In this document: in pieces, positions 1 to 64,000 of the stretch
How the letters are laid out: each line of letters starts with the position of its first letter
How positions within the stretch are numbered: position 1 is the first letter of the stretch
NCBI GenBank assembly: GCA_905182125.1
Contig: CAJJAV010000003.1
Location: forward strand, 62,069 to 126,068
Length of the DNA stretch: 64,000 nt
From: an uncultured Candidatus Poseidoniales archaeon
Lineage (GTDB): Archaea; Thermoplasmatota; Poseidoniia; Poseidoniales; Poseidoniaceae
Direction of reading: 5' to 3'
Position numbers and translations under genes: made by a program
The notes under the pieces: generated by a model
The model's database searches: none
The model's input: the letters and a program-made list of their open reading frames with translations, nothing else
Told to the model about the DNA's origin: nothing

Positions 1-1
1 T

Positions 2-718
2 GTGCGTGTCAACGGAGGTGTTGTGCGCATCAAACGAGAATTGTGGGAAGTTCTGACCCCGCGTAAAATGATTCGAGCCCTCGATGATCGTCTTCCAAAA
101 GACATCGCTTTCCTCGATGTGACTGAGGTGGATGAATCATGGAACCCACGGTTGGCTGAACATCGCGTCTACCGATACCGTTTGGAAGGAATTGAATTTT
201 GGAACCACCCCGGTGATATTTTTAACGAATGGTTACAGATATTTGTCGGAACATATGATGCTCGCAATTTCGCTCGCCTCGAAGAAGGCAAGAATCCTCT
301 ACGGACAATCCTGTCATGTGAACCATGGGTGGTCGATGGCCGAGTTGTTGGCTTCGAAATCGTTGGCAAAGCCTTCCTTTGGAATCAAGTCCGTCGAACC
401 GCAATGGCCATTCACCGGATGTGCATTGGTGAAGTGAGCCCCGAAGAAGTTCAACGCGCCATCGATGCTCCAGAGATCGAAGTTGACTTCGGCGTGGCAC
501 CAGCAGACTGGTTGATTCTCTGGGGCGTTCATTGGCCGTCGATGCCTCTTGACACAGAGACCGTTGAGATTCAATGTTTTTCTAAACCCCCCGAAGGACC
601 TGCCGTTGAGCGTACAATGCGGAAACGATGGCGTGAGGCTGCTCGCCATGAGCAAAAAAGTATTCTTCACAATGAGTGGGCCCGTTTGGGCGAATTGCCA
701 ATCGTACGGCACCGTTGA
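2..718 (+). CDS. truA: tRNA pseudouridine(38-40) synthase TruA, 5'-truncated by the window edge
   Basis: RxYRY, FVGTYDARNFAR and GKAFLWNQVRR motifs typical of the TruA C-terminal half; the ORF is open from the window start. Confidence 0.85.
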   Translation: MRVNGGVVRIKRELWEVLTPRKMIRALDDRLPKDIAFLDVTEVDESWNPRLAEHRVYRYRLEGIEFWNHPGDIFNEWLQIFVGTYDARNFARLEEGKNPLRTILSCEPWVVDGRVVGFEIVGKAFLWNQVRRTAMAIHRMCIGEVSPEEVQRAIDAPEIEVDFGVAPADWLILWGVHWPSMPLDTETVEIQCFSKPPEGPAVERTMRKRWREAARHEQKSILHNEWARLGELPIVRHR

Positions 719-721
719 TGG

Positions 722-1189
722 TTAGTCCAATTGAATTTGGACGACTGCGCCGTCTTCGAGATTGAACATTTCCCGTAGGCAAGCACCTGCAATGATTTCA
801 ACCACATCGATGTGACGGGTCAAATCTGGGATCAGCACTGCGCATGGTATCGTACCAGAATCTGTCGTGAATTGTGCTTTGTAGGCTGTTGCACCACCAA
901 ACGAGACCCCGTCGCGAAGGAACCCGCGAATCCGGTGAGCCTCAAACGATGACACATCCACATCCATGGCTGAAGAACGATCTTCATCAGATGCATCCAA
1001 TGTATCGATGCCAGATTTTTTGCGCAATGCAATGTATTCAATCAAATCAGTGCCTGACACATTCACATTCAGTGTTCCCGGCCAAGCGGTCTTTCCAAGC
1101 AATGCTCGGAATTGCTCTTGGTAATGCGGTTGTGCCATGAAGACATGGGCGCGACCGAGCCCGCTGCTGACTTCGCCGCCCAACTCCAT
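722..1189 (-). CDS. ribK: CTP-dependent riboflavin kinase (archaeal type, DUF120)
   Basis: GEVSSGLGRA..F, WPGTLNV, IPDLTRH and VEIIA..LRE motifs; start moved to the ATG at 1189 (MELGGEV). Confidence 0.85.
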   Translation of the reverse strand: MELGGEVSSGLGRAHVFMAQPHYQEQFRALLGKTAWPGTLNVNVSGTDLIEYIALRKKSGIDTLDASDEDRSSAMDVDVSSFEAHRIRGFLRDGVSFGGATAYKAQFTTDSGTIPCAVLIPDLTRHIDVVEIIAGACLREMFNLEDGAVVQIQLD

Positions 1190-1308
1190 GGAGCGGCGAC
1201 GAACGCCTCCTTTTTGAGGTGCTTGGTCAAAGACGGTGTTCGGATGGAGAAGGAACCTCCAAAAGGAACATCTACGGGGGCGCCTTCCCGTCAAATGGAG
1301 GCGATGTT

Positions 1309-2490
1309 ATGCCCGGTGATATGTCTTGGATGAAAGCCCGTTACGATGAACTCGCAGATAAATCGCTCCTGTGGGAACCTCCTACCCTTGAGAGTCCAAA
1401 CCAGCCTCGATGCAGAATGGACGGCAAGCCCACCATCATGCTCTCGGCCAATAACTACCTCAATCTTACAACACACCCAAAGGTCAAGCAAGCCATGCTT
1501 GATGCAACGGAAAAGTACGGAGCAGGGAGCGGCAGCGTACGTGCCATCGCAGGCACCATGGACATTCACCTTGAAGCAGAGCGAAAGGTTGCTGAATTCA
1601 AAGGTGTGGAAGCAGCCCTGATTTATTCCGCTGGTTACACGGTCAATGTGGGCTTGATTCCAACCCTCGTCACAGGTCCCCAAGATGTGATCATCAGTGA
1701 TTCTCTGAACCACGGCTCCATCATCGATGGTGTCCGCTTGACCAAGGCCAGCCGTGCAGTCTATGCGCACAATGACATGGGCGAGTTAGAAGCCGTTTTG
1801 AAAGCCCATGAAGGTGCAGGCCGTAAGCTGATCATCACCGATGGTGTGTTTTCGATGGATGGCGACATTGCTCCGCTTGATGAAGTGACTGCCTTGGCCG
1901 AAGAGTATGGAGCCATGGTCTACGTCGACGATTGTCATGGTGAAGGCGTTCTTGGTGAGAAAGGAGCAGGAATTGTGGCTCAGTTCAATCTTCAAGGAAA
2001 GGTCGACTTCGAAACCGGATCGTTTTCCAAAGCACTTGGCGTACAAGGTGGCATCCTCGCTGGAACTGAAATGACCCGAACACATGCATTGAACCATTCA
2101 CGCTCCTGGTTGCTATCAGGTTCTCAACCACCTGGCGTAGCAGCAGCACAAAAAGCAGCGATTGAAGTCCTGATGGATGAGCCGCAACATCATGCCAAAC
2201 TGTGGGAGAACACTGATTATTTCCGTAAAGAATTGCAATCACTCGGATTTGACACCGGGGCTTCCGTCACGCCAATCATCCCGGTGATGTGTGGTGAGTC
2301 GAGCGTAGCAAAATCGATGACCAAGGCCCTCGGAGAGGAAGGCGTCATGGCCGGTGCAATTGTGTTCCCCATGGTTGCACAGGATAAGGCCCGAATCCGT
2401 ACACAAATGTCAGCAGGTTTGTCACGCGATGACCTCGATGAAGTGTTGCGGTTGTTCGAAAAGGTCGGACCAACACTTGGTCTGATCTGA
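1309..2490 (+). CDS. PLP-dependent alpha-oxoamine synthase (glycine C-acetyltransferase Kbl / BioF family)
   Basis: ANNYLNL, LNHGSIIDG, TDGVFSMDGD, VDDCHG and GSFSKALG (PLP Lys) motifs; GGAGG upstream of the ATG at 1309. Confidence 0.85.
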   Translation: MPGDMSWMKARYDELADKSLLWEPPTLESPNQPRCRMDGKPTIMLSANNYLNLTTHPKVKQAMLDATEKYGAGSGSVRAIAGTMDIHLEAERKVAEFKGVEAALIYSAGYTVNVGLIPTLVTGPQDVIISDSLNHGSIIDGVRLTKASRAVYAHNDMGELEAVLKAHEGAGRKLIITDGVFSMDGDIAPLDEVTALAEEYGAMVYVDDCHGEGVLGEKGAGIVAQFNLQGKVDFETGSFSKALGVQGGILAGTEMTRTHALNHSRSWLLSGSQPPGVAAAQKAAIEVLMDEPQHHAKLWENTDYFRKELQSLGFDTGASVTPIIPVMCGESSVAKSMTKALGEEGVMAGAIVFPMVAQDKARIRTQMSAGLSRDDLDEVLRLFEKVGPTLGLI

Positions 2491-2491
2491 A

Positions 2492-3106
2492 TTATTCTTC
2501 AGCGTATTCATCGACAACGGAGAGTAAATCTTCGTCATCACCAGCAAGAATTGCGGCATCTTCGTTTGGCTCAGCGTCCTTTGATTCCATGCCCAAAAAC
2601 GGATCTGACCCGTCTTCAAGCATGCACAACAAACGCCATCGTGGCGCCCAGGAAAGATGAACATAAAGTGGACCTGGGAGCAACAGGAGCAACCAAACAA
2701 GGCTCATCGGTGCTTCGAGCATGTCGGTTCGTGCCAGCGTGAGAAGGGCCAAGCCGACAAACGGCATTGGATAGAGAAGAAGTCGCGGAGGCGCTATTGG
2801 AAACCGCTTGGACCAGCGAATCATCAGCAGAGACATGAATCCAAGAAGGAGGCATGCCACCATCAAAAGCGCTGCATGGAAGATCCAATTGGCCAACCAA
2901 GCGTTGTTGTCCTCGCCTGAAAAACGGTAAGGCATCAACAAAGCCAAAGAAATAAGCAAGCCATAGAAGGCTCCAATGTTGGACGGGTGAGACAGCCACA
3001 GTGGGAGAGCAGTAAAGCGTCGTGAAAGTGAAGTTCCAAGCATGGTTTCTTGCTCAGTCTGACTCAATTGCCCGAGTTGCAGCCCCCACTTTTCCGAGTT
3101 AGTCAC
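2492..3106 (-). CDS. hypothetical membrane protein (about 4 TM)
   Basis: 204-aa ORF with four hydrophobic stretches and an acidic tail; packs against neighbouring genes. Confidence 0.7.
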   Translation of the reverse strand: MTNSEKWGLQLGQLSQTEQETMLGTSLSRRFTALPLWLSHPSNIGAFYGLLISLALLMPYRFSGEDNNAWLANWIFHAALLMVACLLLGFMSLLMIRWSKRFPIAPPRLLLYPMPFVGLALLTLARTDMLEAPMSLVWLLLLLPGPLYVHLSWAPRWRLLCMLEDGSDPFLGMESKDAEPNEDAAILAGDDEDLLSVVDEYAEE

Positions 3107-3166
3107 ACCTTTGCGTCGTGCTCGGTGGTTTTGAAGATGGGGGTCGAATTTAACCCGATGCCTCGA

Positions 3167-3817
3167 TTATTCACCGCGGAATTTGCTCAGCAGGCCATCA
3201 GGTTCGATTTCGATTGCCTTTTCTTCTTCGAACCAAGAACGATCGAGTAAACCTGTATCCATTTCTTCACGTTCACGGGCGGATTCAATGCTGTCCTCTG
3301 CTCCGTTGACCAAATCTCGAAGAGCGATTGCTTGATTCAAGATTACGACTTGCTTCTTGATGCCTTTATGCTGGAAAAGGTGAGGACTAAAATGGCCGAG
3401 GCGGGTGTAATTTTCATCGTCACGAACCAAGCAAGAACCACCGAGCAACTCGTCTTCAGCAAGACGAACTCTTCCAATGCCTAAATCAGTCCACAACCCG
3501 TCTGACATTCGAACCATAACCACGGTGTTTCCAATTGGCTCTTCGTCCATGAATGGGTGATTCATATCCACTGCTAATGGCACATGGAGCATGCTCGATG
3601 ACCTGTACAAGGACCACAGGAGAAAACCTCCCAGGATGAGTGGGAAAAAACCAAGCCAAACCACACCGGTGATGGTTGCAAGAACATAACATAAGCAGAG
3701 AACAACTGTAAGAAGTACGCCAGAAGCAGCCACAAAGCGGAGTATGAAAGGGCGTGCGAGAGGGAGCTGATTGAATCGGCGCATCCCCGATGGTAGACTT
3801 CCGACCTGCCCGACCAT
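3167..3817 (-). CDS. hypothetical membrane protein (2 N-terminal TM plus soluble domain)
   Basis: 216-aa ORF; GAGGTGG upstream of the ATG; two hydrophobic helices. Confidence 0.7.
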   Translation of the reverse strand: MVGQVGSLPSGMRRFNQLPLARPFILRFVAASGVLLTVVLCLCYVLATITGVVWLGFFPLILGGFLLWSLYRSSSMLHVPLAVDMNHPFMDEEPIGNTVVMVRMSDGLWTDLGIGRVRLAEDELLGGSCLVRDDENYTRLGHFSPHLFQHKGIKKQVVILNQAIALRDLVNGAEDSIESAREREEMDTGLLDRSWFEEEKAIEIEPDGLLSKFRGE

Positions 3818-3835
3818 GGTTCCACCTCGATGCGG

Positions 3836-4252
3836 TCAACTTTGAACTTCACGCTCACAGCGTTGCAAGTCATAGGCCGTAGCGTCCATTGACCAAACGC
3901 CTGCATCTGAGCCAAAAAGGTTCATTGCGGCAAGGTGGTCAGCGATGTTAATACCCCACACGCAAGACCAAGATGAGAGTTTGTCATTGACCTTTACGGT
4001 CAGGTTCTTGACACCACGGGTTTTTTGGCGTTCATGGTTGAGCAACAAGGCTGCTGTTTGAATCATACCCTGAACAAACAGAACCTCGGATTGAGGAGCA
4101 CCCCTCCGTTTGTGTGAATTCCACAGATCCTCCCAATCCTCATGAGCGTGCCAGTACCGTCGTGCATCGAAATCCTCGAGCCCTGCAATCCACAGATTCA
4201 ATTCCTCACCGGCAAGGGGTTCAATTTCTTCATGTGTTTCATCGCCGCCCAT
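3836..4252 (-). CDS. DUF309 family protein
   Basis: YWHAHEDWEDLW and QGMIQTAA match the DUF309 pattern HExxExxW...QGLIQxA. Confidence 0.8.
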   Translation of the reverse strand: MGGDETHEEIEPLAGEELNLWIAGLEDFDARRYWHAHEDWEDLWNSHKRRGAPQSEVLFVQGMIQTAALLLNHERQKTRGVKNLTVKVNDKLSSWSCVWGINIADHLAAMNLFGSDAGVWSMDATAYDLQRCEREVQS

Positions 4253-4356
4253 GATGGTCCTATGGCTTCATGCTTGAAACGGCTATGGTCGAGTGAAATC
4301 ATGCGGACCCTTCAAGAACACTTCAGCAGGGTTACACCCCAAAGGGGTGTTGGAAA

Positions 4357-6309
4357 ATGGTCGAATTACCGCAGGGAGACGTCACGGAAATCCGCCGTGG
4401 CGACCGCGATGCCCTCCGGATTTTGTCCACCGACATGGCCAAGTTATCCACCACTGGATACATCAGGACAGAAAGGAAGCCGAAAGAGTCCATGCCACGT
4501 GTCGGGCATATTTTGTTCATTGAAGGGCGCCCAACGTTAGCCATTCACGAAAGCGAGGCCGTTCTGTTTGGACTCGAAGCATTATTGGAAATTGAGAACG
4601 ATGCACTCCCCATTGAAACCCTGCTTGCAATTCATGAATTGCCCATGCCTGATGCACAGCGTGTCTCGACCTTGCACCCAAATGCCTTCTTGCACCTCGA
4701 GACGGTTGAACCATCGACAGAAGAACACGAACGCTGGTGGTCGAATGTTCAACTCCGCCCGGGAAGTTGGAGGAGAGAAGCCCGCCTACCAGAACTCGAA
4801 GTGACGGTCGAAGCACCTGAGGCTGTGCGTCAAAGAAGCCGTGCTTATCTGCAACGCCATGAGGGGATGGAGCGTATGATTCGCCCCGGTGATGCGTTTT
4901 TACTCGATGCTCAAGATCCATCAATGCTGTTCACACTCGCAGGTCATTTAGCCAACCATGGGCGTCCAATCCTCGTCATCTCACGCCATGATGTGGATTC
5001 GCTCAGCGTTGAACATCAGTTGCCAGTCGCTGCATGCCATTGGCTTTCAACTGGAAATCACCCTCGTGCACTTGAACCGACATTGGAAAGCGTGCGAACT
5101 AAGATTGATGCCTTTCTATGGGAAAACATGCGGGCTGTCGTCCTTATCGAGGGCGTGGAATACCTTTCAGGCTTGAACGGTGATGCCCGCACGATTGATT
5201 TCCTACGGGACGTCGTGGATGGGGTCCGAATGGATGACCATGTGCTGTTGACAACTGCAGACATGAACGCCTTCGAACTGGAACCACGTCATCGGTTGAA
5301 CCGATGCCTCTCTCGGCTTCAACCAAGTGAGATTGAACACTGGCTCACCGAGCCAGAACTGATCCTCGACCATCCATTGTGCGCACCACCAACCGAAGAG
5401 GAACGCACATGGATTGAACAGCAACTTCAACGAGCAGTGGAACATTCACCAGCGCCATCAACGGCCACTTCGGAGGGCACCTCAATGACGGGTGGCCATG
5501 AAATGGCAAGTGAAGAAGACCGTTTACAAGCCACCGAAGCCCTCGGAGAACACGTCCGAGCGTGGACGGAAGAAGAACGACAAGAACCAAGTTTGCAAAC
5601 CGTTGCAGCCGAACCCCCTCAAACCGTTCTCGCTGAACAAAACGTGGATCTGACTGAACCAGCCAAACCATTCGAACACACAGTCACCGAGGTAGCCAAA
5701 GTCGTTGAGGAAGGAAGTGAAATGGTACAACAAACCGCTAAGGAACCTGTTTCCGATGCACCTCGCAAGCCTCGAGTGCCCCGTACCGCTCAACGCCTTC
5801 GGAGAAAGAAAAAGCAACCGGGACCACGGGTTGCGAACCAACACCGGATTCAAACCGCTGCTGCAGTTGCACACGCCCCGTTTGCAACACCGGCATTCCC
5901 CGAGCGAAGGCCAGTAAACAAGCCTGCTGCGATTGCTTCATCCCTCGATTCCTTCGCCGCAAGGCAACAGACAGCGATGGAAAAGACATTCCAACCCACG
6001 ACTTCATTGAAGGGTTCACTCAAAGCCGCAGCTCAACAATCCTCTGCTGGAAAGCACCATCATCTTCCTTCACTGGGAAGTGGCCCAAAACCAATTTCTG
6101 CGGTCAACAACAGGCAACCAATCGGCGCCAAAACACCATTGACGCCGTTGTTAGCACGACCCGGAATCGATTCTGATGCAAAGCCAAAACACCTGCCACG
6201 AGAAATAGCATCAAGGGAACAAGCATCCCCTGCAATGGAAGATCAGTTGAGTTCGTGGGAACTTGAAGACCTTGAACGCCTTCGGAAAGAACGGGAGGGG
6301 GAAAAGTGA
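4357..6309 (+). CDS. DUF835 (inactive KaiC/RecA-like) domain protein with a DUF2226-like N-terminus and a long disordered C-terminus
   Basis: LVISR...WLS...VVLIEGVEYLSGLNG is the DUF835 signature; N-terminal TGYIR...GHILFIEGRP resembles DUF2226; Pro/Lys/Ala-rich tail. Confidence 0.7.
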   Translation: MVELPQGDVTEIRRGDRDALRILSTDMAKLSTTGYIRTERKPKESMPRVGHILFIEGRPTLAIHESEAVLFGLEALLEIENDALPIETLLAIHELPMPDAQRVSTLHPNAFLHLETVEPSTEEHERWWSNVQLRPGSWRREARLPELEVTVEAPEAVRQRSRAYLQRHEGMERMIRPGDAFLLDAQDPSMLFTLAGHLANHGRPILVISRHDVDSLSVEHQLPVAACHWLSTGNHPRALEPTLESVRTKIDAFLWENMRAVVLIEGVEYLSGLNGDARTIDFLRDVVDGVRMDDHVLLTTADMNAFELEPRHRLNRCLSRLQPSEIEHWLTEPELILDHPLCAPPTEEERTWIEQQLQRAVEHSPAPSTATSEGTSMTGGHEMASEEDRLQATEALGEHVRAWTEEERQEPSLQTVAAEPPQTVLAEQNVDLTEPAKPFEHTVTEVAKVVEEGSEMVQQTAKEPVSDAPRKPRVPRTAQRLRRKKKQPGPRVANQHRIQTAAAVAHAPFATPAFPERRPVNKPAAIASSLDSFAARQQTAMEKTFQPTTSLKGSLKAAAQQSSAGKHHHLPSLGSGPKPISAVNNRQPIGAKTPLTPLLARPGIDSDAKPKHLPREIASREQASPAMEDQLSSWELEDLERLRKEREGEK

Positions 6310-8369
6310 GTTCACGAAAAGCAAACTTAGACCTCGCTATTGCCCAAGCAAAGCAACGGTTGTCAGATTTAGGGGCCGCAGCAAAACTGCCCGAGGAAGT
6401 CCAAGAAACCAAACAAAAAGGACTGCCGCCCAAATCCCGTTTGAACCGTTTGCTTGGAAAACAATCCGTCCCTGACACGCGAAGGGGGACGCTTTTGCAG
6501 CGTGTCGGCGTCGTTGAGCGCCCAACTTACGACTTGGTAGCCGATGCTGTTCTTGGAAAAGAAAGCAGACTGCACCAACCCTCACTCAATCTTCACACAG
6601 ACGATGGCTCCCTTGCATCGATCGTATCGAGCCGTTTGAAAAGCCTCCGTGAACGTACTGCAGAGAGCATAGAGGAACGTCAAATGCCGCTTGACAAGGA
6701 TGATTTCTTTGTCGGCATGGAAACAGATGGACGACCCGTTTGGGAAAGCGTCCTCGATCATCAGCGGGGCAGAACAATTCATGAGCTGCCCGAATCGCTG
6801 GCTCAACCGGAACCTGGGACGCTGTTCCACCACAGTGTGATGGCCCCTGTTGATGCCCCATGGCCAGTCAAACTTCGCCCGGAATCACGGTTGAGTTTCA
6901 AACAGTGGTTCACCATCGAAGAAAACCTTCAAGCGACCCAAGCCGCCGAAGCAGTGGTTGATTCTCCTGGCATGGCACTCAACCCACTGGTGCTCATTGG
7001 ACCGTCAGAAAGCGGACGTTCCCATTTGATTCATGCCATTTCACAAGGGGTGCTTCGCAGACAGGAAGGCGAAGTCTACCTCCTTGCTGCCAGCGACCTG
7101 CTCCAATTCGAACACCTCCCTCAAGGCTGGCAAGAGGCCATGTCACAGGCACGCATGATAGCGATTGATGATACCCACCTCATGGCAGACCACCCTGTTT
7201 CATCGGCCATGCTTGGGACCATGGTTGACTATGCCCTGAACATGGGTGTCCATGTCGTTCTTACAACAAGCATCGACCCCGAACGCTGGCCTGCCTCAAG
7301 GCTGTGGGAATTGGTTCGCAGCGCTGCAAAGGTCCGCCTCCACAAGCCTGCAGCAACCAGCATGGTCCTCTTCGCTCGACAACTTGCGCTCAAGCGTAGC
7401 CTGATGCTCGATGATGGCCAGTTGGCTAGCGTGGTCTTGCACCATGAAATTGGTTGGCGCGCTACGAAAGCCAACTTGGACATGGTTGCCCTCGCCCTTG
7501 AATCGGGACAGGAATTGCTCGACGGTGATGATGTCACCTCTGTGCTTTCAGGAGAACCCGTGCATTCCAATCAAGTCATGCCGCAAATCGAGCGAGAAAA
7601 CGTCGCCGACATTGCGACAAAGTTGATTTCAGAGGCAGTGGATGTCGTGTACAGCGACACCGCGATTGGCGGCATTGAACTTCACTCTCAATTGCCAGAG
7701 ATTGGCGACGACACCTACGAGCCACCTCACTTCGATACCGAATCAATGGCCAGGAATGCTCAATCACGTCATGAGGCCTACATGAAAACGGCCCTGCATG
7801 ATTTGAACCTGAAAGTTCCCTCGGTGCTGGATTTAGATGAACGCGATGCCCATTTAGTCGCACGTTCTGGACGAATCGAAGAGCGAGATTACAGCACGGC
7901 CGCAGATATTCTCACCGACCTCGATGAAACAATTGACCGAACACTTGGTTCCTTTGAGTCAGAAATCGCCTCTCGATCGATGCACTTGGAACAACTGGAG
8001 CAACGAATGATGGACTTGGCCCAGCAGACCTCCGAAGCAACCATCGAGGAATTGATTCAAATTGCAGATGATCTGCGTCACCTCGAAGAAGAGCTCGTGG
8101 AAATCGACCCTGAGCGAGGTCCTCTTCCTCCGTTCGAAGAAGATGTTATCGAGAGCAAAAAGCGAAGCGTCGGTCGGAGAAAGAATCCACCGAAGAACGA
8201 TCCAATACCCTCGGAACTTGACAGTTTCACGCCAGAGGGTGAATGGGATGTTGATGCTGGAAGCGTCGACATGCTTGACCTCCTAGACAACACGGAAAAG
8301 AGCCAAAGAAAAATCACCCTTTCGACCATCTCAGCAGTCCAATCAAAACCCGATGGTGAAGAGGAATGA
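6306..8369 (+). CDS. DnaA/Hda-like AAA+ domain protein with an acidic coiled-coil C-terminus and no DnaA domain IV
   Basis: SFKQW..EENLQATQAAEAVVDSPGMALNPLVLIGPSESGRSHLIHAI...IAIDD...VVLTT follows the DnaA domain III consensus; the GTG start overlaps the upstream TGA. Confidence 0.75.
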   Translation: MSSRKANLDLAIAQAKQRLSDLGAAAKLPEEVQETKQKGLPPKSRLNRLLGKQSVPDTRRGTLLQRVGVVERPTYDLVADAVLGKESRLHQPSLNLHTDDGSLASIVSSRLKSLRERTAESIEERQMPLDKDDFFVGMETDGRPVWESVLDHQRGRTIHELPESLAQPEPGTLFHHSVMAPVDAPWPVKLRPESRLSFKQWFTIEENLQATQAAEAVVDSPGMALNPLVLIGPSESGRSHLIHAISQGVLRRQEGEVYLLAASDLLQFEHLPQGWQEAMSQARMIAIDDTHLMADHPVSSAMLGTMVDYALNMGVHVVLTTSIDPERWPASRLWELVRSAAKVRLHKPAATSMVLFARQLALKRSLMLDDGQLASVVLHHEIGWRATKANLDMVALALESGQELLDGDDVTSVLSGEPVHSNQVMPQIERENVADIATKLISEAVDVVYSDTAIGGIELHSQLPEIGDDTYEPPHFDTESMARNAQSRHEAYMKTALHDLNLKVPSVLDLDERDAHLVARSGRIEERDYSTAADILTDLDETIDRTLGSFESEIASRSMHLEQLEQRMMDLAQQTSEATIEELIQIADDLRHLEEELVEIDPERGPLPPFEEDVIESKKRSVGRRKNPPKNDPIPSELDSFTPEGEWDVDAGSVDMLDLLDNTEKSQRKITLSTISAVQSKPDGEEE

Positions 8370-8836
8370 AAGGCGGATGGTGGATGGGCGGTGTCCCGTT
8401 TAGTTGCCAGCCAAACTGTGGAAGGTGTTGTGACGAGCCGGGTGGTATTGTTTACCTTTCAACCACGGATGCTGAACGCATCTCTGCTCACCACGAGTTG
8501 GAAGTTGATGTATGGCTTGAACGCGATTGCCGTCAAACGCTGGATGGACGGTATGTCCTCAAAAGTCGAGAAAGCGATGAGGTCTGTATTTTCCTTGATG
8601 GCGAAAAGCGATGTTCAATTTATGAAGTGAGACCCCAGCAATGTGCTGCTTTCCCTTGGTGGTCTGAGAATTTGGCAACCGAACGAGCTTGGAAGGAAGT
8701 CAAGGAGACATGCCCCGGGGTTACGGCCGAGGATGCAATTGTGGTCGAAGGTGAAACCATCAGAATACATGTCTTCGCTGATCGTGAATCTTCGAAGGGT
8801 TTCCGTACATGGCCGCCAGAGAATCGCCGAAAATGA
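8366..8836 (+). CDS. YkgJ/UPF0153 cysteine-cluster (Zn/Fe-S) protein
   Basis: CQPNCGRCC, CIFL, CSIYEVRPQQCAAFPWW and CPG motifs; ATGA overlap with the upstream gene. Confidence 0.85.
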   Translation: MKGGWWMGGVPFSCQPNCGRCCDEPGGIVYLSTTDAERISAHHELEVDVWLERDCRQTLDGRYVLKSRESDEVCIFLDGEKRCSIYEVRPQQCAAFPWWSENLATERAWKEVKETCPGVTAEDAIVVEGETIRIHVFADRESSKGFRTWPPENRRK

Positions 8837-8950
8837 ACATTTCGAAAGGAAGCCTAGGTATCCTGCACTACACCTATTCGGGGCACCGCGTAAGGTGAAG
8901 CAACCGCCTTTATACGAGGGGCCTTGGTGGATGAACATAATGGGGTTGAA

Positions 8951-10117
8951 ATGAGCGATAAAGAAGTCTTGCTAAAGGTGACATCAGACCACCTTAACAC
9001 CGGTTTGCGAGGAGTCCCCGTGGGCACCTGTCGAACCTCATTTGTAACTCCGACAGAAGGCGTTCATTATTGCGGTTATCCAATCACTGAATTGGCCTCT
9101 TTTGCCCCCGAGGACATCATTTATCTTTTGTTCAATAAAGAACTACCAAACGCCCAGCAATCCGAAGAAATCCGTGCTGAACTATCGTCTCGGGCAACAA
9201 TCCCTGGCGACATCGAAACGGTCCTCAAGACCCTCCCCCCGAACGGCCACCCAATGGATTGGCTCAGCGTAGGCATCCACACGCTGGGTATGCTGGAAAC
9301 AACGAATGATTGGCGAGCAGATGCCATGAACCTCATTGCTCGCATGCCTCGACTAATGGGTCTCATCTTCCGAATCCGAGATGGACGCGACCAGAATATT
9401 CCTGCAGATGATCCATCTGCAACGCTTGTCGATCGATTTGTCAATGCCCTCGATCTCAAGGACGTGGACAAGGCCAAAATGACCCGTGTGATTTCCACCT
9501 ACCTTGTGCTTCACATGGACCACGGCGGCGGAAATCTTTCCACCTTCACAGGAAAGGCGATTGCATCAGGCCAAGCAACGGTCTATTCAGCCATGGCTGG
9601 TGCTATGAATGCCCTCTCTGGCCCTCTGCACGGCCGAGCAAACCAATCTTGCCTCGAATTCGTTCTCCGAGTTGGAACCAGTGACCCTCAGGAAGTTGAG
9701 GACTTTGTTCGAGCAGAATTGGATGCAAAGCGACCTGTCTTCGGCTTTGGACATGCAGTCCTACGAACCGAAGACCCTCGTGCAACTGTACAATTTGCAT
9801 TGGGACAGGAGATCTGCCCAGATGATGAAAATTTCAAGATCATCCGCACCCTCCGTGAAGTGGCTCCTCGTGTCCTTGCAGAAAATCCTAAGATCAGCAA
9901 TCCAAATGCCAACGTCGATATCGCAAGTGGAGCGCTGTTGCACCATATTGGTTTGACAGACCCAACCTACTACACCACTTTCTTTGGTTGGGCACGAGTC
10001 GCCGGAATCGGTGCTCAAATCGTTGATGAGCGAAGCGTGATGCGAGACGGTAAAGGCACACCAATCTACCGTCCAAAGTACATTGCTGAACAACAATCCT
10101 TACGTCACGTTGAGTGA
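8951..10117 (+). CDS. gltA: citrate synthase
   Basis: GLRGV, HMDHGGGNLST, LSGPLHGRAN, GFGHAV.R..DPR and NVD motifs; TTTATA element at about 8908. Confidence 0.9.
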   Translation: MSDKEVLLKVTSDHLNTGLRGVPVGTCRTSFVTPTEGVHYCGYPITELASFAPEDIIYLLFNKELPNAQQSEEIRAELSSRATIPGDIETVLKTLPPNGHPMDWLSVGIHTLGMLETTNDWRADAMNLIARMPRLMGLIFRIRDGRDQNIPADDPSATLVDRFVNALDLKDVDKAKMTRVISTYLVLHMDHGGGNLSTFTGKAIASGQATVYSAMAGAMNALSGPLHGRANQSCLEFVLRVGTSDPQEVEDFVRAELDAKRPVFGFGHAVLRTEDPRATVQFALGQEICPDDENFKIIRTLREVAPRVLAENPKISNPNANVDIASGALLHHIGLTDPTYYTTFFGWARVAGIGAQIVDERSVMRDGKGTPIYRPKYIAEQQSLRHVE

Positions 10118-10120
10118 TGT

Positions 10121-11275
10121 TCAAGGGAACACTGGGCGCGAGGTTTTACCCGAGCCACGGTGACCAATCAATCGAACAGCTTGCCATGGCGGACTTGAGG
10201 CATCCTTGAGTGCCGGGTTGAACGCAGGACGAGCCACTTCCCGCCACGACCAGCGCTTTGACCACATGGACATCAATTCAGTCCTTCGCGCTGCGTCGCA
10301 TTCAATCCACGGTGTTACATCAGATTTTAATTCAGCCAGAACATCAAGGTGATTTTCCTCAGTGGCTCCGTTCAGAAGTTCTGATTGCTTTGCATCCATT
10401 GGAAGGGTCGCAGGTCGCGTCCAACGGGCGTGGCCAGAAGGAAGCCAAGTGAAATTCGGATCGGCATGATCGGTTAATCCGGTGAGGCCTGCTGCAAGCA
10501 ATTTATGTTCGATATCGGCCCTCGTAGGCCATACATAGACTGGAAAACCACCTTGTGCCATTTTGAGATGCTCCGCACCTTTTTCGCTCAACCCGACCTT
10601 TTTGCCAAGCGGTAGTTTGTTCATAGGGGGGACAAAATATTCGATGGCGCAAGGGATCATCGATGCTCCAGAAGAACGATGTCGCTCAACCAATCGAGCG
10701 AAGGAGTGCGTGACAAATTGAGGCAGGGCTCTGAGACGTTTGGTCTGTCGGTTTCCAAAAGGGGGAATATAGGGCAACAATTCAGCCCACGGGCGCGAAG
10801 TCGACGAGGCTTCAATCGAGGGACGCATACCGGTGTGAAAGGCATAGTAAACGCTGTTTTCTTTTGGCACCTCGAATTCATTGAGCAAAACATCTGCAGC
10901 ATCAATCAATTCAGTGACATGACGCTTATGGGCATGCCTTCCAAAAAAACCACCACCCTTGTCCGCCTTTGGGTGAGGTCGTTTCAATTCCACACAACCC
11001 ATCTTGCCGTGGTCTCGCCATTGTTCCAAGACCACGGAATCTTCCAGCAAGGAGCGAAACGAGCAGAAACCAAATGATTCAAGTTCATCGAGCGTGTAAT
11101 TTTCAACCCAAGGCTTCGGGGAGGTAAGTCGCTCTTTCGCGATGGAAACATCTTCATCATGATGGATGATCACCTCACCATCCTTTGTCAATCGAAGGTC
11201 AAATTCAATACCATCGTGGAATTGAATCGCGTGCCTCAAACTTTCGAGGGTGTTTTCGGGGGCTTGTTGCCACAT
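10121..11275 (-). CDS. glycerophosphodiester phosphodiesterase (GDPD), apparently circularly permuted
   Basis: APENTLES, GIEFDLRLTKDG..IIHHD and VELK lie near the N-terminus; the LIGHRG motif is at the extreme C-terminus. Confidence 0.8.
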   Translation of the reverse strand: MWQQAPENTLESLRHAIQFHDGIEFDLRLTKDGEVIIHHDEDVSIAKERLTSPKPWVENYTLDELESFGFCSFRSLLEDSVVLEQWRDHGKMGCVELKRPHPKADKGGGFFGRHAHKRHVTELIDAADVLLNEFEVPKENSVYYAFHTGMRPSIEASSTSRPWAELLPYIPPFGNRQTKRLRALPQFVTHSFARLVERHRSSGASMIPCAIEYFVPPMNKLPLGKKVGLSEKGAEHLKMAQGGFPVYVWPTRADIEHKLLAAGLTGLTDHADPNFTWLPSGHARWTRPATLPMDAKQSELLNGATEENHLDVLAELKSDVTPWIECDAARRTELMSMWSKRWSWREVARPAFNPALKDASSPPWQAVRLIGHRGSGKTSRPVFP

Positions 11276-11406
11276 GGTCGTACCGTTTCAATGACAGGAC
11301 CCCTCCCCTTTGACCTCTTGCTCGGTTTCTGGTGCCTTTTGGTGAACCTGTCCCCCAGCGGTTCAAAGGTCAGAACGCATAAAGCAGGAGTCGATTTCCA
11401 CGGGGT

Positions 11407-12837
11407 ATGGACCCTTACGATATCATGCTGGGGCTCATTTTGATTTTGACACCTGTCATCTGTTGGTCATTCACACTTCATGACAAAGGTATGCGCACGC
11501 CATTGCGTTCTTGGGGAGAAGTCATCCATAACCAGCGATACTATTTGCACGCAATGGGCTACATTGTCATCATTCGTTGGAAGTCGATCACTGACAACCT
11601 GAATGAGCCCATAAAAATGGAGACAGGGCACTGGACTGCTTGGGTCTATGCCCTCGAGGGCGACTTGACACTCCACATTCAGAACATGTTTGCCAACGAA
11701 GCATTAACGTCCTTCCTCAATTTCCATTACCTGTTTATTTACCTGTTTTTGATTTACGTTACAACGGTGTATTTCGCTTACTCCGGGGACAGGGACATGA
11801 CGGACAAAGTGACCCTCAATTACCTGCTCATTTACGCCCTTGCCGTACCTTATTACCTCTTTTTCAACGTTGAAGTCACCTCTTCGTGGATCCCTGGAAT
11901 GGAAGCTTTGCTCTATCATGAAGGATGGTACAGCGTGTTTTATGCCTCACATGACCCATTGGACAATGCTGTGCCATCGTTGCACGTCGCCATTCCTTTT
12001 GGTATTATTTTGCTAAACTGGCTTCATGTTCGTGAGCAAGGTGGCACCATGAAAAATTGGCGTCATTATCGCTACCACGTGTTTGTTTGCGTGAACACTG
12101 TTTTGTTCATGTTCACCATCCTTTACCTTGGAATTCACTGGCTGGTTGACATCCCGCTCGGAATGCTTGTTGGTGGCATAGGCGCCTTGTTCATCCATCA
12201 CTTGCAACCAAGGCTTCGCAATGATCATGGCGGTTTCTTCAAAGGGTTCACATCACAGAAAATTCGAAGGCACGTGTTCATCGAAGGCGTCGTCACACTC
12301 ATTATGGTCACGATGATCTTGATGGCGGTCAATGTCCAAACCAATTCTGTTGATGAACGGGTATCATACCAACTTGGCCCGGAGGATTCGACCTATGAAA
12401 TCATTCAGAGGTTCTCCCCTGGCAGCAGCGTCGATACAACTGTCACCAACCTTCACAGCAACATCACCATCGAGGTCGTGGTCATCATTGTTGAATCTGC
12501 AACACCTGCGATGGAAAATGGAAGCATCGATTGGAGCATGATGAAATCCTTAGGAGAACATTATACCGTGGCTCCAAATTCTACTTTGACCCTCGAAATA
12601 GACGCTCCTAAGGTCTACAGTTTGGTCGTCATGCACAACCCGAGCGAGGGAGAGGATGATGTGGTTCAGGTTCGGGTGATCAATGATTACCACGAAGATG
12701 TGATGCTGCTTGCGATCCTCCTTTCACTCCCATCGCTTTGGATCACAGGCTTTGTGGTTCACCGTTTGCGCAGACTCAGCAAACATGGGAGGAGCCTCAT
12801 CGATTCCACCCCCTCTCACCTTTGGGAAAACGAATGA
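11407..12837 (+). CDS. PAP2-superfamily (Aur1/IPC-synthase-like, PAP2_3) membrane phosphoesterase/phosphotransferase with a C-terminal soluble domain
   Basis: NAVPSLHVA and LYLGIHWLVDI motifs in a multi-TM protein. Confidence 0.75.
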   Translation: MDPYDIMLGLILILTPVICWSFTLHDKGMRTPLRSWGEVIHNQRYYLHAMGYIVIIRWKSITDNLNEPIKMETGHWTAWVYALEGDLTLHIQNMFANEALTSFLNFHYLFIYLFLIYVTTVYFAYSGDRDMTDKVTLNYLLIYALAVPYYLFFNVEVTSSWIPGMEALLYHEGWYSVFYASHDPLDNAVPSLHVAIPFGIILLNWLHVREQGGTMKNWRHYRYHVFVCVNTVLFMFTILYLGIHWLVDIPLGMLVGGIGALFIHHLQPRLRNDHGGFFKGFTSQKIRRHVFIEGVVTLIMVTMILMAVNVQTNSVDERVSYQLGPEDSTYEIIQRFSPGSSVDTTVTNLHSNITIEVVVIIVESATPAMENGSIDWSMMKSLGEHYTVAPNSTLTLEIDAPKVYSLVVMHNPSEGEDDVVQVRVINDYHEDVMLLAILLSLPSLWITGFVVHRLRRLSKHGRSLIDSTPSHLWENE

Positions 12838-12882
12838 GTCCCACACGGTGTGTGTTATGAGGGCGTGGCACCTCCACACATC

Positions 12883-13695
12883 ATGGCCGGAGCAGAGGAT
12901 GTGGCCAGCACAGTCAACGAACTGTTCGAGAGCCCCGGCGGCAGACTGCTGCTCGATATCAAGGCACATTTACGACGGAGATTGAACTTCCTCCTCGTGG
13001 TATTCGGCCTGGTTTTTGTGGCTACATTCCCCCTTGCCTCATCCGTAATTTCATGGCTCATTTTACCCGAGCGCCTGCCGGATGACGTGAACATCATCGT
13101 CATCACGCCTGTTGAGTTCATTCTGCTGCAGGTGAAACTGGCGGCGTATTGCGCCGGCTTTACAGTCTTGACAATTCTGCTCACCGAAGGCGCATGGCGA
13201 GGCAGCAAAAACCCAGCGCTCAAGCAAAGGCTGGATGAACTGAAAGCAACTGCCCCTCGTCCATCACTGGCCATGCTGGCAACCCTGATCGGCGTTCTTG
13301 TTCTTGCGAGCCTCGGGATCACCTATGCGTGGAACCTCCTCATTCCGATGCTTTTGGAATACCTCACGAACGATGCACAAAGCGTCGGTCTTTCAACAGA
13401 ATGGCGCCTTTCGAGTTATGTTGGCTTTATCACCAATTTGGCTGTTGCTTCCGCCGTTGGGTTTCAAGCTCCGGTTGCAACCCTTCTTGTTCTTCGACTC
13501 GAAGTGGTTTCACGACGGGTTGTCCGAAGTTACCGCCGGCACATCTGGTTCACTGCTTTTGTACTCGGAGCATTGCTTTCTCCACCAGATCCGCTCTCAC
13601 TTTTCTTGGTCGCTATGCCGGTCATTGTGTTGTTTGAAGCGGCACTCATGCTCGACACCATCACCCGGAAAGGCAAGGCATCAGAGGCTCAATGA
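12883..13695 (+). CDS. tatC: twin-arginine translocase subunit TatC
   Basis: HLRRRL, TPVEF, GFQAPV, YRRH and LSPPDPLSLFLVAMP..LFE motifs. Confidence 0.85.
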   Translation: MAGAEDVASTVNELFESPGGRLLLDIKAHLRRRLNFLLVVFGLVFVATFPLASSVISWLILPERLPDDVNIIVITPVEFILLQVKLAAYCAGFTVLTILLTEGAWRGSKNPALKQRLDELKATAPRPSLAMLATLIGVLVLASLGITYAWNLLIPMLLEYLTNDAQSVGLSTEWRLSSYVGFITNLAVASAVGFQAPVATLLVLRLEVVSRRVVRSYRRHIWFTAFVLGALLSPPDPLSLFLVAMPVIVLFEAALMLDTITRKGKASEAQ

Positions 13696-14571
13696 AGGCG
13701 GCAGATCAGCAAGCGGGAGGGGCATGTTCCCGGGTGACTGCTGATATGATTGGCCATGGAAATCTGAACCACATGTGGAACTCATACCACCGTTCCGTAC
13801 TGCCATAAGCAAAGCGTGACGGTAAGGATCTGGATGGCTCCGGTGAAAACATTCGATGGCGTCAACACCCGCTGATTTGCAATACGTCACCAATGGCTCG
13901 ACCGGGACACCATAATAGATCGGGTGGGCCAATGAAACAAATCCACCGCTCGCATGAACTGCAGCTGTTGCTTCTTCGATGCTCGGTTTCTTTCGAACAA
14001 TCGCAAGAGGGCGACCGTCGCCTAGCCACTGGTCAAACACCTCTTGACGATCTGTTGCATAGCCTTGAGCAATCATTTCATCTGCGAGATGTGGGCGTCC
14101 GACAGAACCATCCGCTCGTGCAAGCACTGCCTTGATGTCGATGTTCAACCCATGTTGATTGGCAAGTGCTACCATCTGTTGCATGCGGGGTCCTCGACTT
14201 TCACCAAGCGGAGCAAGCCAATTGGCAAAGTCTGCTCGCTGTTGAGGTGAAAAGTTTGCACTTGGGAAATATGCGAGTAAATGCCATGATGTTGGCGCTC
14301 GATCTCGCCCCCACAAAGTCATCTCTTCCTCGACGATTGGAAGTCCTGGCTCACATGTGATTTCAACACCGGGAATAAAATCAATTCCTGCTTCAAGTGC
14401 TGCTTTTTTCGCTTGATCCCAACCAGCGATGGTGTCGTGGTCGGTCAGCGCCCAATGCTTGACTCCAGCAGCAGCCATCAACTTGGCCACGGTGTCGACT
14501 GAATGCTCGCCGTCACTGTTGGTGGAGTGGCTGTGCAAATCGAACGCATCAGACCACATTGTTTCTACCAT
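13681..14571 (-). CDS. PHP-domain phosphoesterase (YciV/TrpH family)
   Basis: DLHSHSTNSDG, ALTDHDT, GVEIT, HLLAY, GRPH, LAHP and GSDFHG motifs. Confidence 0.9.
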   Translation of the reverse strand: MVETMWSDAFDLHSHSTNSDGEHSVDTVAKLMAAAGVKHWALTDHDTIAGWDQAKKAALEAGIDFIPGVEITCEPGLPIVEEEMTLWGRDRAPTSWHLLAYFPSANFSPQQRADFANWLAPLGESRGPRMQQMVALANQHGLNIDIKAVLARADGSVGRPHLADEMIAQGYATDRQEVFDQWLGDGRPLAIVRKKPSIEEATAAVHASGGFVSLAHPIYYGVPVEPLVTYCKSAGVDAIECFHRSHPDPYRHALLMAVRNGGMSSTCGSDFHGQSYQQSPGNMPLPLADLPPSLSL

Positions 14572-14601
14572 GGAATCAACCCCTATTGACCTTCGCTTCT
14601 T

Positions 14602-15564
14602 TCAAAAAAGCCCATCGAGGTCCGGAAGGTCAGGTGTTGTGACGACAACAGGGACCTCTGCCGGCGTAGCAATGAGAAGATCATCGATGCTTGGAAGATC
14701 GGGTAAACCCGGGAGTGACGCTGCGGCTGGTTGAGGTTGTGCGTATGGTGAAGGCAACAAATCGCTTAAGTCTGGCATGGATGGAAGGGTGTTCGAAAGC
14801 TTTGGTTCTTGAGGATCATTGACTGGAGAACCACCAGATGGCAGAGGTATGTTGGCGAGGGGCGTCCGTGTATCAGTTGAGGCGAGTGACCCGATGCTTT
14901 GGGTGAACTGTCTGCCTTGATCGGTATGGACGTGTGGAGGTGGGTGCAGTGCTGCCTGTTCAGCAGCAGCGGCACCGTGGACTCCAGAAGTCAGTGAAGC
15001 AAGGGCTGAGGTGATCGACTCAGAACTGGGGGCTGGTGAAGGAGTTGGAATTGGAGCAGAGGTTGGTGATGCAGCAGCCATGAGTGCGGCCGTCACATTG
15101 AGAGCAGCGAGTGAATCGAATTCAGGTGGCTGCTGAACGGCCGCTTGTGGAACCGCGGGTTGAGGCGATGTTGTGATGCTTGAGGGGGCTGCTGCCGCCG
15201 TCATGAGTGAGGCCGTCACGTTGAGGGCGGCGAGCAAATCCAGTTCAGATGGCTGATGGACAGCCGCTTGTTGTTTCACAGGTTGTGAAGCGGTGGTGGT
15301 GCTGTATGGTGTTGGCGTGGAATCAAAGGCCTCATATTGCTCTTGAACGCTCGGGTGGTTCGGTAATTCTGGAACACTGCGCTCTCGTGATGCGAAAAAG
15401 GAAACGATGAAAAGAAGACCTGCCAGAACAAGACTCACAAATTCTTCAATGCTCCAACCGCTTGCAAAAGCCAAGTTCGACAACCCATTGATGACGGCAA
15501 AAGCGACGAATAAAGAGCCTGCAACGAGGGTTGCGCTAGAGAGACGTGGGGCTTTTTGTTCCAT
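14602..15564 (-). CDS. membrane-anchored Pro/Ala/Ser-rich low-complexity protein
   Basis: Two N-terminal TM segments, then a disordered region with an internal duplication; GAGGTGA SD upstream; follows folD by 9 bp. Confidence 0.7.
   Translation of the reverse strand: MEQKAPRLSSATLVAGSLFVAFAVINGLSNLAFASGWSIEEFVSLVLAGLLFIVSFFASRERSVPELPNHPSVQEQYEAFDSTPTPYSTTTASQPVKQQAAVHQPSELDLLAALNVTASLMTAAAAPSSITTSPQPAVPQAAVQQPPEFDSLAALNVTAALMAAASPTSAPIPTPSPAPSSESITSALASLTSGVHGAAAAEQAALHPPPHVHTDQGRQFTQSIGSLASTDTRTPLANIPLPSGGSPVNDPQEPKLSNTLPSMPDLSDLLPSPYAQPQPAAASLPGLPDLPSIDDLLIATPAEVPVVVTTPDLPDLDGLF
15068..15270. repeat. imperfect ~80-bp direct duplication within the CDS, 123 bp apart
   Basis: The two copies encode QAAVHQPSELDLLAALNVTASLMTAAA and QAAVQQPPEFDSLAALNVTAALMAAAS. 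Confidence 0.8.
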
Positions 15565-15573
15565 TCATTCACC

Positions 15574-16452
15574 TCACTGGGCCACGACGTGTTCTGCTGC
15601 TCGGACCGTGTTTTCCATCAGCATAGCGATGGTCATTGGACCGACGCCACCTGGAACAGGTGAAAGCCAAGCAGCCTTCTGTGCGACTTCGGGATGCACA
15701 TCGCCGGCCAATCGCCATCCTCGTTCTCGGGAATCATCATCAACACGGTTGATGCCGACATCAACCACCACCGCTCCAGATTTGATCCAATCTGCACGGA
15801 CCATCTCTGGGCGGCCAATTGCAGCCACCACAATGTCTGCTTGGGCACAGACTGCTTGGGCATTGTTAGTTCTTGAGTGGACGATCGTCACGGTCGCATC
15901 TGCACCTTTAGCGCCAAGCAAAAGCGCTTGTGGGTTTCCAACGATTCGAGAGCGACCAAGGACAACAGCTTGCTTGCCTGATAGATCAATTCCAGCCCAC
16001 TGGAGCATGCGCATCACGCCACTCGGCGTGCATGGAAGCATACCATCGAGACGCCCTTGGACCAACCGTCCCAAATTCTCGGGGTGGAATCCGTCAACGT
16101 CCTTGCCTGGATGAATTAAATCGGTCAACGCTTCTTCATCCATGTGGGATGGGAGAGGAGATTGAACGAGAATACCATGCAGTGAGGTATCGTCGTTGAG
16201 CCTCTGAATGACTTCACGAACTTCGCTTTCAGTGGAGTCTTCCGGCAACGAAATGTGGGTGCTCTTGATGCCAAGCCGTTCACACGCTTTGACTTTGGAA
16301 TTCACATAGACATGGCTGGCAGGATCATCCCCGACAATCACGACGGACAAATGAGGTTCGACCCCTGCGGAACGGCAAGCGGAAATGCGGTCGTGAAGTT
16401 CGTCCTCCACGCTTGCAGCACAAGCTTTGCCGTCCAAGCGTTGTGCGACCAT
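15574..16452 (-). CDS. folD: bifunctional methylenetetrahydrofolate dehydrogenase/cyclohydrolase
   Basis: GDDPASHVYV..K, GILVQSPLP, KDVDGFHPEN, PCTP.G, GRSRIVG.P and SPVPGGVGPMT motifs; start placed at MVAQRLDGK. Confidence 0.95.
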   Translation of the reverse strand: MVAQRLDGKACAASVEDELHDRISACRSAGVEPHLSVVIVGDDPASHVYVNSKVKACERLGIKSTHISLPEDSTESEVREVIQRLNDDTSLHGILVQSPLPSHMDEEALTDLIHPGKDVDGFHPENLGRLVQGRLDGMLPCTPSGVMRMLQWAGIDLSGKQAVVLGRSRIVGNPQALLLGAKGADATVTIVHSRTNNAQAVCAQADIVVAAIGRPEMVRADWIKSGAVVVDVGINRVDDDSRERGWRLAGDVHPEVAQKAAWLSPVPGGVGPMTIAMLMENTVRAAEHVVAQ

Positions 16453-16611
16453 GCTTTGGCCAGCCGCTCTTCGAACTTGAGCGTTCGCTTCAGAGACCTT
16501 TGCCACCAGCGACACACTTCCCGCTATGAAGGGCTGGAAAAATAGAGATTCATCTTAGAACAGCATGTTTTGCTGGAGACAAAACAAGTTCACGGTCTTA
16601 TCGTTAAAAGG

Positions 16612-16684
16612 AGCCTGCGGAGGGACTCGAACCCCCGGCCTTCGGATTACAAATCCGATGCACTACCAGCTATGCTACACAGGC
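16612..16684 (-). tRNA. tRNA-Thr(UGU)
   Basis: The minus strand reads GCCTGTGTAGCATAGCTGGTAGTGCATCGGATTTGTAATCCGAAGGCCGGGGGTTCGAGTCCCTCCGCAGGCT: a full cloverleaf with anticodon TGT and U73; no complete CCA encoded. Confidence 0.95.
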
Positions 16685-16783
16685 GATGGTTCGGCCAAAG
16701 GCTAACCCTTGATGAATGAAACGGGTGTCCAACTTACAAAAATCAAGAGACAACTCAAAGAACACAGCCGCATTCGCCCTCTT

Positions 16784-18067
16784 ATGGACAACGATGCTGG
16801 TGCAGGTTTGCTCAATCCCTACGCACAGACAAAAGTGGGCAGTGATGCGATTTTTGCATGGTGGGCCCGCTACAAGGAAGCCATAGCCACCGGAGCTGAT
16901 GCAGTCAATGGGACCATTGGCGCGTTGCTCGAGGACGATGGATCCCTTGCCATCAACGCCGTTGTTGATGAAGCCGTCCGAAAGGCGCCACCGGTCGAAA
17001 TTGCAGCCTATGCCCCGCTCAAGGGGTTGCCAGCGTTCCTCGATCTCGCCAAAACGTTGGCCCTCGGTGATCGGCGAAGTGACCTCGAAGCCATGGGCAT
17101 CTCCACAACCGCCACGGCGTCTGCTGGTGGCTCTGGCGCTCTGTACCTCGCCGCTAACAATTTTGCAAACCGAGGCGATCATGTTCTCTTGCGTGACCGA
17201 CATTGGGGGCCCTACAAAGGATTCCTCTCAGGATGCGATCTCAAAACTCTGACCTATCCGCTGCTTCCAACCTATGACTCACCTCATCCATACCTCGACC
17301 TTCAAGGATTCAAAGAGCAACTTTCGGTCTTGTGCACATCCCAAGATAAAGTGATGATGTGGATCAATGATCCAGCACACAACCCAACCGGCCTGTCCCT
17401 CACCCCTGGTGGGCGAATGGCCATGTTGGAAGCCGTGATGGAAAGTGCTTCGGTGAACGAAAATGTTGGGCACACATTGCTCCTCGATGTCGCCTATCAT
17501 CTGTATGCAGATGAACCTCATGGTTGGGCTGAAACATTGTATGAAGCAATGAATGAGGGGTGGCCATGGCCAGAAAACTTGCTCATCACTTTTGCTCTTT
17601 CACTCTCGAAGTCGCATACCATGTACGGTTTGCGAACCGGCGCGTTGGTCAGCCTTCATCCCGATGAAACAGTCACTGAACGCATCGATACGGTGATGGG
17701 TGTCACGGGCCGGCAGACATGGTCTGCAGCGCCACGTGTATCGCAATACACCGTCAGTGAGATGCACGCATCTGACGAAGGTGGTGCAGCATGGAGCAAA
17801 GAACGAGATCGCCTACAAGCCCTGCTTGTTGAACGACGCAGTGCCCTCATCAAGGCGTGCGATGAACTCAATGTGCCCCTCAATCCGACACACGATGGAT
17901 TCTTTGCTTGGCTTGAACATGAAAATCCATCTGCAATCGCAGAGGCTTGCGCTGAGCAACACGTCTACTTGGTCCCACTCACCGGGGGGGTACGTATTGG
18001 ATTGTGTGCCGTGCCAATTGAGCAAATTCCAAAGGTCGCACAGGCGTTAGCCAACGCACTTGAATGA
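16784..18067 (+). CDS. class I/II PLP aminotransferase (aspartate/aromatic type)
   Basis: NGTIG, GGSGAL, DPAHNPTG, LDVAY and SLSKSHTMYGLRTG motifs; start moved to MDNDAG. Confidence 0.85.
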   Translation: MDNDAGAGLLNPYAQTKVGSDAIFAWWARYKEAIATGADAVNGTIGALLEDDGSLAINAVVDEAVRKAPPVEIAAYAPLKGLPAFLDLAKTLALGDRRSDLEAMGISTTATASAGGSGALYLAANNFANRGDHVLLRDRHWGPYKGFLSGCDLKTLTYPLLPTYDSPHPYLDLQGFKEQLSVLCTSQDKVMMWINDPAHNPTGLSLTPGGRMAMLEAVMESASVNENVGHTLLLDVAYHLYADEPHGWAETLYEAMNEGWPWPENLLITFALSLSKSHTMYGLRTGALVSLHPDETVTERIDTVMGVTGRQTWSAAPRVSQYTVSEMHASDEGGAAWSKERDRLQALLVERRSALIKACDELNVPLNPTHDGFFAWLEHENPSAIAEACAEQHVYLVPLTGGVRIGLCAVPIEQIPKVAQALANALE

Positions 18068-18076
18068 GGGGATTCA

Positions 18077-18454
18077 ATGCTTAAAAACGGCAGAGAAAAT
18101 TTCCTGATTGGCAGTCTAATCTGCCTTGTCACTGGGGCATTTTTCACCGTTGGAGGCATTTATTCAATCGGTTCGACCATCGGTGTGTGCGGCGTTGTTC
18201 TTTTTGTCGTCGGCATGTCGATGCCTACGCAAAGGGGCATGACACCCGAAGACGTAGCAAACTGGCTCCCTACCGCTGAACAACTGCCTGATGCTGGACG
18301 CGTCATGTACCGTGTCGACGTCACCCTTGACGAACCAAAGAAATCATCCATCTTGTGTGGACCGTGCGGCACAGTGACGCTTGTGGATGGTGAGAAACCA
18401 ACCACGTTTGTTTGCCCTTCGTGTGCCTCAGCGCTTTGGGATGAAGAAGAATAA
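18077..18454 (+). CDS. small membrane protein with a C-terminal Zn ribbon
   Basis: Two TM helices, then CGPC...CPSC; GAGGGG upstream of the ATG. Confidence 0.7.
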   Translation: MLKNGRENFLIGSLICLVTGAFFTVGGIYSIGSTIGVCGVVLFVVGMSMPTQRGMTPEDVANWLPTAEQLPDAGRVMYRVDVTLDEPKKSSILCGPCGTVTLVDGEKPTTFVCPSCASALWDEEE

Positions 18455-18541
18455 GCGGATGCAGCCTCGACCTCATGAACCTGCAATATTGGGCAATGGA
18501 CAGGGACAGATTTGAAGGGCGTTGGGCGCCCCGAGAGAACC

Positions 18542-20026
18542 ATGGACGCACCATCATTGCTGAACCCTGAGCGGAGAATGCTCAAAGCAATGCAAACGGA
18601 TGTCGGACGAACATGGAGTTTAAACGAGGTCCTCAAAGCCTGCAACTGGACTGACCAAGCTGTTGCTGCGGCTGCCGGTCACGGCTTGACCAACCACGGG
18701 ATGGTGGAAACCATGGAACATGTGGTTCGAACGGTAAAGGCTGCATCAGAAGGCCTCAAAGCAGCGCAAGAGGGACTCCTTGAACAGCGCCTCTGGAGTT
18801 GGATTCAATCCACAGAGTCGGCATCGATGGCTGACCTTCAGTCTGCCTTTGAACGTCATGAAGCCGGCCCAGGTGTTGGTTTGCTCAAACGCCTTGGCGT
18901 TCTGTTAATCGATGGTACATTTCAATCCGATGACCCAGAACATGTCGGACGGGAAATCGAACAGCGGGCCACCTTCATCAGGGGCTTACCGTGTTCAATC
19001 GAAACGGCAGACTCAACAATGCTGGAGCACTTCAAATCACGTCGAGGCCTTATCGAAATTGCGGAACAAACAACGCGCACTTGGTCGTTAACCGAAGCTG
19101 GTGCACACCTCGGTGGCGAACATCTTGAAGAAAAAGAGGCCGTTTCCGAAATCACCACAGAATTGCTTCAATCAGAAGCATGGAAAGATGCTGAATTCCG
19201 TTCATTCGACGTCACATTAGAGTCTGCAAGCCCACGAACGGGCCGCAGCCACCCAATGCAAGCACTGATCGAACGAGTTCGTGCGATTTTCTTAGAGATG
19301 GGATTCTCAGAACTGGTCGATGATTATGTCCAAACAGCAGGTTGGAACATGGATGCATTGTTCATACCCCAAGACCACCCTGCTCGAGAGATGCAGGATA
19401 CATTCTACCTCGAAAACCCAGCCTCACTGCCTCTTCCTGCAGATTTGGTCAAGGCCTGGGGCGACATTCACGAGCATGGTGGAGTGACGGGCTCCGTCGG
19501 ATGGGGTGGTGCTTTTTCCAAGGCGACTTCTGAAAAGGGCCTCCTTCGAACGCATACGACGGTCAACACCATCCAATACCTCGCAGCCCACCCAGACGAA
19601 GCTTGCCGAGTGTTTTCAGTCGACCGTGTTTTCAGAAAAGAAGCCATCGATCGAACTCACCTGCCAGAATTCCATCAGATTGAAGGCATCATTATGGAAG
19701 AGGGAGCCAACCTCCAGATGCTCGTCACGACCATGAAGACATTCTATGCCAAGATGGGCTGTCCAGAAGTCAGGGTGCGTCCAGCCTATTTCCCATACAC
19801 AGAACCAAGCCTCGAAATTGAAGTAAAATGGCGTGGTAAGTGGCTGGAATTAGGTGGGGCAGGTATCTTTCGACCTGAAGTCACCGAACCGCTTGGGATC
19901 TCAACCCCGGTGTTGGCATGGGGCATGGGACTTGAGCGATTGGCAATGCTGGTCCTCGGTCTCGATGATATCCGTCAACTCTACATCTCGGACCTCGAAT
20001 GGCTACGAAATCAACCTATTCTGTGA
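18542..20026 (+). CDS. pheS: phenylalanine--tRNA ligase alpha subunit (long archaeal form)
   Basis: HPAREMQDTFY, LLRTHTT, FRKEAIDRTHLPEFHQIEG, YFPYTEPS and AWGMGLERL motifs; N-terminal extension. Confidence 0.97.
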   Translation: MDAPSLLNPERRMLKAMQTDVGRTWSLNEVLKACNWTDQAVAAAAGHGLTNHGMVETMEHVVRTVKAASEGLKAAQEGLLEQRLWSWIQSTESASMADLQSAFERHEAGPGVGLLKRLGVLLIDGTFQSDDPEHVGREIEQRATFIRGLPCSIETADSTMLEHFKSRRGLIEIAEQTTRTWSLTEAGAHLGGEHLEEKEAVSEITTELLQSEAWKDAEFRSFDVTLESASPRTGRSHPMQALIERVRAIFLEMGFSELVDDYVQTAGWNMDALFIPQDHPAREMQDTFYLENPASLPLPADLVKAWGDIHEHGGVTGSVGWGGAFSKATSEKGLLRTHTTVNTIQYLAAHPDEACRVFSVDRVFRKEAIDRTHLPEFHQIEGIIMEEGANLQMLVTTMKTFYAKMGCPEVRVRPAYFPYTEPSLEIEVKWRGKWLELGGAGIFRPEVTEPLGISTPVLAWGMGLERLAMLVLGLDDIRQLYISDLEWLRNQPIL

Positions 20027-20165
20027 CACGGAACGGTGTATGGTTGACCTCAAACGGTAGAGAGCTCCAATTTAGACCAACCTTGTTTTAGGGGAGATGC
20101 CGGGACCGCGTCATGTACTGGTTGACTACAACATGGTGTTGTAAGCCTCCGTTCGAGGGATTTAC

Positions 20166-21512
20166 ATGACTGATTTTGAGACCTTAGGCCTTTCCAAACC
20201 GCTCCTACGGGCGATCGAAGAGCAAGGATACACAACGCCAACACCCGTGCAGGAACAATCAATCCCCCCATTGCTGGCCGGACGTGACGTCCTAGGTGTG
20301 GCACAAACGGGAACAGGAAAAACCGCTGCTTTTGCACTGCCCGTATTGCAAATCATGAGCAGAGACCCACCAAAGAGAAACCGAAAGATTCGCACATTAG
20401 TTCTCTCACCAACCAGAGAACTAGCAGCGCAAATCGATGAACGGTTTTCCGCTTACAGTGAACATTTGGACATCCGTCACAAAGTTATTTTTGGTGGTGT
20501 CAATCAAAATCCTCAGGTTCGGGCATTACAAAACGGACTCGATGTCTTGGTCGCAACACCAGGCCGACTCCTCGATCTCATCAACCAAGGTCATGTCGAC
20601 ATTGGTCATGTGGAATTCTTTGTGCTGGATGAAGCAGACAGAATGCTCGACATGGGGTTCATCAATGACATCAAGAAAGTCTTGAAGCTGTTGCCCAAAA
20701 AGCGACAAAACCTACTGTTCAGCGCAACCATGCCCTCTTCAATCGCCAATCTTGCTGGTTCCTTCCTAAGCAACGCCGTCAAGGTTGACATCACACCAAA
20801 AGAAGTCACTGTCGACCGAATTGAGCAGAAAATTATGTTCCTGCGTAAATCTGACAAGCGCCGGCTTCTTGTAAAGATTATCAAACAAGAACGGGTTGCT
20901 CGAGGCATTGTATTTACCCGAACCAAGCACGGTGCCAATCGCCTCGTGAAGCAACTCGATCAAAGTGGAATTTCAGCCGCCGCCATACACGGCAATAAAA
21001 GCCAAGGAGCCCGGACAAAAGCACTCGCTGGATTCAAGAACGGAAACATTCCCATCTTGGTTGCAACCGATATTGCCAGCCGTGGAATCGATGTCGAAGG
21101 TGTGACGCACGTGTTCAATTATGATTTGCCGAATGAGCCAGAAAGTTACGTCCATCGTATTGGCCGAACTGCGCGTGCAGGTCGAACAGGTATTGCCTAT
21201 GCCTTCTGTGATGATTCCGAATCGGGCTACTTAGTGGGCATCCAACAGTTAATTGGAAAAGAAATTCCTGTCGACGACTCCCATGAATTCCATTTCATTG
21301 GTGCAATTCCAAAACCAGGCCAAAAAGCTGGGAAGATCAAGGAACCCAAGGGTTCGAAGAAAAAGCAACCTCAGAGGAACAACTCCCATTCGGGTGGCGG
21401 AAGAAGCAGTGGGAACCGATCCTCTGGTGGTCGAAACACATCCAATCAATCTCGTAACAGCCGTCCAAGTGGCCAAAGTGGCTCCCGAAACCAACGACAG
21501 CGCGAGGATTGA
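20166..21512 (+). CDS. DEAD-box RNA helicase, bacterial RhlE-like
   Basis: Q motif, AQTGTGKT, PTRELA, TPGRL, DEAD, SAT and HRIGRTARAG motifs; basic Gly/Arg/Ser tail. Confidence 0.95.
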   Translation: MTDFETLGLSKPLLRAIEEQGYTTPTPVQEQSIPPLLAGRDVLGVAQTGTGKTAAFALPVLQIMSRDPPKRNRKIRTLVLSPTRELAAQIDERFSAYSEHLDIRHKVIFGGVNQNPQVRALQNGLDVLVATPGRLLDLINQGHVDIGHVEFFVLDEADRMLDMGFINDIKKVLKLLPKKRQNLLFSATMPSSIANLAGSFLSNAVKVDITPKEVTVDRIEQKIMFLRKSDKRRLLVKIIKQERVARGIVFTRTKHGANRLVKQLDQSGISAAAIHGNKSQGARTKALAGFKNGNIPILVATDIASRGIDVEGVTHVFNYDLPNEPESYVHRIGRTARAGRTGIAYAFCDDSESGYLVGIQQLIGKEIPVDDSHEFHFIGAIPKPGQKAGKIKEPKGSKKKQPQRNNSHSGGGRSSGNRSSGGRNTSNQSRNSRPSGQSGSRNQRQRED

Positions 21513-21642
21513 CCAAAAATCCCCAAACATCAATTGGTTTTTCAGTCAAATAGAAGTACCCGAGGTCTGACCTTTTCCCATGGAGCCACGACCGTCATAT
21601 CTGTCCCATTTCCCGTTGAAAACATCTCAACGACCAAAAGGA

Positions 21643-22095
21643 ATGATGGTGCCCTCAACAGCCATCAAAATTTGTATCCGAGAAAAGTACTTTGATTTCT
21701 CAAGCAGAGCATCTCGTTCTGAATTTTGGTTTTACACGGCTTTCTTTTCGATCTTCATGTCCTTGATGGGCTATTGTGTCCTTGAATTTGGTCCATTGCT
21801 TGGGACATGGACCATTCCTTTTTCCATGCTGAACAACCCATTGTTCAAAGTTCCAGACCTGGTATTGATTTGGCCTAACCTCTTCGATTGGCTGTACCTG
21901 ATTGTGAATCTGTTGCTCTCAATACCTCTTCTTTCAGCCCTAGTTCGCAGAATTCACGATGTTGGGAAATCAGGTTGGTGGCTCCTGATTGTACTGGTTC
22001 CAATTCTAGGGGCGATTTACCTACTCTACCTTTTCCAAAAAGACGGTGAAGCCGCAATCAACCGTTTCGGCGTTGTTCCAAACAACGATCGATGA
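21643..22095 (+). CDS. DUF805 membrane protein
   Basis: KYFDFSSRASRSEFW, RRIHDVGKSGWW and NRFG motifs; the start could also be 21580. Confidence 0.85.
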   Translation: MMVPSTAIKICIREKYFDFSSRASRSEFWFYTAFFSIFMSLMGYCVLEFGPLLGTWTIPFSMLNNPLFKVPDLVLIWPNLFDWLYLIVNLLLSIPLLSALVRRIHDVGKSGWWLLIVLVPILGAIYLLYLFQKDGEAAINRFGVVPNNDR

Positions 22096-22136
22096 ATCTT
22101 GATTCTAAATGAACCAACCAAAAATGGTGAATATGC

Positions 22137-22517
22137 TTGACTTTTAATTCAGAGTATGAGCCGTTCTTTCAACCCCCTGGCTGGGTCGTCGCACCCATCT
22201 GGGCAGTTCTCTACACCTGCATGGCTTTCAGTTTTAATTCGGTAGTGAATCAGCGAGACGAGTTGGAACATTTCAAGATCATCGTCGTCTTGTTTATCCT
22301 TCAACTTGCACTGAACCTTGCTTGGCCTTCGGTGTTCAATTCCGAACGTTATCTTCTCTCGTTGGTTATGCTTTTTCTCATGATCGCATGCACGTGTATC
22401 TACGCATACCTGATTTACAGACCTCTTCCTTCAGCTTCGATGTTGGTTTGGCCTTACATCGCTTGGATGAGTTTTGCAGCAGCCATCAATGCTGCGTACT
22501 ACCTCGAAGCAAATTAA
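22137..22517 (+). CDS. tspO: TspO/MBR family protein (short form, first TM helix absent)
   Basis: PPGWV.APIW..LY, QLALNLAW..VF and PYIAW.SFA..IN motifs; TTG start. Confidence 0.8.
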   Translation: MTFNSEYEPFFQPPGWVVAPIWAVLYTCMAFSFNSVVNQRDELEHFKIIVVLFILQLALNLAWPSVFNSERYLLSLVMLFLMIACTCIYAYLIYRPLPSASMLVWPYIAWMSFAAAINAAYYLEAN

Positions 22518-22742
22518 TTAGAATATTGGGCGCCGAAGCGACCTCAACCCTTGGAAGTGTAAACACCAATGAGAGTCGCACCAATTTACGAGGATAACAC
22601 TCATTACCGTCTGTGCATTTAAATTTCCGACTTATTTCTCTACCGCTTTGTGTTCAAAACACAAGTTCAACAACAAACCCCTTGCAATGGACCGTTTTTA
22701 ACTACGGGAATGTTGATATCCCCCCGTTGAAACCGCCACCTT

Positions 22743-24875
22743 ATGCCCCGAATCTACACCTTGTTTCTGCTTGCTCTACTATTGTTGATGCCCTTGAGTG
22801 GTTGCATTGGTGGCGACGATGCACCACCGGCTGACGACTCCACTCCGGTGGAAACGCTCTCAGACGACTGGATGGTATACAGTGTAGAAAATAGCAGCGA
22901 TTTGCCAGCATGCAACAGCGATACTCTTGGACGTTTGTACCACATACAAGCAGATGCGGCCTTCCAAGTATGCACAACGGCAGGCTGGTCGTTCATCGAC
23001 TTGATCGGACCTGTTGGTTCCGCAGGGCAAGACGGTGCAGCAGGTGCAGCAGGTGAAGACGGTGCAGCAGGTGAAGACGGTGCAGCAGGTGAAGACGGTA
23101 CAGCAGGTGAAGCCGGTGAAGACGGTGCAGCAGGTGAAGCCGGCACAGCAGGTGAAGATGGTGTCTCAGGTATGAGCGCACTCGCCAATGCCACTTCCTT
23201 TGCTGGTGCATTGCATGGCTGCGCTGAAGGTGGCGTCGTTATTGAAGTCGGCATGGATCTTAACCAGAACAGTGTACTTGACGCTAACGAAATCACCGAC
23301 CAATCGGCTGTGTGCAACGGTGTTGCGACCCAAACAACACCTCGTACCGATGCATGGCTTACCAAAGTCACAGTGGAACACTTTGTGGTCATGGACCGTA
23401 CACCGTACGCCACTTGCACCGAATACCGAACCATTCAGCAAGGGTTTGACAACAGCACATTCACAGGTTTGGCAGGCAATGGAATATTGGACATTGATGA
23501 AGTGGAAGTACAGACAGAAATGTGTGTCACCGTCAATTTACAAGAAAAAGTAAATGATTGGTTTGACTCAGAAAACTATCACGTAGGTCCGCATATCCTA
23601 ATGCAATCCGATACGTATGACCAAAATGGTTCGTTGTATCATTTCAACACTAAAACTGGCCTTAATACAACAATCCATTCTGCTTCGGAACAGCTTGGAC
23701 CTACAATCAACGAAGGAGTGTTCTATCTCGCAGACGAGAATGGTACGAGCCAATTGATGATGTACAATCTCTCTTCCAGGCAATCCGTTTCCATCGATGG
23801 TATCAACTCTGGAGGCGACGCATTCAATGGTGATACTACATTCGCCACAATAGGAACAAAGTTGTTTTTCAGTGCCGATGATGGCAACTACGGCGAAGAG
23901 TTGTGGATGTATGATTTGCAAATGAATATTACAGCCCGTGTTATGGATATCAATCCGGGTACCTACTCATCCAATCCTTCCGAGTTTGGAGTGGTCAATC
24001 AGACCTTGTTCTTCTCGGCAGAAACGGTGAATCACGGAACGGAGTTATGGTCTCACAACCCCGCAAATGCTTCCACATGGCGCGTCACCGATCTTAACCC
24101 GTTATCGGGTGACAGTTCGCCAGAGTGCCTTAACGTGCTGGATGGACATGTATTTTTCCTTGCAGACAATGGAGTGAATGGCAGGGAATTCTGGATACAC
24201 ACGCCTGCAAATGGTTCGACCAACATGATTGCAGACATCAACCCGGGAGCAGGTCATGCATGGAGTGGAAATGATTGCATGTACAACAATATTCAGCGGT
24301 ACCACGTCCACAAAACTGGATCGCATATTTTGTTCGCAGCCGATAACGGAACAGACGGCGGTGAATTACATGTTTACGATACCCTCACCGGCGTTTTAAC
24401 CGCCTATAACCTGAATACGAACACTGCGAACTATACAGAACAATGGGACCAGTCTGGCTGGTCTAACCCTCACAATTACCTCGAATTCGAGGGTGATGTT
24501 TATTTCGTTTCACAAACTTCGAATTACAATTCCAACTTTTACAAGTTTGATACCTCAACAAATTCTGTTTCGATAGCATTTGACGTGGAGAGTTATTGGA
24601 ACTCTACTCCACTAGATATGTACAGTACGTACGCTCAAGGTCTTTATGTTTACAACAACGAATTGGTGTTTTACCATTGGGCCGATTGCGTCCAATGCGC
24701 AGACACTTACTATGCCATGAATGTCATAAACGCAAACAATGAATTGATTGAACTTGGTTTTATCCTTGATACTTACTTCATCACTGATGCATACCACATT
24801 GACGGTCAGACGTACATTGTAACCAGCACAGGAATGTACCAGCATATCGAAACGACGCATACATTCGCTCTGTGA
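22743..24875 (+). CDS. surface lipoprotein with a collagen-like G-X-Y tract, Cys-bracketed acidic modules and an ELWxxDGT-like beta-propeller
   Basis: Lipobox-like LSGC; 19 GXY triplets; C..GG...G.D.N.N..LD..E modules; repeated F.A.....G.ELW....D.NP units. Confidence 0.75.
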   Translation: MPRIYTLFLLALLLLMPLSGCIGGDDAPPADDSTPVETLSDDWMVYSVENSSDLPACNSDTLGRLYHIQADAAFQVCTTAGWSFIDLIGPVGSAGQDGAAGAAGEDGAAGEDGAAGEDGTAGEAGEDGAAGEAGTAGEDGVSGMSALANATSFAGALHGCAEGGVVIEVGMDLNQNSVLDANEITDQSAVCNGVATQTTPRTDAWLTKVTVEHFVVMDRTPYATCTEYRTIQQGFDNSTFTGLAGNGILDIDEVEVQTEMCVTVNLQEKVNDWFDSENYHVGPHILMQSDTYDQNGSLYHFNTKTGLNTTIHSASEQLGPTINEGVFYLADENGTSQLMMYNLSSRQSVSIDGINSGGDAFNGDTTFATIGTKLFFSADDGNYGEELWMYDLQMNITARVMDINPGTYSSNPSEFGVVNQTLFFSAETVNHGTELWSHNPANASTWRVTDLNPLSGDSSPECLNVLDGHVFFLADNGVNGREFWIHTPANGSTNMIADINPGAGHAWSGNDCMYNNIQRYHVHKTGSHILFAADNGTDGGELHVYDTLTGVLTAYNLNTNTANYTEQWDQSGWSNPHNYLEFEGDVYFVSQTSNYNSNFYKFDTSTNSVSIAFDVESYWNSTPLDMYSTYAQGLYVYNNELVFYHWADCVQCADTYYAMNVINANNELIELGFILDTYFITDAYHIDGQTYIVTSTGMYQHIETTHTFAL
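23007..23177 (+). repeat. collagen-like coding tandem repeat (9/18-bp units such as GGTGAAGACGGTGCAGCA)
   Basis: Encodes GPV-GSA-GQD-GAA-GAA-GED...GVS-GMS, 19 uninterrupted triplets. Confidence 0.9.
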
Positions 24876-25139
24876 AACATTGATTTCAATAAGGCTGGTT
24901 CCGATTTAATCGTAATCGCCTTGAAGTGGCTGTCTGAAGACGGACAGATCATCATGGGCCAGTAGGGCTTATTATCATGAGCAAGTAGGGCTTCAAAATC
25001 GTGTATGTGGATGTTGTTGACGTGCATTTGATAGAACCTTACAAACATCAATCTGTTGTAGTTTAGTTGGATCCTTGTGATTTTGAACGGAAATCGGATG
25101 AATCCTAGTCTTCATTTACCCCAACCCGCTGGGTAGTCT

Positions 25140-27626
25140 ATGAACAAAGTCCTAGCGCTCGTTTTGACATTTTTAATGGCAACCGTTTCTTTAGCAGGAT
25201 GTATTGATTCTGGAGAGCCTGTAGAAGTGGAGGGCAAGTCCTACTACAACTACAGTAACGTTGTCATGGAGGTATCTCACGGGTCCGAACAGTATGAGTT
25301 TACAATCAAATTAAACCACTCTGCAGCACCTATGCACGCAGACAGTTTTGAGACGCATGTAGCCGAAGGAAATTATGATGGCTCAATTTTCCATCGGATC
25401 ATTTCCAATTTCATGATTCAAGGTGGAGATATTGAATCTATGAATGGAATGGGTGGCTATGCTGCCAATTGGTATGGGATTTGTAACGGAGTAGAAACGA
25501 CCATTGAAGAATGTCCGGAACAAAAAGATTGGAATATCCCTGATGAAGCCGATAACGGACTACTACACTTGCCTTGTACCATCTCAATGGCGAAAACAAG
25601 GGCGGCAAACACCGGCGGTTCACAATTCTTTATCATACCTGAAGACAGCGAGCCAAGCCATTTGGATGGAGATCATACTGTATTTGGTGAAATTATTGAT
25701 GGTTGCGAAGACGTGACTGAAATCTCCAAAATCCTAACTCCATCGAATGACAAACCTTCCACTGATGTGGTCATTCAGTCTGCATCTGTCTCCCCTCGTT
25801 ATCAAGAAGGGTTTTCGATTCCAACCGCCCCTGACCGTTGCGATATTATGTCGTATACAACTGAGTCGATGGAAAACGAAGGACGAATCTTAGATGGTAG
25901 GTATGGAGGTGGCCTGATGGATTTCTCAGATTGTGATTTTTCAAATTTTGATTTTTCATCAATGTCTTTTTATTCTGTAAACTTTGGCAACTCCACTTTC
26001 ACCAATGCATCGTTTACGGATTCCGTTTTCATGGGTGGCAACTTCGCTCAAGCGGATCTCAATGATGCGAACTTCACTCGAACATCCATCACCGATTTCC
26101 AGTTCTTTGAAGCGAATCTTATAACAGCGAATTTTGATTATGCTTCCATTTCTGAGTCTTGGTTTGAGGGAGTATCGTTCACCGGAGCCTCGTTTACAAA
26201 CACATCATTGCGAACAAGTTACGGTTGGGCAAGCGACTTCTCAGATGTTGATTTGTCAACAGTTGTGATGACCTCAGTTCAGTTCCATAGCCTCGCATCG
26301 TGCCCATCCGTACTCCCTACGGAATGGGTTTGTCTCAATCAAAACTTAATTGGGCCGGGGGCAAATCTCCGAAATGTTGACCTCTCAAATTTAGATTTTA
26401 GCGGTGTTAACCTTACTGGAGCAATCCTGGGTGGAGCGAATCTTTCAAATTCCTTGATGGCGAATGCGAACCTGACTGAAGTCTTAGGCTCGTTAATACT
26501 CTCATGTCCGCAATCGTTACCGGATGGTTGGAAATGTATCAATCGCAATTTAGTTGGTCCATCCGCAGTTTTGAAGTATGCGGACTTAAGCAATCAGGAC
26601 TTGTCTTCACTCAATCTCAAGGGAATCTCAATTGTCCTTTCCAATCTAACAGGCACCGACCTTTCAAATTCTGATTTATCAGATGCTTATTTTGGGGGTA
26701 ATTTGGTGGATAATTCTAGCTTTTTAAATTCTAATTTGACCGCGTTCAAATCGCAGCAACTGTTCGATTGCCCACTGCATTTGCCAGCAGATTGGACATG
26801 CCATCCGGAAGGTAATAACCACACAGTGCAAAGTTATGGTCAACCATTCAATCGGTTTGGCGATTACGAAACTGCTGCTACAAGACTCCTTGGTCCAAAT
26901 GCAACCATTTCTTACGTTGGCTATTACAATTCGCCAAATTTAGATTTTACAAACCTTAATCTTTCAGGAGCGAGCTTTGATAACAATGATTTTGAAGGTG
27001 TAAACTTCAATTTTACCAACCTTAACGATACAGTTTGGATAAATACGGTTTGTCCAAACGGGGTAAAATCAGCACACGCTGGCGACACATGCGTCAATGA
27101 CCTGGAAAAGAAATGCCCTCAAGTTACCGCACTCGCTTATGTTGAAAATGTGACGTCAAAGAATGTTTGTGCCATCGTTTTCGAGAGAGCGTTGGCATTT
27201 GATGGTGTTCGGTTCATTTACGATGATGGAACCTATCTGAGTACGGGACGAGACACCATCAACACATCAACCAATACCGTGTATTGGGAATTACCCTTGG
27301 GGCACGCTATTTCAAGTGTAAATTACACGATACACACACAATCTTTGTATGATGATTATGGCATAACGAGCAGTATCACTTCATTGACCATTACAACGTT
27401 TGAAATCAACGGGAATGGAACAGATGAATTCTTTACGCAGTCCGGAATGTATTCACAGTGGGATGCATATACAACACCGCACGAGTATGAAGGCGAGAGC
27501 GTCATGATCACCGGTTCATTTTCCCAGACTTCTGAAACGGATTGGTTGTATTTCTTCAAGTTTGCAGGGTCGGGCTGGGCGGACTACCAAGTTGTTGATG
27601 CTTACCATAACGAAGAGAACGTTTGA
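25140..27626 (+). CDS. lipoprotein: cyclophilin-type PPIase fused to pentapeptide repeats
   Basis: LAGC lipobox; FHRIISNFMIQGGD, ISMA, GSQFFI and HLDG.HTVFG cyclophilin motifs; many A(N/D)Lxx pentapeptides. Confidence 0.85.
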   Translation: MNKVLALVLTFLMATVSLAGCIDSGEPVEVEGKSYYNYSNVVMEVSHGSEQYEFTIKLNHSAAPMHADSFETHVAEGNYDGSIFHRIISNFMIQGGDIESMNGMGGYAANWYGICNGVETTIEECPEQKDWNIPDEADNGLLHLPCTISMAKTRAANTGGSQFFIIPEDSEPSHLDGDHTVFGEIIDGCEDVTEISKILTPSNDKPSTDVVIQSASVSPRYQEGFSIPTAPDRCDIMSYTTESMENEGRILDGRYGGGLMDFSDCDFSNFDFSSMSFYSVNFGNSTFTNASFTDSVFMGGNFAQADLNDANFTRTSITDFQFFEANLITANFDYASISESWFEGVSFTGASFTNTSLRTSYGWASDFSDVDLSTVVMTSVQFHSLASCPSVLPTEWVCLNQNLIGPGANLRNVDLSNLDFSGVNLTGAILGGANLSNSLMANANLTEVLGSLILSCPQSLPDGWKCINRNLVGPSAVLKYADLSNQDLSSLNLKGISIVLSNLTGTDLSNSDLSDAYFGGNLVDNSSFLNSNLTAFKSQQLFDCPLHLPADWTCHPEGNNHTVQSYGQPFNRFGDYETAATRLLGPNATISYVGYYNSPNLDFTNLNLSGASFDNNDFEGVNFNFTNLNDTVWINTVCPNGVKSAHAGDTCVNDLEKKCPQVTALAYVENVTSKNVCAIVFERALAFDGVRFIYDDGTYLSTGRDTINTSTNTVYWELPLGHAISSVNYTIHTQSLYDDYGITSSITSLTITTFEINGNGTDEFFTQSGMYSQWDAYTTPHEYEGESVMITGSFSQTSETDWLYFFKFAGSGWADYQVVDAYHNEENV

Positions 27627-27775
27627 GTTTGCTTGTTGATGTTAGATATCGATTTGGAATATACTGCACGGTGTGTTCTTGATTTACCTGAACCAATTTA
27701 CTGCTCAGAGGATAGTCACTGCGTTAGCCCTCAGCGCAGGCTTTCAATTGACGCTTGTGCGTCAGGAACCGTTTG

Positions 27776-28111
27776 TTAGCCGAAAAATCCGAGTATATGC
27801 GCTATGGATTCAATTGGACCCATTCCAATTGCCATAAAGAACAACCATAACAAAACTAAGAATCCCAAAACTGGCACTAGAATCGATGCAATGATAAATA
27901 CGAACACGAGCCACATTCCGATGCTCACGCCCAATGAAGCAGCGTCTAGAAGGGCAAGTGCGCTGGAAGGCTCATAATCATCAGGAAACGTTTGAACACC
28001 TTCTCCCGGAATATTTGTTGACTCAGTCTCTATTGGAATCCAATTTTGACCATCTTCGCTCAGTTTCAAACCCATTGCTGTTGCTCGAGCGAGAATAGAT
28101 TCACGATCCAA
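27776..28111 (-). CDS. small hypothetical membrane protein
   Basis: 111 aa with a hydrophobic C-terminal half; TTG start about 30 bp after a TTAAAT element. Confidence 0.55.
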   Translation of the reverse strand: MDRESILARATAMGLKLSEDGQNWIPIETESTNIPGEGVQTFPDDYEPSSALALLDAASLGVSIGMWLVFVFIIASILVPVLGFLVLLWLFFMAIGMGPIESIAHILGFFG

Positions 28112-28243
28112 AAGCGAGTTTCTTCCCGGGACCTTTGATGTGATTTAATCGCCTCAACGCTCAATCTGTACGATTCATCTTAGTATTGATGCCGGCAACC
28201 TTGTGCGTCCAAACCTTACGGGGTTCAGACTCTTTGACGAGGG

Positions 28244-28319
28244 TGGTGGACGTTGTGGGATTTGAACCCACGACATCTTGGTTGCAAACCAAGCACTCTT
28301 CCAACTGAGCTAAACGCCC
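28244..28319 (-). tRNA. tRNA-Ala(UGC) with encoded CCA
   Basis: The minus strand reads GGGCGTTTAGCTCAGTTGGAAGAGTGCTTGGTTTGCAACCAAGATGTCGTGGGTTCAAATCCCACAACGTCCACCA: anticodon TGC, G3:U70 identity pair, A73. Confidence 0.96.
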
Positions 28320-28381
28320 CTGTAAGCCAACGGTCGTGCCACTCCTTTTTGAGTGTTCACCCCAAAAGAGGATGAAAGGAC

Positions 28382-29689
28382 TCACGCATTTGTGAGGTCA
28401 ATCGTTGCATCACGGTCCGGGCCAACACCAACACTGGTGCAAGGCACGCCAACGAGCGCTTCGATCTTCTTGATGTACAATTGAGCAGATGAAGGGAGAG
28501 CGTTGAATCCAGTCCCCTCAGAGTTGGCCTTCTTGGCAATGGAGAGCCACTCTTCCAATGAATGGCCTGGGAAACCGGGCATGCTGATGTAAATTGGTTT
28601 GCAACGTCCAAGAGCAGTAGCACTTGCAGGCATCTCAAGGATTTCTTTTCCATCCAATTCGTAGGCTACACAAATCTTGATTTCTTCAAGACCTCCAAGC
28701 ACGTCGAGTTTGGTCAATGCTAAGCCGGTGAATCCATTGATCCGTTGAGCGTGTCGCATGACCACAGCATCAAACCAGCCACAGCGTCGCTTCCGCCCGG
28801 TGGTGGTACCAAATTCATGGCCGACGGTTCCAAGGTGATCGCCAGCAGCATCTTCCAGTTCAGTCGGCATCGAACCGTGGCCAACACGGGTAATGTAGGC
28901 CTTGGTGATTCCAATCACTTCACCAACATGACCAGGATGAATTCCTGCTCCGTGGCTTGCGTTTCCACGGGAGGTGACTGAAGAAGTGACGAAGGGGAAC
29001 GTACCCTGGTCGATATCGAGGAGGCACCCTTGTGCTCCTTCAAGGATGACGTGTTCGCCAAGTTTGAGGGCGTTGTCGAGCATCAAACCAGTGTTGGCTA
29101 TGCTGGTTGAGTAAGCGCTTCGAATCCAAGCAATGTCTTCAGCGAGTTGTTTTTCTGTGATTCGATCTTGACTTCCTGCTGCTTCCAAGCTTGCGTTCAT
29201 CCGAGCAACGGTCGATGAGGTCCAGGCTTCATCACCGTCGATTTCAGCAAGGTCGCCAAACCTCAGACCAATCCTGTTGATTTTATCTGCGTATGTTGGA
29301 CCGATGCCACGGCCAGTTGTTCCGATTTTCTTGTCCAGACCGTCCAGTAGGCAATGGTATGGAAGAATAATATGAGCACGCTCACTGATGAAGAGTCGGT
29401 CGCCTCTCGGGTCTTCTCCAGTGGTTTTGTTCCATCCGTTGAGTTCGGTATCGAGAACCCACGGATCGATGACCATGCCATCACCGAGAACCAAGTTGCA
29501 TTCCTTGCGGGTGATCCCTGATGGGAGAAGATGGAACTTCAGCACCTGTTCTCCAATGACGACTGTGTGCCCTGCATTGTTGCCACCTTGGAAGCGTGCG
29601 ACCCAACTTGCCTGCTCTGCAAGACGGTCCACCAACTTCCCTTTTCCTTCATCTCCCCATTGAGCACCAAGAATGACGGTTGCTGGCAT
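28382..29689 (-). CDS. purA: adenylosuccinate synthetase
   Basis: GAQWGDEGKGK, GGNNAGHT, GTTGRGIGP.Y.DK, EGAQG and TTTGRKRRCGW motifs. Confidence 0.97.
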   Translation of the reverse strand: MPATVILGAQWGDEGKGKLVDRLAEQASWVARFQGGNNAGHTVVIGEQVLKFHLLPSGITRKECNLVLGDGMVIDPWVLDTELNGWNKTTGEDPRGDRLFISERAHIILPYHCLLDGLDKKIGTTGRGIGPTYADKINRIGLRFGDLAEIDGDEAWTSSTVARMNASLEAAGSQDRITEKQLAEDIAWIRSAYSTSIANTGLMLDNALKLGEHVILEGAQGCLLDIDQGTFPFVTSSVTSRGNASHGAGIHPGHVGEVIGITKAYITRVGHGSMPTELEDAAGDHLGTVGHEFGTTTGRKRRCGWFDAVVMRHAQRINGFTGLALTKLDVLGGLEEIKICVAYELDGKEILEMPASATALGRCKPIYISMPGFPGHSLEEWLSIAKKANSEGTGFNALPSSAQLYIKKIEALVGVPCTSVGVGPDRDATIDLTNA

Positions 29690-29893
29690 ATGTTTCTCCC
29701 CGATTGGCTGGAACCGCGTACCGTCTTTGAACCCTCCCTTGATGCGGTGTTGTTTGAAATTCTAGATTGGACATATGGAAACAACCCTTTATATCAAGTT
29801 CAGCATGATTCCTGCTTACTGAGAGAGAACCCCAAACACACCGTCTATCCTACGAGGAGTGTGGCATTATCTGCCACACATACCCATACAGGG

Positions 29894-29902
29894 TTTTATA
29901 TA
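29894..29902 (+). promoter_or_regulatory. putative TATA box of tfb
   Basis: TTTTATATA 36 bp upstream of the ATG at 29939, followed by an AAGGAG SD-like sequence. Confidence 0.55.
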
Positions 29903-29938
29903 GAGAGGTTCTCAACTACTGAACAAGGAGTTGAGAAG

Positions 29939-30952
29939 ATGAAGCAAGACACAAAACCAGAAACCAACACACTGAACACGAGCTCCCGAGGCCCAAAAGA
30001 AGACGGCGACAACAGCCATGCCATTCGGCGTACAGTCGAAGGCCACACCAGACCCTGCGAAGAATGCGGTGTCGTGGATTGGCAAATGGATGCAAGTCGA
30101 GGCGAAATCACCTGCAACGCATGTGGCATCGTCGTTGAAGAAAACGTCATCGACCCTGGAGCCGAGTGGACCAACAGAGACCGAAGCCAAGATCGCTCAC
30201 GTGTCGGACAACCCCTCACATACACACTGGCAGACAAGGGCCTCAACACCACCATCGATGTTCGAGACCTCAACACAGGCTCTGCCGGACGCCATGGTAT
30301 TTCTTCCCAAGCCCGTCGTGAATGGCGACGCCGAAGAGTTATCGATGAGCGTTCCAAAACTCGCAAGAGCCGGGAACGAAACCTCGTGCGAGCAAATCAA
30401 TTCATTCGCGACAATTCGGGGCTACCCAAGCCGCTGCAAGAAGAAGCTGCCCGGCTTTACCGACGTTTGTCTGGCGAAGGCTTCGTCACCGGTCGCTCGA
30501 TTGCAGGTGTCACCGCCGCTTGCACATACCTCGTTGCACGGCAAGAGAACCTTCCCCGTCAAATCCCTGACATCTCCCAGGCCTTCGATGTAACTGAAAA
30601 GGAATTGTCTCGGTTGATTCGTCAAGTATCCCGCCGGCTCAATCTCCACAAAATCTCGTCACCTGACCAGTACTTTGACAAATTCATTTCTGACCTCCAC
30701 CTGCCACCCAACACCCACATTCAGGTGGGGCACCTGTGGTCTGCGATCCAACCCCATGAAGATATTTGGCAAGGAAAGAAGCCGATGGGTGTTGCTGCAG
30801 CACTGATCTACAAGGCATCGCTCGAATCCGGTTCACCACGGACTCAATCTGAGGTCTGTGGCGTTGCCAATGTGTCTGAAGTAACCCTTAGGGGCTTGCT
30901 CCGTCTCATCGATGGTCTGCTCAGTCAACTTGGGTATGTATCAGAGCAGTGA
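29939..30952 (+). CDS. tfb: transcription initiation factor IIB (TFB)
   Basis: Zn ribbon CEEC...CNAC, IDPGAEW, SRVG.P, DKGL.T.I, ERNL, GRS, GKKP.G.AAA and VSEVTLR motifs; the true start is MKQDT, not the ORF-track start that overlaps purA. Confidence 0.95.
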   Translation: MKQDTKPETNTLNTSSRGPKEDGDNSHAIRRTVEGHTRPCEECGVVDWQMDASRGEITCNACGIVVEENVIDPGAEWTNRDRSQDRSRVGQPLTYTLADKGLNTTIDVRDLNTGSAGRHGISSQARREWRRRRVIDERSKTRKSRERNLVRANQFIRDNSGLPKPLQEEAARLYRRLSGEGFVTGRSIAGVTAACTYLVARQENLPRQIPDISQAFDVTEKELSRLIRQVSRRLNLHKISSPDQYFDKFISDLHLPPNTHIQVGHLWSAIQPHEDIWQGKKPMGVAAALIYKASLESGSPRTQSEVCGVANVSEVTLRGLLRLIDGLLSQLGYVSEQ

Positions 30953-31003
30953 GACAACTGTTCGGTGCCAACCTTGATGAATCGGACACCGGTCCAATGA
31001 GCC

Positions 31004-31282
31004 ATGGGCTTCAAAGCAAAGGCACAAAAGCACAAGGCGAACTCTGGCGAAACCGTCGATAAGACCAGCAAGAAAACCACCAAAGAAGGAGAAATCCCCT
31101 GTGGTGTCAACAGCTGTGAAAATTTCGCTGACAAGAGTTTTGGAGGCCGTTCCCTTTCAATCGACAACGCCGTCGATGTGTGGGGCGACAGTGGCTACAC
31201 GCAACGAAAGGGCCGAGTCCGTGTTTGCAAGTCCTGCTACCGCAAGTGGAAGAAGGACAGCAAAGATGAAGATTCGTATTGA
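31004..31282 (+). CDS. small basic Zn-finger-like protein
   Basis: 92 aa, Lys-rich, CGVNSC...VCKSCY. Confidence 0.7.
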   Translation: MGFKAKAQKHKANSGETVDKTSKKTTKEGEIPCGVNSCENFADKSFGGRSLSIDNAVDVWGDSGYTQRKGRVRVCKSCYRKWKKDSKDEDSY

Positions 31283-31351
31283 CGTTCACTTTCAGTTTCA
31301 CCTTATGGGTGTGCGAAACGAAAGAGTACCCCCGGCTCTGCTTAGCGGTGT

Positions 31352-31969
31352 ATGAACAACAGAGTCGTTGTCCGAAGTCTTGTCACACCAGAAGGATGCC
31401 TTGTCGCAATGGACGACGGCATGATCCAATGGCGACCAACCGATGGCACCAACAAAAGAGCAAAACTCGACGCTATTGCAACAGTCATGCTCGTACTCAA
31501 AGGGCCTTCATCTCGCATTGAGATTGCGGTTGTTGGCGATTCAAATGGAGGTGTCACACTGCTCTCTCTTCCGAACTTAGAACTGGTGGATAAGTTCACC
31601 ACCGAAGGAGGCATCGTACGATCCATGTGCACCGTTTCAGCGAGTGAGACTTCGTTCCTCGCAGCAACCCAAGGTGGGCAAGTATGGATGGTCGGAGCAC
31701 ATGTGCCTAACCGTAGAATCAAGTTGTTCACGCACAATGGGCCAATCACGAGCATGCGCTTGAATCAAAGCATCATCCACATTCAAAGTGGCTGGGACCG
31801 TGCTAATTATTCAATGGATGGAAATCAAACCACACGATTCGATGGCATGAAACCGTTTGAAGAGAAAGCCCAACAGAGAGCCAATAGACGTGCTAAGATT
31901 ATGGAATCAGAGCAGCGACGAAGCAACAAGCCACAGCCACTGATGCTTGATCTACCTGTGGTTGCTTAG
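31352..31969 (+). CDS. hypothetical protein, partial WD40/beta-propeller-like
   Basis: Repeating beta-strand units (VVGDSNGGVTLL, LAATQGGQVWMV, HNGPITSM). Confidence 0.6.
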   Translation: MNNRVVVRSLVTPEGCLVAMDDGMIQWRPTDGTNKRAKLDAIATVMLVLKGPSSRIEIAVVGDSNGGVTLLSLPNLELVDKFTTEGGIVRSMCTVSASETSFLAATQGGQVWMVGAHVPNRRIKLFTHNGPITSMRLNQSIIHIQSGWDRANYSMDGNQTTRFDGMKPFEEKAQQRANRRAKIMESEQRRSNKPQPLMLDLPVVA

Positions 31970-32730
31970 ACACTTTCTTTTTCTTCCAGCGGCCATGGTG
32001 GATGCGAACTGTACCAAACCGCAGTAGGCGCAGGCCGTCCCCATGAGACTGGTGCGGCTCCGTTCCGTTCTTCGCATGCTCGCAAAAACGTCACATGCCG
32101 GCTCAGAACCTCGGCCACATGATTTTTGCCACGAATGGCTGGACCTTGCAGCGGGACGATTGCGGAAGGTTGACGGCGCTTAATCTGCTCTAAACTTTCA
32201 ATCAACTCAGGTAAACACCCACCTGGTAAATCCCAACGAGCTGGCCGATCAGCGCGTGGAAGCAAACAACCCACGACCATCATGCTCTGCTCTTTGATCC
32301 AATACCCCATGCCATCCGGTGAACAACCCGGCAGGTGAACCGCTTCCACTTGTCCGTCACCCAGTGCAAATACCTCTCCATCGGTGCTCACTTCAGTTTG
32401 AAGAGGAGGCATATCAGAATCGTATCGGTTCGCCCAAGTGGTGAAAAAATCACCCGTCTCAAGGGCAGCTTGACCTTCTTCGTGAATGTGAACTGGGCAA
32501 TCTCCAAACATCTCAGAAATATGCTTGGCGCCACCCGAACACGGGTATCGCTTGCTGGTGAGTAAAATCCGATCGAGCGGTTGGTCTTCCCCAATCACCC
32601 CTTTGACACGTTCGACTTGGAGGCCCTGGTACCATGACGTCCCGGCATTGATGAGCAAGGACCCTGCGGCGCCTGTCACCACCACCACGTTTGAATCGTG
32701 GTGAATCCCCGGGAGGCGCAACACACGCAT
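31966..32730 (-). CDS. metallo-beta-lactamase-fold protein with degenerate metal ligands
   Basis: DSNV, LLINAG, ILLT......GG, HLPG.SPDG and R.DLPGG give the glyoxalase-II-like scaffold, but HxHxDH is replaced by SKRYPC; AGGAG upstream of MRVLRL. Confidence 0.75.
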   Translation of the reverse strand: MRVLRLPGIHHDSNVVVVTGAAGSLLINAGTSWYQGLQVERVKGVIGEDQPLDRILLTSKRYPCSGGAKHISEMFGDCPVHIHEEGQAALETGDFFTTWANRYDSDMPPLQTEVSTDGEVFALGDGQVEAVHLPGCSPDGMGYWIKEQSMMVVGCLLPRADRPARWDLPGGCLPELIESLEQIKRRQPSAIVPLQGPAIRGKNHVAEVLSRHVTFLRACEERNGAAPVSWGRPAPTAVWYSSHPPWPLEEKESV

Positions 32731-32838
32731 ACCCGCTCCTAGCAGCGGAGGGCTTTGAACACTGCTCAAAGTGAAGGTCATTGGAACCGAGGTCAACTAA
32801 AAGGCCGCACTGTCCCACATTGAACGGCTCGGTTGTGA

Positions 32839-32845
32839 TTAAATA
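32839..32845 (+). promoter_or_regulatory. putative TATA box of rpl40e (leaderless or near-leaderless transcript)
   Basis: TTAAATA ending 21 bp before the ATG. Confidence 0.5.
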
Positions 32846-32866
32846 GGGGGAGTTAGTCGCTGAGGC

Positions 32867-33016
32867 ATGGCACGATTCCCGGAAGCAGAAGCTCGCTTGC
32901 TCCACCGCAAGATTTGCATGCGCTGTAACGCACGCAACGCTGTCCGTGCCGCTCGCTGCCGAAAGTGCAGTTACAAAGGCCTCCGGGCTAAGAACATCGA
33001 GCGTAAGGGCGCTTGA
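32867..33016 (+). CDS. rpl40e: 50S ribosomal protein L40e (not in the ORF track, 49 aa)
   Basis: Manual translation: [49 protein letters not shown]. Confidence 0.95.
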
Positions 33017-33048
33017 TTTTACTTCACTCTTCACATTGCTTGGTTTGT

Positions 33049-34047
33049 TCACAAACCCAGCCATGGCATGATCAACATCATCGGATCACCAATCAATACG
33101 AGTGGTGCAATTGCTGGGAACAAGAACACCAACAAAGGTAATTTTGAACTGACCCAAACTTGGTCAATGCCTGCATCTTCAAGGACATCCAATGAAGCCT
33201 GGAGCGCTTCTTGTGTGGGTGTTGTGCGAGGCGCTCTGGAACGATGATGTGCCCGAGTGCTGCCATCTGGCAGATCAATGAGGGTTGTCAAAAGCCATAC
33301 GTGTCGGGTAAGAACTTCATCTCGGGCGATTTTCGATGCGTGCCAGGCCAATCGTAAATCTCCAACGCTCTTGACGTTCCCTGCTGATAGGTTCTTGGCC
33401 AAAAGAAGGAAGGGTATCACCAAGAAACTCAGACCACCCCACATCAAAAGAGCAAGGCTTGGCGGTAGAGCAACGAGTGCTGAAGATGTCGCTTGTGAGA
33501 ACAAAAGGGGAACAGTGGTCCAATCTGGTATCAAAATGGCTACCCACATCAAAGCCTTGGCATCAGCACCGCCATGAAGCAAGCGTAATCTCCAAGCAAG
33601 ATCCACGATCAGGACCACAAACAAGACCGACAAGGTTCGCCACCAAAGAGCACCCAAGGTTGCATCACCGTTGATCATCACATCGAGTGGGCTTGTCGAT
33701 TGGTATCGAATCGCCCCCATGATCAAACCCATGGCGCTGATCATGTACCAAAAGGTCACGGTGAGGTCCATCCTTGAGCCGCGGCGAAGATCACTCCATG
33801 AAGGACGGCCAAGGACTGCTCCGCTAGCATAGGCAACAACCGCTGATGCTGTGAGATAGATTGTAAAATCTGCACCTTGGTTCATCAGATCTAGCGCCCA
33901 CAGGAAAAGGGCTGGTTTCACCCACACCAGCCAATGTTCATTGCTGACTCGACGCTCTTTGTGGTCCATCCAAGCAGCCCAACCCATACCGAGGGTGAGA
34001 GCAAAGATACGCGACCATCCAAGAAGGTCCGTCTCACTGATGTCCAT
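33049..34047 (-). CDS. flaK: prepilin/prearchaellin peptidase (A24, FlaK/PibD type)
   Basis: AAWMD.KERRVSN..W (first Asp), GGADAKAL (GxGD-type second Asp) and C-terminal VWVS.K.P.L motifs; multi-TM. Confidence 0.8.
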   Translation of the reverse strand: MDISETDLLGWSRIFALTLGMGWAAWMDHKERRVSNEHWLVWVKPALFLWALDLMNQGADFTIYLTASAVVAYASGAVLGRPSWSDLRRGSRMDLTVTFWYMISAMGLIMGAIRYQSTSPLDVMINGDATLGALWWRTLSVLFVVLIVDLAWRLRLLHGGADAKALMWVAILIPDWTTVPLLFSQATSSALVALPPSLALLMWGGLSFLVIPFLLLAKNLSAGNVKSVGDLRLAWHASKIARDEVLTRHVWLLTTLIDLPDGSTRAHHRSRAPRTTPTQEALQASLDVLEDAGIDQVWVSSKLPLLVFLFPAIAPLVLIGDPMMLIMPWLGL

Positions 34048-34122
34048 GATGTGCGGGGTGCGGCAATCAACTTAAAGACGGCCTACACACAGCAACAGGT
34101 AGCGACCAAAGGGGCTGTAATT

Positions 34123-34389
34123 ATGGATATCGAATCTCGTCTTCTGCAAGTGGCCACCGTCATCAACCAACTTGATGATCCCAAAGTACCACGAAACATC
34201 CGCCGTCAAGCAAAAGAAGCCTGTGAAAACTGGTTGTTGAACAAAGCCAAGAAAATCGATGTTCGTATCGCAATGGCCCAATCAAAACTCGAAGAGTTGT
34301 ACGAAGATCCAAATATTCCCCCGGAATTCGGCACGTTGATTTTGATGATCAACACCGAGCTGGAAAAGATTCTAACTGAAGTTCTGTGA
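34123..34389 (+). CDS. UPF0147 family protein
   Basis: D..VPRNIRR.A and LEE...DPNIP signature. Confidence 0.85.
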   Translation: MDIESRLLQVATVINQLDDPKVPRNIRRQAKEACENWLLNKAKKIDVRIAMAQSKLEELYEDPNIPPEFGTLILMINTELEKILTEVL

Positions 34390-35814
34390 TCACTCTTCTT
34401 CTTCAATCGCCTTCAAAAGGCGGTTTAGAAGTGGGCGAACTGATTTGTCAATCTTTCCTTGGTGAAGTGAAGTTGTTGCCTCAGCTGCAAGATTTTGGTT
34501 GTGTCGCAGTTCGTCCGCCACTCCTCCAATAAGGTCCAATTGATCGTCAGTGATTCGGTTCCGGCGAAGGACCCGCTCGATTGCAACACGACCCGATATC
34601 AATTTGATCTGGCGGTTCGAATACCCGAGAACTTCCTGCAGTTGCGTGAGTGACTGAGTCTCAAACGAGGATAAACGGCCATCTTTCATTGCTTCGATCC
34701 ACGCTTCGTCGATGGAAGGAGCACGTTCAGAAAGAAGGATTGAAATTGGGCGTGTCGCTTCAATATTCTCAAGGACGATTTTTATGATCACCGCAAAGGG
34801 CACTGCTAAAATCATGCCAAGGATCCCCCATCCGGCAAAAGAGATGGCGGTGACAAGAAGCAAAACCACAGGTGACAAATCGAGAGCCCGACCAGCCCAT
34901 CGTGTTTCGATGATTTGACCCCATACTTGTTGGTTGGTCAAAAGCAAGAGAATTAGCAGCGTGAGGTACGCTGGATCAAGCAGAATCAAACCAAGAACAA
35001 TCGGTGGCAAGGTTGCAATCAGTGATCCAATGTACGGGACATAATTGAGCAAGAAGGTCAACAAAGCCCAAGTAAACCACAAATCAATACCGAAGAAGAG
35101 CATGATCATTCCTGCACAGAAGGCGGTTCCGAACCCTACACCTGTTTTCACGACGATGTAGGTGTTGACGCTTGCTTCAATCTTAGCCCGAATAATTTGG
35201 ACTTTTTCGCTGGCACCGCCCGGCCATGCACGTTCGATACGACCAGGAAGCAAACTTGCTTCGAAAATGATGAAGATTAAGAAGAACATCACGGTGACGC
35301 TTGTCACAAGTACAGATCCAACTCCAGCAAGCATTCCAACCGCTGCATCAGAAATCTTTTGATCGTTTTCAAGCACACCCCACAAGGCCAGATCTTCAAC
35401 TAAGGTATTGTTTAATGCAGCATCATCTTCAAACGCTGTCGAAACGATTGGCGTGGCTTTGATGTCATGCCAGCGGTCATCGAGCAAACCATTGTACTCT
35501 TCCATTTTTGCTTCATCCTCGACGACTTCAGCCGCTTGCTGGTAAGCGAAAAATGCTGCTGAAGAAACCACTAAAAGCGTGAACAAAACCATCGTCAGGT
35601 AGGAAAGGATGACGGGGAATCCATTCGTAGAAAGGTAGTCGGAACCAGGTTTGAGGACAAAGTAAATTGCGAGTGCAACGAAAAAGGGTTGCAGCACTCC
35701 CTTGAGAACAATCAGCCATACCACAGCCAATGTAATGATGATGAGCACATGAGCAAATGTGGAGACCCTACGGTTAAACCGGCCGGAATCCCATGCTGTG
35801 TTTGCGTGTTCCAT
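34390..35814 (-). CDS. AI-2E family transporter with a C-terminal soluble extension
   Basis: LQPFFVAL, Y..VKT, FLLNYVPYIGS, LDLSP and WGILGMILAVP motifs; start MEHANT. Confidence 0.85.
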   Translation of the reverse strand: MEHANTAWDSGRFNRRVSTFAHVLIIITLAVVWLIVLKGVLQPFFVALAIYFVLKPGSDYLSTNGFPVILSYLTMVLFTLLVVSSAAFFAYQQAAEVVEDEAKMEEYNGLLDDRWHDIKATPIVSTAFEDDAALNNTLVEDLALWGVLENDQKISDAAVGMLAGVGSVLVTSVTVMFFLIFIIFEASLLPGRIERAWPGGASEKVQIIRAKIEASVNTYIVVKTGVGFGTAFCAGMIMLFFGIDLWFTWALLTFLLNYVPYIGSLIATLPPIVLGLILLDPAYLTLLILLLLTNQQVWGQIIETRWAGRALDLSPVVLLLVTAISFAGWGILGMILAVPFAVIIKIVLENIEATRPISILLSERAPSIDEAWIEAMKDGRLSSFETQSLTQLQEVLGYSNRQIKLISGRVAIERVLRRNRITDDQLDLIGGVADELRHNQNLAAEATTSLHQGKIDKSVRPLLNRLLKAIEEEE

Positions 35815-35854
35815 AGCAATGGCGCCCCTACAAACCACTTGAAGATAATCCAGT

Positions 35855-37231
35855 TTATTCGGATTCTGCAAGGTTTTGCTGCTGATTCGAATCGCTGTCG
35901 CCCGGAAGTGGGGGTAAACGAAGGGACAAAAGTGCTGCACAAATCATCAACAATCCGCACAAATGGAAGGCTGTATGGTAATCAAAGGGCCATTCCCTCG
36001 CATCTGTAAAAACCCACACGAAGCCACCGGTGAGTGGACCCATGATGCGAGCCAGTGCTCCGACTGATTCCTGCGCACCCATCACCACGCCTAACTCGTA
36101 GCCTTCTGCTTTGGCGATACGGGTCAGGAACGACGACGAAGAGGGTTGGAACAAACCGTTCCCAATGGAGATGAGACCCCCAGCGATCAGAATGTGGATC
36201 CAACGTTGTTCAAATTGCGTGTAAGGAATCAAAACAAGTCCAACACCCGTCACTAAAATCGCCATCGGAATCAAGCGACGGGTGCCGAACCTTCGACTGA
36301 GCGGCCCAATAAGGAAACCTTGAGTCAAAATTCCTGTGATGCCAATCATGGCGAACACACGGCCATTTTCAGCCTCGGAAAACGACAATCCTCCATCTGA
36401 TGGGCTCATTTGGGTGTAGAGAATAAACACGGCATGCATGATAGTGAAGCCGAATATGAACAACATCGAAACCCAAATCACGACCGATACATTACCTGAC
36501 CGAAGCATGGACCCCGTGCTTTTCAAGGTACCAACCATGCCTGCAGCCCAAGATTTCTGTTCGTTTTTATTGCGGAATTCGGGAGGTAAGGATTCTGGTA
36601 GGTTGCGGATGGCCACGAGCAAGGACAGAACGGAAAGAAGGCTTGCAACTGCACAAGGGAGCAAATAGGGATTGGTGTCAAAGATGGTACCTTCGAACCA
36701 AGCCCACCTGCTAGCAGGGTCGGATAACTCTCCACCTATGAAGGGTCCAAACGTGAACCCAAGGCCAAATGCAGCCCCAATCAAGCCCATGCGAGTCGCC
36801 AATTGTTGAGGGGTGCTTACATCCCCAATGTAGGCACGGGCCACTGCTAAGTTACCATTGAACACACCAGCGAGGAAGCGGGCAAGCAGAGCTAAAACCA
36901 GCGTGTTAGCAAGCCCAAACATGGTGAAGAACACCGTGTTTCCGACCAATCCAACCATCAATACGGGGCGACGGCCAATGCGATCTGAAAGGGAACCCCA
37001 GAATGGGGAGAAGAGAAACTGGGCCGCTGAATAAGAGGTCATCAAGACCCCGACCCAAATTCCAATGTTTGCCTCTTGATTGGCTGGTGTGAGATCTTCG
37101 ACCAGGTAGGTCAGAAATGGGATCACAATGCCAAAACCAATCATGTCGATAACAGTGACAAGAAAGAGGACCAGAAGCGCACCTTTGCTCGCATCAACAA
37201 CAGGCGCAGAGCGTTTTGTTGATGTGTCCAT
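35855..37231 (-). CDS. MFS transporter, TetA/DHA1-like
   Basis: DMIGFGIVIP, GSLSDRIGRRPVL and GAAFGLGF.FGP.IGG motifs; about 12 TM. Confidence 0.9.
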   Translation of the reverse strand: MDTSTKRSAPVVDASKGALLVLFLVTVIDMIGFGIVIPFLTYLVEDLTPANQEANIGIWVGVLMTSYSAAQFLFSPFWGSLSDRIGRRPVLMVGLVGNTVFFTMFGLANTLVLALLARFLAGVFNGNLAVARAYIGDVSTPQQLATRMGLIGAAFGLGFTFGPFIGGELSDPASRWAWFEGTIFDTNPYLLPCAVASLLSVLSLLVAIRNLPESLPPEFRNKNEQKSWAAGMVGTLKSTGSMLRSGNVSVVIWVSMLFIFGFTIMHAVFILYTQMSPSDGGLSFSEAENGRVFAMIGITGILTQGFLIGPLSRRFGTRRLIPMAILVTGVGLVLIPYTQFEQRWIHILIAGGLISIGNGLFQPSSSSFLTRIAKAEGYELGVVMGAQESVGALARIMGPLTGGFVWVFTDAREWPFDYHTAFHLCGLLMICAALLSLRLPPLPGDSDSNQQQNLAESE

Positions 37232-37305
37232 GCGTCTGCCAATCACGCGGCCTTCTTGTACCCAGCGGGGCATCAGCCTTCGGATATGTTCCGAATGGAA
37301 GCGAT

Positions 37306-39384
37306 TCAAGCCGACTGGATCTTGGCTGGCAGAGGGGTCAGCCGGTCGATGACGGCGCCGAGGCGCTCAACCAGACTTTCTTTGCCAGCGTGCTTGATGA
37401 GTGCGATTTCCATCACTTCATCGAGCGTGTCCACGGGGATCACTTCAATCATTGATTCATACTTGGTATCCAGAAGAACGTCTTGCATGTTGGCACGAGG
37501 TACCACAACAACCTTGATTCCTGAACGGGCTGCTGCCTCGATTTTCGCAGTGACTCCGCCAATTGGAAGCACTTCCCCTCGTACTGAGAGCGAGCCAGTC
37601 ATGGCCAGATCCTGACGGATTGGGATGCTTTCAAGCGCAGAAATAATCGCTGTTGCAATGGTGATCGAGGCGGAATCGCCATCCACACCGTGTGTATCAA
37701 CAAATTGAATGTGAATGTCGTAGTCCGAGATATCCTTGCCCGTGAGTTTTTTAATGACTGCGCTCACGTTGGTAACGCTTTCTTTTGCCAAATCGGAAAG
37801 TCCACCAGTTGCGTGGATTTTACCTCCGCCACCCTGCGATGGGGTGACAAGTGCTTCAACTGGGAGCATGATTCCACTAAAGTCAGAGAGTCCGGAATTC
37901 GCACCGAGGACGGCTAAACCATTGACACGACCGATGCGCTCTCCGGAATTGACGATGAGGGCGTAGTCTTGGCGGCGTTCAATCATACGGTCTGCAACTT
38001 GCTGTTCCAGTGGCTTGGCGATGTTTCGAGCACCGAGGACGTGGGCAGCGGTGGTGAGCGAAGCTCCTTCTTCCATTGCAAGGTCACCCGCAATTCTGAC
38101 GAGCCCCCCGAGTTCACGAAGGCGCAGGGAAAGTTTTCCACGGCGTCCAGCACGTCGTTGTGCTTCTCGCAAAATAATAGCGACTGCACTCTTGTCAAAG
38201 TGAGGTATTTCGCGGCTTGTGCCCATGTCCCGTAGGACTTCCTGGGCGATGAACCGAATCAAGCGTCGGCGGTTTCGAGCGGTGTCTGGCATTTCAGAAT
38301 TGACGTAGACTTCGTATCCATAGCCACGGATACGGCTGCGCAATGCTGGGTGCATGCCTTGGATAGCATCGAGGTTCCCTGCTGCAATGAGGATGAAGTC
38401 ACAAGGGACGGGTTCCGTCTTGGTGAGCGCACCTGAGGATCGTTCTGAGCGTCCAGAGATAGGGAAGGCTCGCTCTTGCATTGCTGTGAGCAGAGCTTGC
38501 TGCTCTTCGAGCCTCAAGAGGTTCACTTCGTCGATGTAAAGCACGCCTTTGTGAGCGCGGTGAATTGCACCGGGCTCAACTCGGTCGTGAGCCGGTGTTT
38601 CCATGCCACCGGATTGGAAGGGGTCGTGACGGACATCCCCTAGAAGGGAGCCTGAAAGGGTGGCTGTAGCGTCAACAAAGGGAGGTAGTTCGGAACTATC
38701 GTGCTTGACCAAAACCTTTGGAATACGACTCTCATCGCCCGAACTCAATCGACCACGGATGAACATATAACCAAACATGAGGAGGAAACCACCGAACAGA
38801 AGGGTGATGATGTCACCGGATTGAAGGGTTGCAATCAGCAGGAGGAAACCCACTGCCGCAAAAGCGATGAGAAGCATCTTCTGTGAACGTTCCCGTTGGG
38901 TGCGATTTGATTCTTTTTGCAACTTGACGATTCTGGCGCCTCGACCAGCAGGGACTGAGCGGACACGAGGTTCATTTTCATCGTCTTCGTTTGGATAGAC
39001 AAGCAGGTCTTCAAGTGCGTCCTTTGGAAGCAAATCAGTCATCGAACGAGCCAGCATGGATTTGCCTGTCCCTGGGTCGCCAATCATGAGCATGTGGCGT
39101 CGTTGTTCGGCTGCTTTCCGAATGACAACGGATCCAGCTTCTTGGCCAATCACTTGGTCAACAAGTCGGTCAGGAATTGGGACATCTTCTGTTGAGTCAA
39201 AGGAAACGGACTTGATCCAATCCTCGACGCTTTCGACCACAACGTCATCTGCTTCTGCTGAGGGCTCAGGTGACCAAACAGTCACCAACGTAGTGTCCTC
39301 TTCGGGGGCTACCTGCTCAATGGGAACAGGGCCGTCACCAGCCGCCTCGACATGTGCATCAGCGCTGTCAGTGTCTTCGGTCAC
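37306..39384 (-). CDS. lonB: archaeal membrane-anchored ATP-dependent protease LonB
   Basis: [14 protein letters not shown], a two-TM insertion, [22 protein letters not shown] (Ser) and [10 protein letters not shown] (Lys) motifs. Confidence 0.96.
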
Positions 39385-39459
39385 AATGTATCCTCCACGC
39401 TACTCCCCTTTATGGGTTTACAATCCACCACATATCAAGTTGTGATGGAAGTCATTGAC

Positions 39460-42400
39460 TCAGCTTTGGTCATCAAGGTACTGTTGGCCATAGTAGACCC
39501 ACTGTTCCATGGTCCATCCAGCAGGCAAACCTGTTGCAGGCAAAGGTGGACCTGCTGAGGCTTGCTGAGGGATAACTGGTGCAGGTGCCTGGAATATTTC
39601 CTGGGCCCCACCGTACATGGAATTAGCCACCATGTCGTTTGCAGGGACGGTTCCTGTGTTCCAGTTCTCAACAACTTCTTCGTTCTTGCCACGGGTAAAC
39701 AGGAGCACGACTAAGAGAGCGATGATGATGCCAACTGCAACCAAAGCAATGGTCTCAATTGGAAGGTTTTCTGTGAGTGTATCGGAGGTACCCGAGGTGC
39801 TGTCCGTTTGACAATCAGCACGTGAGTCGCTGCAAGCAAGATCAAGTTGAGTTTCCACAGCGACCAGATCGGCTTCCAGTTCTGTTGTGTCGCCAGTTGA
39901 TGCGGCGATGGATTCTTCAATGGATAATTTCGTTGAGGCCAAGTCGGCAAGGTAAGTGAAGAAGGTCAGTTCATCCATCTCAGCAGGTGTTGGTGCTGTT
40001 TCAGTGATCCGCCACTTCAACTTCGTGAGCGTCTTGTAATCATCACCCTGGTCATCGGTAGCAAGAACTTCCAGTTCGTAATAATCTCGGTCACGAGATC
40101 CATCTTCACGAGCAGATTGCCCTTCAAAGACAAGGGAGGCCATGTCGAGTTCGTGGACCCATCCATCAGAGGATTTGCTGACATCGAGTTCGTAGGAAAG
40201 CAAACCGTCACAGGTACCAGTCAGGTCATTGCAAACATTCCATGTCACTGAAATGTATGTGAAGACTGGTGCGCCATTCATCAGGCTCATCGACATGATT
40301 GGAGTTTGACCGATGTAGGTGTTGCTCATGTCTGCGAAGATTTGCCCATCACCGTTGCCATCGGTTGAAAGTGTCAGGGGCAGAGCATCATAGACATTGA
40401 TGGCCATTGTGTAGGTCGAGGTATCATACTTGTCCATCACTTCGAGGGTCACGGTTTGTGAACCAACTTGCTCGAATTGAAGCGTCAGGAGTCCGCTGAG
40501 GAGATTGTAACGTGCTGCTCCTGCTTCAGACGGCGTGACGGTCAAGAATGCTTCAGATGCTGGGTCATCGATGTCTGTAATTCGGCTGACAAGATCGATG
40601 ACCATTTGCTCATTGCGCTTGATTTGAATCGTATCGATGTTCTCCATATCAATTCGAGGTGCGTCATTCTCAGGATTGATTTGAACCACCATTGTCTGTT
40701 CAGAGATTTGTTCACCATCGCTTGCACGAAGGGTAACAACTGCCTGACCGTTGACATCATCATCGGTTGTCATGAACTCGAGAACATAACCTTGGAGTTT
40801 GAAGGTAATCAAATCGGTGTTGGTGCTGCCGATCATGGAAACAGCAAGGGTGTCTGCATTCACGCTTGTTCCCGTGTCATCTGTGTCCGAAAGGAATGGA
40901 AGGAGATTGATAATATCACTTCCACCTTCCTCAATGGTTTGAGTTGGGAGGCCTTCCCAGCGTGGCTGGCCATTTTCAACGACATTGAAGAGAAGGGTTC
41001 CGTATGGAAGTTCACCGGTCTCAGAGTAGTCGCCACCGTCGTCAACACGAATTTCCATGCCTTGTTGGTTAAGCGGGCAACCGTTGAGTTCGTCCCAAGC
41101 AAAATTGACTTCAAGCTCACTCGTTGCAGGATACCATGCTACAAACGAAGGGCTTTCCGAAGTGATCACGAGATCGGTCAAGGGTGTTTCAGGATCTGAA
41201 ACGTGGCCAGTCATGTCGACTTTGGTTGTGATGTCGCAAAGGACTGACGGAATTGGCTCAGCAATAACCGATGGAATGCCGTTGGCGAGTTTGAATCCAT
41301 CCGTACCCGCCGTGACCATCCAGCCGCTGGTTTGGCCTCGTGAATCCACGGTTTGAGAGCGGAGGTCATACCAGCCAGCAGACATGTCGACGGTTGGACT
41401 GATCACGTATTCTCGGCCTTCACTGGCCGAGCCTGGGTAGAGGATCGTTTCGCCGCCAGAAACTGCGACATTCGACCATTGATTGAGCCCAGTCGGAGAG
41501 ACTTCAATGTTGAAGCTCATGGTGTCGATGGTGTCGACATTGTCATCGGAATCACCTTTCGCCAAAATGGTGAATTGAGTGCCACGAGAAATGATGTTGC
41601 CACCCTCGACTTGTGCCTTCTTAGCCAAAGGAGGTCGGTCATGGTCAAGTTCTGTCAATGCCACATTGTTAGCACTTTGAGTCTCATCGACCAAACCGGT
41701 CAAGCGAACACCAAAGGTGGTTTTCCAACCGTTGCTTGGAAGCGAGGACGTGTCAAAGGTCACTTCAGCAGTTTGAGAAGAACCCATGACGATGTTGTTC
41801 AGAGACACGGTTTGAATCGGGACTTCATTCACGCCGTTCTTGTAAAAGAACTCAATATCTCCGCCAGCGGAGTAATCAAGGTCACCAACGTTGCTGATGA
41901 TTGAATTAAGCGTGATCGTATCGCCGATTACATAGGAAGAACTGCCTGCCGGGTTGGTTGCGGTGAGCGCACCAGGTGCAAGGTCCATCTTGGGGCCCAT
42001 TGTTGAGTCAATAGCGTGGTAAACGTGTGCTGAAGAACCACCGACTGAGACACTGTTTCCAGCCATCAGAACGCCGACAACGATTGCCTTGTTGATGCCA
42101 CCTGGCACCACTGAGGAAGGAACGCTCGACCAAGTAACGGATTGCGAAGAGGAAGTTGGAGTGACGCTAGCAAAGGAAGTTCCAGTGCCTGAGCCCTTGG
42201 ATTTGTAGGTATCACCAGCGGTTAACCAACCCATCCAGCAGTTGTAGCCATGTGGAATGCCCGATGAATAGGTGTAACCTGTGCAGTCCTTGTCGACAAG
42301 CGCAGCGTAAAGTTTCATGTTGCTTGCTGGAGAACCTGATCCGGAGTATCGGTAGGAGATGTCGATGTCATATGTACCACCGCTTTGAGAGATGGATGCT

Positions 42401-42897
42401 GACATGCCGTAGTCATTGGTTGTTGGTGCCATACCGCCACCGGAGGAAAAGAGGGAATCGTATGTGTCGTAGTTAGCAGATGCGCCGCCTTGGTTTTTGT
42501 CAGTTCGGTCACCGAAGTAGGCATCAGGTGCACCACCAGTGGACCAAGCCCAGTTGTATGGGGAAACTGCGCCAGCTCGTGCAGTGTCGGTGTCTCCATA
42601 GGAAGCAGACATGTAGGTGACGTAGACGTATTCGTCAGGATGGTTTCCTTTGATGGCGTGGTGTGCATCAGAGCCACCACCGGTTTTGGAGCAGTGACCG
42701 CAGTTATCTGAAGAAATGTATTGTCCGAACACGACGTGGCCCGGGCTGGTTGCTTGACTGGCCTGCTGAGTCATAGGTTCATCAGCGAGGGTATTATCAT
42801 TCATTGCGGGGTTCATTTCTGAGGTAAATCCCGTCAGAACACTACCAACGAAAATTGTCACGATTATGAGGGCAAGAAGGCGAGCGGACATCTTCAT
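39460..42897 (-). CDS. large membrane-anchored surface protein: thioredoxin-like CxxC domain, CARDB/cadherin-like Ig repeats, C-terminal TM and cytoplasmic GWTMEQW motif
   Basis: Signal peptide; CGHC; DET..ANN (CARDB-like); NDAP/NGQP repeat junctions; TM followed by PPLPATGLPAGWTMEQWVYYGQQYL. Confidence 0.7.
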   Translation of the reverse strand: MKMSARLLALIIVTIFVGSVLTGFTSEMNPAMNDNTLADEPMTQQASQATSPGHVVFGQYISSDNCGHCSKTGGGSDAHHAIKGNHPDEYVYVTYMSASYGDTDTARAGAVSPYNWAWSTGGAPDAYFGDRTDKNQGGASANYDTYDSLFSSGGGMAPTTNDYGMSASISQSGGTYDIDISYRYSGSGSPASNMKLYAALVDKDCTGYTYSSGIPHGYNCWMGWLTAGDTYKSKGSGTGTSFASVTPTSSSQSVTWSSVPSSVVPGGINKAIVVGVLMAGNSVSVGGSSAHVYHAIDSTMGPKMDLAPGALTATNPAGSSSYVIGDTITLNSIISNVGDLDYSAGGDIEFFYKNGVNEVPIQTVSLNNIVMGSSQTAEVTFDTSSLPSNGWKTTFGVRLTGLVDETQSANNVALTELDHDRPPLAKKAQVEGGNIISRGTQFTILAKGDSDDNVDTIDTMSFNIEVSPTGLNQWSNVAVSGGETILYPGSASEGREYVISPTVDMSAGWYDLRSQTVDSRGQTSGWMVTAGTDGFKLANGIPSVIAEPIPSVLCDITTKVDMTGHVSDPETPLTDLVITSESPSFVAWYPATSELEVNFAWDELNGCPLNQQGMEIRVDDGGDYSETGELPYGTLLFNVVENGQPRWEGLPTQTIEEGGSDIINLLPFLSDTDDTGTSVNADTLAVSMIGSTNTDLITFKLQGYVLEFMTTDDDVNGQAVVTLRASDGEQISEQTMVVQINPENDAPRIDMENIDTIQIKRNEQMVIDLVSRITDIDDPASEAFLTVTPSEAGAARYNLLSGLLTLQFEQVGSQTVTLEVMDKYDTSTYTMAINVYDALPLTLSTDGNGDGQIFADMSNTYIGQTPIMSMSLMNGAPVFTYISVTWNVCNDLTGTCDGLLSYELDVSKSSDGWVHELDMASLVFEGQSAREDGSRDRDYYELEVLATDDQGDDYKTLTKLKWRITETAPTPAEMDELTFFTYLADLASTKLSIEESIAASTGDTTELEADLVAVETQLDLACSDSRADCQTDSTSGTSDTLTENLPIETIALVAVGIIIALLVVLLFTRGKNEEVVENWNTGTVPANDMVANSMYGGAQEIFQAPAPVIPQQASAGPPLPATGLPAGWTMEQWVYYGQQYLDDQS

Positions 42898-43083
42898 GTT
42901 TTTTCACAGAACCCCGTCGGTATTAAAACCAACCCCTTTCAGGTTCTTCGCCGATACCTCATAATGAATGTACTGCGCTCAATTTTTAGATAAATTACGA
43001 ACTCGCAATGAAATTAGTATTTGAACCCATTTTCGCCTGCGTTGGCCACGAAGGATTGAAGCCAAACATCGATTGGCCCCCCT

Positions 43084-43878
43084 ATGGAGAACGAGTCCTG
43101 GGCTGTTTTGGTTGAACCAGAGGGGAAAGTCCACGTGGTCGAAATGACACCAGGAGTTCGTAAAATCAAGGGCCTCGGCGTCTTTGACCCTATCGAAACA
43201 ATTGGCGATACACCGTATGGATCCTCGGTCGCTGTCGGCCAGAAGAACCTGACTCGAATGCCCCCTCGTCTCCCAGAATTGTCAAAAGGTATGCTTCGTC
43301 GTGCACAAACCATCAGTGCAAAGGATGCTGGGTACTTCATCGCCCGTTTGGGCATCGGCGCAGGAGATCGAATCCTTGAAGCCGGGCTCGGGAGCGCAGG
43401 CCTTTCGATGCACATTGCTCACACTCTTGGTCAAACCGGAATTCATGTGACGGTTGAACCACGCTCGGAACATGCAGAAGTGGGTTTGAAAAACATGCTG
43501 CGAGCCAAGCAAAGTTGGCCGGTGTTCCCTGAACACCATCACATCGAAGGCGCCATCGAAGAGGTCATGGATCAAGTGGCTGAACACGTTCAAGCCTTTG
43601 ATGGAATCATCCTTGATCTCCCTCAACATCCATCCGCTATTGAAGCGGTTGCGCCGATGCTTGCAGTCGGTGGAAGAATTGCTTGTTACTGCCCGGTCAC
43701 AAGCCAAGTTGAAGCAGCCTGGGAGTCTTGCGAAGCCGCTGGTCTCGAGGTCGAATGGGCTGGTGAATTGATGGAACGCCAATGGGGCAAAGCATCCAAA
43801 GGCGGTATGCGACCAGTCAACGGCCCTTTCGGCCACACGGCGTTCTTGTTAATCGCTCAACGCACTTCGGCTGAATGA
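43084..43878 (+). CDS. trmI: tRNA (adenine-57/58-N1)-methyltransferase
   Basis: RRAQTI..KDA, ILEAG.GSAGLS, DGIILDLP, YCP..SQV, ERQW and MRP.....GHTAFL motifs. Confidence 0.88.
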   Translation: MENESWAVLVEPEGKVHVVEMTPGVRKIKGLGVFDPIETIGDTPYGSSVAVGQKNLTRMPPRLPELSKGMLRRAQTISAKDAGYFIARLGIGAGDRILEAGLGSAGLSMHIAHTLGQTGIHVTVEPRSEHAEVGLKNMLRAKQSWPVFPEHHHIEGAIEEVMDQVAEHVQAFDGIILDLPQHPSAIEAVAPMLAVGGRIACYCPVTSQVEAAWESCEAAGLEVEWAGELMERQWGKASKGGMRPVNGPFGHTAFLLIAQRTSAE

Positions 43879-43881
43879 TGT

Positions 43882-46800
43882 TCATTCGATGACTCGAATC
43901 ATCGTTTGACATTTTGGACATGTGAATCTAAACGGCGGTTCGCTGCTTCGCGGGACGCCGAGTCGTGCCTCGCATGAAGGGCAGCTGACTTTACCGGCTT
44001 CCATCCTGCACTCATTGTATCCAAGATCGGCTTGATCGCCCTTTTCTTCCGACAACACTTCTTCGGTCGTTTCTGAATCATCTTCATCAGTTTCGGAACC
44101 AGGACGGCGCACGTACAGTACCAAAGCGAGCAAGAGTGCAAAGCCCCATCCACCAAACAGTGCATTGAGCGTTGTTGATTGATCAAGTTGGAAGCCCAGT
44201 GGGAGCGTGACGCCTTGAGGCGGTTCAGCAGGCCCAGCGATCTTCACTGCAAACGCTGGTGATTGACTTGAGGCAGTGGTCGAGGTAGCGTCGATGGTGA
44301 ACGTGGCTTTGATGAAGAGGTCAGCGACTTCTTTGGCTTGAACGTCAGAGGTAAGGGTGAGTTCATACTCGACGGTGGCGAAGGGGGCCAAAACGAACGA
44401 GGTGGTGGATTCATTGTCGATGTAACGGGACCATTGTGCAATCAACATTGCGGAGCCGTCGCCGCCGTAATCCACGACACCACTTACCTGAGTGTTGGCG
44501 AGGTTCGTCACCGTGACCACAATGGTGGTGCCACCCGAATAAGGAACGCCATAGGATTGGGCATTTGTTGTAATTGCGAGGATATTGTCAGCGTCCCAAG
44601 AGGGTTCAACTGTGTAAATCTCGGTGTAACTTTGAACATATTCTGATCGGGCTGAACTCGTGACTCGGAACTTCAATTCACCCAGCCCTGATTGAGCATC
44701 TTCGTTGATGAGGCACGACCATGCAACTGCTGACGATGAGGCCCCTGCCTCTAGGTTGAGCAACCCAGTAACGCCACAGTCCATGCCCACGGTGGTGAGC
44801 AAGAGTTGGTCCATACCGGTCCCAGTGTTCTGGACAACAACCGTACCACGAATACTTTCCCCTGGTTGGGCTTGATCGTCGTCTGCAATTACAGTGATTT
44901 CTGCACCAGCCACCTGTGGGCGAACCGTGATGTTGCGGTGATCTTCAACACCGCCATCGTTGCCAGATGAAGCTCGAAGCGCAATGGTTACGCCGTTTAG
45001 AGGAGCACCCGTAGCCATTTCTCGAACCGTCAAAACCACGGTGGAAGTGGCACCGGCCTCAATCGAAACAGAGGTTGTGGAAAGGCTGTAGGAAAACCAA
45101 TTCATATCGCCATCGTCCACGATGTTGAATTGGATGATATCAGTCGATGTCCCGAGGTTCGTGACATCAAACATCACTGAAGCATTGTTGGAGGGACCCG
45201 CAACCACTGCATCGTTTGCGCTTGTGACAAGCACTGAAAAGCGATCTTGAATTTGTACATCGATGCTTTGGGTTGCCGTTGCTCCCGAACCACCGAACCC
45301 GAAGGTGATTGGATGGGTTGCTGGTTGTGCATTGTTAGCAAGGCTGAGGTTGAGATAGACCTCGGCTGAGGCGCCGACTTCCAACATCATCGATGTTTGG
45401 CTGATCTCGGCTTGCACAGAGGCAGGAAGGCCTGAAAGCGAGGCGACAACGGAAACGTTCCCAGTCCCCGTGTTGACCAATGTGAACATGGTTGAGCTCT
45501 CGCCACCAGGTTGAACCAAGATTCGACCATCCAGTGGACCAGACAGTTCGATCTTCGTGGTCGGGAGAACTTCGACATCAATCGAAGTTGTTGCCGTCAC
45601 GCCACCTCTGACCACTTCGAACGATTGCGCAAAGAAGCCAACGACATCAGGCTGCGCTGTGGTTTCGAGGCTCCATATTCCGACGTCCCCAGCAGCAACA
45701 AGCACTTCGCTTTGGGAGGTGAGTTGCGTTGAAAGGTTTGAGTGTCCAAGGATTTGTAACACAAAGGTTCGTTCTTCACTGCCGTTGTTTGTCAAGTGAA
45801 TTTCATAGGCTGTTGTTGTGCCAGGCGTGACCTCAATTGAGGCAACTGAACTGTCTAAATCAAACACAATGAGTTCATCCACCTGAAGGGTGAAAGTTGC
45901 ACCCTCTGAGAAACGACCGAGGTTTTCGGGAGTCGAACCGCTGAGGTGGAAGTCGCATGAATCCGATGTGGTTGCTGTCGATTCAACATCGACTTGAATC
46001 GCCAAATCAATCACTGCGTTCGGGGCGAAGTCCAAAGTCGATGCACTTGGAAGGGAGAAGGTACACGGGCCGCCAACCTCCGACAAATTCCAATCATAGT
46101 CAACTTGAGCGTTTCCTGTGTTGGTCACCTGTACGGTTGTGCTGACGGTTGTCCCTGGAATGAAATCCGCCTCTTGGGCAAGCCAGACCAGACCGAGGTT
46201 GTGCTCCTCATCGACATGAACCACAATCAGCGTGGAGGTGCTGATGTTGCCCTGGGTCGAGCCAGCAAACAAGCGGAACCCGTAGTAATCTGGAACGACA
46301 TCTGCTGGAACTGTCACTTGGAGCGTCGCTTGTTGTGATGAACCAGCACCCATGTTGTCGAATTGGTCATCAACCCATTGTACATTCCAGCCAGCAGGAA
46401 TTCCGCCACCGAGACCGCGGGAAGAAGAAGCGGCCGTGATGCTTGAAGACCATGGATAATCAAGTTGAGAAGTTTCGTTGAACACCGTTGCTGCGGCCGC
46501 TTGTTGCAACTGAAGTTTGATGGTGCTGTTGAGAGCCACTGTGTCGTTTGAGCCGACTGGCGAAGTTCCCGTCATTGTCGCATGCAAAACGCAAGCGGCG
46601 AGGTAGCTACCAGCCAAGGATGGGTGGCTACCATCGCTGCCATAGAGATCGTAGAACAAGTTCCCGCTCATGGAAGCATTGACGCCACCAGCCATTACCT
46701 CATCGTGAATGTGTTTGAAAGCAAGTCCAACCGGTGCAACCCAAACCGTCGCACCAGTCGCCGTCATGTTGGATTGGTAGTCGAGGTAGCCGGAAGTCAA

Positions 46801-47934
46801 GCGGTCCTGCATAACGGTGAAGTTCGAGTAAAGCATTGGGTTCAATGGATCCCCATTACGCCGTCCCCAAGTCATGAACAGGACAGATTCTGAGCCTTCA
46901 TCATCGATGGCTTGGGCGAGGTGAACTGCACCATCTTTGCTGGCAATCCAAGATGAAGTGGTGCGATTGAAACCTGGCACTTGGCTTTGATCTTGGAGAA
47001 CGACATAGTCCCAATCGATGTTGGCATCTCGAAGCGTGGTGTTGGAAACATGCCCGGAGGTGTTGACATCATCCCAATGTTGGGCAAGGCGTCGTCCACC
47101 CGGCGTGATTGCATCAGCGTTGAGCACACCCATTGATTCAAGCAAAGCGTTGAGGCTGTTGACCGAAGTGTAACTGTTGCCATACATCATCACATTTGAC
47201 AGCGAGGTTGTGTTGTTGCCGCCGGTGTTGTTGCCGCCGGTGTTGTTGCCGCCGGTGTTGTTGCCGCCAGTGTTGTTGCCGCCGGTGTTGTTGCCGCCGG
47301 TGTTGTTGCCGCCGGTGTTGTTGCCGCCAGTGTTGTTCGCACTTTGAGCGATCCACCATGCAGACAAATCAGGTTCATATTCGACATCGAGCAGCAATGT
47401 GTCGCTGACTGAACCGGCATTGGTGACGTCGATTGTGTAGTTCTCAGTGGCCCCAGCATCCATCATGGCAAGCGAAGTGCCCATGGTGTCGAATCCAAGG
47501 AGGGGTGAATAAGAGGGCGCGACGCTAACATACACCGTAATCATCGAAGTGATGCCTTGATCTGGCTCAGTGACATGAACATTAAATGAGCCGCTGTCTG
47601 CGGGCACGGCACCAGTGGAAAGCTGGATCACCACAGTGGTGTTCCGACTCCACGTAGGGAAGACGTTTGAGACAACATCTTCGCTGGCGTTGACGGCCCA
47701 AACAGCGGATAAGCCGCTCGAATCGATGGAAATGTTGTACGATTCAATCGACGAGCCATTGTTTTCAATTTCAAGGGTCACGTTTGTTGACTCTCCAGCT
47801 TGGAGGACAGCATGGTGTGTGTCTACGTCAAGCAAAATAGCGCTGTGCGCTGAAGCAGGCATTGCCAACGGAGCAAGGCTTGCCATGACCAGGATGAAGA
47901 CAAAGGCCACGGCGCGAGGGGAGCGAGACGACAT
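43882..47934 (-). CDS. large surface protein: COG1470/NEW3-type Ig repeats with an inserted SGNH hydrolase domain, C-terminal TM and Zn ribbon
   Basis: Repeated V.N.G...D units; YGNSYT, VVLQDQS and DGSHPSLAGSYLAAC (SGNH/DUF4886-like); CPSC...CPKC after the TM. Confidence 0.75.
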   Translation of the reverse strand: MSSRSPRAVAFVFILVMASLAPLAMPASAHSAILLDVDTHHAVLQAGESTNVTLEIENNGSSIESYNISIDSSGLSAVWAVNASEDVVSNVFPTWSRNTTVVIQLSTGAVPADSGSFNVHVTEPDQGITSMITVYVSVAPSYSPLLGFDTMGTSLAMMDAGATENYTIDVTNAGSVSDTLLLDVEYEPDLSAWWIAQSANNTGGNNTGGNNTGGNNTGGNNTGGNNTGGNNTGGNNTGGNNTTSLSNVMMYGNSYTSVNSLNALLESMGVLNADAITPGGRRLAQHWDDVNTSGHVSNTTLRDANIDWDYVVLQDQSQVPGFNRTTSSWIASKDGAVHLAQAIDDEGSESVLFMTWGRRNGDPLNPMLYSNFTVMQDRLTSGYLDYQSNMTATGATVWVAPVGLAFKHIHDEVMAGGVNASMSGNLFYDLYGSDGSHPSLAGSYLAACVLHATMTGTSPVGSNDTVALNSTIKLQLQQAAAATVFNETSQLDYPWSSSITAASSSRGLGGGIPAGWNVQWVDDQFDNMGAGSSQQATLQVTVPADVVPDYYGFRLFAGSTQGNISTSTLIVVHVDEEHNLGLVWLAQEADFIPGTTVSTTVQVTNTGNAQVDYDWNLSEVGGPCTFSLPSASTLDFAPNAVIDLAIQVDVESTATTSDSCDFHLSGSTPENLGRFSEGATFTLQVDELIVFDLDSSVASIEVTPGTTTAYEIHLTNNGSEERTFVLQILGHSNLSTQLTSQSEVLVAAGDVGIWSLETTAQPDVVGFFAQSFEVVRGGVTATTSIDVEVLPTTKIELSGPLDGRILVQPGGESSTMFTLVNTGTGNVSVVASLSGLPASVQAEISQTSMMLEVGASAEVYLNLSLANNAQPATHPITFGFGGSGATATQSIDVQIQDRFSVLVTSANDAVVAGPSNNASVMFDVTNLGTSTDIIQFNIVDDGDMNWFSYSLSTTSVSIEAGATSTVVLTVREMATGAPLNGVTIALRASSGNDGGVEDHRNITVRPQVAGAEITVIADDDQAQPGESIRGTVVVQNTGTGMDQLLLTTVGMDCGVTGLLNLEAGASSSAVAWSCLINEDAQSGLGELKFRVTSSARSEYVQSYTEIYTVEPSWDADNILAITTNAQSYGVPYSGGTTIVVTVTNLANTQVSGVVDYGGDGSAMLIAQWSRYIDNESTTSFVLAPFATVEYELTLTSDVQAKEVADLFIKATFTIDATSTTASSQSPAFAVKIAGPAEPPQGVTLPLGFQLDQSTTLNALFGGWGFALLLALVLYVRRPGSETDEDDSETTEEVLSEEKGDQADLGYNECRMEAGKVSCPSCEARLGVPRSSEPPFRFTCPKCQTMIRVIE
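47210..47337. repeat. 15-bp coding tandem repeat (GTGTTGTTGCCGCCR x8.5) encoding (NNTGG)n
   Basis: Eight full units plus a partial unit; the A variant recurs at 47269 and 47329, giving a 60-bp higher-order period. Confidence 0.95.
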
Positions 47935-48024
47935 AAGACCAAGTCAAGCCACCAATGCATACCACTTGAGTGAATCGGCCCTACGGGCCGTCAAAAAACG
48001 ACTTTAAGGGCTAAAATTAGACCA

Positions 48025-49263
48025 TCAATTCTGGAGGAGATTCAGCCGTTGTTCATCAATAAGTTCCCAAGGAAATGTTCCGTTTACGCCTGGTGTGCGA
48101 CCGAAGTGACCACCGGCAGCTGTCACCGAGTAAATGGGACGAAGTAAGTTCAAATCCTGAGCAATGGCACCGGGCCTAAAGTCAAAGGTTGAACGCACAC
48201 GTTGTGTTATCTCTCGATCAGCCAATGCTGATGTCCCAAAGGTCTCGACTCGAACACTGACAGGTTCAGCAACACCGATGACGTAAGCCAGTTGAATCTC
48301 ACACCGTTCGGCGATGCCTGCAGCAACCACGTGCTTTGCAGCCCAACGAGCGGCGTATGCTGCAGAACGATCAACTTTCGAGGGGTCTTTTCCAGAGAAA
48401 GCGCCACCACCATGACGGCCCATGCCCCCATAGGTGTCAACAATGATTTTCCTTCCAGTCAAGCCTGCGTCAGAGTATGGACCTCCTGGGTCTGCGAACC
48501 GCCCTGTTCCATTAACGACAAGCGTGTAGTTCTGATCCAGCAACTCCGAAGGGATGGCGTGTTCGACAACATGTCGGCGTATTTCGCTGCGAACATGGGC
48601 GAGTTCTTCGACCTCTGAACCACCGAATTGATCTTTGAGAGCCTTATCGTGTTGGATAGCGATGATGACGGTATGAACCCTTGACACAGCATCGCTTTCG
48701 TCATATTCCACCGTGACCTGAGATTTTCCATCCGGCCGAACCCAAGGCAGAATACCTTCTTCGCGAACTGCGGTCAAGCGGCGTGTAAGCCGTTGCGAAA
48801 GGGCTGCTGCGAGTGGAAAGTACCGGCCCTTGAGGCTCTCAAATGCTTCGGTTTCTGTGCAGGCATAGCCGAACATCAAGCCTTGATCGCCAGCACCTTG
48901 CGAGAGACCATCCTTGTTCACACCTTGAGCGATGTTGGATGACTGAGTGGTGATGTGGACCTGAACTTCAGTCCACTTTGAGGACGCCGCATCCATACCG
49001 ATGTCATGTGAATCATACCCCACTTTAAGGGCGGCTTTACGGGCCACTGCTTCATAATCAGGAGCGCTTCCATCGAGGGAAACTTCGCCAGCGAGAACAA
49101 TCAATCCCATCTCTTCTTTTCCTTTCACGCAGGTTTCAACCGCAACACGAGCGTTTGCATCAACCGCCAAGCAGGCATCGACAATAGCATCGGAGATGGT
49201 GTCACACAATTTGTCAGGGTGCCCGCAGGTCACGGATTCGGAAGAGAACAAGTCGCCTGTCAT
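48025..49263 (-). CDS. metK: S-adenosylmethionine synthetase, bacterial/eukaryotic type
   Basis: FSSESVT.GHPDK.CD, GAGDQG, DGKSQV, GLTGRKIIVDTYGG and GGGAFSGKDPSKVDRS motifs; start MTGDLF. Confidence 0.95.
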   Translation of the reverse strand: MTGDLFSSESVTCGHPDKLCDTISDAIVDACLAVDANARVAVETCVKGKEEMGLIVLAGEVSLDGSAPDYEAVARKAALKVGYDSHDIGMDAASSKWTEVQVHITTQSSNIAQGVNKDGLSQGAGDQGLMFGYACTETEAFESLKGRYFPLAAALSQRLTRRLTAVREEGILPWVRPDGKSQVTVEYDESDAVSRVHTVIIAIQHDKALKDQFGGSEVEELAHVRSEIRRHVVEHAIPSELLDQNYTLVVNGTGRFADPGGPYSDAGLTGRKIIVDTYGGMGRHGGGAFSGKDPSKVDRSAAYAARWAAKHVVAAGIAERCEIQLAYVIGVAEPVSVRVETFGTSALADREITQRVRSTFDFRPGAIAQDLNLLRPIYSVTAAGGHFGRTPGVNGTFPWELIDEQRLNLLQN

Positions 49264-49421
49264 GCATCCGCGCCTCAACCGGCGGTATATGAATGCAACG
49301 CCTATTCCGCACCCCACTTATTCCTAAAGAGAATAAAAGGAGCGTTTATACCCCATTTGGCACGAACGACGCTTGTGATTGAAACGAATGGTTGATGGCC
49401 TACACACGACGCCGTCGATGC

Positions 49422-50828
49422 ATGACCACCTGGGTTGCCACCGCATATCGAACACATACCTTGGGCCAAATTCAAGCGGAAGGGGCTGATTTGATCGGTC
49501 AAGTTGTCACCGTCGCAGGATTCATGGAGGCGAACCGTGGCAAGGGCGCCATCTGCTTTGTTGATTTGCGTGACGGAACTGGCACAACTCAAATTTTCCT
49601 TAAGGGCGACAATGTTGGTGATGAAGCACTGGACTTGGTCCAGCGGATGACCCGTGAATCAACGCTCCAATTCACTGGAACTGTCTCACAAAAGCGCCCT
49701 CCAAAGGCCAAAGAAGGCGAACCAACCCCGCCTCCCGCCTACGAAGTTGTTGCTGCTTCTGTTGTCGTTATTGCTCGAGCTGAAGCACCCCTTCCACTCG
49801 GCGTAACCGACACCGTCCACGTAGCCCTTGATACACGGCTTGACAATCGATTCCTCGATTTGCGCCGTGCTCACGTCAACGCCATGTTCCGCCTGCGGGG
49901 CAAGGTGCTTCAATACGGTCGAGAGGCTTTGATTTCGGAAGGATTTTTTGAAACCCACACGCCCAAGATCGTTGCAACAGCGACCGAAGGTGGTACGGAC
50001 TTGTTTCCAATGATGTACTTCGATACTCCAGCGTTCCTAAACCAATCACCACAGTTGTTCAAGCAACTGTGCATGTCTGGTGGATTGGAAAGGGTGTTCG
50101 AAGTTGGACCCGCATTCCGAGCCGAGAAGCACGATACATACCGGCACCTCAACGAATTCATCTCCTTTGATATTGAAACATCTTGGGCCAATGACGATGA
50201 TGTGATGGGCGTGCTAGAGCGAATGATTCACCACATCTGGAAGTCTGTTGCCACTGATGAAGCGTGCATTGCTCACATCGACACCATCAACGCATATCGC
50301 GCCAGCCAAGAGGAGGAGGCAATCGAAGTCATCGTACCTGAACTGCCCTTCCCTCGCCTCTCGTACTGCGATGCTATTGCCACAATCAAAGCCAAAGGTG
50401 GTTCGATTGAATGGGGCGATGACATCGATGCAGAAAATTCTGATTTGCTGGCTGACGACCTGCCGCAATTCTACTTCCTTCCTCGCTGGCCAATGGAACT
50501 TAAGCCCTTTTACATCCACCATGTCGATGGGGAAATGGGAAGCACTGGAAAGCAACTTAGTCGAGGATTTGACCTCAACTTTGGTCGCGATGAACTTACT
50601 TCTGGAGGCCAACGTGAGCATCGCATCGATGTCCTGATCGAGAACCTCAAGGACATGGAGTTAGATCCAGAAGAATTCGAATTTTATGTGGCTGGTTTCC
50701 GTCATGGAGTCCCACCTCATGCAGGTTGGGGGCTCGGTGTTGAGCGGATCCTCATGAAACTCACAGGTGCAAAGAACGTGCGGGAAACAGTGTTGTTCCC
50801 ACGTGATCGACGCCGAGTGAGCCCCTGA
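49422..50828 (+). CDS. aspS: aspartate--tRNA ligase, archaeal type
   Basis: OB fold with F.DLRD; RLDNRFLDLR, EGG, LNQSPQLFKQ, FRAE...RHLNEF, SGGQR and PPHAGWGLG.ER motifs; no bacterial GAD insert. Confidence 0.95.
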   Translation: MTTWVATAYRTHTLGQIQAEGADLIGQVVTVAGFMEANRGKGAICFVDLRDGTGTTQIFLKGDNVGDEALDLVQRMTRESTLQFTGTVSQKRPPKAKEGEPTPPPAYEVVAASVVVIARAEAPLPLGVTDTVHVALDTRLDNRFLDLRRAHVNAMFRLRGKVLQYGREALISEGFFETHTPKIVATATEGGTDLFPMMYFDTPAFLNQSPQLFKQLCMSGGLERVFEVGPAFRAEKHDTYRHLNEFISFDIETSWANDDDVMGVLERMIHHIWKSVATDEACIAHIDTINAYRASQEEEAIEVIVPELPFPRLSYCDAIATIKAKGGSIEWGDDIDAENSDLLADDLPQFYFLPRWPMELKPFYIHHVDGEMGSTGKQLSRGFDLNFGRDELTSGGQREHRIDVLIENLKDMELDPEEFEFYVAGFRHGVPPHAGWGLGVERILMKLTGAKNVRETVLFPRDRRRVSP

Positions 50829-50873
50829 TTTGAAAGGACGAGCCTTCAAGAACCTCCCCCCGATGGGCGAGAT

Positions 50874-51539
50874 ATGCACGAACTCATCTATTTCGACTCA
50901 CCAGGCTACGCTGAACCAATCCGCTTTTGCTTGGAAATTTCCCAAGTACCATGGAAGAACACAACCGTCGATTGGGATGGTTACCTCGCTCTCAAGAACA
51001 GTGGCGAATTGCCTTGGGGCTTCTTGCCGATCTTGAAAACCCCTCAAGGCACACTGGCGGAATCAAACGCTTTAGTGCGCTACGCAGCAGCCGTTGCAGG
51101 CCTTGAGCCCGAGGACCTCTTTGTCCGAGGAAAAGTGGATGAACTCATCGAACTGATGAATGGATGGCGTGCTGATTTTTCCCCGACCTTCTACATCGAC
51201 GACCTCGATGAGAAAATCGCTGCCCGCAAAGCCCTGTTTGCTGAAGACGGGAAAGTCCACCTCGGACTTTTGGACCTCGAAAAGATCTACACGGCTTCGG
51301 CTACTGGCTGGCTCGCTGGTACGGAGGACATGACGCTAGCCGATGTCCAAGCTTTCATGAACGTCTTTATGATGTTCTCAGGGCAGTTTGACGGAATCGA
51401 TGCCACGATGTTACAACCTTACCCTGGGTTGCTCAAGTTCCATGACTTTATGGCCAACGATGAACGGGTGAAAGCCTACTACGATTACGAAGACGAACTG
51501 CGTTGGGTGTTCAAACCCGGTGCATTCGCTACCAAGTAA
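50874..51539 (+). CDS. glutathione S-transferase, sigma-like (Tyr type)
   Basis: LIYF...G.AEPIR, LP.G.LP.L, ESNAL.RY and TLAD motifs. Confidence 0.8.
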   Translation: MHELIYFDSPGYAEPIRFCLEISQVPWKNTTVDWDGYLALKNSGELPWGFLPILKTPQGTLAESNALVRYAAAVAGLEPEDLFVRGKVDELIELMNGWRADFSPTFYIDDLDEKIAARKALFAEDGKVHLGLLDLEKIYTASATGWLAGTEDMTLADVQAFMNVFMMFSGQFDGIDATMLQPYPGLLKFHDFMANDERVKAYYDYEDELRWVFKPGAFATK

Positions 51540-51541
51540 GT

Positions 51542-51997
51542 TCAAACCAAGTCTTCAGGTTCGTCCCGTGAAGTGAAGCGGGCCACATTGCCGGCTGCAT
51601 CGATCACGAACTTCGCAAAGTTCCAACGAACATCGCCCGTGTAACCACTGGCATCAGATGATGTGGAAAGGGTCTGGAAAAGCGGAGCAGCCTCATCACC
51701 TTTGACGTCAATTTTTGCCATTAGAGGGAAATTAACGTTGAATTTGGATTCAGTGAATGAACAGATTTCTTCATGTGTGCCTGGTTCTTGAGCACCATAT
51801 TGGTTGCATGGGAAGCCAACAACGGTCACTCCGTCTTGTGTCGAAAGTGTTTGCAAACCAGCGTATTGCCGAGTGAAACCACAGGCGCTTGCAACGTTTA
51901 CAACGACCCAAGAAGAGGTTGTGTCATCACCAAGGTGTCGCAGGGTGGTTGCTTCGCCGTTCATGTTTAGAAATTCGATGTCGAGGGGATTGGTCAT
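51542..51997 (-). CDS. glutathione peroxidase family protein (Cys form)
   Basis: VVNVASACGFT.QY, GFPCNQYGAQEPG and WNFAKF motifs; the true start is MTNPLD. Confidence 0.9.
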   Translation of the reverse strand: MTNPLDIEFLNMNGEATTLRHLGDDTTSSWVVVNVASACGFTRQYAGLQTLSTQDGVTVVGFPCNQYGAQEPGTHEEICSFTESKFNVNFPLMAKIDVKGDEAAPLFQTLSTSSDASGYTGDVRWNFAKFVIDAAGNVARFTSRDEPEDLV

Positions 51998-52079
51998 GAT
52001 GTTACGCAGATGTGCACCTCTCTTGAACTCTTGCCGGTTTGAGGCAAGGGTGATAGGCGGGGGGCGGTCAAAGCCGTTC

Positions 52080-52826
52080 ATGGGCGTCGACCGAATGCAA
52101 TGGGGAGCCGAAGACTGGCAATTCGCAGACCTCCACATGCCTGACGACCCATCTCCGTTCAAGAACGCCGCAGGGACGCCATGCGTGATGCTCATCCATG
52201 GAGGATTCTGGAAGACTGAGTGGACGAGCGACTTAATGCGACCCATTGCTGATGATTTGGCAGAAGCTGGAATCGCTGCTTGGAACATCGAGTTCAAACG
52301 ATGGAGTGAGGACGATGAAGGCGTATGGATGGACACACTTTCTGATGTGCTTCGCGCATGGGGTCAACTGGCCCTGCTCCCAGGCATCGACGTCAGACGT
52401 TCAATGATCATGGGCCATTCTGCTGGAGGTCATCTGGCGTTGATGCTGGCTGCTAAGGCCGAGCGACGCCCATTGCTAACCATTGCTCAAGCACCCATCA
52501 CAGATTTGATCGGTGCAGACAGGGCCAACCTTTCTGATGACGGGGACGCTGTACGAAAGTGGATCGGATCGACCCCTGAAGAGTCCCCTGAGTTGTGGCG
52601 TCAATTGAATCCAGTGGACAACCCCGCTGACGCAGCCATCCTCCTTGTTCATGGTAAACGGGATGTGGACGTGCCAAAGGAACAATCCGAAACCTATGCG
52701 AGGGTCATGAAAGCCAAAGGCGTTGAAGTTCAGAAACTCTGGCTCCCTGGTGACCACTATTCCATCATTGATGTGGCCAGCGATGATTGGCTGGTCCAAC
52801 TGAACGCCATTCAGGATTGGCTTTGA
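52080..52826 (+). CDS. alpha/beta hydrolase (HGGxW...GHSAGG; arylformamidase/esterase-like)
   Basis: HGGFW oxyanion motif, GHSAGG nucleophile, HG..D.DVP and GDH; start MGVDRM. Confidence 0.8.
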   Translation: MGVDRMQWGAEDWQFADLHMPDDPSPFKNAAGTPCVMLIHGGFWKTEWTSDLMRPIADDLAEAGIAAWNIEFKRWSEDDEGVWMDTLSDVLRAWGQLALLPGIDVRRSMIMGHSAGGHLALMLAAKAERRPLLTIAQAPITDLIGADRANLSDDGDAVRKWIGSTPEESPELWRQLNPVDNPADAAILLVHGKRDVDVPKEQSETYARVMKAKGVEVQKLWLPGDHYSIIDVASDDWLVQLNAIQDWL

Positions 52827-52870
52827 ACGGCCATCCCAAGACCTATGACGAAGCACCTACTGCGGTTGGT

Positions 52871-53686
52871 ATGGACCTGCTCGGAGATGACTTCCCCTAC
52901 GCCGCAACGGCACTTCAAGGAAAGCACGCATTGGTATGCGGTGCGAGCAAAGGCATCGGGGAAGCCACTGCCAAAATGATGGCAAAGGCTGGAGCAAACG
53001 TCACCGTGTGCGCTCGCAACACAGAGGCACTCGCTGCTTTGTGCGCCGAACTTTCTGAACTTGGTCCGGGTGAGCACACGAGCTTACCCCTTGACCTCGA
53101 AGACAGCGATGCAATCATCGCAGCCATTCCAGTCCTTCTCGAACAAAGAGGCCCGGTTCATATATTGATCAACAATGCAGCAGGCCCACCCGGTGGTCCA
53201 TTGCTTTCGAACACCCTCGATGAATTTGAAGCACCATTCAAACGTCATCTCTATGCGGCTCACACATTGACCCAACTCCTCGCACCAGGCATGGAAGAAG
53301 TCGGCTATGGACGCATCATCCAAATCATCTCCACCTCAGTCAAAGAGCCAATTCCAAACATTGGTTTGTCAAACACTCTTCGTGGTGCTGTGGCTTCGTG
53401 GGCCAAGACTCTGTCCCGTGAATTGGCACCGTGCATCACCATCAACAACGTGCTCCCTGGGTTCACAAACACGGGCCGGCTCGGATCTTTAGCAGCATCG
53501 ATTCAAGAACGAACTGGAAAGTCGCTTGATGAAGTCCAATCTGGTTGGTTGAGTCAAGTTCCTATCGAACGCTTGATCGATCCCTTGGAAACAGCATCCG
53601 CAATTTCCTTTTTGGCACTGCCAGCATCAGGTGGCATCCGCGGGGTCAGCCTTGCAGTTGACGGTGGACGGCTCCGAAGCATCTGA
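52871..53686 (+). CDS. atypical SDR oxidoreductase
   Basis: CGASKGIG, INNAAGPPGG, ISTSVKEPI and SNTLRG (no YxxxK) motifs; start MDLLGD. Confidence 0.85.
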   Translation: MDLLGDDFPYAATALQGKHALVCGASKGIGEATAKMMAKAGANVTVCARNTEALAALCAELSELGPGEHTSLPLDLEDSDAIIAAIPVLLEQRGPVHILINNAAGPPGGPLLSNTLDEFEAPFKRHLYAAHTLTQLLAPGMEEVGYGRIIQIISTSVKEPIPNIGLSNTLRGAVASWAKTLSRELAPCITINNVLPGFTNTGRLGSLAASIQERTGKSLDEVQSGWLSQVPIERLIDPLETASAISFLALPASGGIRGVSLAVDGGRLRSI

Positions 53687-54667
53687 TCATCGGCGTATGT
53701 CAAACCACACCGGGTAGTGATCCGAAACACTGCTGTTGTTGAACACTTCATCGATGCCCCAAACGCCCGTGAGACGACCGCTAAGATCGCCGTTGGTTAG
53801 AATCCGGTCGTACGCACATGAGCTCTGAGCGACGGTGGTGTCGGCATCGTTGCCAACCAGCCAAGTGTAATTCCCCCCGGCCAGTGCAGAATTGGCAAGG
53901 TCTTGTTCAGAAGCATACGAACAATCGGCGTTGAAGTCACCTAGCAAAACCAGATCTTCTTCATCCGGATGTTCAGCAAGGTAGGTTGTGGCAACCTCAT
54001 TCATGGCATTGATCTCCTCCATTGCCGCTGCAGGTTTGGTGTGGACTGTAATGAGGCTCAAATCGAATGAGGTCGGCTGACCAGTGGCGTTCAGCAAAGC
54101 GAACTGGGCTTGGAATGGCTCACGCTGGAAAAGGTCTTTTTCGCTGTCGTTGAACAACGAACCATTGCCAATTGGTTCAAACACAGTGGTGTTGTAATAG
54201 AAGGCATACTGCTCTTGTGAGGTTCGATCGTCTTCTTGCTGACCTGAACGAGGGCTAAGCACCATGGCCCATTCGGCTTCACTCTCATTGTTGATGGCGT
54301 CGAGGAAATCATACGGGACGGTTTGATCGATGTCCTTGATTTCTTGAATGGCAACGAGGTCGTAACGTAAGACGGTGTCAACCAGCACAGAAATGACCTC
54401 AGGTTTGCCCATTTTGGTTTCGCCGAACACCTTGATGTTGAAGGTTGCAATCCGGGCGACTTCCGACCGATTCAACTCGGGAGAGCGAGCATCATCCTCG
54501 CCACCCGGCGATGTGGAATTCATGCTGGTGTTCTCAACTTCGACAGGAACGGCAACATAGACGACTTGAGCATCATCATGGGTGAGCATTGTTTGCAGAG
54601 CCAGCGGTGCAAGGATCAGGATTGCTGCAAAACTGAGCCCTTGCAAGTAACCATCGTACTTACCCAT
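53687..54667 (-). CDS. secreted or membrane-anchored DNase I-like (EEP) endonuclease
   Basis: N-terminal hydrophobic helix; FNIKVFGETKM, YDLVAIQEI, REPF, VHTKP, GDFNADCSY, DTT....CAYDRI and SDHYPV motifs. Confidence 0.88.
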   Translation of the reverse strand: MGKYDGYLQGLSFAAILILAPLALQTMLTHDDAQVVYVAVPVEVENTSMNSTSPGGEDDARSPELNRSEVARIATFNIKVFGETKMGKPEVISVLVDTVLRYDLVAIQEIKDIDQTVPYDFLDAINNESEAEWAMVLSPRSGQQEDDRTSQEQYAFYYNTTVFEPIGNGSLFNDSEKDLFQREPFQAQFALLNATGQPTSFDLSLITVHTKPAAAMEEINAMNEVATTYLAEHPDEEDLVLLGDFNADCSYASEQDLANSALAGGNYTWLVGNDADTTVAQSSCAYDRILTNGDLSGRLTGVWGIDEVFNNSSVSDHYPVWFDIRR

Positions 54668-54756
54668 AGCAGGGGCTAACGCCCCGTGCGTATGAAGGTT
54701 CATCGAAAGGAGGGCCCAAGAGATATGTTCTTGACGCGGAGGACCCGCCGTCGAAC

Positions 54757-55593
54757 ATGGACGGCGAGGTAACACCTGACCAAGCTCGGCGGATTTTGGA
54801 CATGCTCACCGAGGGTGGGGCGATGGAAGACATCAACACGTCACTCGCACTTCGACTCATTCCGCTCGCCGTTGAATTGGAAGACCAAGCGCTTGCTGAC
54901 CGCTTGCTCGAGCATGCAAAAACCAATGCCACCGACAGCGTCGAAGAAGGCTGGGCTGCGTTTGAACAACTGAAAATGGAAGACGCTACCATCGATGCGT
55001 TATCAGAACTCTCCGCCCAATCAGAAACCATCGATTCAGGCGAAGCACTGGCCGCTGCAGTTTCCCATCACGTCGCTTTGATTCACATGGCCAACGAATC
55101 CTATGAAGAAGCACAAATGTTCGCCAACCGTTCACTGCGTCTGCGAGAGATGGTGAAGGACAACAGTGGCCTTGTGTATGGTTTGGCTTTGGTTGAGGCT
55201 CTCGCTAAGAAGCAGCACAACCACGAAACAGCGCTCGTTCACGGGTCAAGGCGCATTGAATTGCTGATTGATTTGAAAGACGAGGAAGGGCAGATGGAAG
55301 CCATGGCCGACATGGGTCACAGTCAAGCAACCCTCGGGCAGTTTGATGCCGCCAAAGATTTGTACGGTCAATCCCTTGATTTGGCACTCGTCCTCGAAGA
55401 TCTCTCCGGCCAACTGGTTGCTCGTTGGGGACTGGCAGACATAGCAGAAATCGAAGAAGATTACGAAACTGCAATGCTCCAACTCTCCGATTGCCTTCAC
55501 GCCTTCATCAACGCTGGCCTTCCGACGCCCCTCGCTGTGCGTGAACGAATAGAAGCCCTCACGAGTTTCAAGCCCCCGGCCAGGAAAGAGTGA
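54757..55593 (+). CDS. acidic TPR-like helical repeat protein
   Basis: TPR-like units such as LGQFDAAKDLYGQSLDLA and YEEAQMFANRSL. Confidence 0.65.
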   Translation: MDGEVTPDQARRILDMLTEGGAMEDINTSLALRLIPLAVELEDQALADRLLEHAKTNATDSVEEGWAAFEQLKMEDATIDALSELSAQSETIDSGEALAAAVSHHVALIHMANESYEEAQMFANRSLRLREMVKDNSGLVYGLALVEALAKKQHNHETALVHGSRRIELLIDLKDEEGQMEAMADMGHSQATLGQFDAAKDLYGQSLDLALVLEDLSGQLVARWGLADIAEIEEDYETAMLQLSDCLHAFINAGLPTPLAVRERIEALTSFKPPARKE

Positions 55594-55670
55594 AACTTTG
55601 ACCCCTTGGTTCAACCAATTCCGCCACACTCGTTATGATGTGGCTTCGACTGGAATGACTGGTGCCACCT

Positions 55671-56918
55671 ATGGACCACGACATCTTCTTCTCCATCAGC
55701 CAGACCCCGGATGCTGCGGGTCAAGTGCCTTCAGAGAACGAAATGTTCACCCACTATTTCCAACAGCTGGAGTGTGCAGATCGCCTTGGCTTTGGCGTCG
55801 GATGGATTGCTCAGGCCCACCTCTCCACTGAGACACAAAAGAGCAATTCCCGCCCAGTAGTACCTCATTGGCAAGGTGAGGTCGGCCTCTGTACGGATTT
55901 CCCACAACTGGCCATGGAATCGTTCCGAAGAACACGTTCGATTGAAATCGGTAGCGCTGTTGTGTCGATATTAGCCTCAGGCGGACCGATTGCTCAGGCA
56001 GAACGAATTGCCAACACACTCCAACTGCACGGCTTGGATCCAAATGAAACTCGTAAACTCCACATTGGATTCTCTGCTGGTCGTTTCGAGTTCATGGCCC
56101 GTCCTTATGGGATTGTACCAAGGAACGCCATCGAAGAAGCTGCATGGCCGGCATTACGTGGTCAAATATTCATGGAAGCAGGTGACATTTTCCTCCGACT
56201 TCTACGCGGTGATGTTCTCAATTCTGAACAGACCTATGAGACCGTCCTCACCCGAAGCAACTTTCGATCCGATGAGGATTGGGTGAATGTCCAAAATGCC
56301 GCCATCGAATTCGAAGGGCTGGATTCTGCTCCTGAACGAGTTCATATCCCAAAGCGCTACGTCTTTGAAGACCTAAAAATCATCCCGAAAAACTTCCGCA
56401 GAGAACTCTTGGAGTTGGTCGCGGGAACGCATGACTCAACGGCTCAAACCTTCCTCAACACCGTGTTGCCAGTGAAGGTATTCAACCTCTCGATCACCAA
56501 ACCAGAAGTCATTGAAGCAACCCACCAACGAATGTCCGAAGTGTTCCATCCATCGGGAGGTGCATGGCAACGCCGAGACATGCCACGAACTTCTTTTGTC
56601 TTCTTGAACGCCGAAGCGGCGTTGTCGCCAGAGGAGCAAAGTGCGGCTGCACATGCCGAAGCAGATGCAGCACTTGGAGCGTACTGGAACGCACTGGAAG
56701 GGACCATCGATCCGAGCAAAGTCAGCAATGCAGCGAACAATGCTCTCATTGGCAACGCAGAAGAAATTGCACAACAAATCATCGAACGGTTTCATCCCGA
56801 GGACAGGATCATGGCTTGGTTTGACTTTTTCAATCATGATTCAGACCGTGTGTGCCGGAACATGACCGCTTACATGGAGCAAGTTGTCCCGCTTGTCGAG
56901 TCAATGTTGAACAAGTGA
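55671..56918 (+). CDS. luciferase-like (LLM) flavin-dependent oxidoreductase
   Basis: ADRLGF...W.AQAH, T..IEIGSAV, P...AE, L.IGF..G and LIG..EEI motifs. Confidence 0.8.
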   Translation: MDHDIFFSISQTPDAAGQVPSENEMFTHYFQQLECADRLGFGVGWIAQAHLSTETQKSNSRPVVPHWQGEVGLCTDFPQLAMESFRRTRSIEIGSAVVSILASGGPIAQAERIANTLQLHGLDPNETRKLHIGFSAGRFEFMARPYGIVPRNAIEEAAWPALRGQIFMEAGDIFLRLLRGDVLNSEQTYETVLTRSNFRSDEDWVNVQNAAIEFEGLDSAPERVHIPKRYVFEDLKIIPKNFRRELLELVAGTHDSTAQTFLNTVLPVKVFNLSITKPEVIEATHQRMSEVFHPSGGAWQRRDMPRTSFVFLNAEAALSPEEQSAAAHAEADAALGAYWNALEGTIDPSKVSNAANNALIGNAEEIAQQIIERFHPEDRIMAWFDFFNHDSDRVCRNMTAYMEQVVPLVESMLNK

Positions 56919-56927
56919 GGTGATGCA

Positions 56928-58043
56928 ATGGCGATTGAACATGACACTCCATCCGCAGTTGAACCGGGCCGGCCTGGCAGTGCATTGTACCCAGATAGCC
57001 CTCTTGGTGAAAAGGTCGAAGGAATCCCAACCGGGCGCGATGTTGCTTGGGAACCCCTCGTCGATTACCGACGAAACGGTGTGTCGGAAACCACGATTCA
57101 TGGCGCCGTCGCTTGGGCACACGGCGATGAGGTGATCCACTCTTTTGGAGGAAACGTTCTGTGTTATGGCCGGTCGATGATGAAGCCGTTCATGCTCAAG
57201 GCTTTCACCGAAGAATTGGCTGACGCATCTTGGGAACAAAAAGCAATTTCCGTGGCATCACACAACGGCGACACCGAACACGTCGCAGCAGCTCAATCAC
57301 TGCTCGTCGAGGAAGAATGGCCACTGATGCTCACGCCACTCGATGTCCCTCTGATTCAATTTGGCCGTCAAGTACGTCGTCCACGCCGATGGTTCCACAC
57401 CTGCTCCGGTGAGCATGCTGCGATCCTTCATGGCTGCCGCAAGAAAGGGTGGAACCGAGCGGGCTACACGCTGCCAACCCACGAAGTCTTCCATGCCTAT
57501 ATGGCGGAAATACGCTCCTACCTCGGACCGGATTGGAAACCCCTGCGCGTTGCCAAAGATGGCTGCGGACTGCCAACAGTTTCCAACACCGTTTCTGAAC
57601 TGGCGCAAATCTATGCAGGCTTGGTTCGCGACAAAGACAAGGATTGGATTTGGGAAGCCATGGTTCGCCATCCAGATCTCGTCGGTGGATTCAATCGACT
57701 TGATTCCACTGTCCTCAAAGCAGGTGAAGGCAAGGTCATCGCCAAGGAAGGGGCTGATGGTTTGCTGGGTTTAGCAATCGAGCATCCAGATTATCCCAAA
57801 GGCCTAGGGATTGTCGTCAAAATCGCTCACGGCTGGAACTCCCAAGCAACATGGTATGTCGCACGGGCGTTGCTCGGAGTGTTAGGGATCAACCTCCGGA
57901 ACCCCTATCCACTTCACAGGCAGAAAGCCTTCATTGTCCCTGGGATTGTACCCGAACGCTACCTTGAGCGGCTTGAAACCCTCCCCACATGGGATGAATG
58001 GGACCCTGACCAAGACCGATGGTTGTACGATGTGGAGGTTTGA
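56928..58043 (+). CDS. asparaginase II (Rhizobium-type, class 3) family protein, variant
   Basis: RSMMKP, ASHNG, TCSGEH (canonical NCSGKH), DGCG.P and AKEGADG motifs; GAGGTGA SD. Confidence 0.75.
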   Translation: MAIEHDTPSAVEPGRPGSALYPDSPLGEKVEGIPTGRDVAWEPLVDYRRNGVSETTIHGAVAWAHGDEVIHSFGGNVLCYGRSMMKPFMLKAFTEELADASWEQKAISVASHNGDTEHVAAAQSLLVEEEWPLMLTPLDVPLIQFGRQVRRPRRWFHTCSGEHAAILHGCRKKGWNRAGYTLPTHEVFHAYMAEIRSYLGPDWKPLRVAKDGCGLPTVSNTVSELAQIYAGLVRDKDKDWIWEAMVRHPDLVGGFNRLDSTVLKAGEGKVIAKEGADGLLGLAIEHPDYPKGLGIVVKIAHGWNSQATWYVARALLGVLGINLRNPYPLHRQKAFIVPGIVPERYLERLETLPTWDEWDPDQDRWLYDVEV

Positions 58044-58045
58044 AG

Positions 58046-59497
58046 ATGCAAGAGGTGTTCAACTACATCGATGGTCTATTTTCTCCATCTGTCGATGGTG
58101 GACACCTCGAAAACCTCAATCCCGCAACGGGTGAAGTCATTTCGACCATCCCCCGTTCGCTTCAAGCAGATGTGGAACACGCAGCGAGTGCAGCACTCAG
58201 GGCCCAACCAGCATGGAACGCACTGAGCCTTGAACAACGGGCATTGTGGCTTGATCGCATTGCGGATGCCCTCGAGGAAAAGCATGAGCACATTGCCCAA
58301 TCTGAATCCCTAGACACTGGAAAACCAATCGCTCTTGCTCGACGCGTTGATGCTGCCCGTTCGGTGGATAATTTCCGATTCTTTGCAGAATTTGCAAGGG
58401 AACAAACGGAAATGACCTTCAAAATGGACGATGCTATGAACTATGTTCATCGAAATGGACTCGGGGTGGTTGGATTGATCACGCCGTGGAACCTTCCGCT
58501 TTATTTGCTCTCATGGAAGGTCGCCCCCGCCTTGTTGATGGGCAACACCGTTGTTGCCAAACCAAGCGAACTGACGCCGCTCACCGCCAATATTTTGGCA
58601 GAAACTCTGCATGAACTCAACCTACCAAAGGGGGTGTTCAACCTGGTCCATGGACTTGGGCCTGAAGTTGGTCAAGCTATCCTCGAGCACCCTGGAATCA
58701 AGGGTATTTCCTTCACCGGCGGTACCGCTACAGGGCGAATTGTTGCCGCCACAGCCGCACCCATGTTCAAGAAACTCTCACTGGAACTCGGCGGAAAGAA
58801 TGCCACCATCATCTTGGACGATGCTGATCTGGACATTGCTGTCAAAGGCGCAGTCCGTGCGGCGTTTACAAACTCTGGACAAGTGTGTTTGTGCGGCTCA
58901 CGTTTGCTTGTTCAATCATCCATTGCCGATGCCTTCCTACCCGCCTTCATCGCAGAAGTTGAAGCCATGAACATCGGGGCGCCGAGCGATGAGACTTCTC
59001 AAATCAGCTCAATCATTTCGAGGGAACATCTCCACAAAGTCGAGTCATACATCGAACTCGCACTCCAGGAAGGTGGCGACATCTTAACGGGAGGAACACG
59101 GGCAATGACTGGACCAGTTGGACCTGATGCTCACGGTGCGTACTTGGCACCCACCGTCATCGGTGGACTGAGTCATCTGTCCCGGTGTGCGACCGAGGAA
59201 ATTTTTGGTCCAGTGGTCACCGTTCACATTTTTGACACTCTTGAACAAGCCACAGAAATGGCGAACGCTACTGAATATGGTTTGGCGGGTTCAATCTGGA
59301 CAAAGGATGTTGCACAAGGCCGAGCTCTTGCTCAAACCATCGACACCGGCATCGTATGGATCAACACATGGCTGCATCGAGACTTACGCACGCCCTTTGG
59401 TGGAGTGAAGAACTCTGGCGTGGGTCGTGAAGGCGGGCAGTGGTCTCTTGGATTCTTTTCTGAGACCACCAACATCTGTGTTATCGACCCTAAATGA
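58046..59497 (+). CDS. 2-aminomuconate/2-hydroxymuconate semialdehyde dehydrogenase (ALDH8/AmnC-like)
   Basis: NFRFFA, PWNLPLYLLSWKVAPAL, FTGGT.TG, LELGGKN, GQVCLCGSR and RDLRTPFGGVK.SG.GREGG motifs. Confidence 0.85.
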   Translation: MQEVFNYIDGLFSPSVDGGHLENLNPATGEVISTIPRSLQADVEHAASAALRAQPAWNALSLEQRALWLDRIADALEEKHEHIAQSESLDTGKPIALARRVDAARSVDNFRFFAEFAREQTEMTFKMDDAMNYVHRNGLGVVGLITPWNLPLYLLSWKVAPALLMGNTVVAKPSELTPLTANILAETLHELNLPKGVFNLVHGLGPEVGQAILEHPGIKGISFTGGTATGRIVAATAAPMFKKLSLELGGKNATIILDDADLDIAVKGAVRAAFTNSGQVCLCGSRLLVQSSIADAFLPAFIAEVEAMNIGAPSDETSQISSIISREHLHKVESYIELALQEGGDILTGGTRAMTGPVGPDAHGAYLAPTVIGGLSHLSRCATEEIFGPVVTVHIFDTLEQATEMANATEYGLAGSIWTKDVAQGRALAQTIDTGIVWINTWLHRDLRTPFGGVKNSGVGREGGQWSLGFFSETTNICVIDPK

Positions 59498-59547
59498 TTC
59501 GATGCCGATGAACACATCTTCAAAAGCACATCGTCGCTAATGATGTC

Positions 59548-60279
59548 ATGACCAGCCAAGCCACCCTCCCATTGTTTGTCTTGCCCATGGTGTTGATGCC
59601 AGGGGAAGTACAGGAACTCAGGGTGTTCGAACCCCGTTATCGACAGATGCTCGATGATTGTGTCCTCGACAACAAAAACTTCGGGCTGGTCATGAACGAT
59701 CCGTTTGAACTCACGAACCATTGGGATGGACCAAGAAGCCACGGTTGCGAAGCAGAAATCTTAGAACACGACACCAAAGGAAGCAATCACTTTCTCTCCA
59801 TCATTGGTCGACGTCGCTTTGTCGTCGAGGATGTCATTGCCCCCGCTCTTCCACCTTTTGAACACCCTTCGATGGAAGCGTTGAACGAAGATGACGGGTT
59901 ATATCCAGATCTTCAAACGTTGCTCAGCCACGTGCCGGAAGCATCAACCCATGAGAAGTTGTACATCGCAGCAAAGGTGCGCTACTATGAGGATGAAGCA
60001 CCCACCAGTGATGAACATCAAACCATGTTGCGTGAGATTCTTGATGGCGTCTTGAAGCGAATTGGAGCCATCCTTCGCATCGATGACATCACCCTCGATT
60101 CGTGGGTCTCAGAGCGCGTTGACCACGTTATTGATGAAAGCCCAACCTCGGTGTTCACGGTCGCTGCTCTCGTCCTCAACGGCCTTGAAGCGAAGCAACA
60201 AGTTCTCGCAAGTGCTGATGCTGAGGAGGCATTGGCTGAATTAAATCACCAATTGTCTTCATTCTATGAGGAAGAATGA
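59548..60279 (+). CDS. stand-alone LON substrate-binding (N-terminal) domain protein
   Basis: LPLFVL..VL.PG....[10 protein letters not shown]...C and G.RRF motifs. Confidence 0.8.
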
Positions 60280-60331
60280 GCCTACAATCTGCCGGCGAGG
60301 GTTTCAAATCACCCCCAACCGTGGGAGAACC

Positions 60332-61153
60332 ATGTCCGTACATCGCAATGCGCGTAAAGTAACGACACACACACTTCTGGAAATGAAGCGTGCTGAGGAA
60401 AAAATCACCATGCTCACCGCATACGATTATTCCCTAGCGAAGTTGGTTGACCAAGCAGGCGTCGATGTGATCCTCGTTGGAGACTCTGCCTCCAACGTTA
60501 TGGCAGGACAAGTCACAACTGTACCAATGACCTTGGATCACATGATCTATCACGCACAATGTGTCCAACGGGCCGTTGACCGAGCGTTGATTGTCGTCGA
60601 TATGCCATTTGGAACCTATCAAGGAAACTCTGCCATCGCCCTTGAATCGGCCATCCGCATCATGAAGGAAGCTGAAGGCCACGCTGTGAAACTTGAGGGT
60701 GGTTCTGAAATCATCCAATCCGTCGAGCGTATTTTAACCGCTGGAATACCAGTGATGGGGCACCTCGGCCTCACCCCGCAATCCATCTACAAGTTTGGCA
60801 CATACACCGTTCGCGCCAAAGAGGAAGAAGAAGCTGAAAAATTGATTTCGGATGCGAAATTGCTTGAGGCGACAGGCTGCTTTGCTATTGTCCTTGAGAA
60901 AATACCTCGAGAATTGGCGAAGCGGGTTCAAGAATCAATCTCTATCCCTACCATCGGTATTGGGGCAGGTCCTGACTGCGATGGACAAGTTTTGGTGCTT
61001 CACGACTTGCTTGGCATCACCATGGACTTTTCACCTCGGTTCCTGCGTCGTTACCTCAACCTTGCAGAAGACATCAACTCAGCAATCACCAACTATTGCG
61101 AAGATGTACGGTCCGGAGACTTCCCGAATGATTCGGAAAGTTACACCTCGTGA
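60332..61153 (+). CDS. panB: 3-methyl-2-oxobutanoate hydroxymethyltransferase
   Basis: [32 protein letters not shown] and IGIGAG..CDGQVLV motifs. Confidence 0.96.
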
Positions 61154-61636
61154 TCAGAAGATGTTGTACAGCACAACAGCGCCTGCGAAGGCACCTAAAT
61201 CGATGCCCATGGCATGCCATATGCCGTACGTAAACGGAGGCAACTGACGGCGTCCCCACATCATTGAAACGGTAACCCAGGCCAAGAAGATGGCGTACAT
61301 GCCACAAAACAAAGCACCCCAGCCAGACAACCAAACCACGCACAATGGAAGAGCGAGAGCGGCGAATCCTAAACTGTATTCAAAGCAGCGCTTGAACGAA
61401 GTGTGAACCAGGAGACGGTAGGTCAACGGAGAGAAAAACAAGGCCAAGAGCAAACCGAATTGGACCGGATTTGGCAGGTAGATTGAATCAAAATTCGATG
61501 AGTAGTTTTCCCAAGCACTTCCAAGCACTGAACCAAACAAGGCAGGGGCAAGGATGTGCTTCAGACCGGTCTTCAGGTCATCTTTGGTGGACAGCACTCT
61601 TTGCTCATCCACGATGATGCTCACCCCGTCCTCCAT
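61154..61636 (-). CDS. hypothetical membrane protein (about 5 TM)
   Basis: Hydrophobic ORF abutting the panB stop; start uncertain (ATG 61636 or a nearby GTG). Confidence 0.65.
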   Translation of the reverse strand: MEDGVSIIVDEQRVLSTKDDLKTGLKHILAPALFGSVLGSAWENYSSNFDSIYLPNPVQFGLLLALFFSPLTYRLLVHTSFKRCFEYSLGFAALALPLCVVWLSGWGALFCGMYAIFLAWVTVSMMWGRRQLPPFTYGIWHAMGIDLGAFAGAVVLYNIF

Positions 61637-61736
61637 GACCTGTCGAAATCGCCGCCTTGTTTGAGCCTTGGGTCCAACATGTTTGCAGGGGTGAAACGCC
61701 GATGTCGATATATCCCCCAAGCGCGTGGCTCTGTCC

Positions 61737-62639
61737 ATGACGCAAGGTGAAATCGTAGCGGGTTGTTTGGCACCCCATCCTCCTCATCTGGTCTATGCCG
61801 AGAACCCACCTCAAAACGAACCTGTTGCAGAAGGCGGTTGGGAACAACTTCGATGGGGCTATGAACGCTTGAGAGATTCCCTCAAAGATGTGGAATATGA
61901 TGCGATTGTGTTGCTATCACCCCATTGGCAAACCTACGTCGGAACCCATTTCCTCGGTCTTCCGAATTTCAAGAGCCTCTCCGTCGACCCTGTGTTTCCA
62001 AACCTGTTCCGCTACCACTATGATCTCAACATCGACGTGGACTTGACTTCAAAGATTCATGACAAAGCCGCAGAAGCAGGCTTGGCTGTGAAAATGATGG
62101 AAAATCCAGACTTCCGCGTGGACTATGGCACCATCACCACCGGCCACATGTTTAATCCAGCATGGGACAAGCCGCTCGTGGTCATCTCGAGCAACCGTTC
62201 AAGGGATTACTATTCGGTTGAAGTCATGCAAGAAATGATGATTGAACTCGGCAAAGTGACCCGCGAAGCTATTTTGGAAAGTGGCAAGAAGGTAGTCGTT
62301 ATTGCGAGCAACTCCCTTTCACACCGCCACTTTACCACTGAGTCGGCCATTCCAGAAGACATGAGCAAAGAGCACATTACGAGCCATGCCATGCATCTGT
62401 GGGACATGCGCATGATCAACTACTTCCGCACAGGCCAGGCGCAACGAATCCTCGACGAAATGCCTGAGTTCACTGAGCAAGCCATTGCCGAAAGCGATGG
62501 TGGAGGCTTGTCGTGGCTCCTTTCAACCCTTGACACGCCAAGTTACCCTGCAACACTGCACGGGTATGGAACGATCATCGGGACTGGAAACGCCATTGTC
62601 GAATGGCCGGAACGAGACCACAAGGAGGCGAAACAATGA
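61737..62639 (+). CDS. amnB: 2-aminophenol 1,6-dioxygenase catalytic beta subunit (AmnB/CnbCb, LigB fold)
   Basis: APHPPHLVYAENPPQNEP, GGWEQLRWGYE, SPHW, SVDPVFPNLFRY, FRVDYGTIT, SLSHRH, AESD and GYGT.IGTGNA motifs; His/His/Glu iron ligands appear present. Confidence 0.88.
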   Translation: MTQGEIVAGCLAPHPPHLVYAENPPQNEPVAEGGWEQLRWGYERLRDSLKDVEYDAIVLLSPHWQTYVGTHFLGLPNFKSLSVDPVFPNLFRYHYDLNIDVDLTSKIHDKAAEAGLAVKMMENPDFRVDYGTITTGHMFNPAWDKPLVVISSNRSRDYYSVEVMQEMMIELGKVTREAILESGKKVVVIASNSLSHRHFTTESAIPEDMSKEHITSHAMHLWDMRMINYFRTGQAQRILDEMPEFTEQAIAESDGGGLSWLLSTLDTPSYPATLHGYGTIIGTGNAIVEWPERDHKEAKQ

Positions 62640-64000
62640 CCGAAGGTTCAATCGTTGGTTCGTTCATTGTCCCGGTCCACCCTCACACAGTGTTAGCCCC
62701 TGAACAAAATGAGGGCTGGCAACGTTTGCGAGATGCTTTTGATGAAGCGGCTCAACGAATCAAGGACGCTGATGCAGATTTGCTGATCATCTATTCGACG
62801 ACATGGCCGAGCATCATTGGCCACCAGATCCAAGCCGATCCGAATCCAGAATGGGTGATGGTGGACAATGACTTCCACGATCTCGGCTCGATTCCCTATT
62901 CATTCAACATCGATGCTGATTTTGCCCATGCCTGGAACGAAGCAAATGAGAAGCGTGGTTTGAAATCGCGAACCGTGAACTACACGGGTTTCCCCATCGA
63001 TGTGGGTTCCGTCGTGGCCCTCAAATTACTGAATCCTGACAACGCAATCCCAGCAGTCATTGTGTCCTCCAACGTCTATGCCAACCGCTCGGAAACCACG
63101 GTTCTTGCCAAATCATGCCTCGATGTGATCAAGGCCACCGGGCGTAAAGCGGTTGCAATTACTGCCATGTCCCTATCGAACAGAATGTTTACCGCCCCAA
63201 TTGATCCGAAAGATGACCGGATTCATTCCTTGAAAGACGACGAATGGAATCGGAAGATCCTCGAGTTCCTCGGCGAGGGCCGTATGGAAGATGTTGGTCA
63301 ACTCTCAAGAACCATTCACAAGCAAATCCGAGTCCAGAAAGTCGTTGCATTCAAACCGATGTGGTGGCTTTCAGGCATGAACGATAATCGCAACAACCTC
63401 AGTGGTGAAGTCCTCGCTTACGAAGCAATTCACGGTGCTGGCGGGGCTGTGGTTCATCTTGATCCGACACCTTCAGGTGCAGGTGACAAAGAATACGATG
63501 AAGATGATGTCGAATTTTACAGTGGTGAGCGAAACGTGCTCGATGCTGAAGAAGAGCAGGAACTCATCGAGGAAGCAAAAAAACCAACCTCAGGCGGCCC
63601 TGAACTTTGGGAGCCGACAACTGGAGAGCACTCGGTCAACAGTGAAGCCGCACCAAAACCAGTGGGCATGTACCCCCACGCCCGAAAGGTCGGTGATTTG
63701 CTGTACCTGTCTGGAGTCGGACCACGGCAACCCGGAACAAACGCCATCCCCGGTGGACCAATCTGTGATGAGAACGGCAAGGCACTCGACTACGACATAA
63801 AAGCACAGACAAAAGCAGTTGTTGACAACATCACACGGATTTTAGAAGAAGCCGGAGGATCCATCGAAGATGTCCTCGATGTGACCTCGTTCCTCGTCGA
63901 TATGGATCGAGATTTCAGTGGTTACAATGAGGTCTGGGCCGAGACACTTGGAAAAGTTGGTCCAACAAGGACCACGCTCGCTATTCGGGCACTCCCAACA
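62636..64000 (+). CDS. amnA: 2-aminophenol 1,6-dioxygenase alpha subunit fused to a RidA-family (2-aminomuconate deaminase-like) domain; runs off the 3' edge and is not in the ORF track
   Basis: Manual translation of 455 uninterrupted codons from an ATGA overlap: MTEGSIVGSFIVPVHPH...LIIYSTTW...GFPIDVG...SLSNR...DEWNRKIL, an acidic linker, then APKPVGMYPHARKVGDLLYLSGVGPR...VDMDRDF..YNEVW...PTRTT. Confidence 0.85.
   Translation, partial: MTEGSIVGSFIVPVHPHTVLAPEQNEGWQRLRDAFDEAAQRIKDADADLLIIYSTTWPSIIGHQIQADPNPEWVMVDNDFHDLGSIPYSFNIDADFAHAWNEANEKRGLKSRTVNYTGFPIDVGSVVALKLLNPDNAIPAVIVSSNVYANRSETTVLAKSCLDVIKATGRKAVAITAMSLSNRMFTAPIDPKDDRIHSLKDDEWNRKILEFLGEGRMEDVGQLSRTIHKQIRVQKVVAFKPMWWLSGMNDNRNNLSGEVLAYEAIHGAGGAVVHLDPTPSGAGDKEYDEDDVEFYSGERNVLDAEEEQELIEEAKKPTSGGPELWEPTTGEHSVNSEAAPKPVGMYPHARKVGDLLYLSGVGPRQPGTNAIPGGPICDENGKALDYDIKAQTKAVVDNITRILEEAGGSIEDVLDVTSFLVDMDRDFSGYNEVWAETLGKVGPTRTTLAIRALPT

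Follow-up and report, generated by a model that had tools for sequence, protein, structure and literature searches.

The window, a 64,000-nucleotide stretch of DNA from an uncultured Candidatus Poseidoniales archaeon, contains three overlapping open reading frames on the plus strand, termed here A (positions 4357..6309), B (6306..8369) and C (8366..8836). Its genome also carries genes for Orc1/Cdc6 and archaellins, which marks the host, a member of Marine Group II, as an archaeon. A and B share a four-base overlap, GTGA (6306-6309), as do B and C, ATGA (8366-8369). The ORF list and the letters at both junctions thus agree with the first-pass annotation, which had described three genes joined in this manner. 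We judged A, B and C to be genuine genes rather than chance ORFs because intact homologues recur across the order, with 77 of the 121 Poseidoniales genomes having one of B (25-93% identity). A single marine study supplied two metatranscriptome runs whose short contigs matched pieces of all three genes at 100% identity; such libraries can contain DNA, as the search tool warns, and none of the matching contigs spanned a gene junction. No description of the A-B module was found in the literature searched.

The first gene, A, encodes a 650-aa protein composed of an N-terminal domain (N-domain), a DUF835 domain and a long tail, as deduced from its ORF, Pfam and an AlphaFold2 model (mean pLDDT of 82.4 for residues 1-350). 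The N-domain (residues 1-110; 4357..4686, plus strand) was modelled as an alpha/beta unit with a pLDDT of 87-93 at residues 11-110 and 74 at residues 1-10; it carries a conserved ELPxG...E.RRGG motif, and its G7, R13 and G15 are invariant. Pfam matched residues 197-316 to DUF835 (E 2.6e-12, 47.1 bits, cut-off 33.1), and the domain covers residues ~175-340 (4879..5376, plus strand), with a RecA/KaiC fold devoid of Walker A; the pattern GxxxxGK[ST] was absent from the translated DUF835 stretch. FlaH was the top Foldseek match of this domain, and VIA-align likewise placed it closest to FlaH/ArlH (4yds, Z 13.4, rmsd 3.3 across 152 residues; 4wia, Z 13.1), followed by KaiC (Z 12.0). Lacking a P-loop and best matched by FlaH/ArlH, it is indeed an inactivated KaiC/RecA-like module, as DUF835 had been described at the outset. 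The tail (residues 345-650; 5390..6306, plus strand) is of low complexity and probably disordered, first acidic (net charge -18 at residues 345-470) and then basic (+16 at residues 470-650). It includes a basic patch, RTAQRLRRKKK (nt 5782-5814), which, together with a C-terminal motif, can be aligned throughout the order.

The second gene, B (plus strand), encodes a 687-aa protein with an AAA+ module of the DnaA domain III type. Pfam matched its residues 195-326 to Bac_DnaA (E 6.9e-8, 33.3 bits, cut-off 23) and gave no match to Bac_DnaA_C or DnaA_N, and the NCBIfam models for Hda (42.8 bits vs a cut-off of 194.8) and DnaA (40.1 vs 343.9) both scored far below threshold. The AAA+ core and its lid span residues ~190-420 (6873..7565, plus strand), as delimited by pLDDT (about 85-94), profile and Foldseek. 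When the B family profile was compared with the PDB, DnaA domain III came first (8btg, 1.5e-26; 2z4r, 1.1e-25; DnaA entries ranging down to 1.6e-15), ahead of Hda (4.6e-8) and DnaC (2.5e-5). Foldseek also returned DnaA domain III at the top (8bv3_A, E 5.3e-13, TM 0.82), with Hda among the top matches, and an exhaustive library search found no family closer to B than DnaA, whose single-domain scores were about 120-127 bits. B has a true DnaA-clade AAA+ fold, comprising base and lid, without domain I or the origin-binding domain IV. The DnaA-clade assignment, which the first-pass annotation had put forward for a profile check, therefore held in both profile and structure, and the DnaA motifs and missing DNA-binding domain that it had reported for the middle protein were found as described. 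Placement of B in a different AAA+ clade was ruled out on the same profile figures. Past the core, AlphaFold2 predicted a C-terminal helical hairpin (residues 528-600; 7887..8105, plus strand), with helices at 528-575 and 580-600 (pLDDT 84-89) and a disordered acidic tail after it. A578 and D588 of the hairpin are invariant and L561, L583 and L597 nearly so; residues 425-687 carry a net charge of -36.

The P-loop of B reads GPSESGRSH (residues 232-240; 6999..7025, plus strand), where motif alignment puts Arg238 in place of the Walker A Lys; Walker B is IAIDD (285-289), followed by a box-VII-like ASRLWEL (330-336) and a sensor-II-like GWR (383-385). The Lys-to-Arg exchange noted earlier is therefore present in B, but it is not a family trait: among 113 family representatives this column holds R in 62, K in 41, C in 6, T in 2, M in 1 and G in 1, with K in most Thalassarchaeaceae-side loci. 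Judged from these alignments, the arginine is lineage-specific. Given that Arg is normal at this position in Hda, Arg238 does not show that nucleotide binding has been lost. Moreover, although B of the window's genus has this Arg, it retains both Walker B aspartates (DD), sensor I and the arginines of box VII and sensor II, and for this reason it probably still binds nucleotide, hydrolysing it slowly or never, by analogy with Hda. Of the 113 family representatives, 19 lack the box VII Arg, 24 lack the sensor II Arg, and 10 have neither Lys nor Arg in Walker A but C, T, M or G. The ATPase site may thus be wholly dead in parts of the family, for which a pure scaffold would fit better than a switch.

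We examined the linkage of these genes across the order. A was adjacent to, co-directional with and 5' of B in 30/30 loci, and the two overlapped by NTGA in 23 of these, including 9 of the 16 from genera other than the window's. B is present in one copy per genome, A orthologues were found in 77/121 genomes with the same genus pattern, and both genes occur in the same 13 of 21 genera. Among the 121 genomes, the module was not found in small-genome Thalassarchaeaceae genera; genomes of B-negative genera measure 1.3-1.6 Mb vs 1.6-2.2 Mb. The chromosomal neighbourhood of the module is constant in three families of the order. Taken together, these results demonstrate that A and B are usually translationally coupled and are inherited, and lost, as a pair. 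For this pair, the linkage in relatives that the earlier reading had proposed to check was confirmed, both by the 30 loci and by the existence of a single polypeptide elsewhere.

This single polypeptide belongs to a family widespread in other Thermoplasmatota, in which the order is N-domain, DnaA AAA+, DUF835. In Poseidoniales, A retains the N-domain and DUF835, and the AAA+ core lies in the separate downstream gene, B. Pfam identified Bac_DnaA and DUF835 within one ORF at several loci of other Thermoplasmatota (L061, L063, L064 and L065); both families were matched in 61 among the best 120 matches listed for one fused protein, and in 46/46 aligned members. HMMs built from A pointed to the same proteins: that of the N-domain recognised fused DnaA-DUF835 proteins at their N-termini (best E 7.2e-20), and that of DUF835 recognised them at their C-termini (best E 1.5e-32). 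In a hand-picked sample of 34 Thermoplasmatota DnaA-like loci, DUF835 was in the same ORF at 10 and in a neighbouring ORF at 2 more, and the N-domain was in the same ORF at 16. Of note, databases name the fused proteins variously 'DnaA ATPase domain-containing protein', 'DnaA/Hda family protein' and 'DUF835 domain-containing protein'. In the AAA+ tree the Poseidoniales sequences group as one monophyletic clade (SH-aLRT 98) with a long stem (0.96); the tree does not set this clade beside the fused one and does not fix its position, so descent from a fused ancestor rests on the common N-domain and DUF835. On this comparison of domain content, A and B are the split counterpart of one polypeptide, by either fission or fusion, and recognition of the first two genes as the split form of one Thermoplasmatota protein is new.

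Thus, we arrived at the view, which we hold to be probable, that A and B constitute a two-polypeptide version of the Thermoplasmatota N-domain/DnaA AAA+/DUF835 family, with the AAA+ core serving as a nucleotide-gated switch. By analogy with DnaA and Hda, the most likely role would be a nucleotide-gated switch in assembly or signalling. Judging from the fusion and genomic linkage, an A-B heteromer would replace the covalent link of the fused form, with the hairpin and acidic tail of B and the basic tail of A as candidate contacts. As in DnaA and Hda, the AAA+ core would then act as a nucleotide-gated self-assembly switch, and a partner machine would dock on the N-domain and on the dead KaiC-like plate.

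A narrower form of this explanation, which we regard as a tentative lead, has the module regulating the motor of a type IV filament. Here, a hexameric ATPase of the TadA/PilB type would be the docking site of the dead KaiC-like domain, just as ArlI is for ArlH (FlaH), the N-domain would act like PATAN, and the DnaA-like AAA+ would gate contact with the pilus motor. In one Thermoplasmatota genome (L062), a T2SSE ATPase and a DnaA-type AAA+ are directly fused, and their operon also has two T2SSF genes along with genes for an archaeal pilin and a DUF7289 protein. In bacteria, MshEN, which is the N-domain of pilus ATPases, occurs in proteins together with two Bac_DnaA domains. The FlaH/ArlH likeness of DUF835 fits this idea, as ArlH is described in work cited in PMC12448462 as a single-domain KaiC-like protein that binds the hexameric T2SSE ATPase in a nucleotide-dependent manner. 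The N-domain, in turn, gave weak matches to DUF2226 and PatA_N/DUF4388, and a PATAN domain is reported to bind PilB1 and PilC in Synechocystis (bioRxiv 10.1101/2021.06.11.447907). However, the family assignment of the N-domain is not established: a single Pfam match, in a fused homologue, reached 22.7 bits against a cut-off of 22, the other matches were weaker (E 0.007 and 0.14), language-model scores were 0.78-0.85, and the resemblance, a lead only, falls short of membership. Among the matches listed, a ~415-aa T2SSE ATPase, which lies in a Tad-like locus of the window's genome, was present in 77/77 B-positive and 1/44 B-negative genomes (by genus, 13/13 vs 1/8). Yet related genomes are not independent, and B-negative genera have the smaller genomes, so many unrelated genes must show the same pattern. 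Furthermore, a T2SSE gene lay within about 10 kb at just 1 of the 34 hand-picked loci, and the presence of an archaellum does not track that of the module (g9, g10 and g18 have B without archaellin; g16, g19 and g21 show the reverse). The role in polarity suggested at first accordingly survives only as a lead, through the pilus-motor hints.

The third gene, C (8366..8836, plus strand), encodes a 156-aa Cys-cluster protein of the CxxCxxCC (YkgJ) family (Pfam E 9.4e-12, 45.9 bits, cut-off 23), and the first-pass annotation had envisaged a nucleotide- or redox-sensing scaffold, in which C would be an obligate third subunit. C adjoins A-B in 30/30 loci, overlaps B by four bases in 22 of the 23 in which it lies on the same strand, and shares the A-B genus pattern (77/121 genomes). 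Still, it is on the opposite strand in 7/30 loci, and CxxCxxCC was matched by 0 of 18 neighbours annotated beside fused or long DnaA-like genes, for which reason we find the redox trio unsupported and improbable. The B-negative genome G027 lacks A, B and C as one contiguous block, so their joint loss may reflect a single event. It also lacks p216, a divergently encoded 216-aa membrane protein without a family (3167..3817, minus strand), and retains DUF309, located between p216 and the block. By co-occurrence p216 is a possible fourth partner, being found in 74/121 genomes, every one B-positive. Although p216 and the YkgJ protein are constant neighbours of the pair, they are less firmly linked to the module, and the membership of C is uncertain.

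The homology of B to DnaA and Hda, its Hda-like P-loop Arg and the proximity of two fused homologues to a gene for the PolD large subunit or to gyrB could be taken to indicate a regulator of replication or the cell cycle, one resembling Hda and targeting Orc1/Cdc6, PCNA or the origin. We consider this very unlikely: B has no DNA-binding domain by Pfam or in the AlphaFold2 model, scores well under the NCBIfam Hda cut-off and is not near orc1/cdc6 (308 kb away in the complete genome G003), and such gene neighbours occur at 2 of the 34 DnaA-like loci. The window's own genome encodes Orc1/Cdc6 on another contig (424.9 bits), and DnaA was not found in it. B was not found in 44 of the 121 genomes; of four B-negative genomes searched for Orc1/Cdc6, the two that are complete or near-complete, G027 and G023, keep it. 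Since Orc1/Cdc6 is encoded elsewhere and retained in these two without the module, the module is not a replication initiator, and no pointer to the cell-cycle role proposed earlier was found. Lastly, AAA+ and KaiC-like ATPases are present in some defence systems, but an anti-virus system or mobile-element cargo is scarcely credible here, as PADLOC returned P-loop-level matches only (E 0.002 or weaker), the neighbourhood is fixed in three families of the order and each genome carries one copy.

The nucleotide-gated A-B switch that we favour can be set beside several known systems. PatA-type PATAN (DUF4388) proteins likewise join a small N-terminal alpha/beta output domain to a signalling module, but the DUF4388/DUF2226 kinship is insufficient to place the N-domain of A among them. 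ArlH/FlaH shares its FlaH/KaiC fold with the DUF835 domain of A, which differs in having no P-loop and in belonging to a module distributed independently of the archaellum. Bacterial DnaA domain III (8bv3/8btg, 2z4r, 1l8q) has the same AAA+ base and lid and the same motif order as B; B, however, lacks domain I and the domain IV helix-turn-helix, has Arg for the Walker A Lys, has about 6 fewer residues between strand 2 and Walker B than B. subtilis DnaA, and resides in an archaeon with Orc1/Cdc6. Hda is, like B, a domain-III-type DnaA relative with Arg at the Walker A Lys (GAGRSH in E. coli, SGRTH in Shewanella, SGRSH in the window), and sets a precedent for a DnaA-like module working as a nucleotide-bound adaptor and not an initiator. 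Hda is about 230-250 aa long and acts on DnaA with the sliding clamp, whereas B has 687 aa, DnaA is a far better fit to its family profile than Hda is, and its genome is without DnaA. The fused Thermoplasmatota proteins combine the same three modules, and the N-domain and DUF835 of A match theirs specifically. They are, however, single chains (about 540-780 aa) whose ATPase site is intact and whose DnaA motifs are near-canonical (GLGKTHL, LLLDD, TSDRPP, RLVSRF, NVRELEGAL), as against the 650 + 687 aa of the window's pair, with its extra disordered tails, B hairpin and drifting ATPase site.

The DUF835 gene (A; 4357..6309, 650 aa), the DnaA-like AAA+ gene (B; 6306..8369, 687 aa) and the CxxCxxCC/YkgJ gene (C; 8366..8836, 156 aa) all lie on the forward strand, and each is recognized by Pfam above the cut-off, i.e., A by DUF835 (PF05763; E 2.6e-12, 47.1 bits against 33.1), B by Bac_DnaA (E 6.9e-8, 33.3 bits against 23) and C by CxxCxxCC/YkgJ (PF03692; E 9.4e-12, 45.9 bits against 23). 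Reading the sequence directly, we found both overlaps on which the first-pass annotation had based a coupled operon, GTGA at 6306-6309 between A and B and ATGA at 8366-8369 between B and C. The three genes are flanked by a DUF309 gene (3836-4252, reverse strand) on one side and a citrate synthase gene (8924-10117) on the other, the latter followed by a GDPD-family gene (10121-11275, reverse strand). Divergent from A, with the DUF309 gene in between, lies the gene of a 216-aa membrane protein of no family (p216; 3167-3817, reverse strand). Marine metatranscriptomes (two runs of one study) contain short contigs (150-215 bases) that match segments of A, B and C without a mismatch; these contigs leave parts of each gene uncovered, none spans the A-B or the B-C junction, and they may reflect expression of the three genes or, possibly, DNA carry-over.

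The first-pass annotation had read B as following DnaA domain III motif by motif, and we recovered these motifs in its translation (GPSESGRSH at residues 232-240, IAIDD at 285-289, ASRLWEL at 330-336 and GWR at 383-385). At the level of NCBIfam, both the Hda model (TIGR03420, 42.8 bits against a cut-off of 194.8) and the DnaA model (TIGR00362, 40.1 against 343.9) match only weakly, so that B is a relative of Hda and DnaA and an equivalog of neither. When searched alone against solved structures as a single sequence, B gave marginal matches to Hda (E 0.016) and DnaA (E 0.018). A profile built from 19 family members trimmed to the AAA+ region, which says nothing of the residues outside it, matched the DnaA structures of B. 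subtilis (1.5e-26), T. maritima (1.1e-25) and A. aeolicus (1.6e-15) across base and lid, ahead of Hda (4.6e-8), DnaC (2.5e-5) and other AAA+ proteins (5e-4 or weaker); the comparison with other AAA+ clades thus places DnaA domain III first. In the AlphaFold2 model of full-length B (mean pLDDT 68.9) the core, residues 190-420, is confident (about 85-94), and Foldseek with this model again ranked DnaA domain III on top (8bv3_A, E 5.3e-13, target TM 0.82), followed by Hda. In a six-frame search PF00308 also scored above its cut-off in the control archaea M. jannaschii, H. volcanii and M. acetivorans, so a bare match in an archaeon is insufficient for a DnaA-clade call, and the assignment of B rests on the profile comparison with the PDB and on Foldseek.

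Outside the core, residues 1-185 of B are mostly low-confidence or disordered in the model, and Pfam detects no DnaA_N (domain I). The proposed absence of domain IV held up as well, with no Bac_DnaA_C match at E up to 0.1 and, after residue 420, a conserved two-helix hairpin (528-600, pLDDT 84-89) in a remainder that is mostly disordered. An exhaustive library search with the AAA+ profile returned 17,541 proteins with E-values no higher than 1e-3, among which the Poseidoniales family ranks first, proteins with two Bac_DnaA domains come next (their scores being sums over the two domains) and ordinary DnaA follows at about 120-127 bits. The library includes ~650-aa Gemmatimonadota proteins with two complete Bac_DnaA domains (P0102-P0192, P0271-P0339) and ~1900-aa bacterial proteins that carry MshEN and two such domains (P0116, P0124).

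The Walker A lysine of B is indeed an arginine (R238, SGRS), and the canonical GxxGxGK[ST] pattern is accordingly not matched; all its other ATPase motifs are kept. In 113 family representatives, a set of related and thus non-independent sequences, this column holds R in 62, K in 41, C in 6, T in 2, M in 1 and G in 1, while each Walker B Asp is conserved in 108, the box VII Arg in 94 and the sensor II Arg in 89. Since most f2 and f3 loci, and some in family f1, have K at this position, the arginine is a lineage-specific change. Judged by these motifs, B is probably a nucleotide binder with weak or no turnover.

As for A, an AlphaFold2 model of residues 1-350 (mean pLDDT 82.4) contains two domains. 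The C-terminal one (about 171-335) adopts a RecA/KaiC fold, with FlaH/ArlH (Z 13.4 and 13.1), PH0284 (12.8) and KaiC (12.0) as its closest structural matches and Foldseek concurring, and no GxxxxGK[ST] Walker A motif occurs in the translation of residues 170-345. Together with the Pfam score, this bears out the reading of A as a DUF835 protein, i.e., an inactivated KaiC. The label 'DUF835 (iKaiC)' that PMC5847659 uses in a table, in a paper that draws no link to DnaA, agrees with these features. A short DUF835 paralogue (~300 aa), distantly like the domain of A, is encoded in the same genome (G000:C27:80174-80446) and in most Poseidoniales.

The N-terminal domain of A (residues 1-110; N-domain) is a conserved alpha/beta domain in which G7, R13 and G15 show no variation across 37 sequences. 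The window's copy matches nothing in Pfam at E up to 10; structure searches with the whole model of A had their matches taken up by the DUF835 domain. A fused homologue (L064) reached DUF2226 with 22.7 bits, just over the cut-off of 22, L068 gave weaker matches to DUF2226 (E 0.007) and DUF4388 (E 0.14), and a protein atlas returned DUF2226 and PatA_N clusters at 0.78-0.85. DUF2226 itself was found in none of 151 Thermoplasmatota genomes at E 1e-5. These matches offer a lead, and only a lead, that the N-domain may be kin to PATAN, DUF4388 and DUF2226. The tail of A (345-650) is of low complexity, with a conserved basic patch.

A profile search detected DnaA-like AAA+ genes in 94 of 301 Thermoplasmatota genomes, and at four loci outside Poseidoniales (L061, L063, L064 and L065) Pfam places Bac_DnaA and DUF835 in a single ORF. 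Both families are present in 61 of the best 120 matches listed to one such fused protein, some of them named 'DnaA ATPase domain-containing protein' or 'DnaA/Hda family protein' and coming from Thermoplasmata, Ca. Saliniplasma and others; all 46 members of an aligned fused set match both, with a consensus near-canonical in the DnaA motifs. An HMM of the N-domain of A matches the N-termini of the fused proteins (50 hits, best 7.2e-20) and an HMM of its DUF835 domain matches their C-termini (best 1.5e-32), which gives the fused order as N-domain, DnaA AAA+, DUF835; the AAA+ domains in between are matched by the profile of B. In the window, A carries the first and third of these modules and B the second, the AAA+ domain being encoded downstream of A. 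Our key finding is that A and B, matched domain by domain, together represent a split form of the fused protein. In a quick maximum-likelihood tree of the AAA+ domain, which has long branches and places E. coli Hda inside DnaA, the Poseidoniales form a clade with support 98 and 25 of 28 fused members one with 95, the branching between them being without resolution.

Other arrangements also occur. In a hand-picked sample of 35 loci, 34 had a detectable DnaA-like gene. The ORF of that gene also contained DUF835 at 10 of the 34 loci and the N-domain at 16; at 2 further loci DUF835 was encoded by a neighbouring ORF, and at 3 a KaiC-like ORF lay nearby. A scan of contigs with the fused-family alignment returned mostly bacterial DnaA, archaeal fused genes making up about 4 of 80 loci. 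Variants include proteins of ~1250-1420 aa with N-domain, AAA+ and a zinc ribbon, and a different split (L157) in which the AAA+ gene precedes the DUF835 gene. An operon at L066:4019-7521 (reverse strand) encodes a DnaA-like AAA+ protein (534 aa), KaiC (233 aa) and a HisKA_7TM-DUF835 protein (394 aa), and at L166:6447-13489 (reverse strand) two giant genes lie side by side, encoding proteins of 1004 and 1335 aa that each begin with the N-domain, the DnaA-like AAA+ being present in the second only. DnaA-like proteins of ~415-438 aa with no Bac_DnaA_C are encoded at L057:5077-6321, L058:5629-6876 and L059:5557-6873, all from a family (f19) in which 23 of 24 genomes have a DnaA-like match, and at L067:5587-6828 from family f11; at L057 and L058 the gene sits amid an FMN-dehydrogenase-like gene and an RDD gene. 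In the region L063:2739-5360 (reverse strand), a fused gene is followed directly by two Ras-family small-GTPase genes, and a GNAT acetyltransferase adjoins the fused gene there and at L061.

Within Poseidoniales, B is present in 77 of 121 genomes (59 of 59 in family f1, 2 of 2 in f2 and 15 of 59 in f3) and in 13 of 21 genera. The first 345 residues of A are found in the same genera, one extra genome (G061) giving a short, paralogue-type match only; C occurs in 77 of 121 genomes with a genus pattern identical to that of B. In all 30 Poseidoniales loci compared, A is followed by B in the same orientation. An in-frame NTGA overlap joins A and B in 23 of these (9 of 16 outside the window's genus), the rest having gaps of 4-46 bases. 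C adjoins the pair in all 30; it shares their strand in 23, overlapping by 4 bases in 22 of them, and is encoded on the opposite strand in the other 7. The genera that lack B have small genomes of 1.3-1.6 Mb. In one such genome that is complete (G027), the GDPD, citrate synthase, DUF309 and TM204 genes are all kept, A, B and C are gone from between citrate synthase and DUF309, and p216 is gone from between DUF309 and TM204. A single deletion may account for the joint absence of A, B and C. Because p216 was lost in a second, distinct gap, it is a candidate partner. Its gene was detected in 74 of 121 genomes, none of which lacks B, and follows the genus pattern of A, B and C.

What, then, might the module do? 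It is not a replication initiator. Orc1/Cdc6 is encoded in the window's own genome and three relatives (380-425 bits), its best copy lies 308 kb from B in a complete genome (G003), and both G027 and G023 keep Orc1/Cdc6 and have no Bac_DnaA match. Moreover, a PF00308 search of the window's genome (82% complete) and of G003 matched B itself and nothing else, leaving no DnaA target for an Hda-like role. We favor a general assembly or adaptor mechanism, in view of the rejection of an archaellum link, the mixed evidence for a pilus role and an empty search for defence systems. A and B would form a heteromeric, nucleotide-gated assembly or adaptor module, in which a DnaA-type AAA+ core would be combined with an N-domain for docking and a plate formed by the dead KaiC-like domain. 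A complex prediction for A (1-350) with B (95-480) scored 0.00 against a mark of 0.32 and counts for neither side.

The leading specific candidate, which we regard as doubtful, is a role at a type IV pilus motor. A pilus operon at L062:2178-10434 (forward strand) encodes an 813-aa assembly ATPase (T2SSE) with an N-terminal DnaA-type AAA+ domain, together with an archaeal pilin, a DUF7289 protein and two T2SSF genes, and in bacterial proteins MshEN is joined to two Bac_DnaA domains. Yet a T2SSE gene lies nearby in just 1 of the 34 hand-picked Thermoplasmatota loci with a DnaA-like gene. The window's genome itself has a Tad/Epd-like pilus locus (G000:C17, L071:972-6687), which comprises a 417-aa T2SSE ATPase (L071:5434-6684), two T2SSF genes and ORFs of 601, 309 and 125 aa that carry no annotation. 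Among the rows listed, an ATPase of this type (~415 aa) is present for all 77 B-positive genomes and for 1 of the 44 without B, but the genera without B have streamlined genomes, and many unrelated genes must therefore show the same presence pattern. A response-regulator gene is encoded divergently at L062, and a 630-aa SAP-domain protein adjoins the L071 pilus locus on the other strand. The fullest version of a pilus role, which we consider unlikely, would be that Thermoplasmatota rebuilt the ATP-driven assembly core of a bacterial initiator as a control unit of type IV filament motors, pairing it with a PATAN-like domain for docking and a dead, ArlH-like plate; Marine Group II would then have divided the unit between two coupled proteins, which together with p216 and C would gate the Tad-like pilus. 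A link to the archaellum is rejected, as the distribution of archaellin by genus does not follow B. A defence system is likewise rejected, PADLOC giving nothing beyond P-loop matches.

The presence of a DnaA AAA+ core is usually taken to indicate bacterial replication initiation. The archaeal genes described here use it as a conserved module outside replication, one that is linked, by fusion or by coupling, with an inactive KaiC-like domain and, in other lineages, with components of pilus motors. This bears on the evolutionary reuse of AAA+ initiator modules and also on annotation, given that sources label such genes 'chromosomal replication initiator protein DnaA'. Poseidoniales are among the most abundant planktonic archaea and have no known cultured member, so that conserved modules of unknown function offer the chief access to their cell biology. 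Between them, the split and fused forms constitute a natural experiment, and the fused, motif-intact homologues are tractable proteins for biochemistry. A literature search found no description of the A-B module, and PMC12448462 mentions neither DnaA nor DUF835; new here are the domain-by-domain split match, the exact gaps in G027, the p216 candidate, the rejection of the archaellum and the pilus counts both ways.

Compared with known systems, B has in common with DnaA the base and lid of AAA+ domain III, and differs from it in lacking domains I and IV. With Hda it shares an arginine at the position of the Walker A lysine (GAGRSH in E. coli, SGRTH in Shewanella and SGRSH in the window). Hda has an N-terminal clamp-binding motif and is a short, AAA+-only protein, whereas B extends to 687 aa.

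Follow-up and report, generated by a model that had tools for sequence, protein, structure and literature searches.

The locus analysed here raises the question of what a marine archaeon does with genes for a 2-aminophenol-cleaving dioxygenase, and of where the aminophenol would come from. These genes lie at the end of the window (the whole 64,000-nucleotide stretch of DNA that was analysed), and an initial annotation read them as opening an o-aminophenolic ring, perhaps in tryptophan breakdown in place of HAAO and ACMSD. The AmnBA genes are probably the end of an undescribed tryptophan breakdown that skips the classical kynurenine-pathway enzymes. Our preferred reading, with a probability of roughly 0.6, is that aerobic tryptophan breakdown via 2-aminophenol is encoded by a conserved module passed on vertically, and that the window holds the Marine Group IIa copy of it in dispersed form. 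The features of the window are:

52080-52826, plus strand: alpha/beta-hydrolase, carboxylesterase-like (BD-FAE 69 bits, Abhydrolase_3; ATG at 52080)
52871-53686, plus strand: short-chain dehydrogenase/reductase, SDR (adh_short 124 bits; reading frame opens at 52787)
55671-56918, plus strand: divergent luciferase-like (class C flavin) monooxygenase (AlphaFold model and fold matches)
56928-58043, plus strand: serine amidohydrolase of the asparaginase-II family, class 3, R. etli type (PF06089, 161 bits)
58046-59497, plus strand: aldehyde dehydrogenase (ALDH) like 2-aminomuconate 6-semialdehyde dehydrogenase, AMSDH (Aldedh 540 bits; solved relatives AMSDHs)
61737-62639, plus strand: AmnB, catalytic beta subunit of a 2-aminophenol-1,6-dioxygenase-type extradiol dioxygenase (solved-structure matches, conserved catalytic positions)
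62636-64000, with 51 b more beyond the window end, plus strand: AmnA, non-catalytic alpha subunit, fused to a Rid-family 2-aminomuconate-deaminase-like domain (solved-structure matches)

The ring-cleavage genes

The amnB reading frame spans 61725-62639; since solved AmnB aligns from residue 5 onward, translation likely starts at the ATG at 61737. The best solved matches are 2-aminophenol 1,6-dioxygenase beta subunits (8ihg_A, E 6e-107; 3vsg_B, 3e-104), and the next LigB enzyme, HpaD, reaches only 3e-06. Positions equivalent to H13, H16, H62, Y129, H195, H197 and E251 of CnbCb are invariant in all 20 archaeal and all 25 bacterial AmnB sequences. The start of amnA, at 62636, is preceded by AAGGAGG and its ATG overlaps the TGA stop of amnB, so that the ATGA-coupled, beta-then-alpha arrangement was correctly described. 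AmnA matches solved alpha subunits (3vsg_A, 6e-39) and lacks the counterparts of H62 and H195. The Rid-family deaminase domain is also present, not as a separate gene but as the C-terminal third of the AmnA protein (471 aa when complete), and its closest solved relative is 2-aminomuconate deaminase (6izh, 7e-22). This fusion is shared by each of the 120 best database homologues; in family f4 and most of f3, AmnA and Rid are encoded by two genes that overlap.

The reading frame of the ALDH opens at 58019 and its ATG, at 58046, lies 3 b past the stop of the upstream asparaginase-like gene, which it adjoins in 17/17 archaeal loci holding this block. All six of its closest solved relatives are 2-aminomuconate 6-semialdehyde dehydrogenases (4u3w, 8e-136), in agreement with the ALDH8/AmnC-type assignment made initially. 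All four elements of that annotation (AmnB, AmnA, ALDH and Rid) are thus confirmed, with the corrections that Rid is fused and that the set is non-contiguous, since the ALDH lies 2.2 kb upstream of amnB and a Lon-N-domain gene, panB and a divergent 194-aa reading frame intervene. Judged by sequence, AmnB and AmnA are a LigB-type extradiol dioxygenase of the 2-aminophenol 1,6-dioxygenase kind, the ALDH is of the 2-aminomuconate-semialdehyde dehydrogenase kind and the Rid domain of the 2-aminomuconate deaminase kind. As a set they would turn an o-aminophenol into 4-oxalocrotonate and ammonia. Neither a decarboxylase nor a hydratase of the 4-oxalocrotonate type was recognised; the one protein of the FAA-hydrolase family scores far below the equivalogs for these enzymes.

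Search for the kynurenine-pathway enzymes

The idea that AmnBA simply replaces HAAO and ACMSD in the canonical kynurenine route was not borne out, as neither kynureninase nor KMO was found. Kynureninase scored above the cut-off in 0/1 own genome (only 82% complete) and in 0/5 near-complete relatives, while the sole full-length FAD_binding_3 protein per genome is of the geranylgeranyl-reductase type rather than a KMO. The ACMSD family was not found in the own genome, and the HAAO search gave no match, but its control likewise matched nowhere. It had been proposed that an upper pathway present without HAAO and ACMSD would argue for replacement; of that upper pathway only TDO was found, in the own genome on another contig (contig 10) than the window. 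The failure to find KMO, kynureninase and ACMSD would be explained by the proposed 2-aminophenol route, which bypasses them.

Linkage to tryptophan genes in relatives

All three loci of the sister family f4 carry one overlapping same-strand operon in the order TDO, SDR, monooxygenase, asparaginase-like hydrolase, ALDH, AmnB, AmnA, Rid and a formyltransferase-like gene. The f29/f31 loci (6/6) run from monooxygenase through asparaginase-like hydrolase, ALDH and AmnB to the AmnA-Rid fusion and then a KynB-type cyclase, with TDO inside the locus in four. The same module genes are dispersed in the window (Marine Group IIa), and in f3 the ALDH block lies more than ~10 kb from amnBA in 6 of 8 loci. 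These TDO-led operons back the link to tryptophan catabolism drawn in the initial annotation, whereas its classical kynurenine reading fails in part. The SDR travels with the module: it lies between TDO and monooxygenase in the f4 operon (3/3 loci), beside the cyclase in f29 loci L045 and L046, and next to the formyltransferase-like gene in L023, an f3 locus. Directly upstream of it, in 6/6 loci of the window's own family, is the alpha/beta-hydrolase, whose 15 solved matches include no kynurenine formamidase, the best being generic carboxylesterases; its position suggests that it may serve the module as a deformylase or esterase in that family.

Among 301 genomes of the phylum, AmnB is present in 79, the monooxygenase in 77 and the asparaginase-like orthologue in 79, each limited to families f1, f3, f4, f29 and f31. 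AmnB and the monooxygenase occur together in 77 genomes, AmnB alone in two and the monooxygenase alone in none; within f4 all three are in the same five of eight genomes and missing from the same three. TDO is found in all five AmnB families (f1, 42/42; f3, 20/21; f4, 6/8; f29, 10/10; f31, 1/1) and also in four families without AmnB. Gene linkage shows the ring-cleavage genes to be co-inherited with TDO, a putative formyl-removing enzyme, the monooxygenase and the asparaginase-like hydrolase, and their operons in the sister lineages predict co-transcription. The formyl-removing enzyme appears to be of three different kinds in different lineages.

The monooxygenase and the asparaginase-like hydrolase

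Pfam gave no significant match to the window monooxygenase itself; distant family members reach PF00296 at 28-36 bits, and its Atlas neighbours carry Bac_luciferase. An AlphaFold model (pLDDT 92, pTM 0.91) matched luciferases, 3,6-diketocamphane monooxygenase, RutA and SsuD in Foldseek. It shares the TIM-barrel fold with the carbonyl-attacking enzymes bacterial luciferase (1luc), the type II Baeyer-Villiger 3,6-diketocamphane monooxygenase (4uwm, 5aec) and RutA (6sgm) (E 1e-10 to 7e-14, probability 1.00, target-normalised TM-score 0.61-0.79), but identity is 11-16% and the window protein is ~70-90 residues longer. The family is narrow and its own, with 314 representatives at E 0.001 or better among 1.84 billion. 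A homologue in Streptomyces clavuligerus, 49% identical, has no module genes within 10 kb. F420 is an unlikely cofactor because CofD was found in 0/5 near-complete genomes; no flavin reductase partner was identified. We propose this protein as a kynurenine Baeyer-Villiger oxygenase.

The catalytic tetrad of the asparaginase-like hydrolase is intact. Counterparts of Ser48, Lys51, Ser80, Lys263, Cys135 and Cys189 of the Rhizobium etli class 3 L-asparaginase ReAV are kept, with residue roles as given in an excerpt of PMC8602277. The window protein thus belongs to the same Pfam family as ReAV (7os3) and keeps its two Ser-Lys dyads and the two cysteines of its zinc site, but overall similarity is weak (63 bits) and the zinc ligand Lys138 is replaced by Glu and Cys249 by Asp. 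Orthologues at at least 69% identity occur exactly in the AmnB families, and are 69-78% identical between distant archaeal families; this high mutual conservation suggests a specific substrate of their own. We propose that this is the hydrolase releasing aspartate and 2-aminophenol.

Proposed pathway and alternatives

In the proposed pathway TDO would make N-formylkynurenine, from which the formyl group would be removed. The monooxygenase would then insert oxygen into the bond that joins the side-chain ketone of kynurenine to the ring, in a Baeyer-Villiger reaction, giving the beta-aspartyl ester of 2-aminophenol or, after an acyl shift, N4-(2-hydroxyphenyl)asparagine; the asparaginase-like enzyme would hydrolyse this product to L-aspartate and 2-aminophenol. 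Both steps are suggested by the chemistry of the families and the fit of the pieces. AmnBA, ALDH and Rid would finally cleave, oxidise and deaminate the ring product. It is the more likely account that the gap between kynurenine and aminophenol is filled by these two co-inherited enzymes, which the initial annotation had not tied to the pathway; a literature search found no description of such a route.

An otherwise kynurenine-like pathway, with AmnBA cleaving 3-hydroxyanthranilate or 3-hydroxykynurenine instead of HAAO (and ACMSD) and the luciferase-like enzyme as a non-orthologous kynurenine 3-hydroxylase, is unlikely. It would accommodate the TDO and formamidase genes in the amnBA operons of sister lineages, the HAAO and ACMSD search results and the monooxygenase gene within the module. 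However, with kynureninase not found there is no route to 3-hydroxyanthranilate, and the asparaginase-like hydrolase is left without a role. The ALDH and Rid are closest to enzymes of the non-carboxylated 2-aminomuconate series, and without ACMSD a carboxylated product would not suit them. Aromatic hydroxylation is not known as typical chemistry of the luciferase-like class, and bacterial 2-aminophenol dioxygenases are reported unable to use 3-hydroxyanthranilate.

We consider it doubtful that the genes are a self-standing system for scavenging imported aminoaromatics (2-aminophenol or substituted aminophenols) from dissolved organic matter, the TDO linkage elsewhere being incidental. Bacterial amn clusters serve exactly such a role, TDO is unlinked in Marine Group II, and on the own contig, as in 13 of 14 loci of Marine Group II relatives, amnBA-Rid is followed by an APC-family amino-acid permease. 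The permease is nevertheless missing from all nine f4/f29/f31 loci, the f4 and f29 operons join these genes and a kynurenine-formamidase-type gene, and AmnB, monooxygenase, asparaginase-like orthologue and TDO share the same five families. A biosynthetic role, in which the ring-cleavage intermediate yields picolinate, quinolinate/NAD or a phenoxazinone-type product, is improbable: 2-aminomuconic semialdehyde is known to cyclise to picolinate (excerpt of PMC3790839) and lower meta-cleavage genes were not recognised, yet a dedicated semialdehyde dehydrogenase and a deaminase fused to the dioxygenase would draw the intermediate away from cyclisation.

Comparison with known systems

The module resembles bacterial 2-aminophenol meta-cleavage clusters, here cnb of Comamonas testosteroni CNB-1 plasmid pCNB, in its beta-then-alpha order, its semialdehyde dehydrogenase, its Rid-family protein by the dioxygenase (the RidA gene of pCNB, directly upstream of cnbCb, is 30% identical to the window Rid domain) and its conserved beta but degenerate alpha subunit. 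Other amn clusters are those of Pseudomonas sp. AP-3 and of Burkholderia xenovorans LB400 (PMC3790839 for the latter). Unlike the bacterial clusters, the archaeal genes have no 4-oxalocrotonate decarboxylase, hydratase, tautomerase or aldolase nearby, the window alpha subunit is fused to Rid, and AmnB is 49-54% identical to that of 82 bacterial loci; they belong to the chromosome and the core gene set of an archaeal order, not to a plasmid. They are also linked to TDO, luciferase-like monooxygenase and asparaginase-like hydrolase, none of which was found within 7 kb at any of the 82 bacterial amnB loci.

With the kynurenine pathway (TDO, formamidase, KMO, kynureninase, HAAO, ACMSD, AMSDH) the module shares its beginning with TDO, a KynB-type formamidase in one archaeal lineage and a late AMSDH-like dehydrogenase acting before 2-aminomuconate. 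It differs in that KMO, kynureninase and, in the own genome, ACMSD were not found, and in that a two-subunit enzyme of the LigB fold, not the cupin HAAO, opens the ring.

The 4-hydroxyacetophenone pathway of Pseudomonas fluorescens ACB degrades an aryl ketone by Baeyer-Villiger oxygenation and ester hydrolysis. The logic proposed here is the same, with oxygen inserted beside the ring, a phenol released by hydrolysis, and then extradiol cleavage and a semialdehyde dehydrogenase; the module would use a luciferase-like oxygenase rather than a class B flavoprotein and an asparaginase-II-like hydrolase rather than an esterase, on a predicted substrate and with predicted products (aspartate and 2-aminophenol).

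Archaeal origin and inheritance

In the Marine Group II archaea, which are abundant in the ocean, the AmnBA genes belong to the vertically inherited core. AmnB is present in 192 of 201 genomes of the order, including 60 of 61 high-quality genomes and all 24 genera, and its identity drops with taxonomic distance. Phylogenetic analysis against bacterial enzymes, as the initial annotation had advised, places archaeal AmnB (support 99/89) and archaeal AmnA (93/63) each in one group apart from the sampled bacterial sequences, and the same split, (f29, f31) against (f4, f1, f3), is seen for both subunits. Evidence of transcription is weak: short exact contigs were all that matched in marine metatranscriptome libraries, which may contain DNA.

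The host is archaeal and the contig non-chimeric, as first assumed: the window carries archaeal LonB and DUF835, TDO on contig 10 has PurP nearby, the cluster in relatives has RFC small subunit and deoxyhypusine synthase as neighbours, and the closest homologues among the matches listed are named Poseidoniaceae archaeon. The closest characterised relatives are proteobacterial, but an artefact of assembly, or a recent insertion of bacterial DNA into an archaeal bin, was rejected as having next to no likelihood, given the same gene order in genomes of 2.06 Mb and 1.6 Mb that each form a single contig, the coverage of every genus, the separate archaeal tree groups, the low identity to the bacterial loci and a GC content that is even across the region.

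Gene layout of the module region

The window covers bases 62069-126068 of a 140-kb contig from a genome of 1.85 Mb that is 82% complete. The genes considered here lie at 52080-64000.

Features of the module region (window coordinates, strand, product)
52080-52826 (+): alpha/beta-hydrolase
52871-53686 (+): SDR
55671-56918 (+): 415-aa protein, no Pfam match
56928-58043 (+): asparaginase-II-family protein
58046-59497 (+): ALDH
59548-60279 (+): stand-alone Lon substrate-binding (Lon-N) domain protein, between the ALDH gene and panB
between the Lon-N gene and AmnB (+): PanB
61737-62639 (+): AmnB
62636, running past the window end (+): second LigB protein (AmnA-Rid, 471 aa)

Scattered among these genes are one of the endonuclease/phosphatase family, a TPR gene and a divergent ORF of 194 aa; an Rfam scan of the window returned two tRNAs only. 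The Lon-N gene is present in four of six loci from the window's own family and missing from two. Sequence past the window end, taken from the continuation of the contig (L003), showed that the second LigB protein has 471 residues and includes a complete Rid domain.

Predicted ring cleavage, semialdehyde oxidation and deamination

AmnB, the putative beta subunit of a 2-aminophenol 1,6-dioxygenase, has the LigB fold (PF02900, 73 bits). Against solved structures it matches 8ihg_A at 360 bits (E 6e-107) and 3vsg_B at 352 bits (3e-104), with the next LigB enzyme, HpaD (8iq8), at only 30 bits (3e-06). Residues H13, H62, E251 and H195 of the bacterial beta subunit CnbCb, which we take to supply the metal ligands and the catalytic base, are kept without exception in the beta subunits compared (20 of 20 archaeal, 25 of 25 bacterial). 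The amnB and amnA genes overlap in an ATGA, and the degenerate alpha subunit encoded immediately downstream matches 3vsg_A at 6e-39; alpha subunits lack counterparts of H62 and H195. By these comparisons AmnBA is of the 2-aminophenol 1,6-dioxygenase type, and it is predicted to carry out O2-dependent 1,6-cleavage of 2-aminophenol.

The Rid domain of the full protein scores 83.5 bits on PF01042, and its nearest solved relative, first among Rid structures, is the 2-aminomuconate deaminase 6izh (7e-22); on NCBIfam TIGR00004 the copy cut by the window end scored 69.6 bits (cut-off 106). The six best solved relatives of the ALDH are all 2-aminomuconate 6-semialdehyde dehydrogenases (AMSDHs, 444-457 bits), and R120 and R464 (4i1w numbering), which presumably bind the substrate carboxylate, both align to arginines. 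On the 2-hydroxymuconic semialdehyde dehydrogenase equivalog TIGR03216 the ALDH scores 532 bits, under the cut-off of 693, and it is therefore not filed under that equivalog. The initial annotation had recognised AmnB, AmnA, a semialdehyde dehydrogenase and a Rid domain here, an observation confirmed by the solved relatives and conserved residues; the enzymes are present as described, but Rid is fused to the alpha subunit and the genes are not contiguous.

This fusion recurs among relatives. AmnA-Rid is one protein in the window and all six further loci of its family, in all six loci of families f29 and f31 (more distant Thermoplasmatota) and in one genome of f3, another Marine Group II family. 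The two are separate genes in seven of eight f3 loci and in all three loci of f4, another family of the same class, and in the loci read in detail the separate genes overlap. Fusion or overlap of the two genes supports the view that ring cleavage and deamination are functionally coupled. With Rid proteins being trimeric and AmnAB having an alpha2-beta2 composition, one may speculate that the fused protein builds a larger assembly.

Distribution and phylogeny

Each of the best 120 database homologues of AmnA-Rid is likewise a fusion, about 470 aa long and at least 79% identical. Some of their contigs reach 2.1 Mb, and those few source names that are informative point to Poseidoniaceae archaea. 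A sample of 201 genomes from the order gave AmnB in 192, including 60 of 61 high-quality genomes, in 24 of 24 genera and in all three families (99/99, 2/2 and 90/99). Its identity is 84-99% within the genus and drops to about 58-65% for members of the other large family. All six loci of the window's own family share the gene order around amnB, one of them on a single-contig genome of 2.06 Mb. Across the phylum AmnB occurs in 79 of 301 genomes, confined to five families and found in none of about 40 others.

AmnB and tryptophan 2,3-dioxygenase (TDO) by family, among 301 genomes of the phylum
f1 (Marine Group II, the window's family): AmnB 42/42, TDO 42/42
f3 (Marine Group II): AmnB 20/21, TDO 20/21
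f4 (same class): AmnB 5/8, TDO 6/8
f29: AmnB 10/10, TDO 10/10
f31: AmnB 1/1, TDO 1/1

Maximum-likelihood trees were built from 45 beta and 40 alpha subunits, drawn from 19 archaeal loci, the window and 25 of 82 bacterial loci, with five bacterial alpha rows left out as wrongly picked. Set against bacterial AmnAB/CnbC, the archaeal beta subunits form one group (support 99/89) and the archaeal alpha subunits another (93/63), in comparison with a bacterial sample of the 80 genomes closest to CnbCb plus two plasmid records, beyond which closer bacterial relatives may exist. Both subunit trees show the same split of f29 and f31 from f4, f1 and f3. The possibility raised earlier that the contig is chimeric with bacterial DNA, or that the genes arrived by recent transfer, is rejected on the order-wide presence of AmnB, the gene order conserved even on a single-contig genome, and the grouping of the archaeal subunits.

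The neighbouring genes follow the same distribution. The 415-aa protein is encoded by 77 of 301 genomes, and the families concerned are precisely the five with AmnB: 77 genomes have both it and AmnB, two have AmnB only, none has the 415-aa protein only, and 222 have neither. In f4 the same five genomes carry both and the same three carry neither. The asparaginase-like protein gave 110 matches, of which 79 are orthologues (at least 69% identity, E 1e-110 or better) in the same five families; in the remaining 31 genomes the matches are all paralogues, 28-36% identical. These counts are descriptive, related genomes not being independent.

Kynurenine-pathway genes and operons in relatives

It had been suggested that AmnBA perhaps replaces HAAO and ACMSD within the kynurenine pathway. 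The window's own genome encodes a TDO (PF03301, 191 bits) on contig 10, beside heme A synthesis genes and PurP; on the NCBIfam equivalog this TDO scores 162, below the cut-off of 391. No kynureninase scored over the TIGR01814 cut-off in this genome or in any of five near-complete relatives, in a search whose control was positive in 10 of 14 genomes. A KMO search with the generic FAD_binding_3 model gave one full-length protein per genome, and the best of these was rejected as KMO, belonging in the own genome to the geranylgeranyl reductase family. The ACMSD family PF04909 had no match in the own genome (control positive in 7 of 14); the search for HAAO (PF06052) also gave no match, and is uninformative, as its control matched nowhere. 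Since the classical enzymes other than TDO were not found, the upper pathway is missing apart from this first enzyme, and the replacement of HAAO and ACMSD within the canonical pathway falls with it. What stands of the earlier interpretation is that this archaeon has an aminophenol pathway which is non-canonical and linked to tryptophan.

The tryptophan link of amnBA comes from the operons of relatives. TDO is present in all five AmnB families, and also in four families without AmnB; in f4 and f29 it lies 5-6 kb from amnB on one strand. All three f4 loci hold a single same-strand operon, TDO-SDR-415-aa protein-asparaginase-like protein-ALDH-AmnB-AmnA-Rid-Formyl_trans_N protein, and in the one read ORF by ORF (L043) adjacent genes overlap by a few bases. 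All six f29/f31 loci have the 415-aa protein, asparaginase-like protein, ALDH, AmnB and AmnA-Rid fusion in this order, then a KynB-type cyclase, with TDO within the locus in four and the SDR in five. The TDO proteins themselves differ: those of Marine Group II and f4 are long (~340-390 aa) and cover the whole Pfam model (e.g. L005 9060-10154, -), those of f29/f31 are short (~277 aa) and match in two separated stretches (e.g. L046 6014-6847, +). Given these differences in length and match pattern, the module may use two different TDO lineages.

Two f3 loci have the SDR block, and in both a Formyl_trans_N gene is next to it; in f1 an alpha/beta-hydrolase takes the place of the Formyl_trans_N gene in six of six loci; tblastn found no cyclase or Formyl_trans_N homologue in the own genome. 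From their positions the cyclase, the Formyl_trans_N protein and the alpha/beta-hydrolase look like three alternative N-formylkynurenine deformylases. The solved relatives of the alpha/beta-hydrolase are generic esterases with no formamidase among them, so its identification as a kynurenine formamidase was set aside and its role stays positional.

The luciferase-like protein and the asparaginase-like hydrolase

The 415-aa protein of the window matches neither PF00296 (Bac_luciferase) nor any other Pfam model. Four distant members of its family reach PF00296 at 28-36 bits (cut-off 27.9), and its Atlas neighbours carry Bac_luciferase; the family is small, with 314 representatives among 1.84 billion. 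A structure model computed from a 26-sequence alignment (pLDDT 92, pTM 0.91) gave, among the top structural matches listed, almost only luciferase-like TIM-barrel enzymes at probability 1.00, including bacterial luciferases, RslO1, the type II Baeyer-Villiger 3,6-diketocamphane monooxygenase, SsuD and RutA. The model thus predicts a luciferase-like (class C flavin monooxygenase) fold. A search of five near-complete genomes gave no CofD, which makes F420 an unlikely cofactor. Two CofH-like radical-SAM genes occur per genome (G003, G012, G056, G027 and G023; 272-294 bits, no CofD); their scores are below cut-off and they were rejected as a sign of F420 synthesis, possibly being futalosine-pathway enzymes instead.

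Some members of the family carry bacterial names. A homologue 49% identical to the luciferase-like protein lies on Streptomyces clavuligerus plasmid pCLA1 (L131 10001-11200) with no module gene within 10 kb, and in actinomycetes this family may serve other functions. One database protein of 1501 aa (P0125) joins a member of the family to glutamine amidotransferase and ApbE (flavin transferase) domains.

The asparaginase-like protein matches PF06089 at 161 bits and keeps Ser48, Lys51, Ser80 and Lys263 (two dyads) and both zinc-site cysteines of the Rhizobium etli enzyme, with Glu in place of Lys138; residue roles follow PMC8602277. By sequence it belongs to the class 3 (R. etli-type) L-asparaginase family and is a putative hydrolase. 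The SDR might be a flavin reductase or act on 4-oxalocrotonate.

The 82 bacterial amnB loci close to CnbCb contain no TDO, monooxygenase or asparaginase-like gene. The plasmid collection holds no asparaginase-like orthologue, and its sole monooxygenase homologue is the Streptomyces one, without module neighbours. For the lower pathway, no protein was recognised as being of the 4-oxalocrotonate decarboxylase or hydratase type, and the FAA-hydrolase family is represented by one protein only, which scores 88 bits against a YcgM-type model. The genes next to the f29/f31 clusters, namely an enoyl-CoA hydratase (two loci), an HpcH/HpaI aldolase (one) and an Amidohydro_2 gene (one, near an f29 locus), are too scattered to assign to the pathway.

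Marine metatranscriptome libraries from two studies (runs X1, X2 and X4) contain short contigs that match stretches of the monooxygenase, asparaginase-like, ALDH, amnB and amnA-Rid genes exactly, a weak hint that the module is expressed; such contigs are silent on expression level and operon structure, and may include DNA carry-over.

A proposed route from tryptophan to 2-aminophenol

Kynurenine is an aryl ketone, and the characteristic reaction of luciferase-like enzymes is the attack of a flavin peroxide on a carbonyl carbon. We propose that the monooxygenase would insert oxygen between the ring and the ketone of kynurenine, giving the beta-aspartyl ester of 2-aminophenol, which could shift to N4-(2-hydroxyphenyl)asparagine. 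The asparaginase-type serine hydrolase would act on the ester or the amide form to release L-aspartate and 2-aminophenol, and the latter would feed AmnBA, the ALDH and Rid, whose expected substrates are judged by their closest characterised relatives. Such a Baeyer-Villiger route to 2-aminophenol would remove the need for KMO, kynureninase, HAAO and ACMSD. That Marine Groups II and III and a further Thermoplasmatota lineage degrade tryptophan in this way, by Baeyer-Villiger oxygenation of kynurenine and asparaginase-II-like hydrolysis, is a tentative reading to which we give a probability of about 0.4.

The module is dispersed in Marine Group II, and an APC-family amino-acid permease with a C-terminal EF-hand pair lies directly 3' of amnA-Rid (L003 5231-6913, +), about 160 b past the window end. 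Among 14 Marine Group II loci, 13 have a homologue of it 3' of the cluster, but it is absent from the nine f4/f29/f31 loci; between amnBA-Rid and the permease in f3 there are no extra pathway genes, only PI-PLC, FKBP, PAP2 and RFC. In view of this dispersal and the permease, uptake by Marine Group II of an external aminoaromatic compound as the substrate of AmnBA stays a live alternative to the kynurenine route.

The ring-cleavage part of the kynurenine route is a variant of a known system, and its middle steps would, if confirmed, be new enzymology: we know of no organism with a kynurenine Baeyer-Villiger monooxygenase or a hydrolase releasing aspartate and 2-aminophenol. Literature searches, in which the comma in the enzyme name may hide matches, returned no description of such a route or of these genes in Marine Group II. 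Should the middle steps hold, they would constitute a new cleavage of kynurenine, yielding aspartate instead of alanine and using no PLP enzyme, and both luciferase-like monooxygenases and class 3 asparaginases would gain a new class of substrates. Every proposed step can be tested with recombinant proteins.

Marine Group II archaea, of which to our knowledge no member is in culture, rank with the most abundant heterotrophs in surface ocean water; an aromatic amino acid pathway that is core to the whole order would add to their presumed diet. 2-Aminophenol dioxygenases have been studied mainly within nitrobenzene and aminophenol degradation. With tryptophan as its source, 2-aminophenol would become a natural central metabolite, and the wide presence of the AmnAB family outside polluted sites would be explained; this family, known from the breakdown of pollutants, would also gain its original physiological role.

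Other genes of the window and beyond its end

Immediately before the module, neighbouring genes encode a glutathione S-transferase C-domain protein (50874-51539, +) and a glutathione peroxidase (51542-~52020, -); glutathione enzymes are unusual in archaea. The window also encodes an S-adenosylmethionine synthetase of the bacterial/eukaryotic type with three S-AdoMet_synt domains (48025-49317, -), archaea usually having a different family of this enzyme. Two adjacent large ORFs at 4357-8369 (+) contain, one, DUF835 and, the other, a DnaA-like ATPase domain. Past the window end lie two very large putative surface proteins, of 877 aa (L003 7057-9690, -) and 3072 aa (L003 9700-18918, -), the latter with six CBM96 repeats and a disaggregatase-related repeat.
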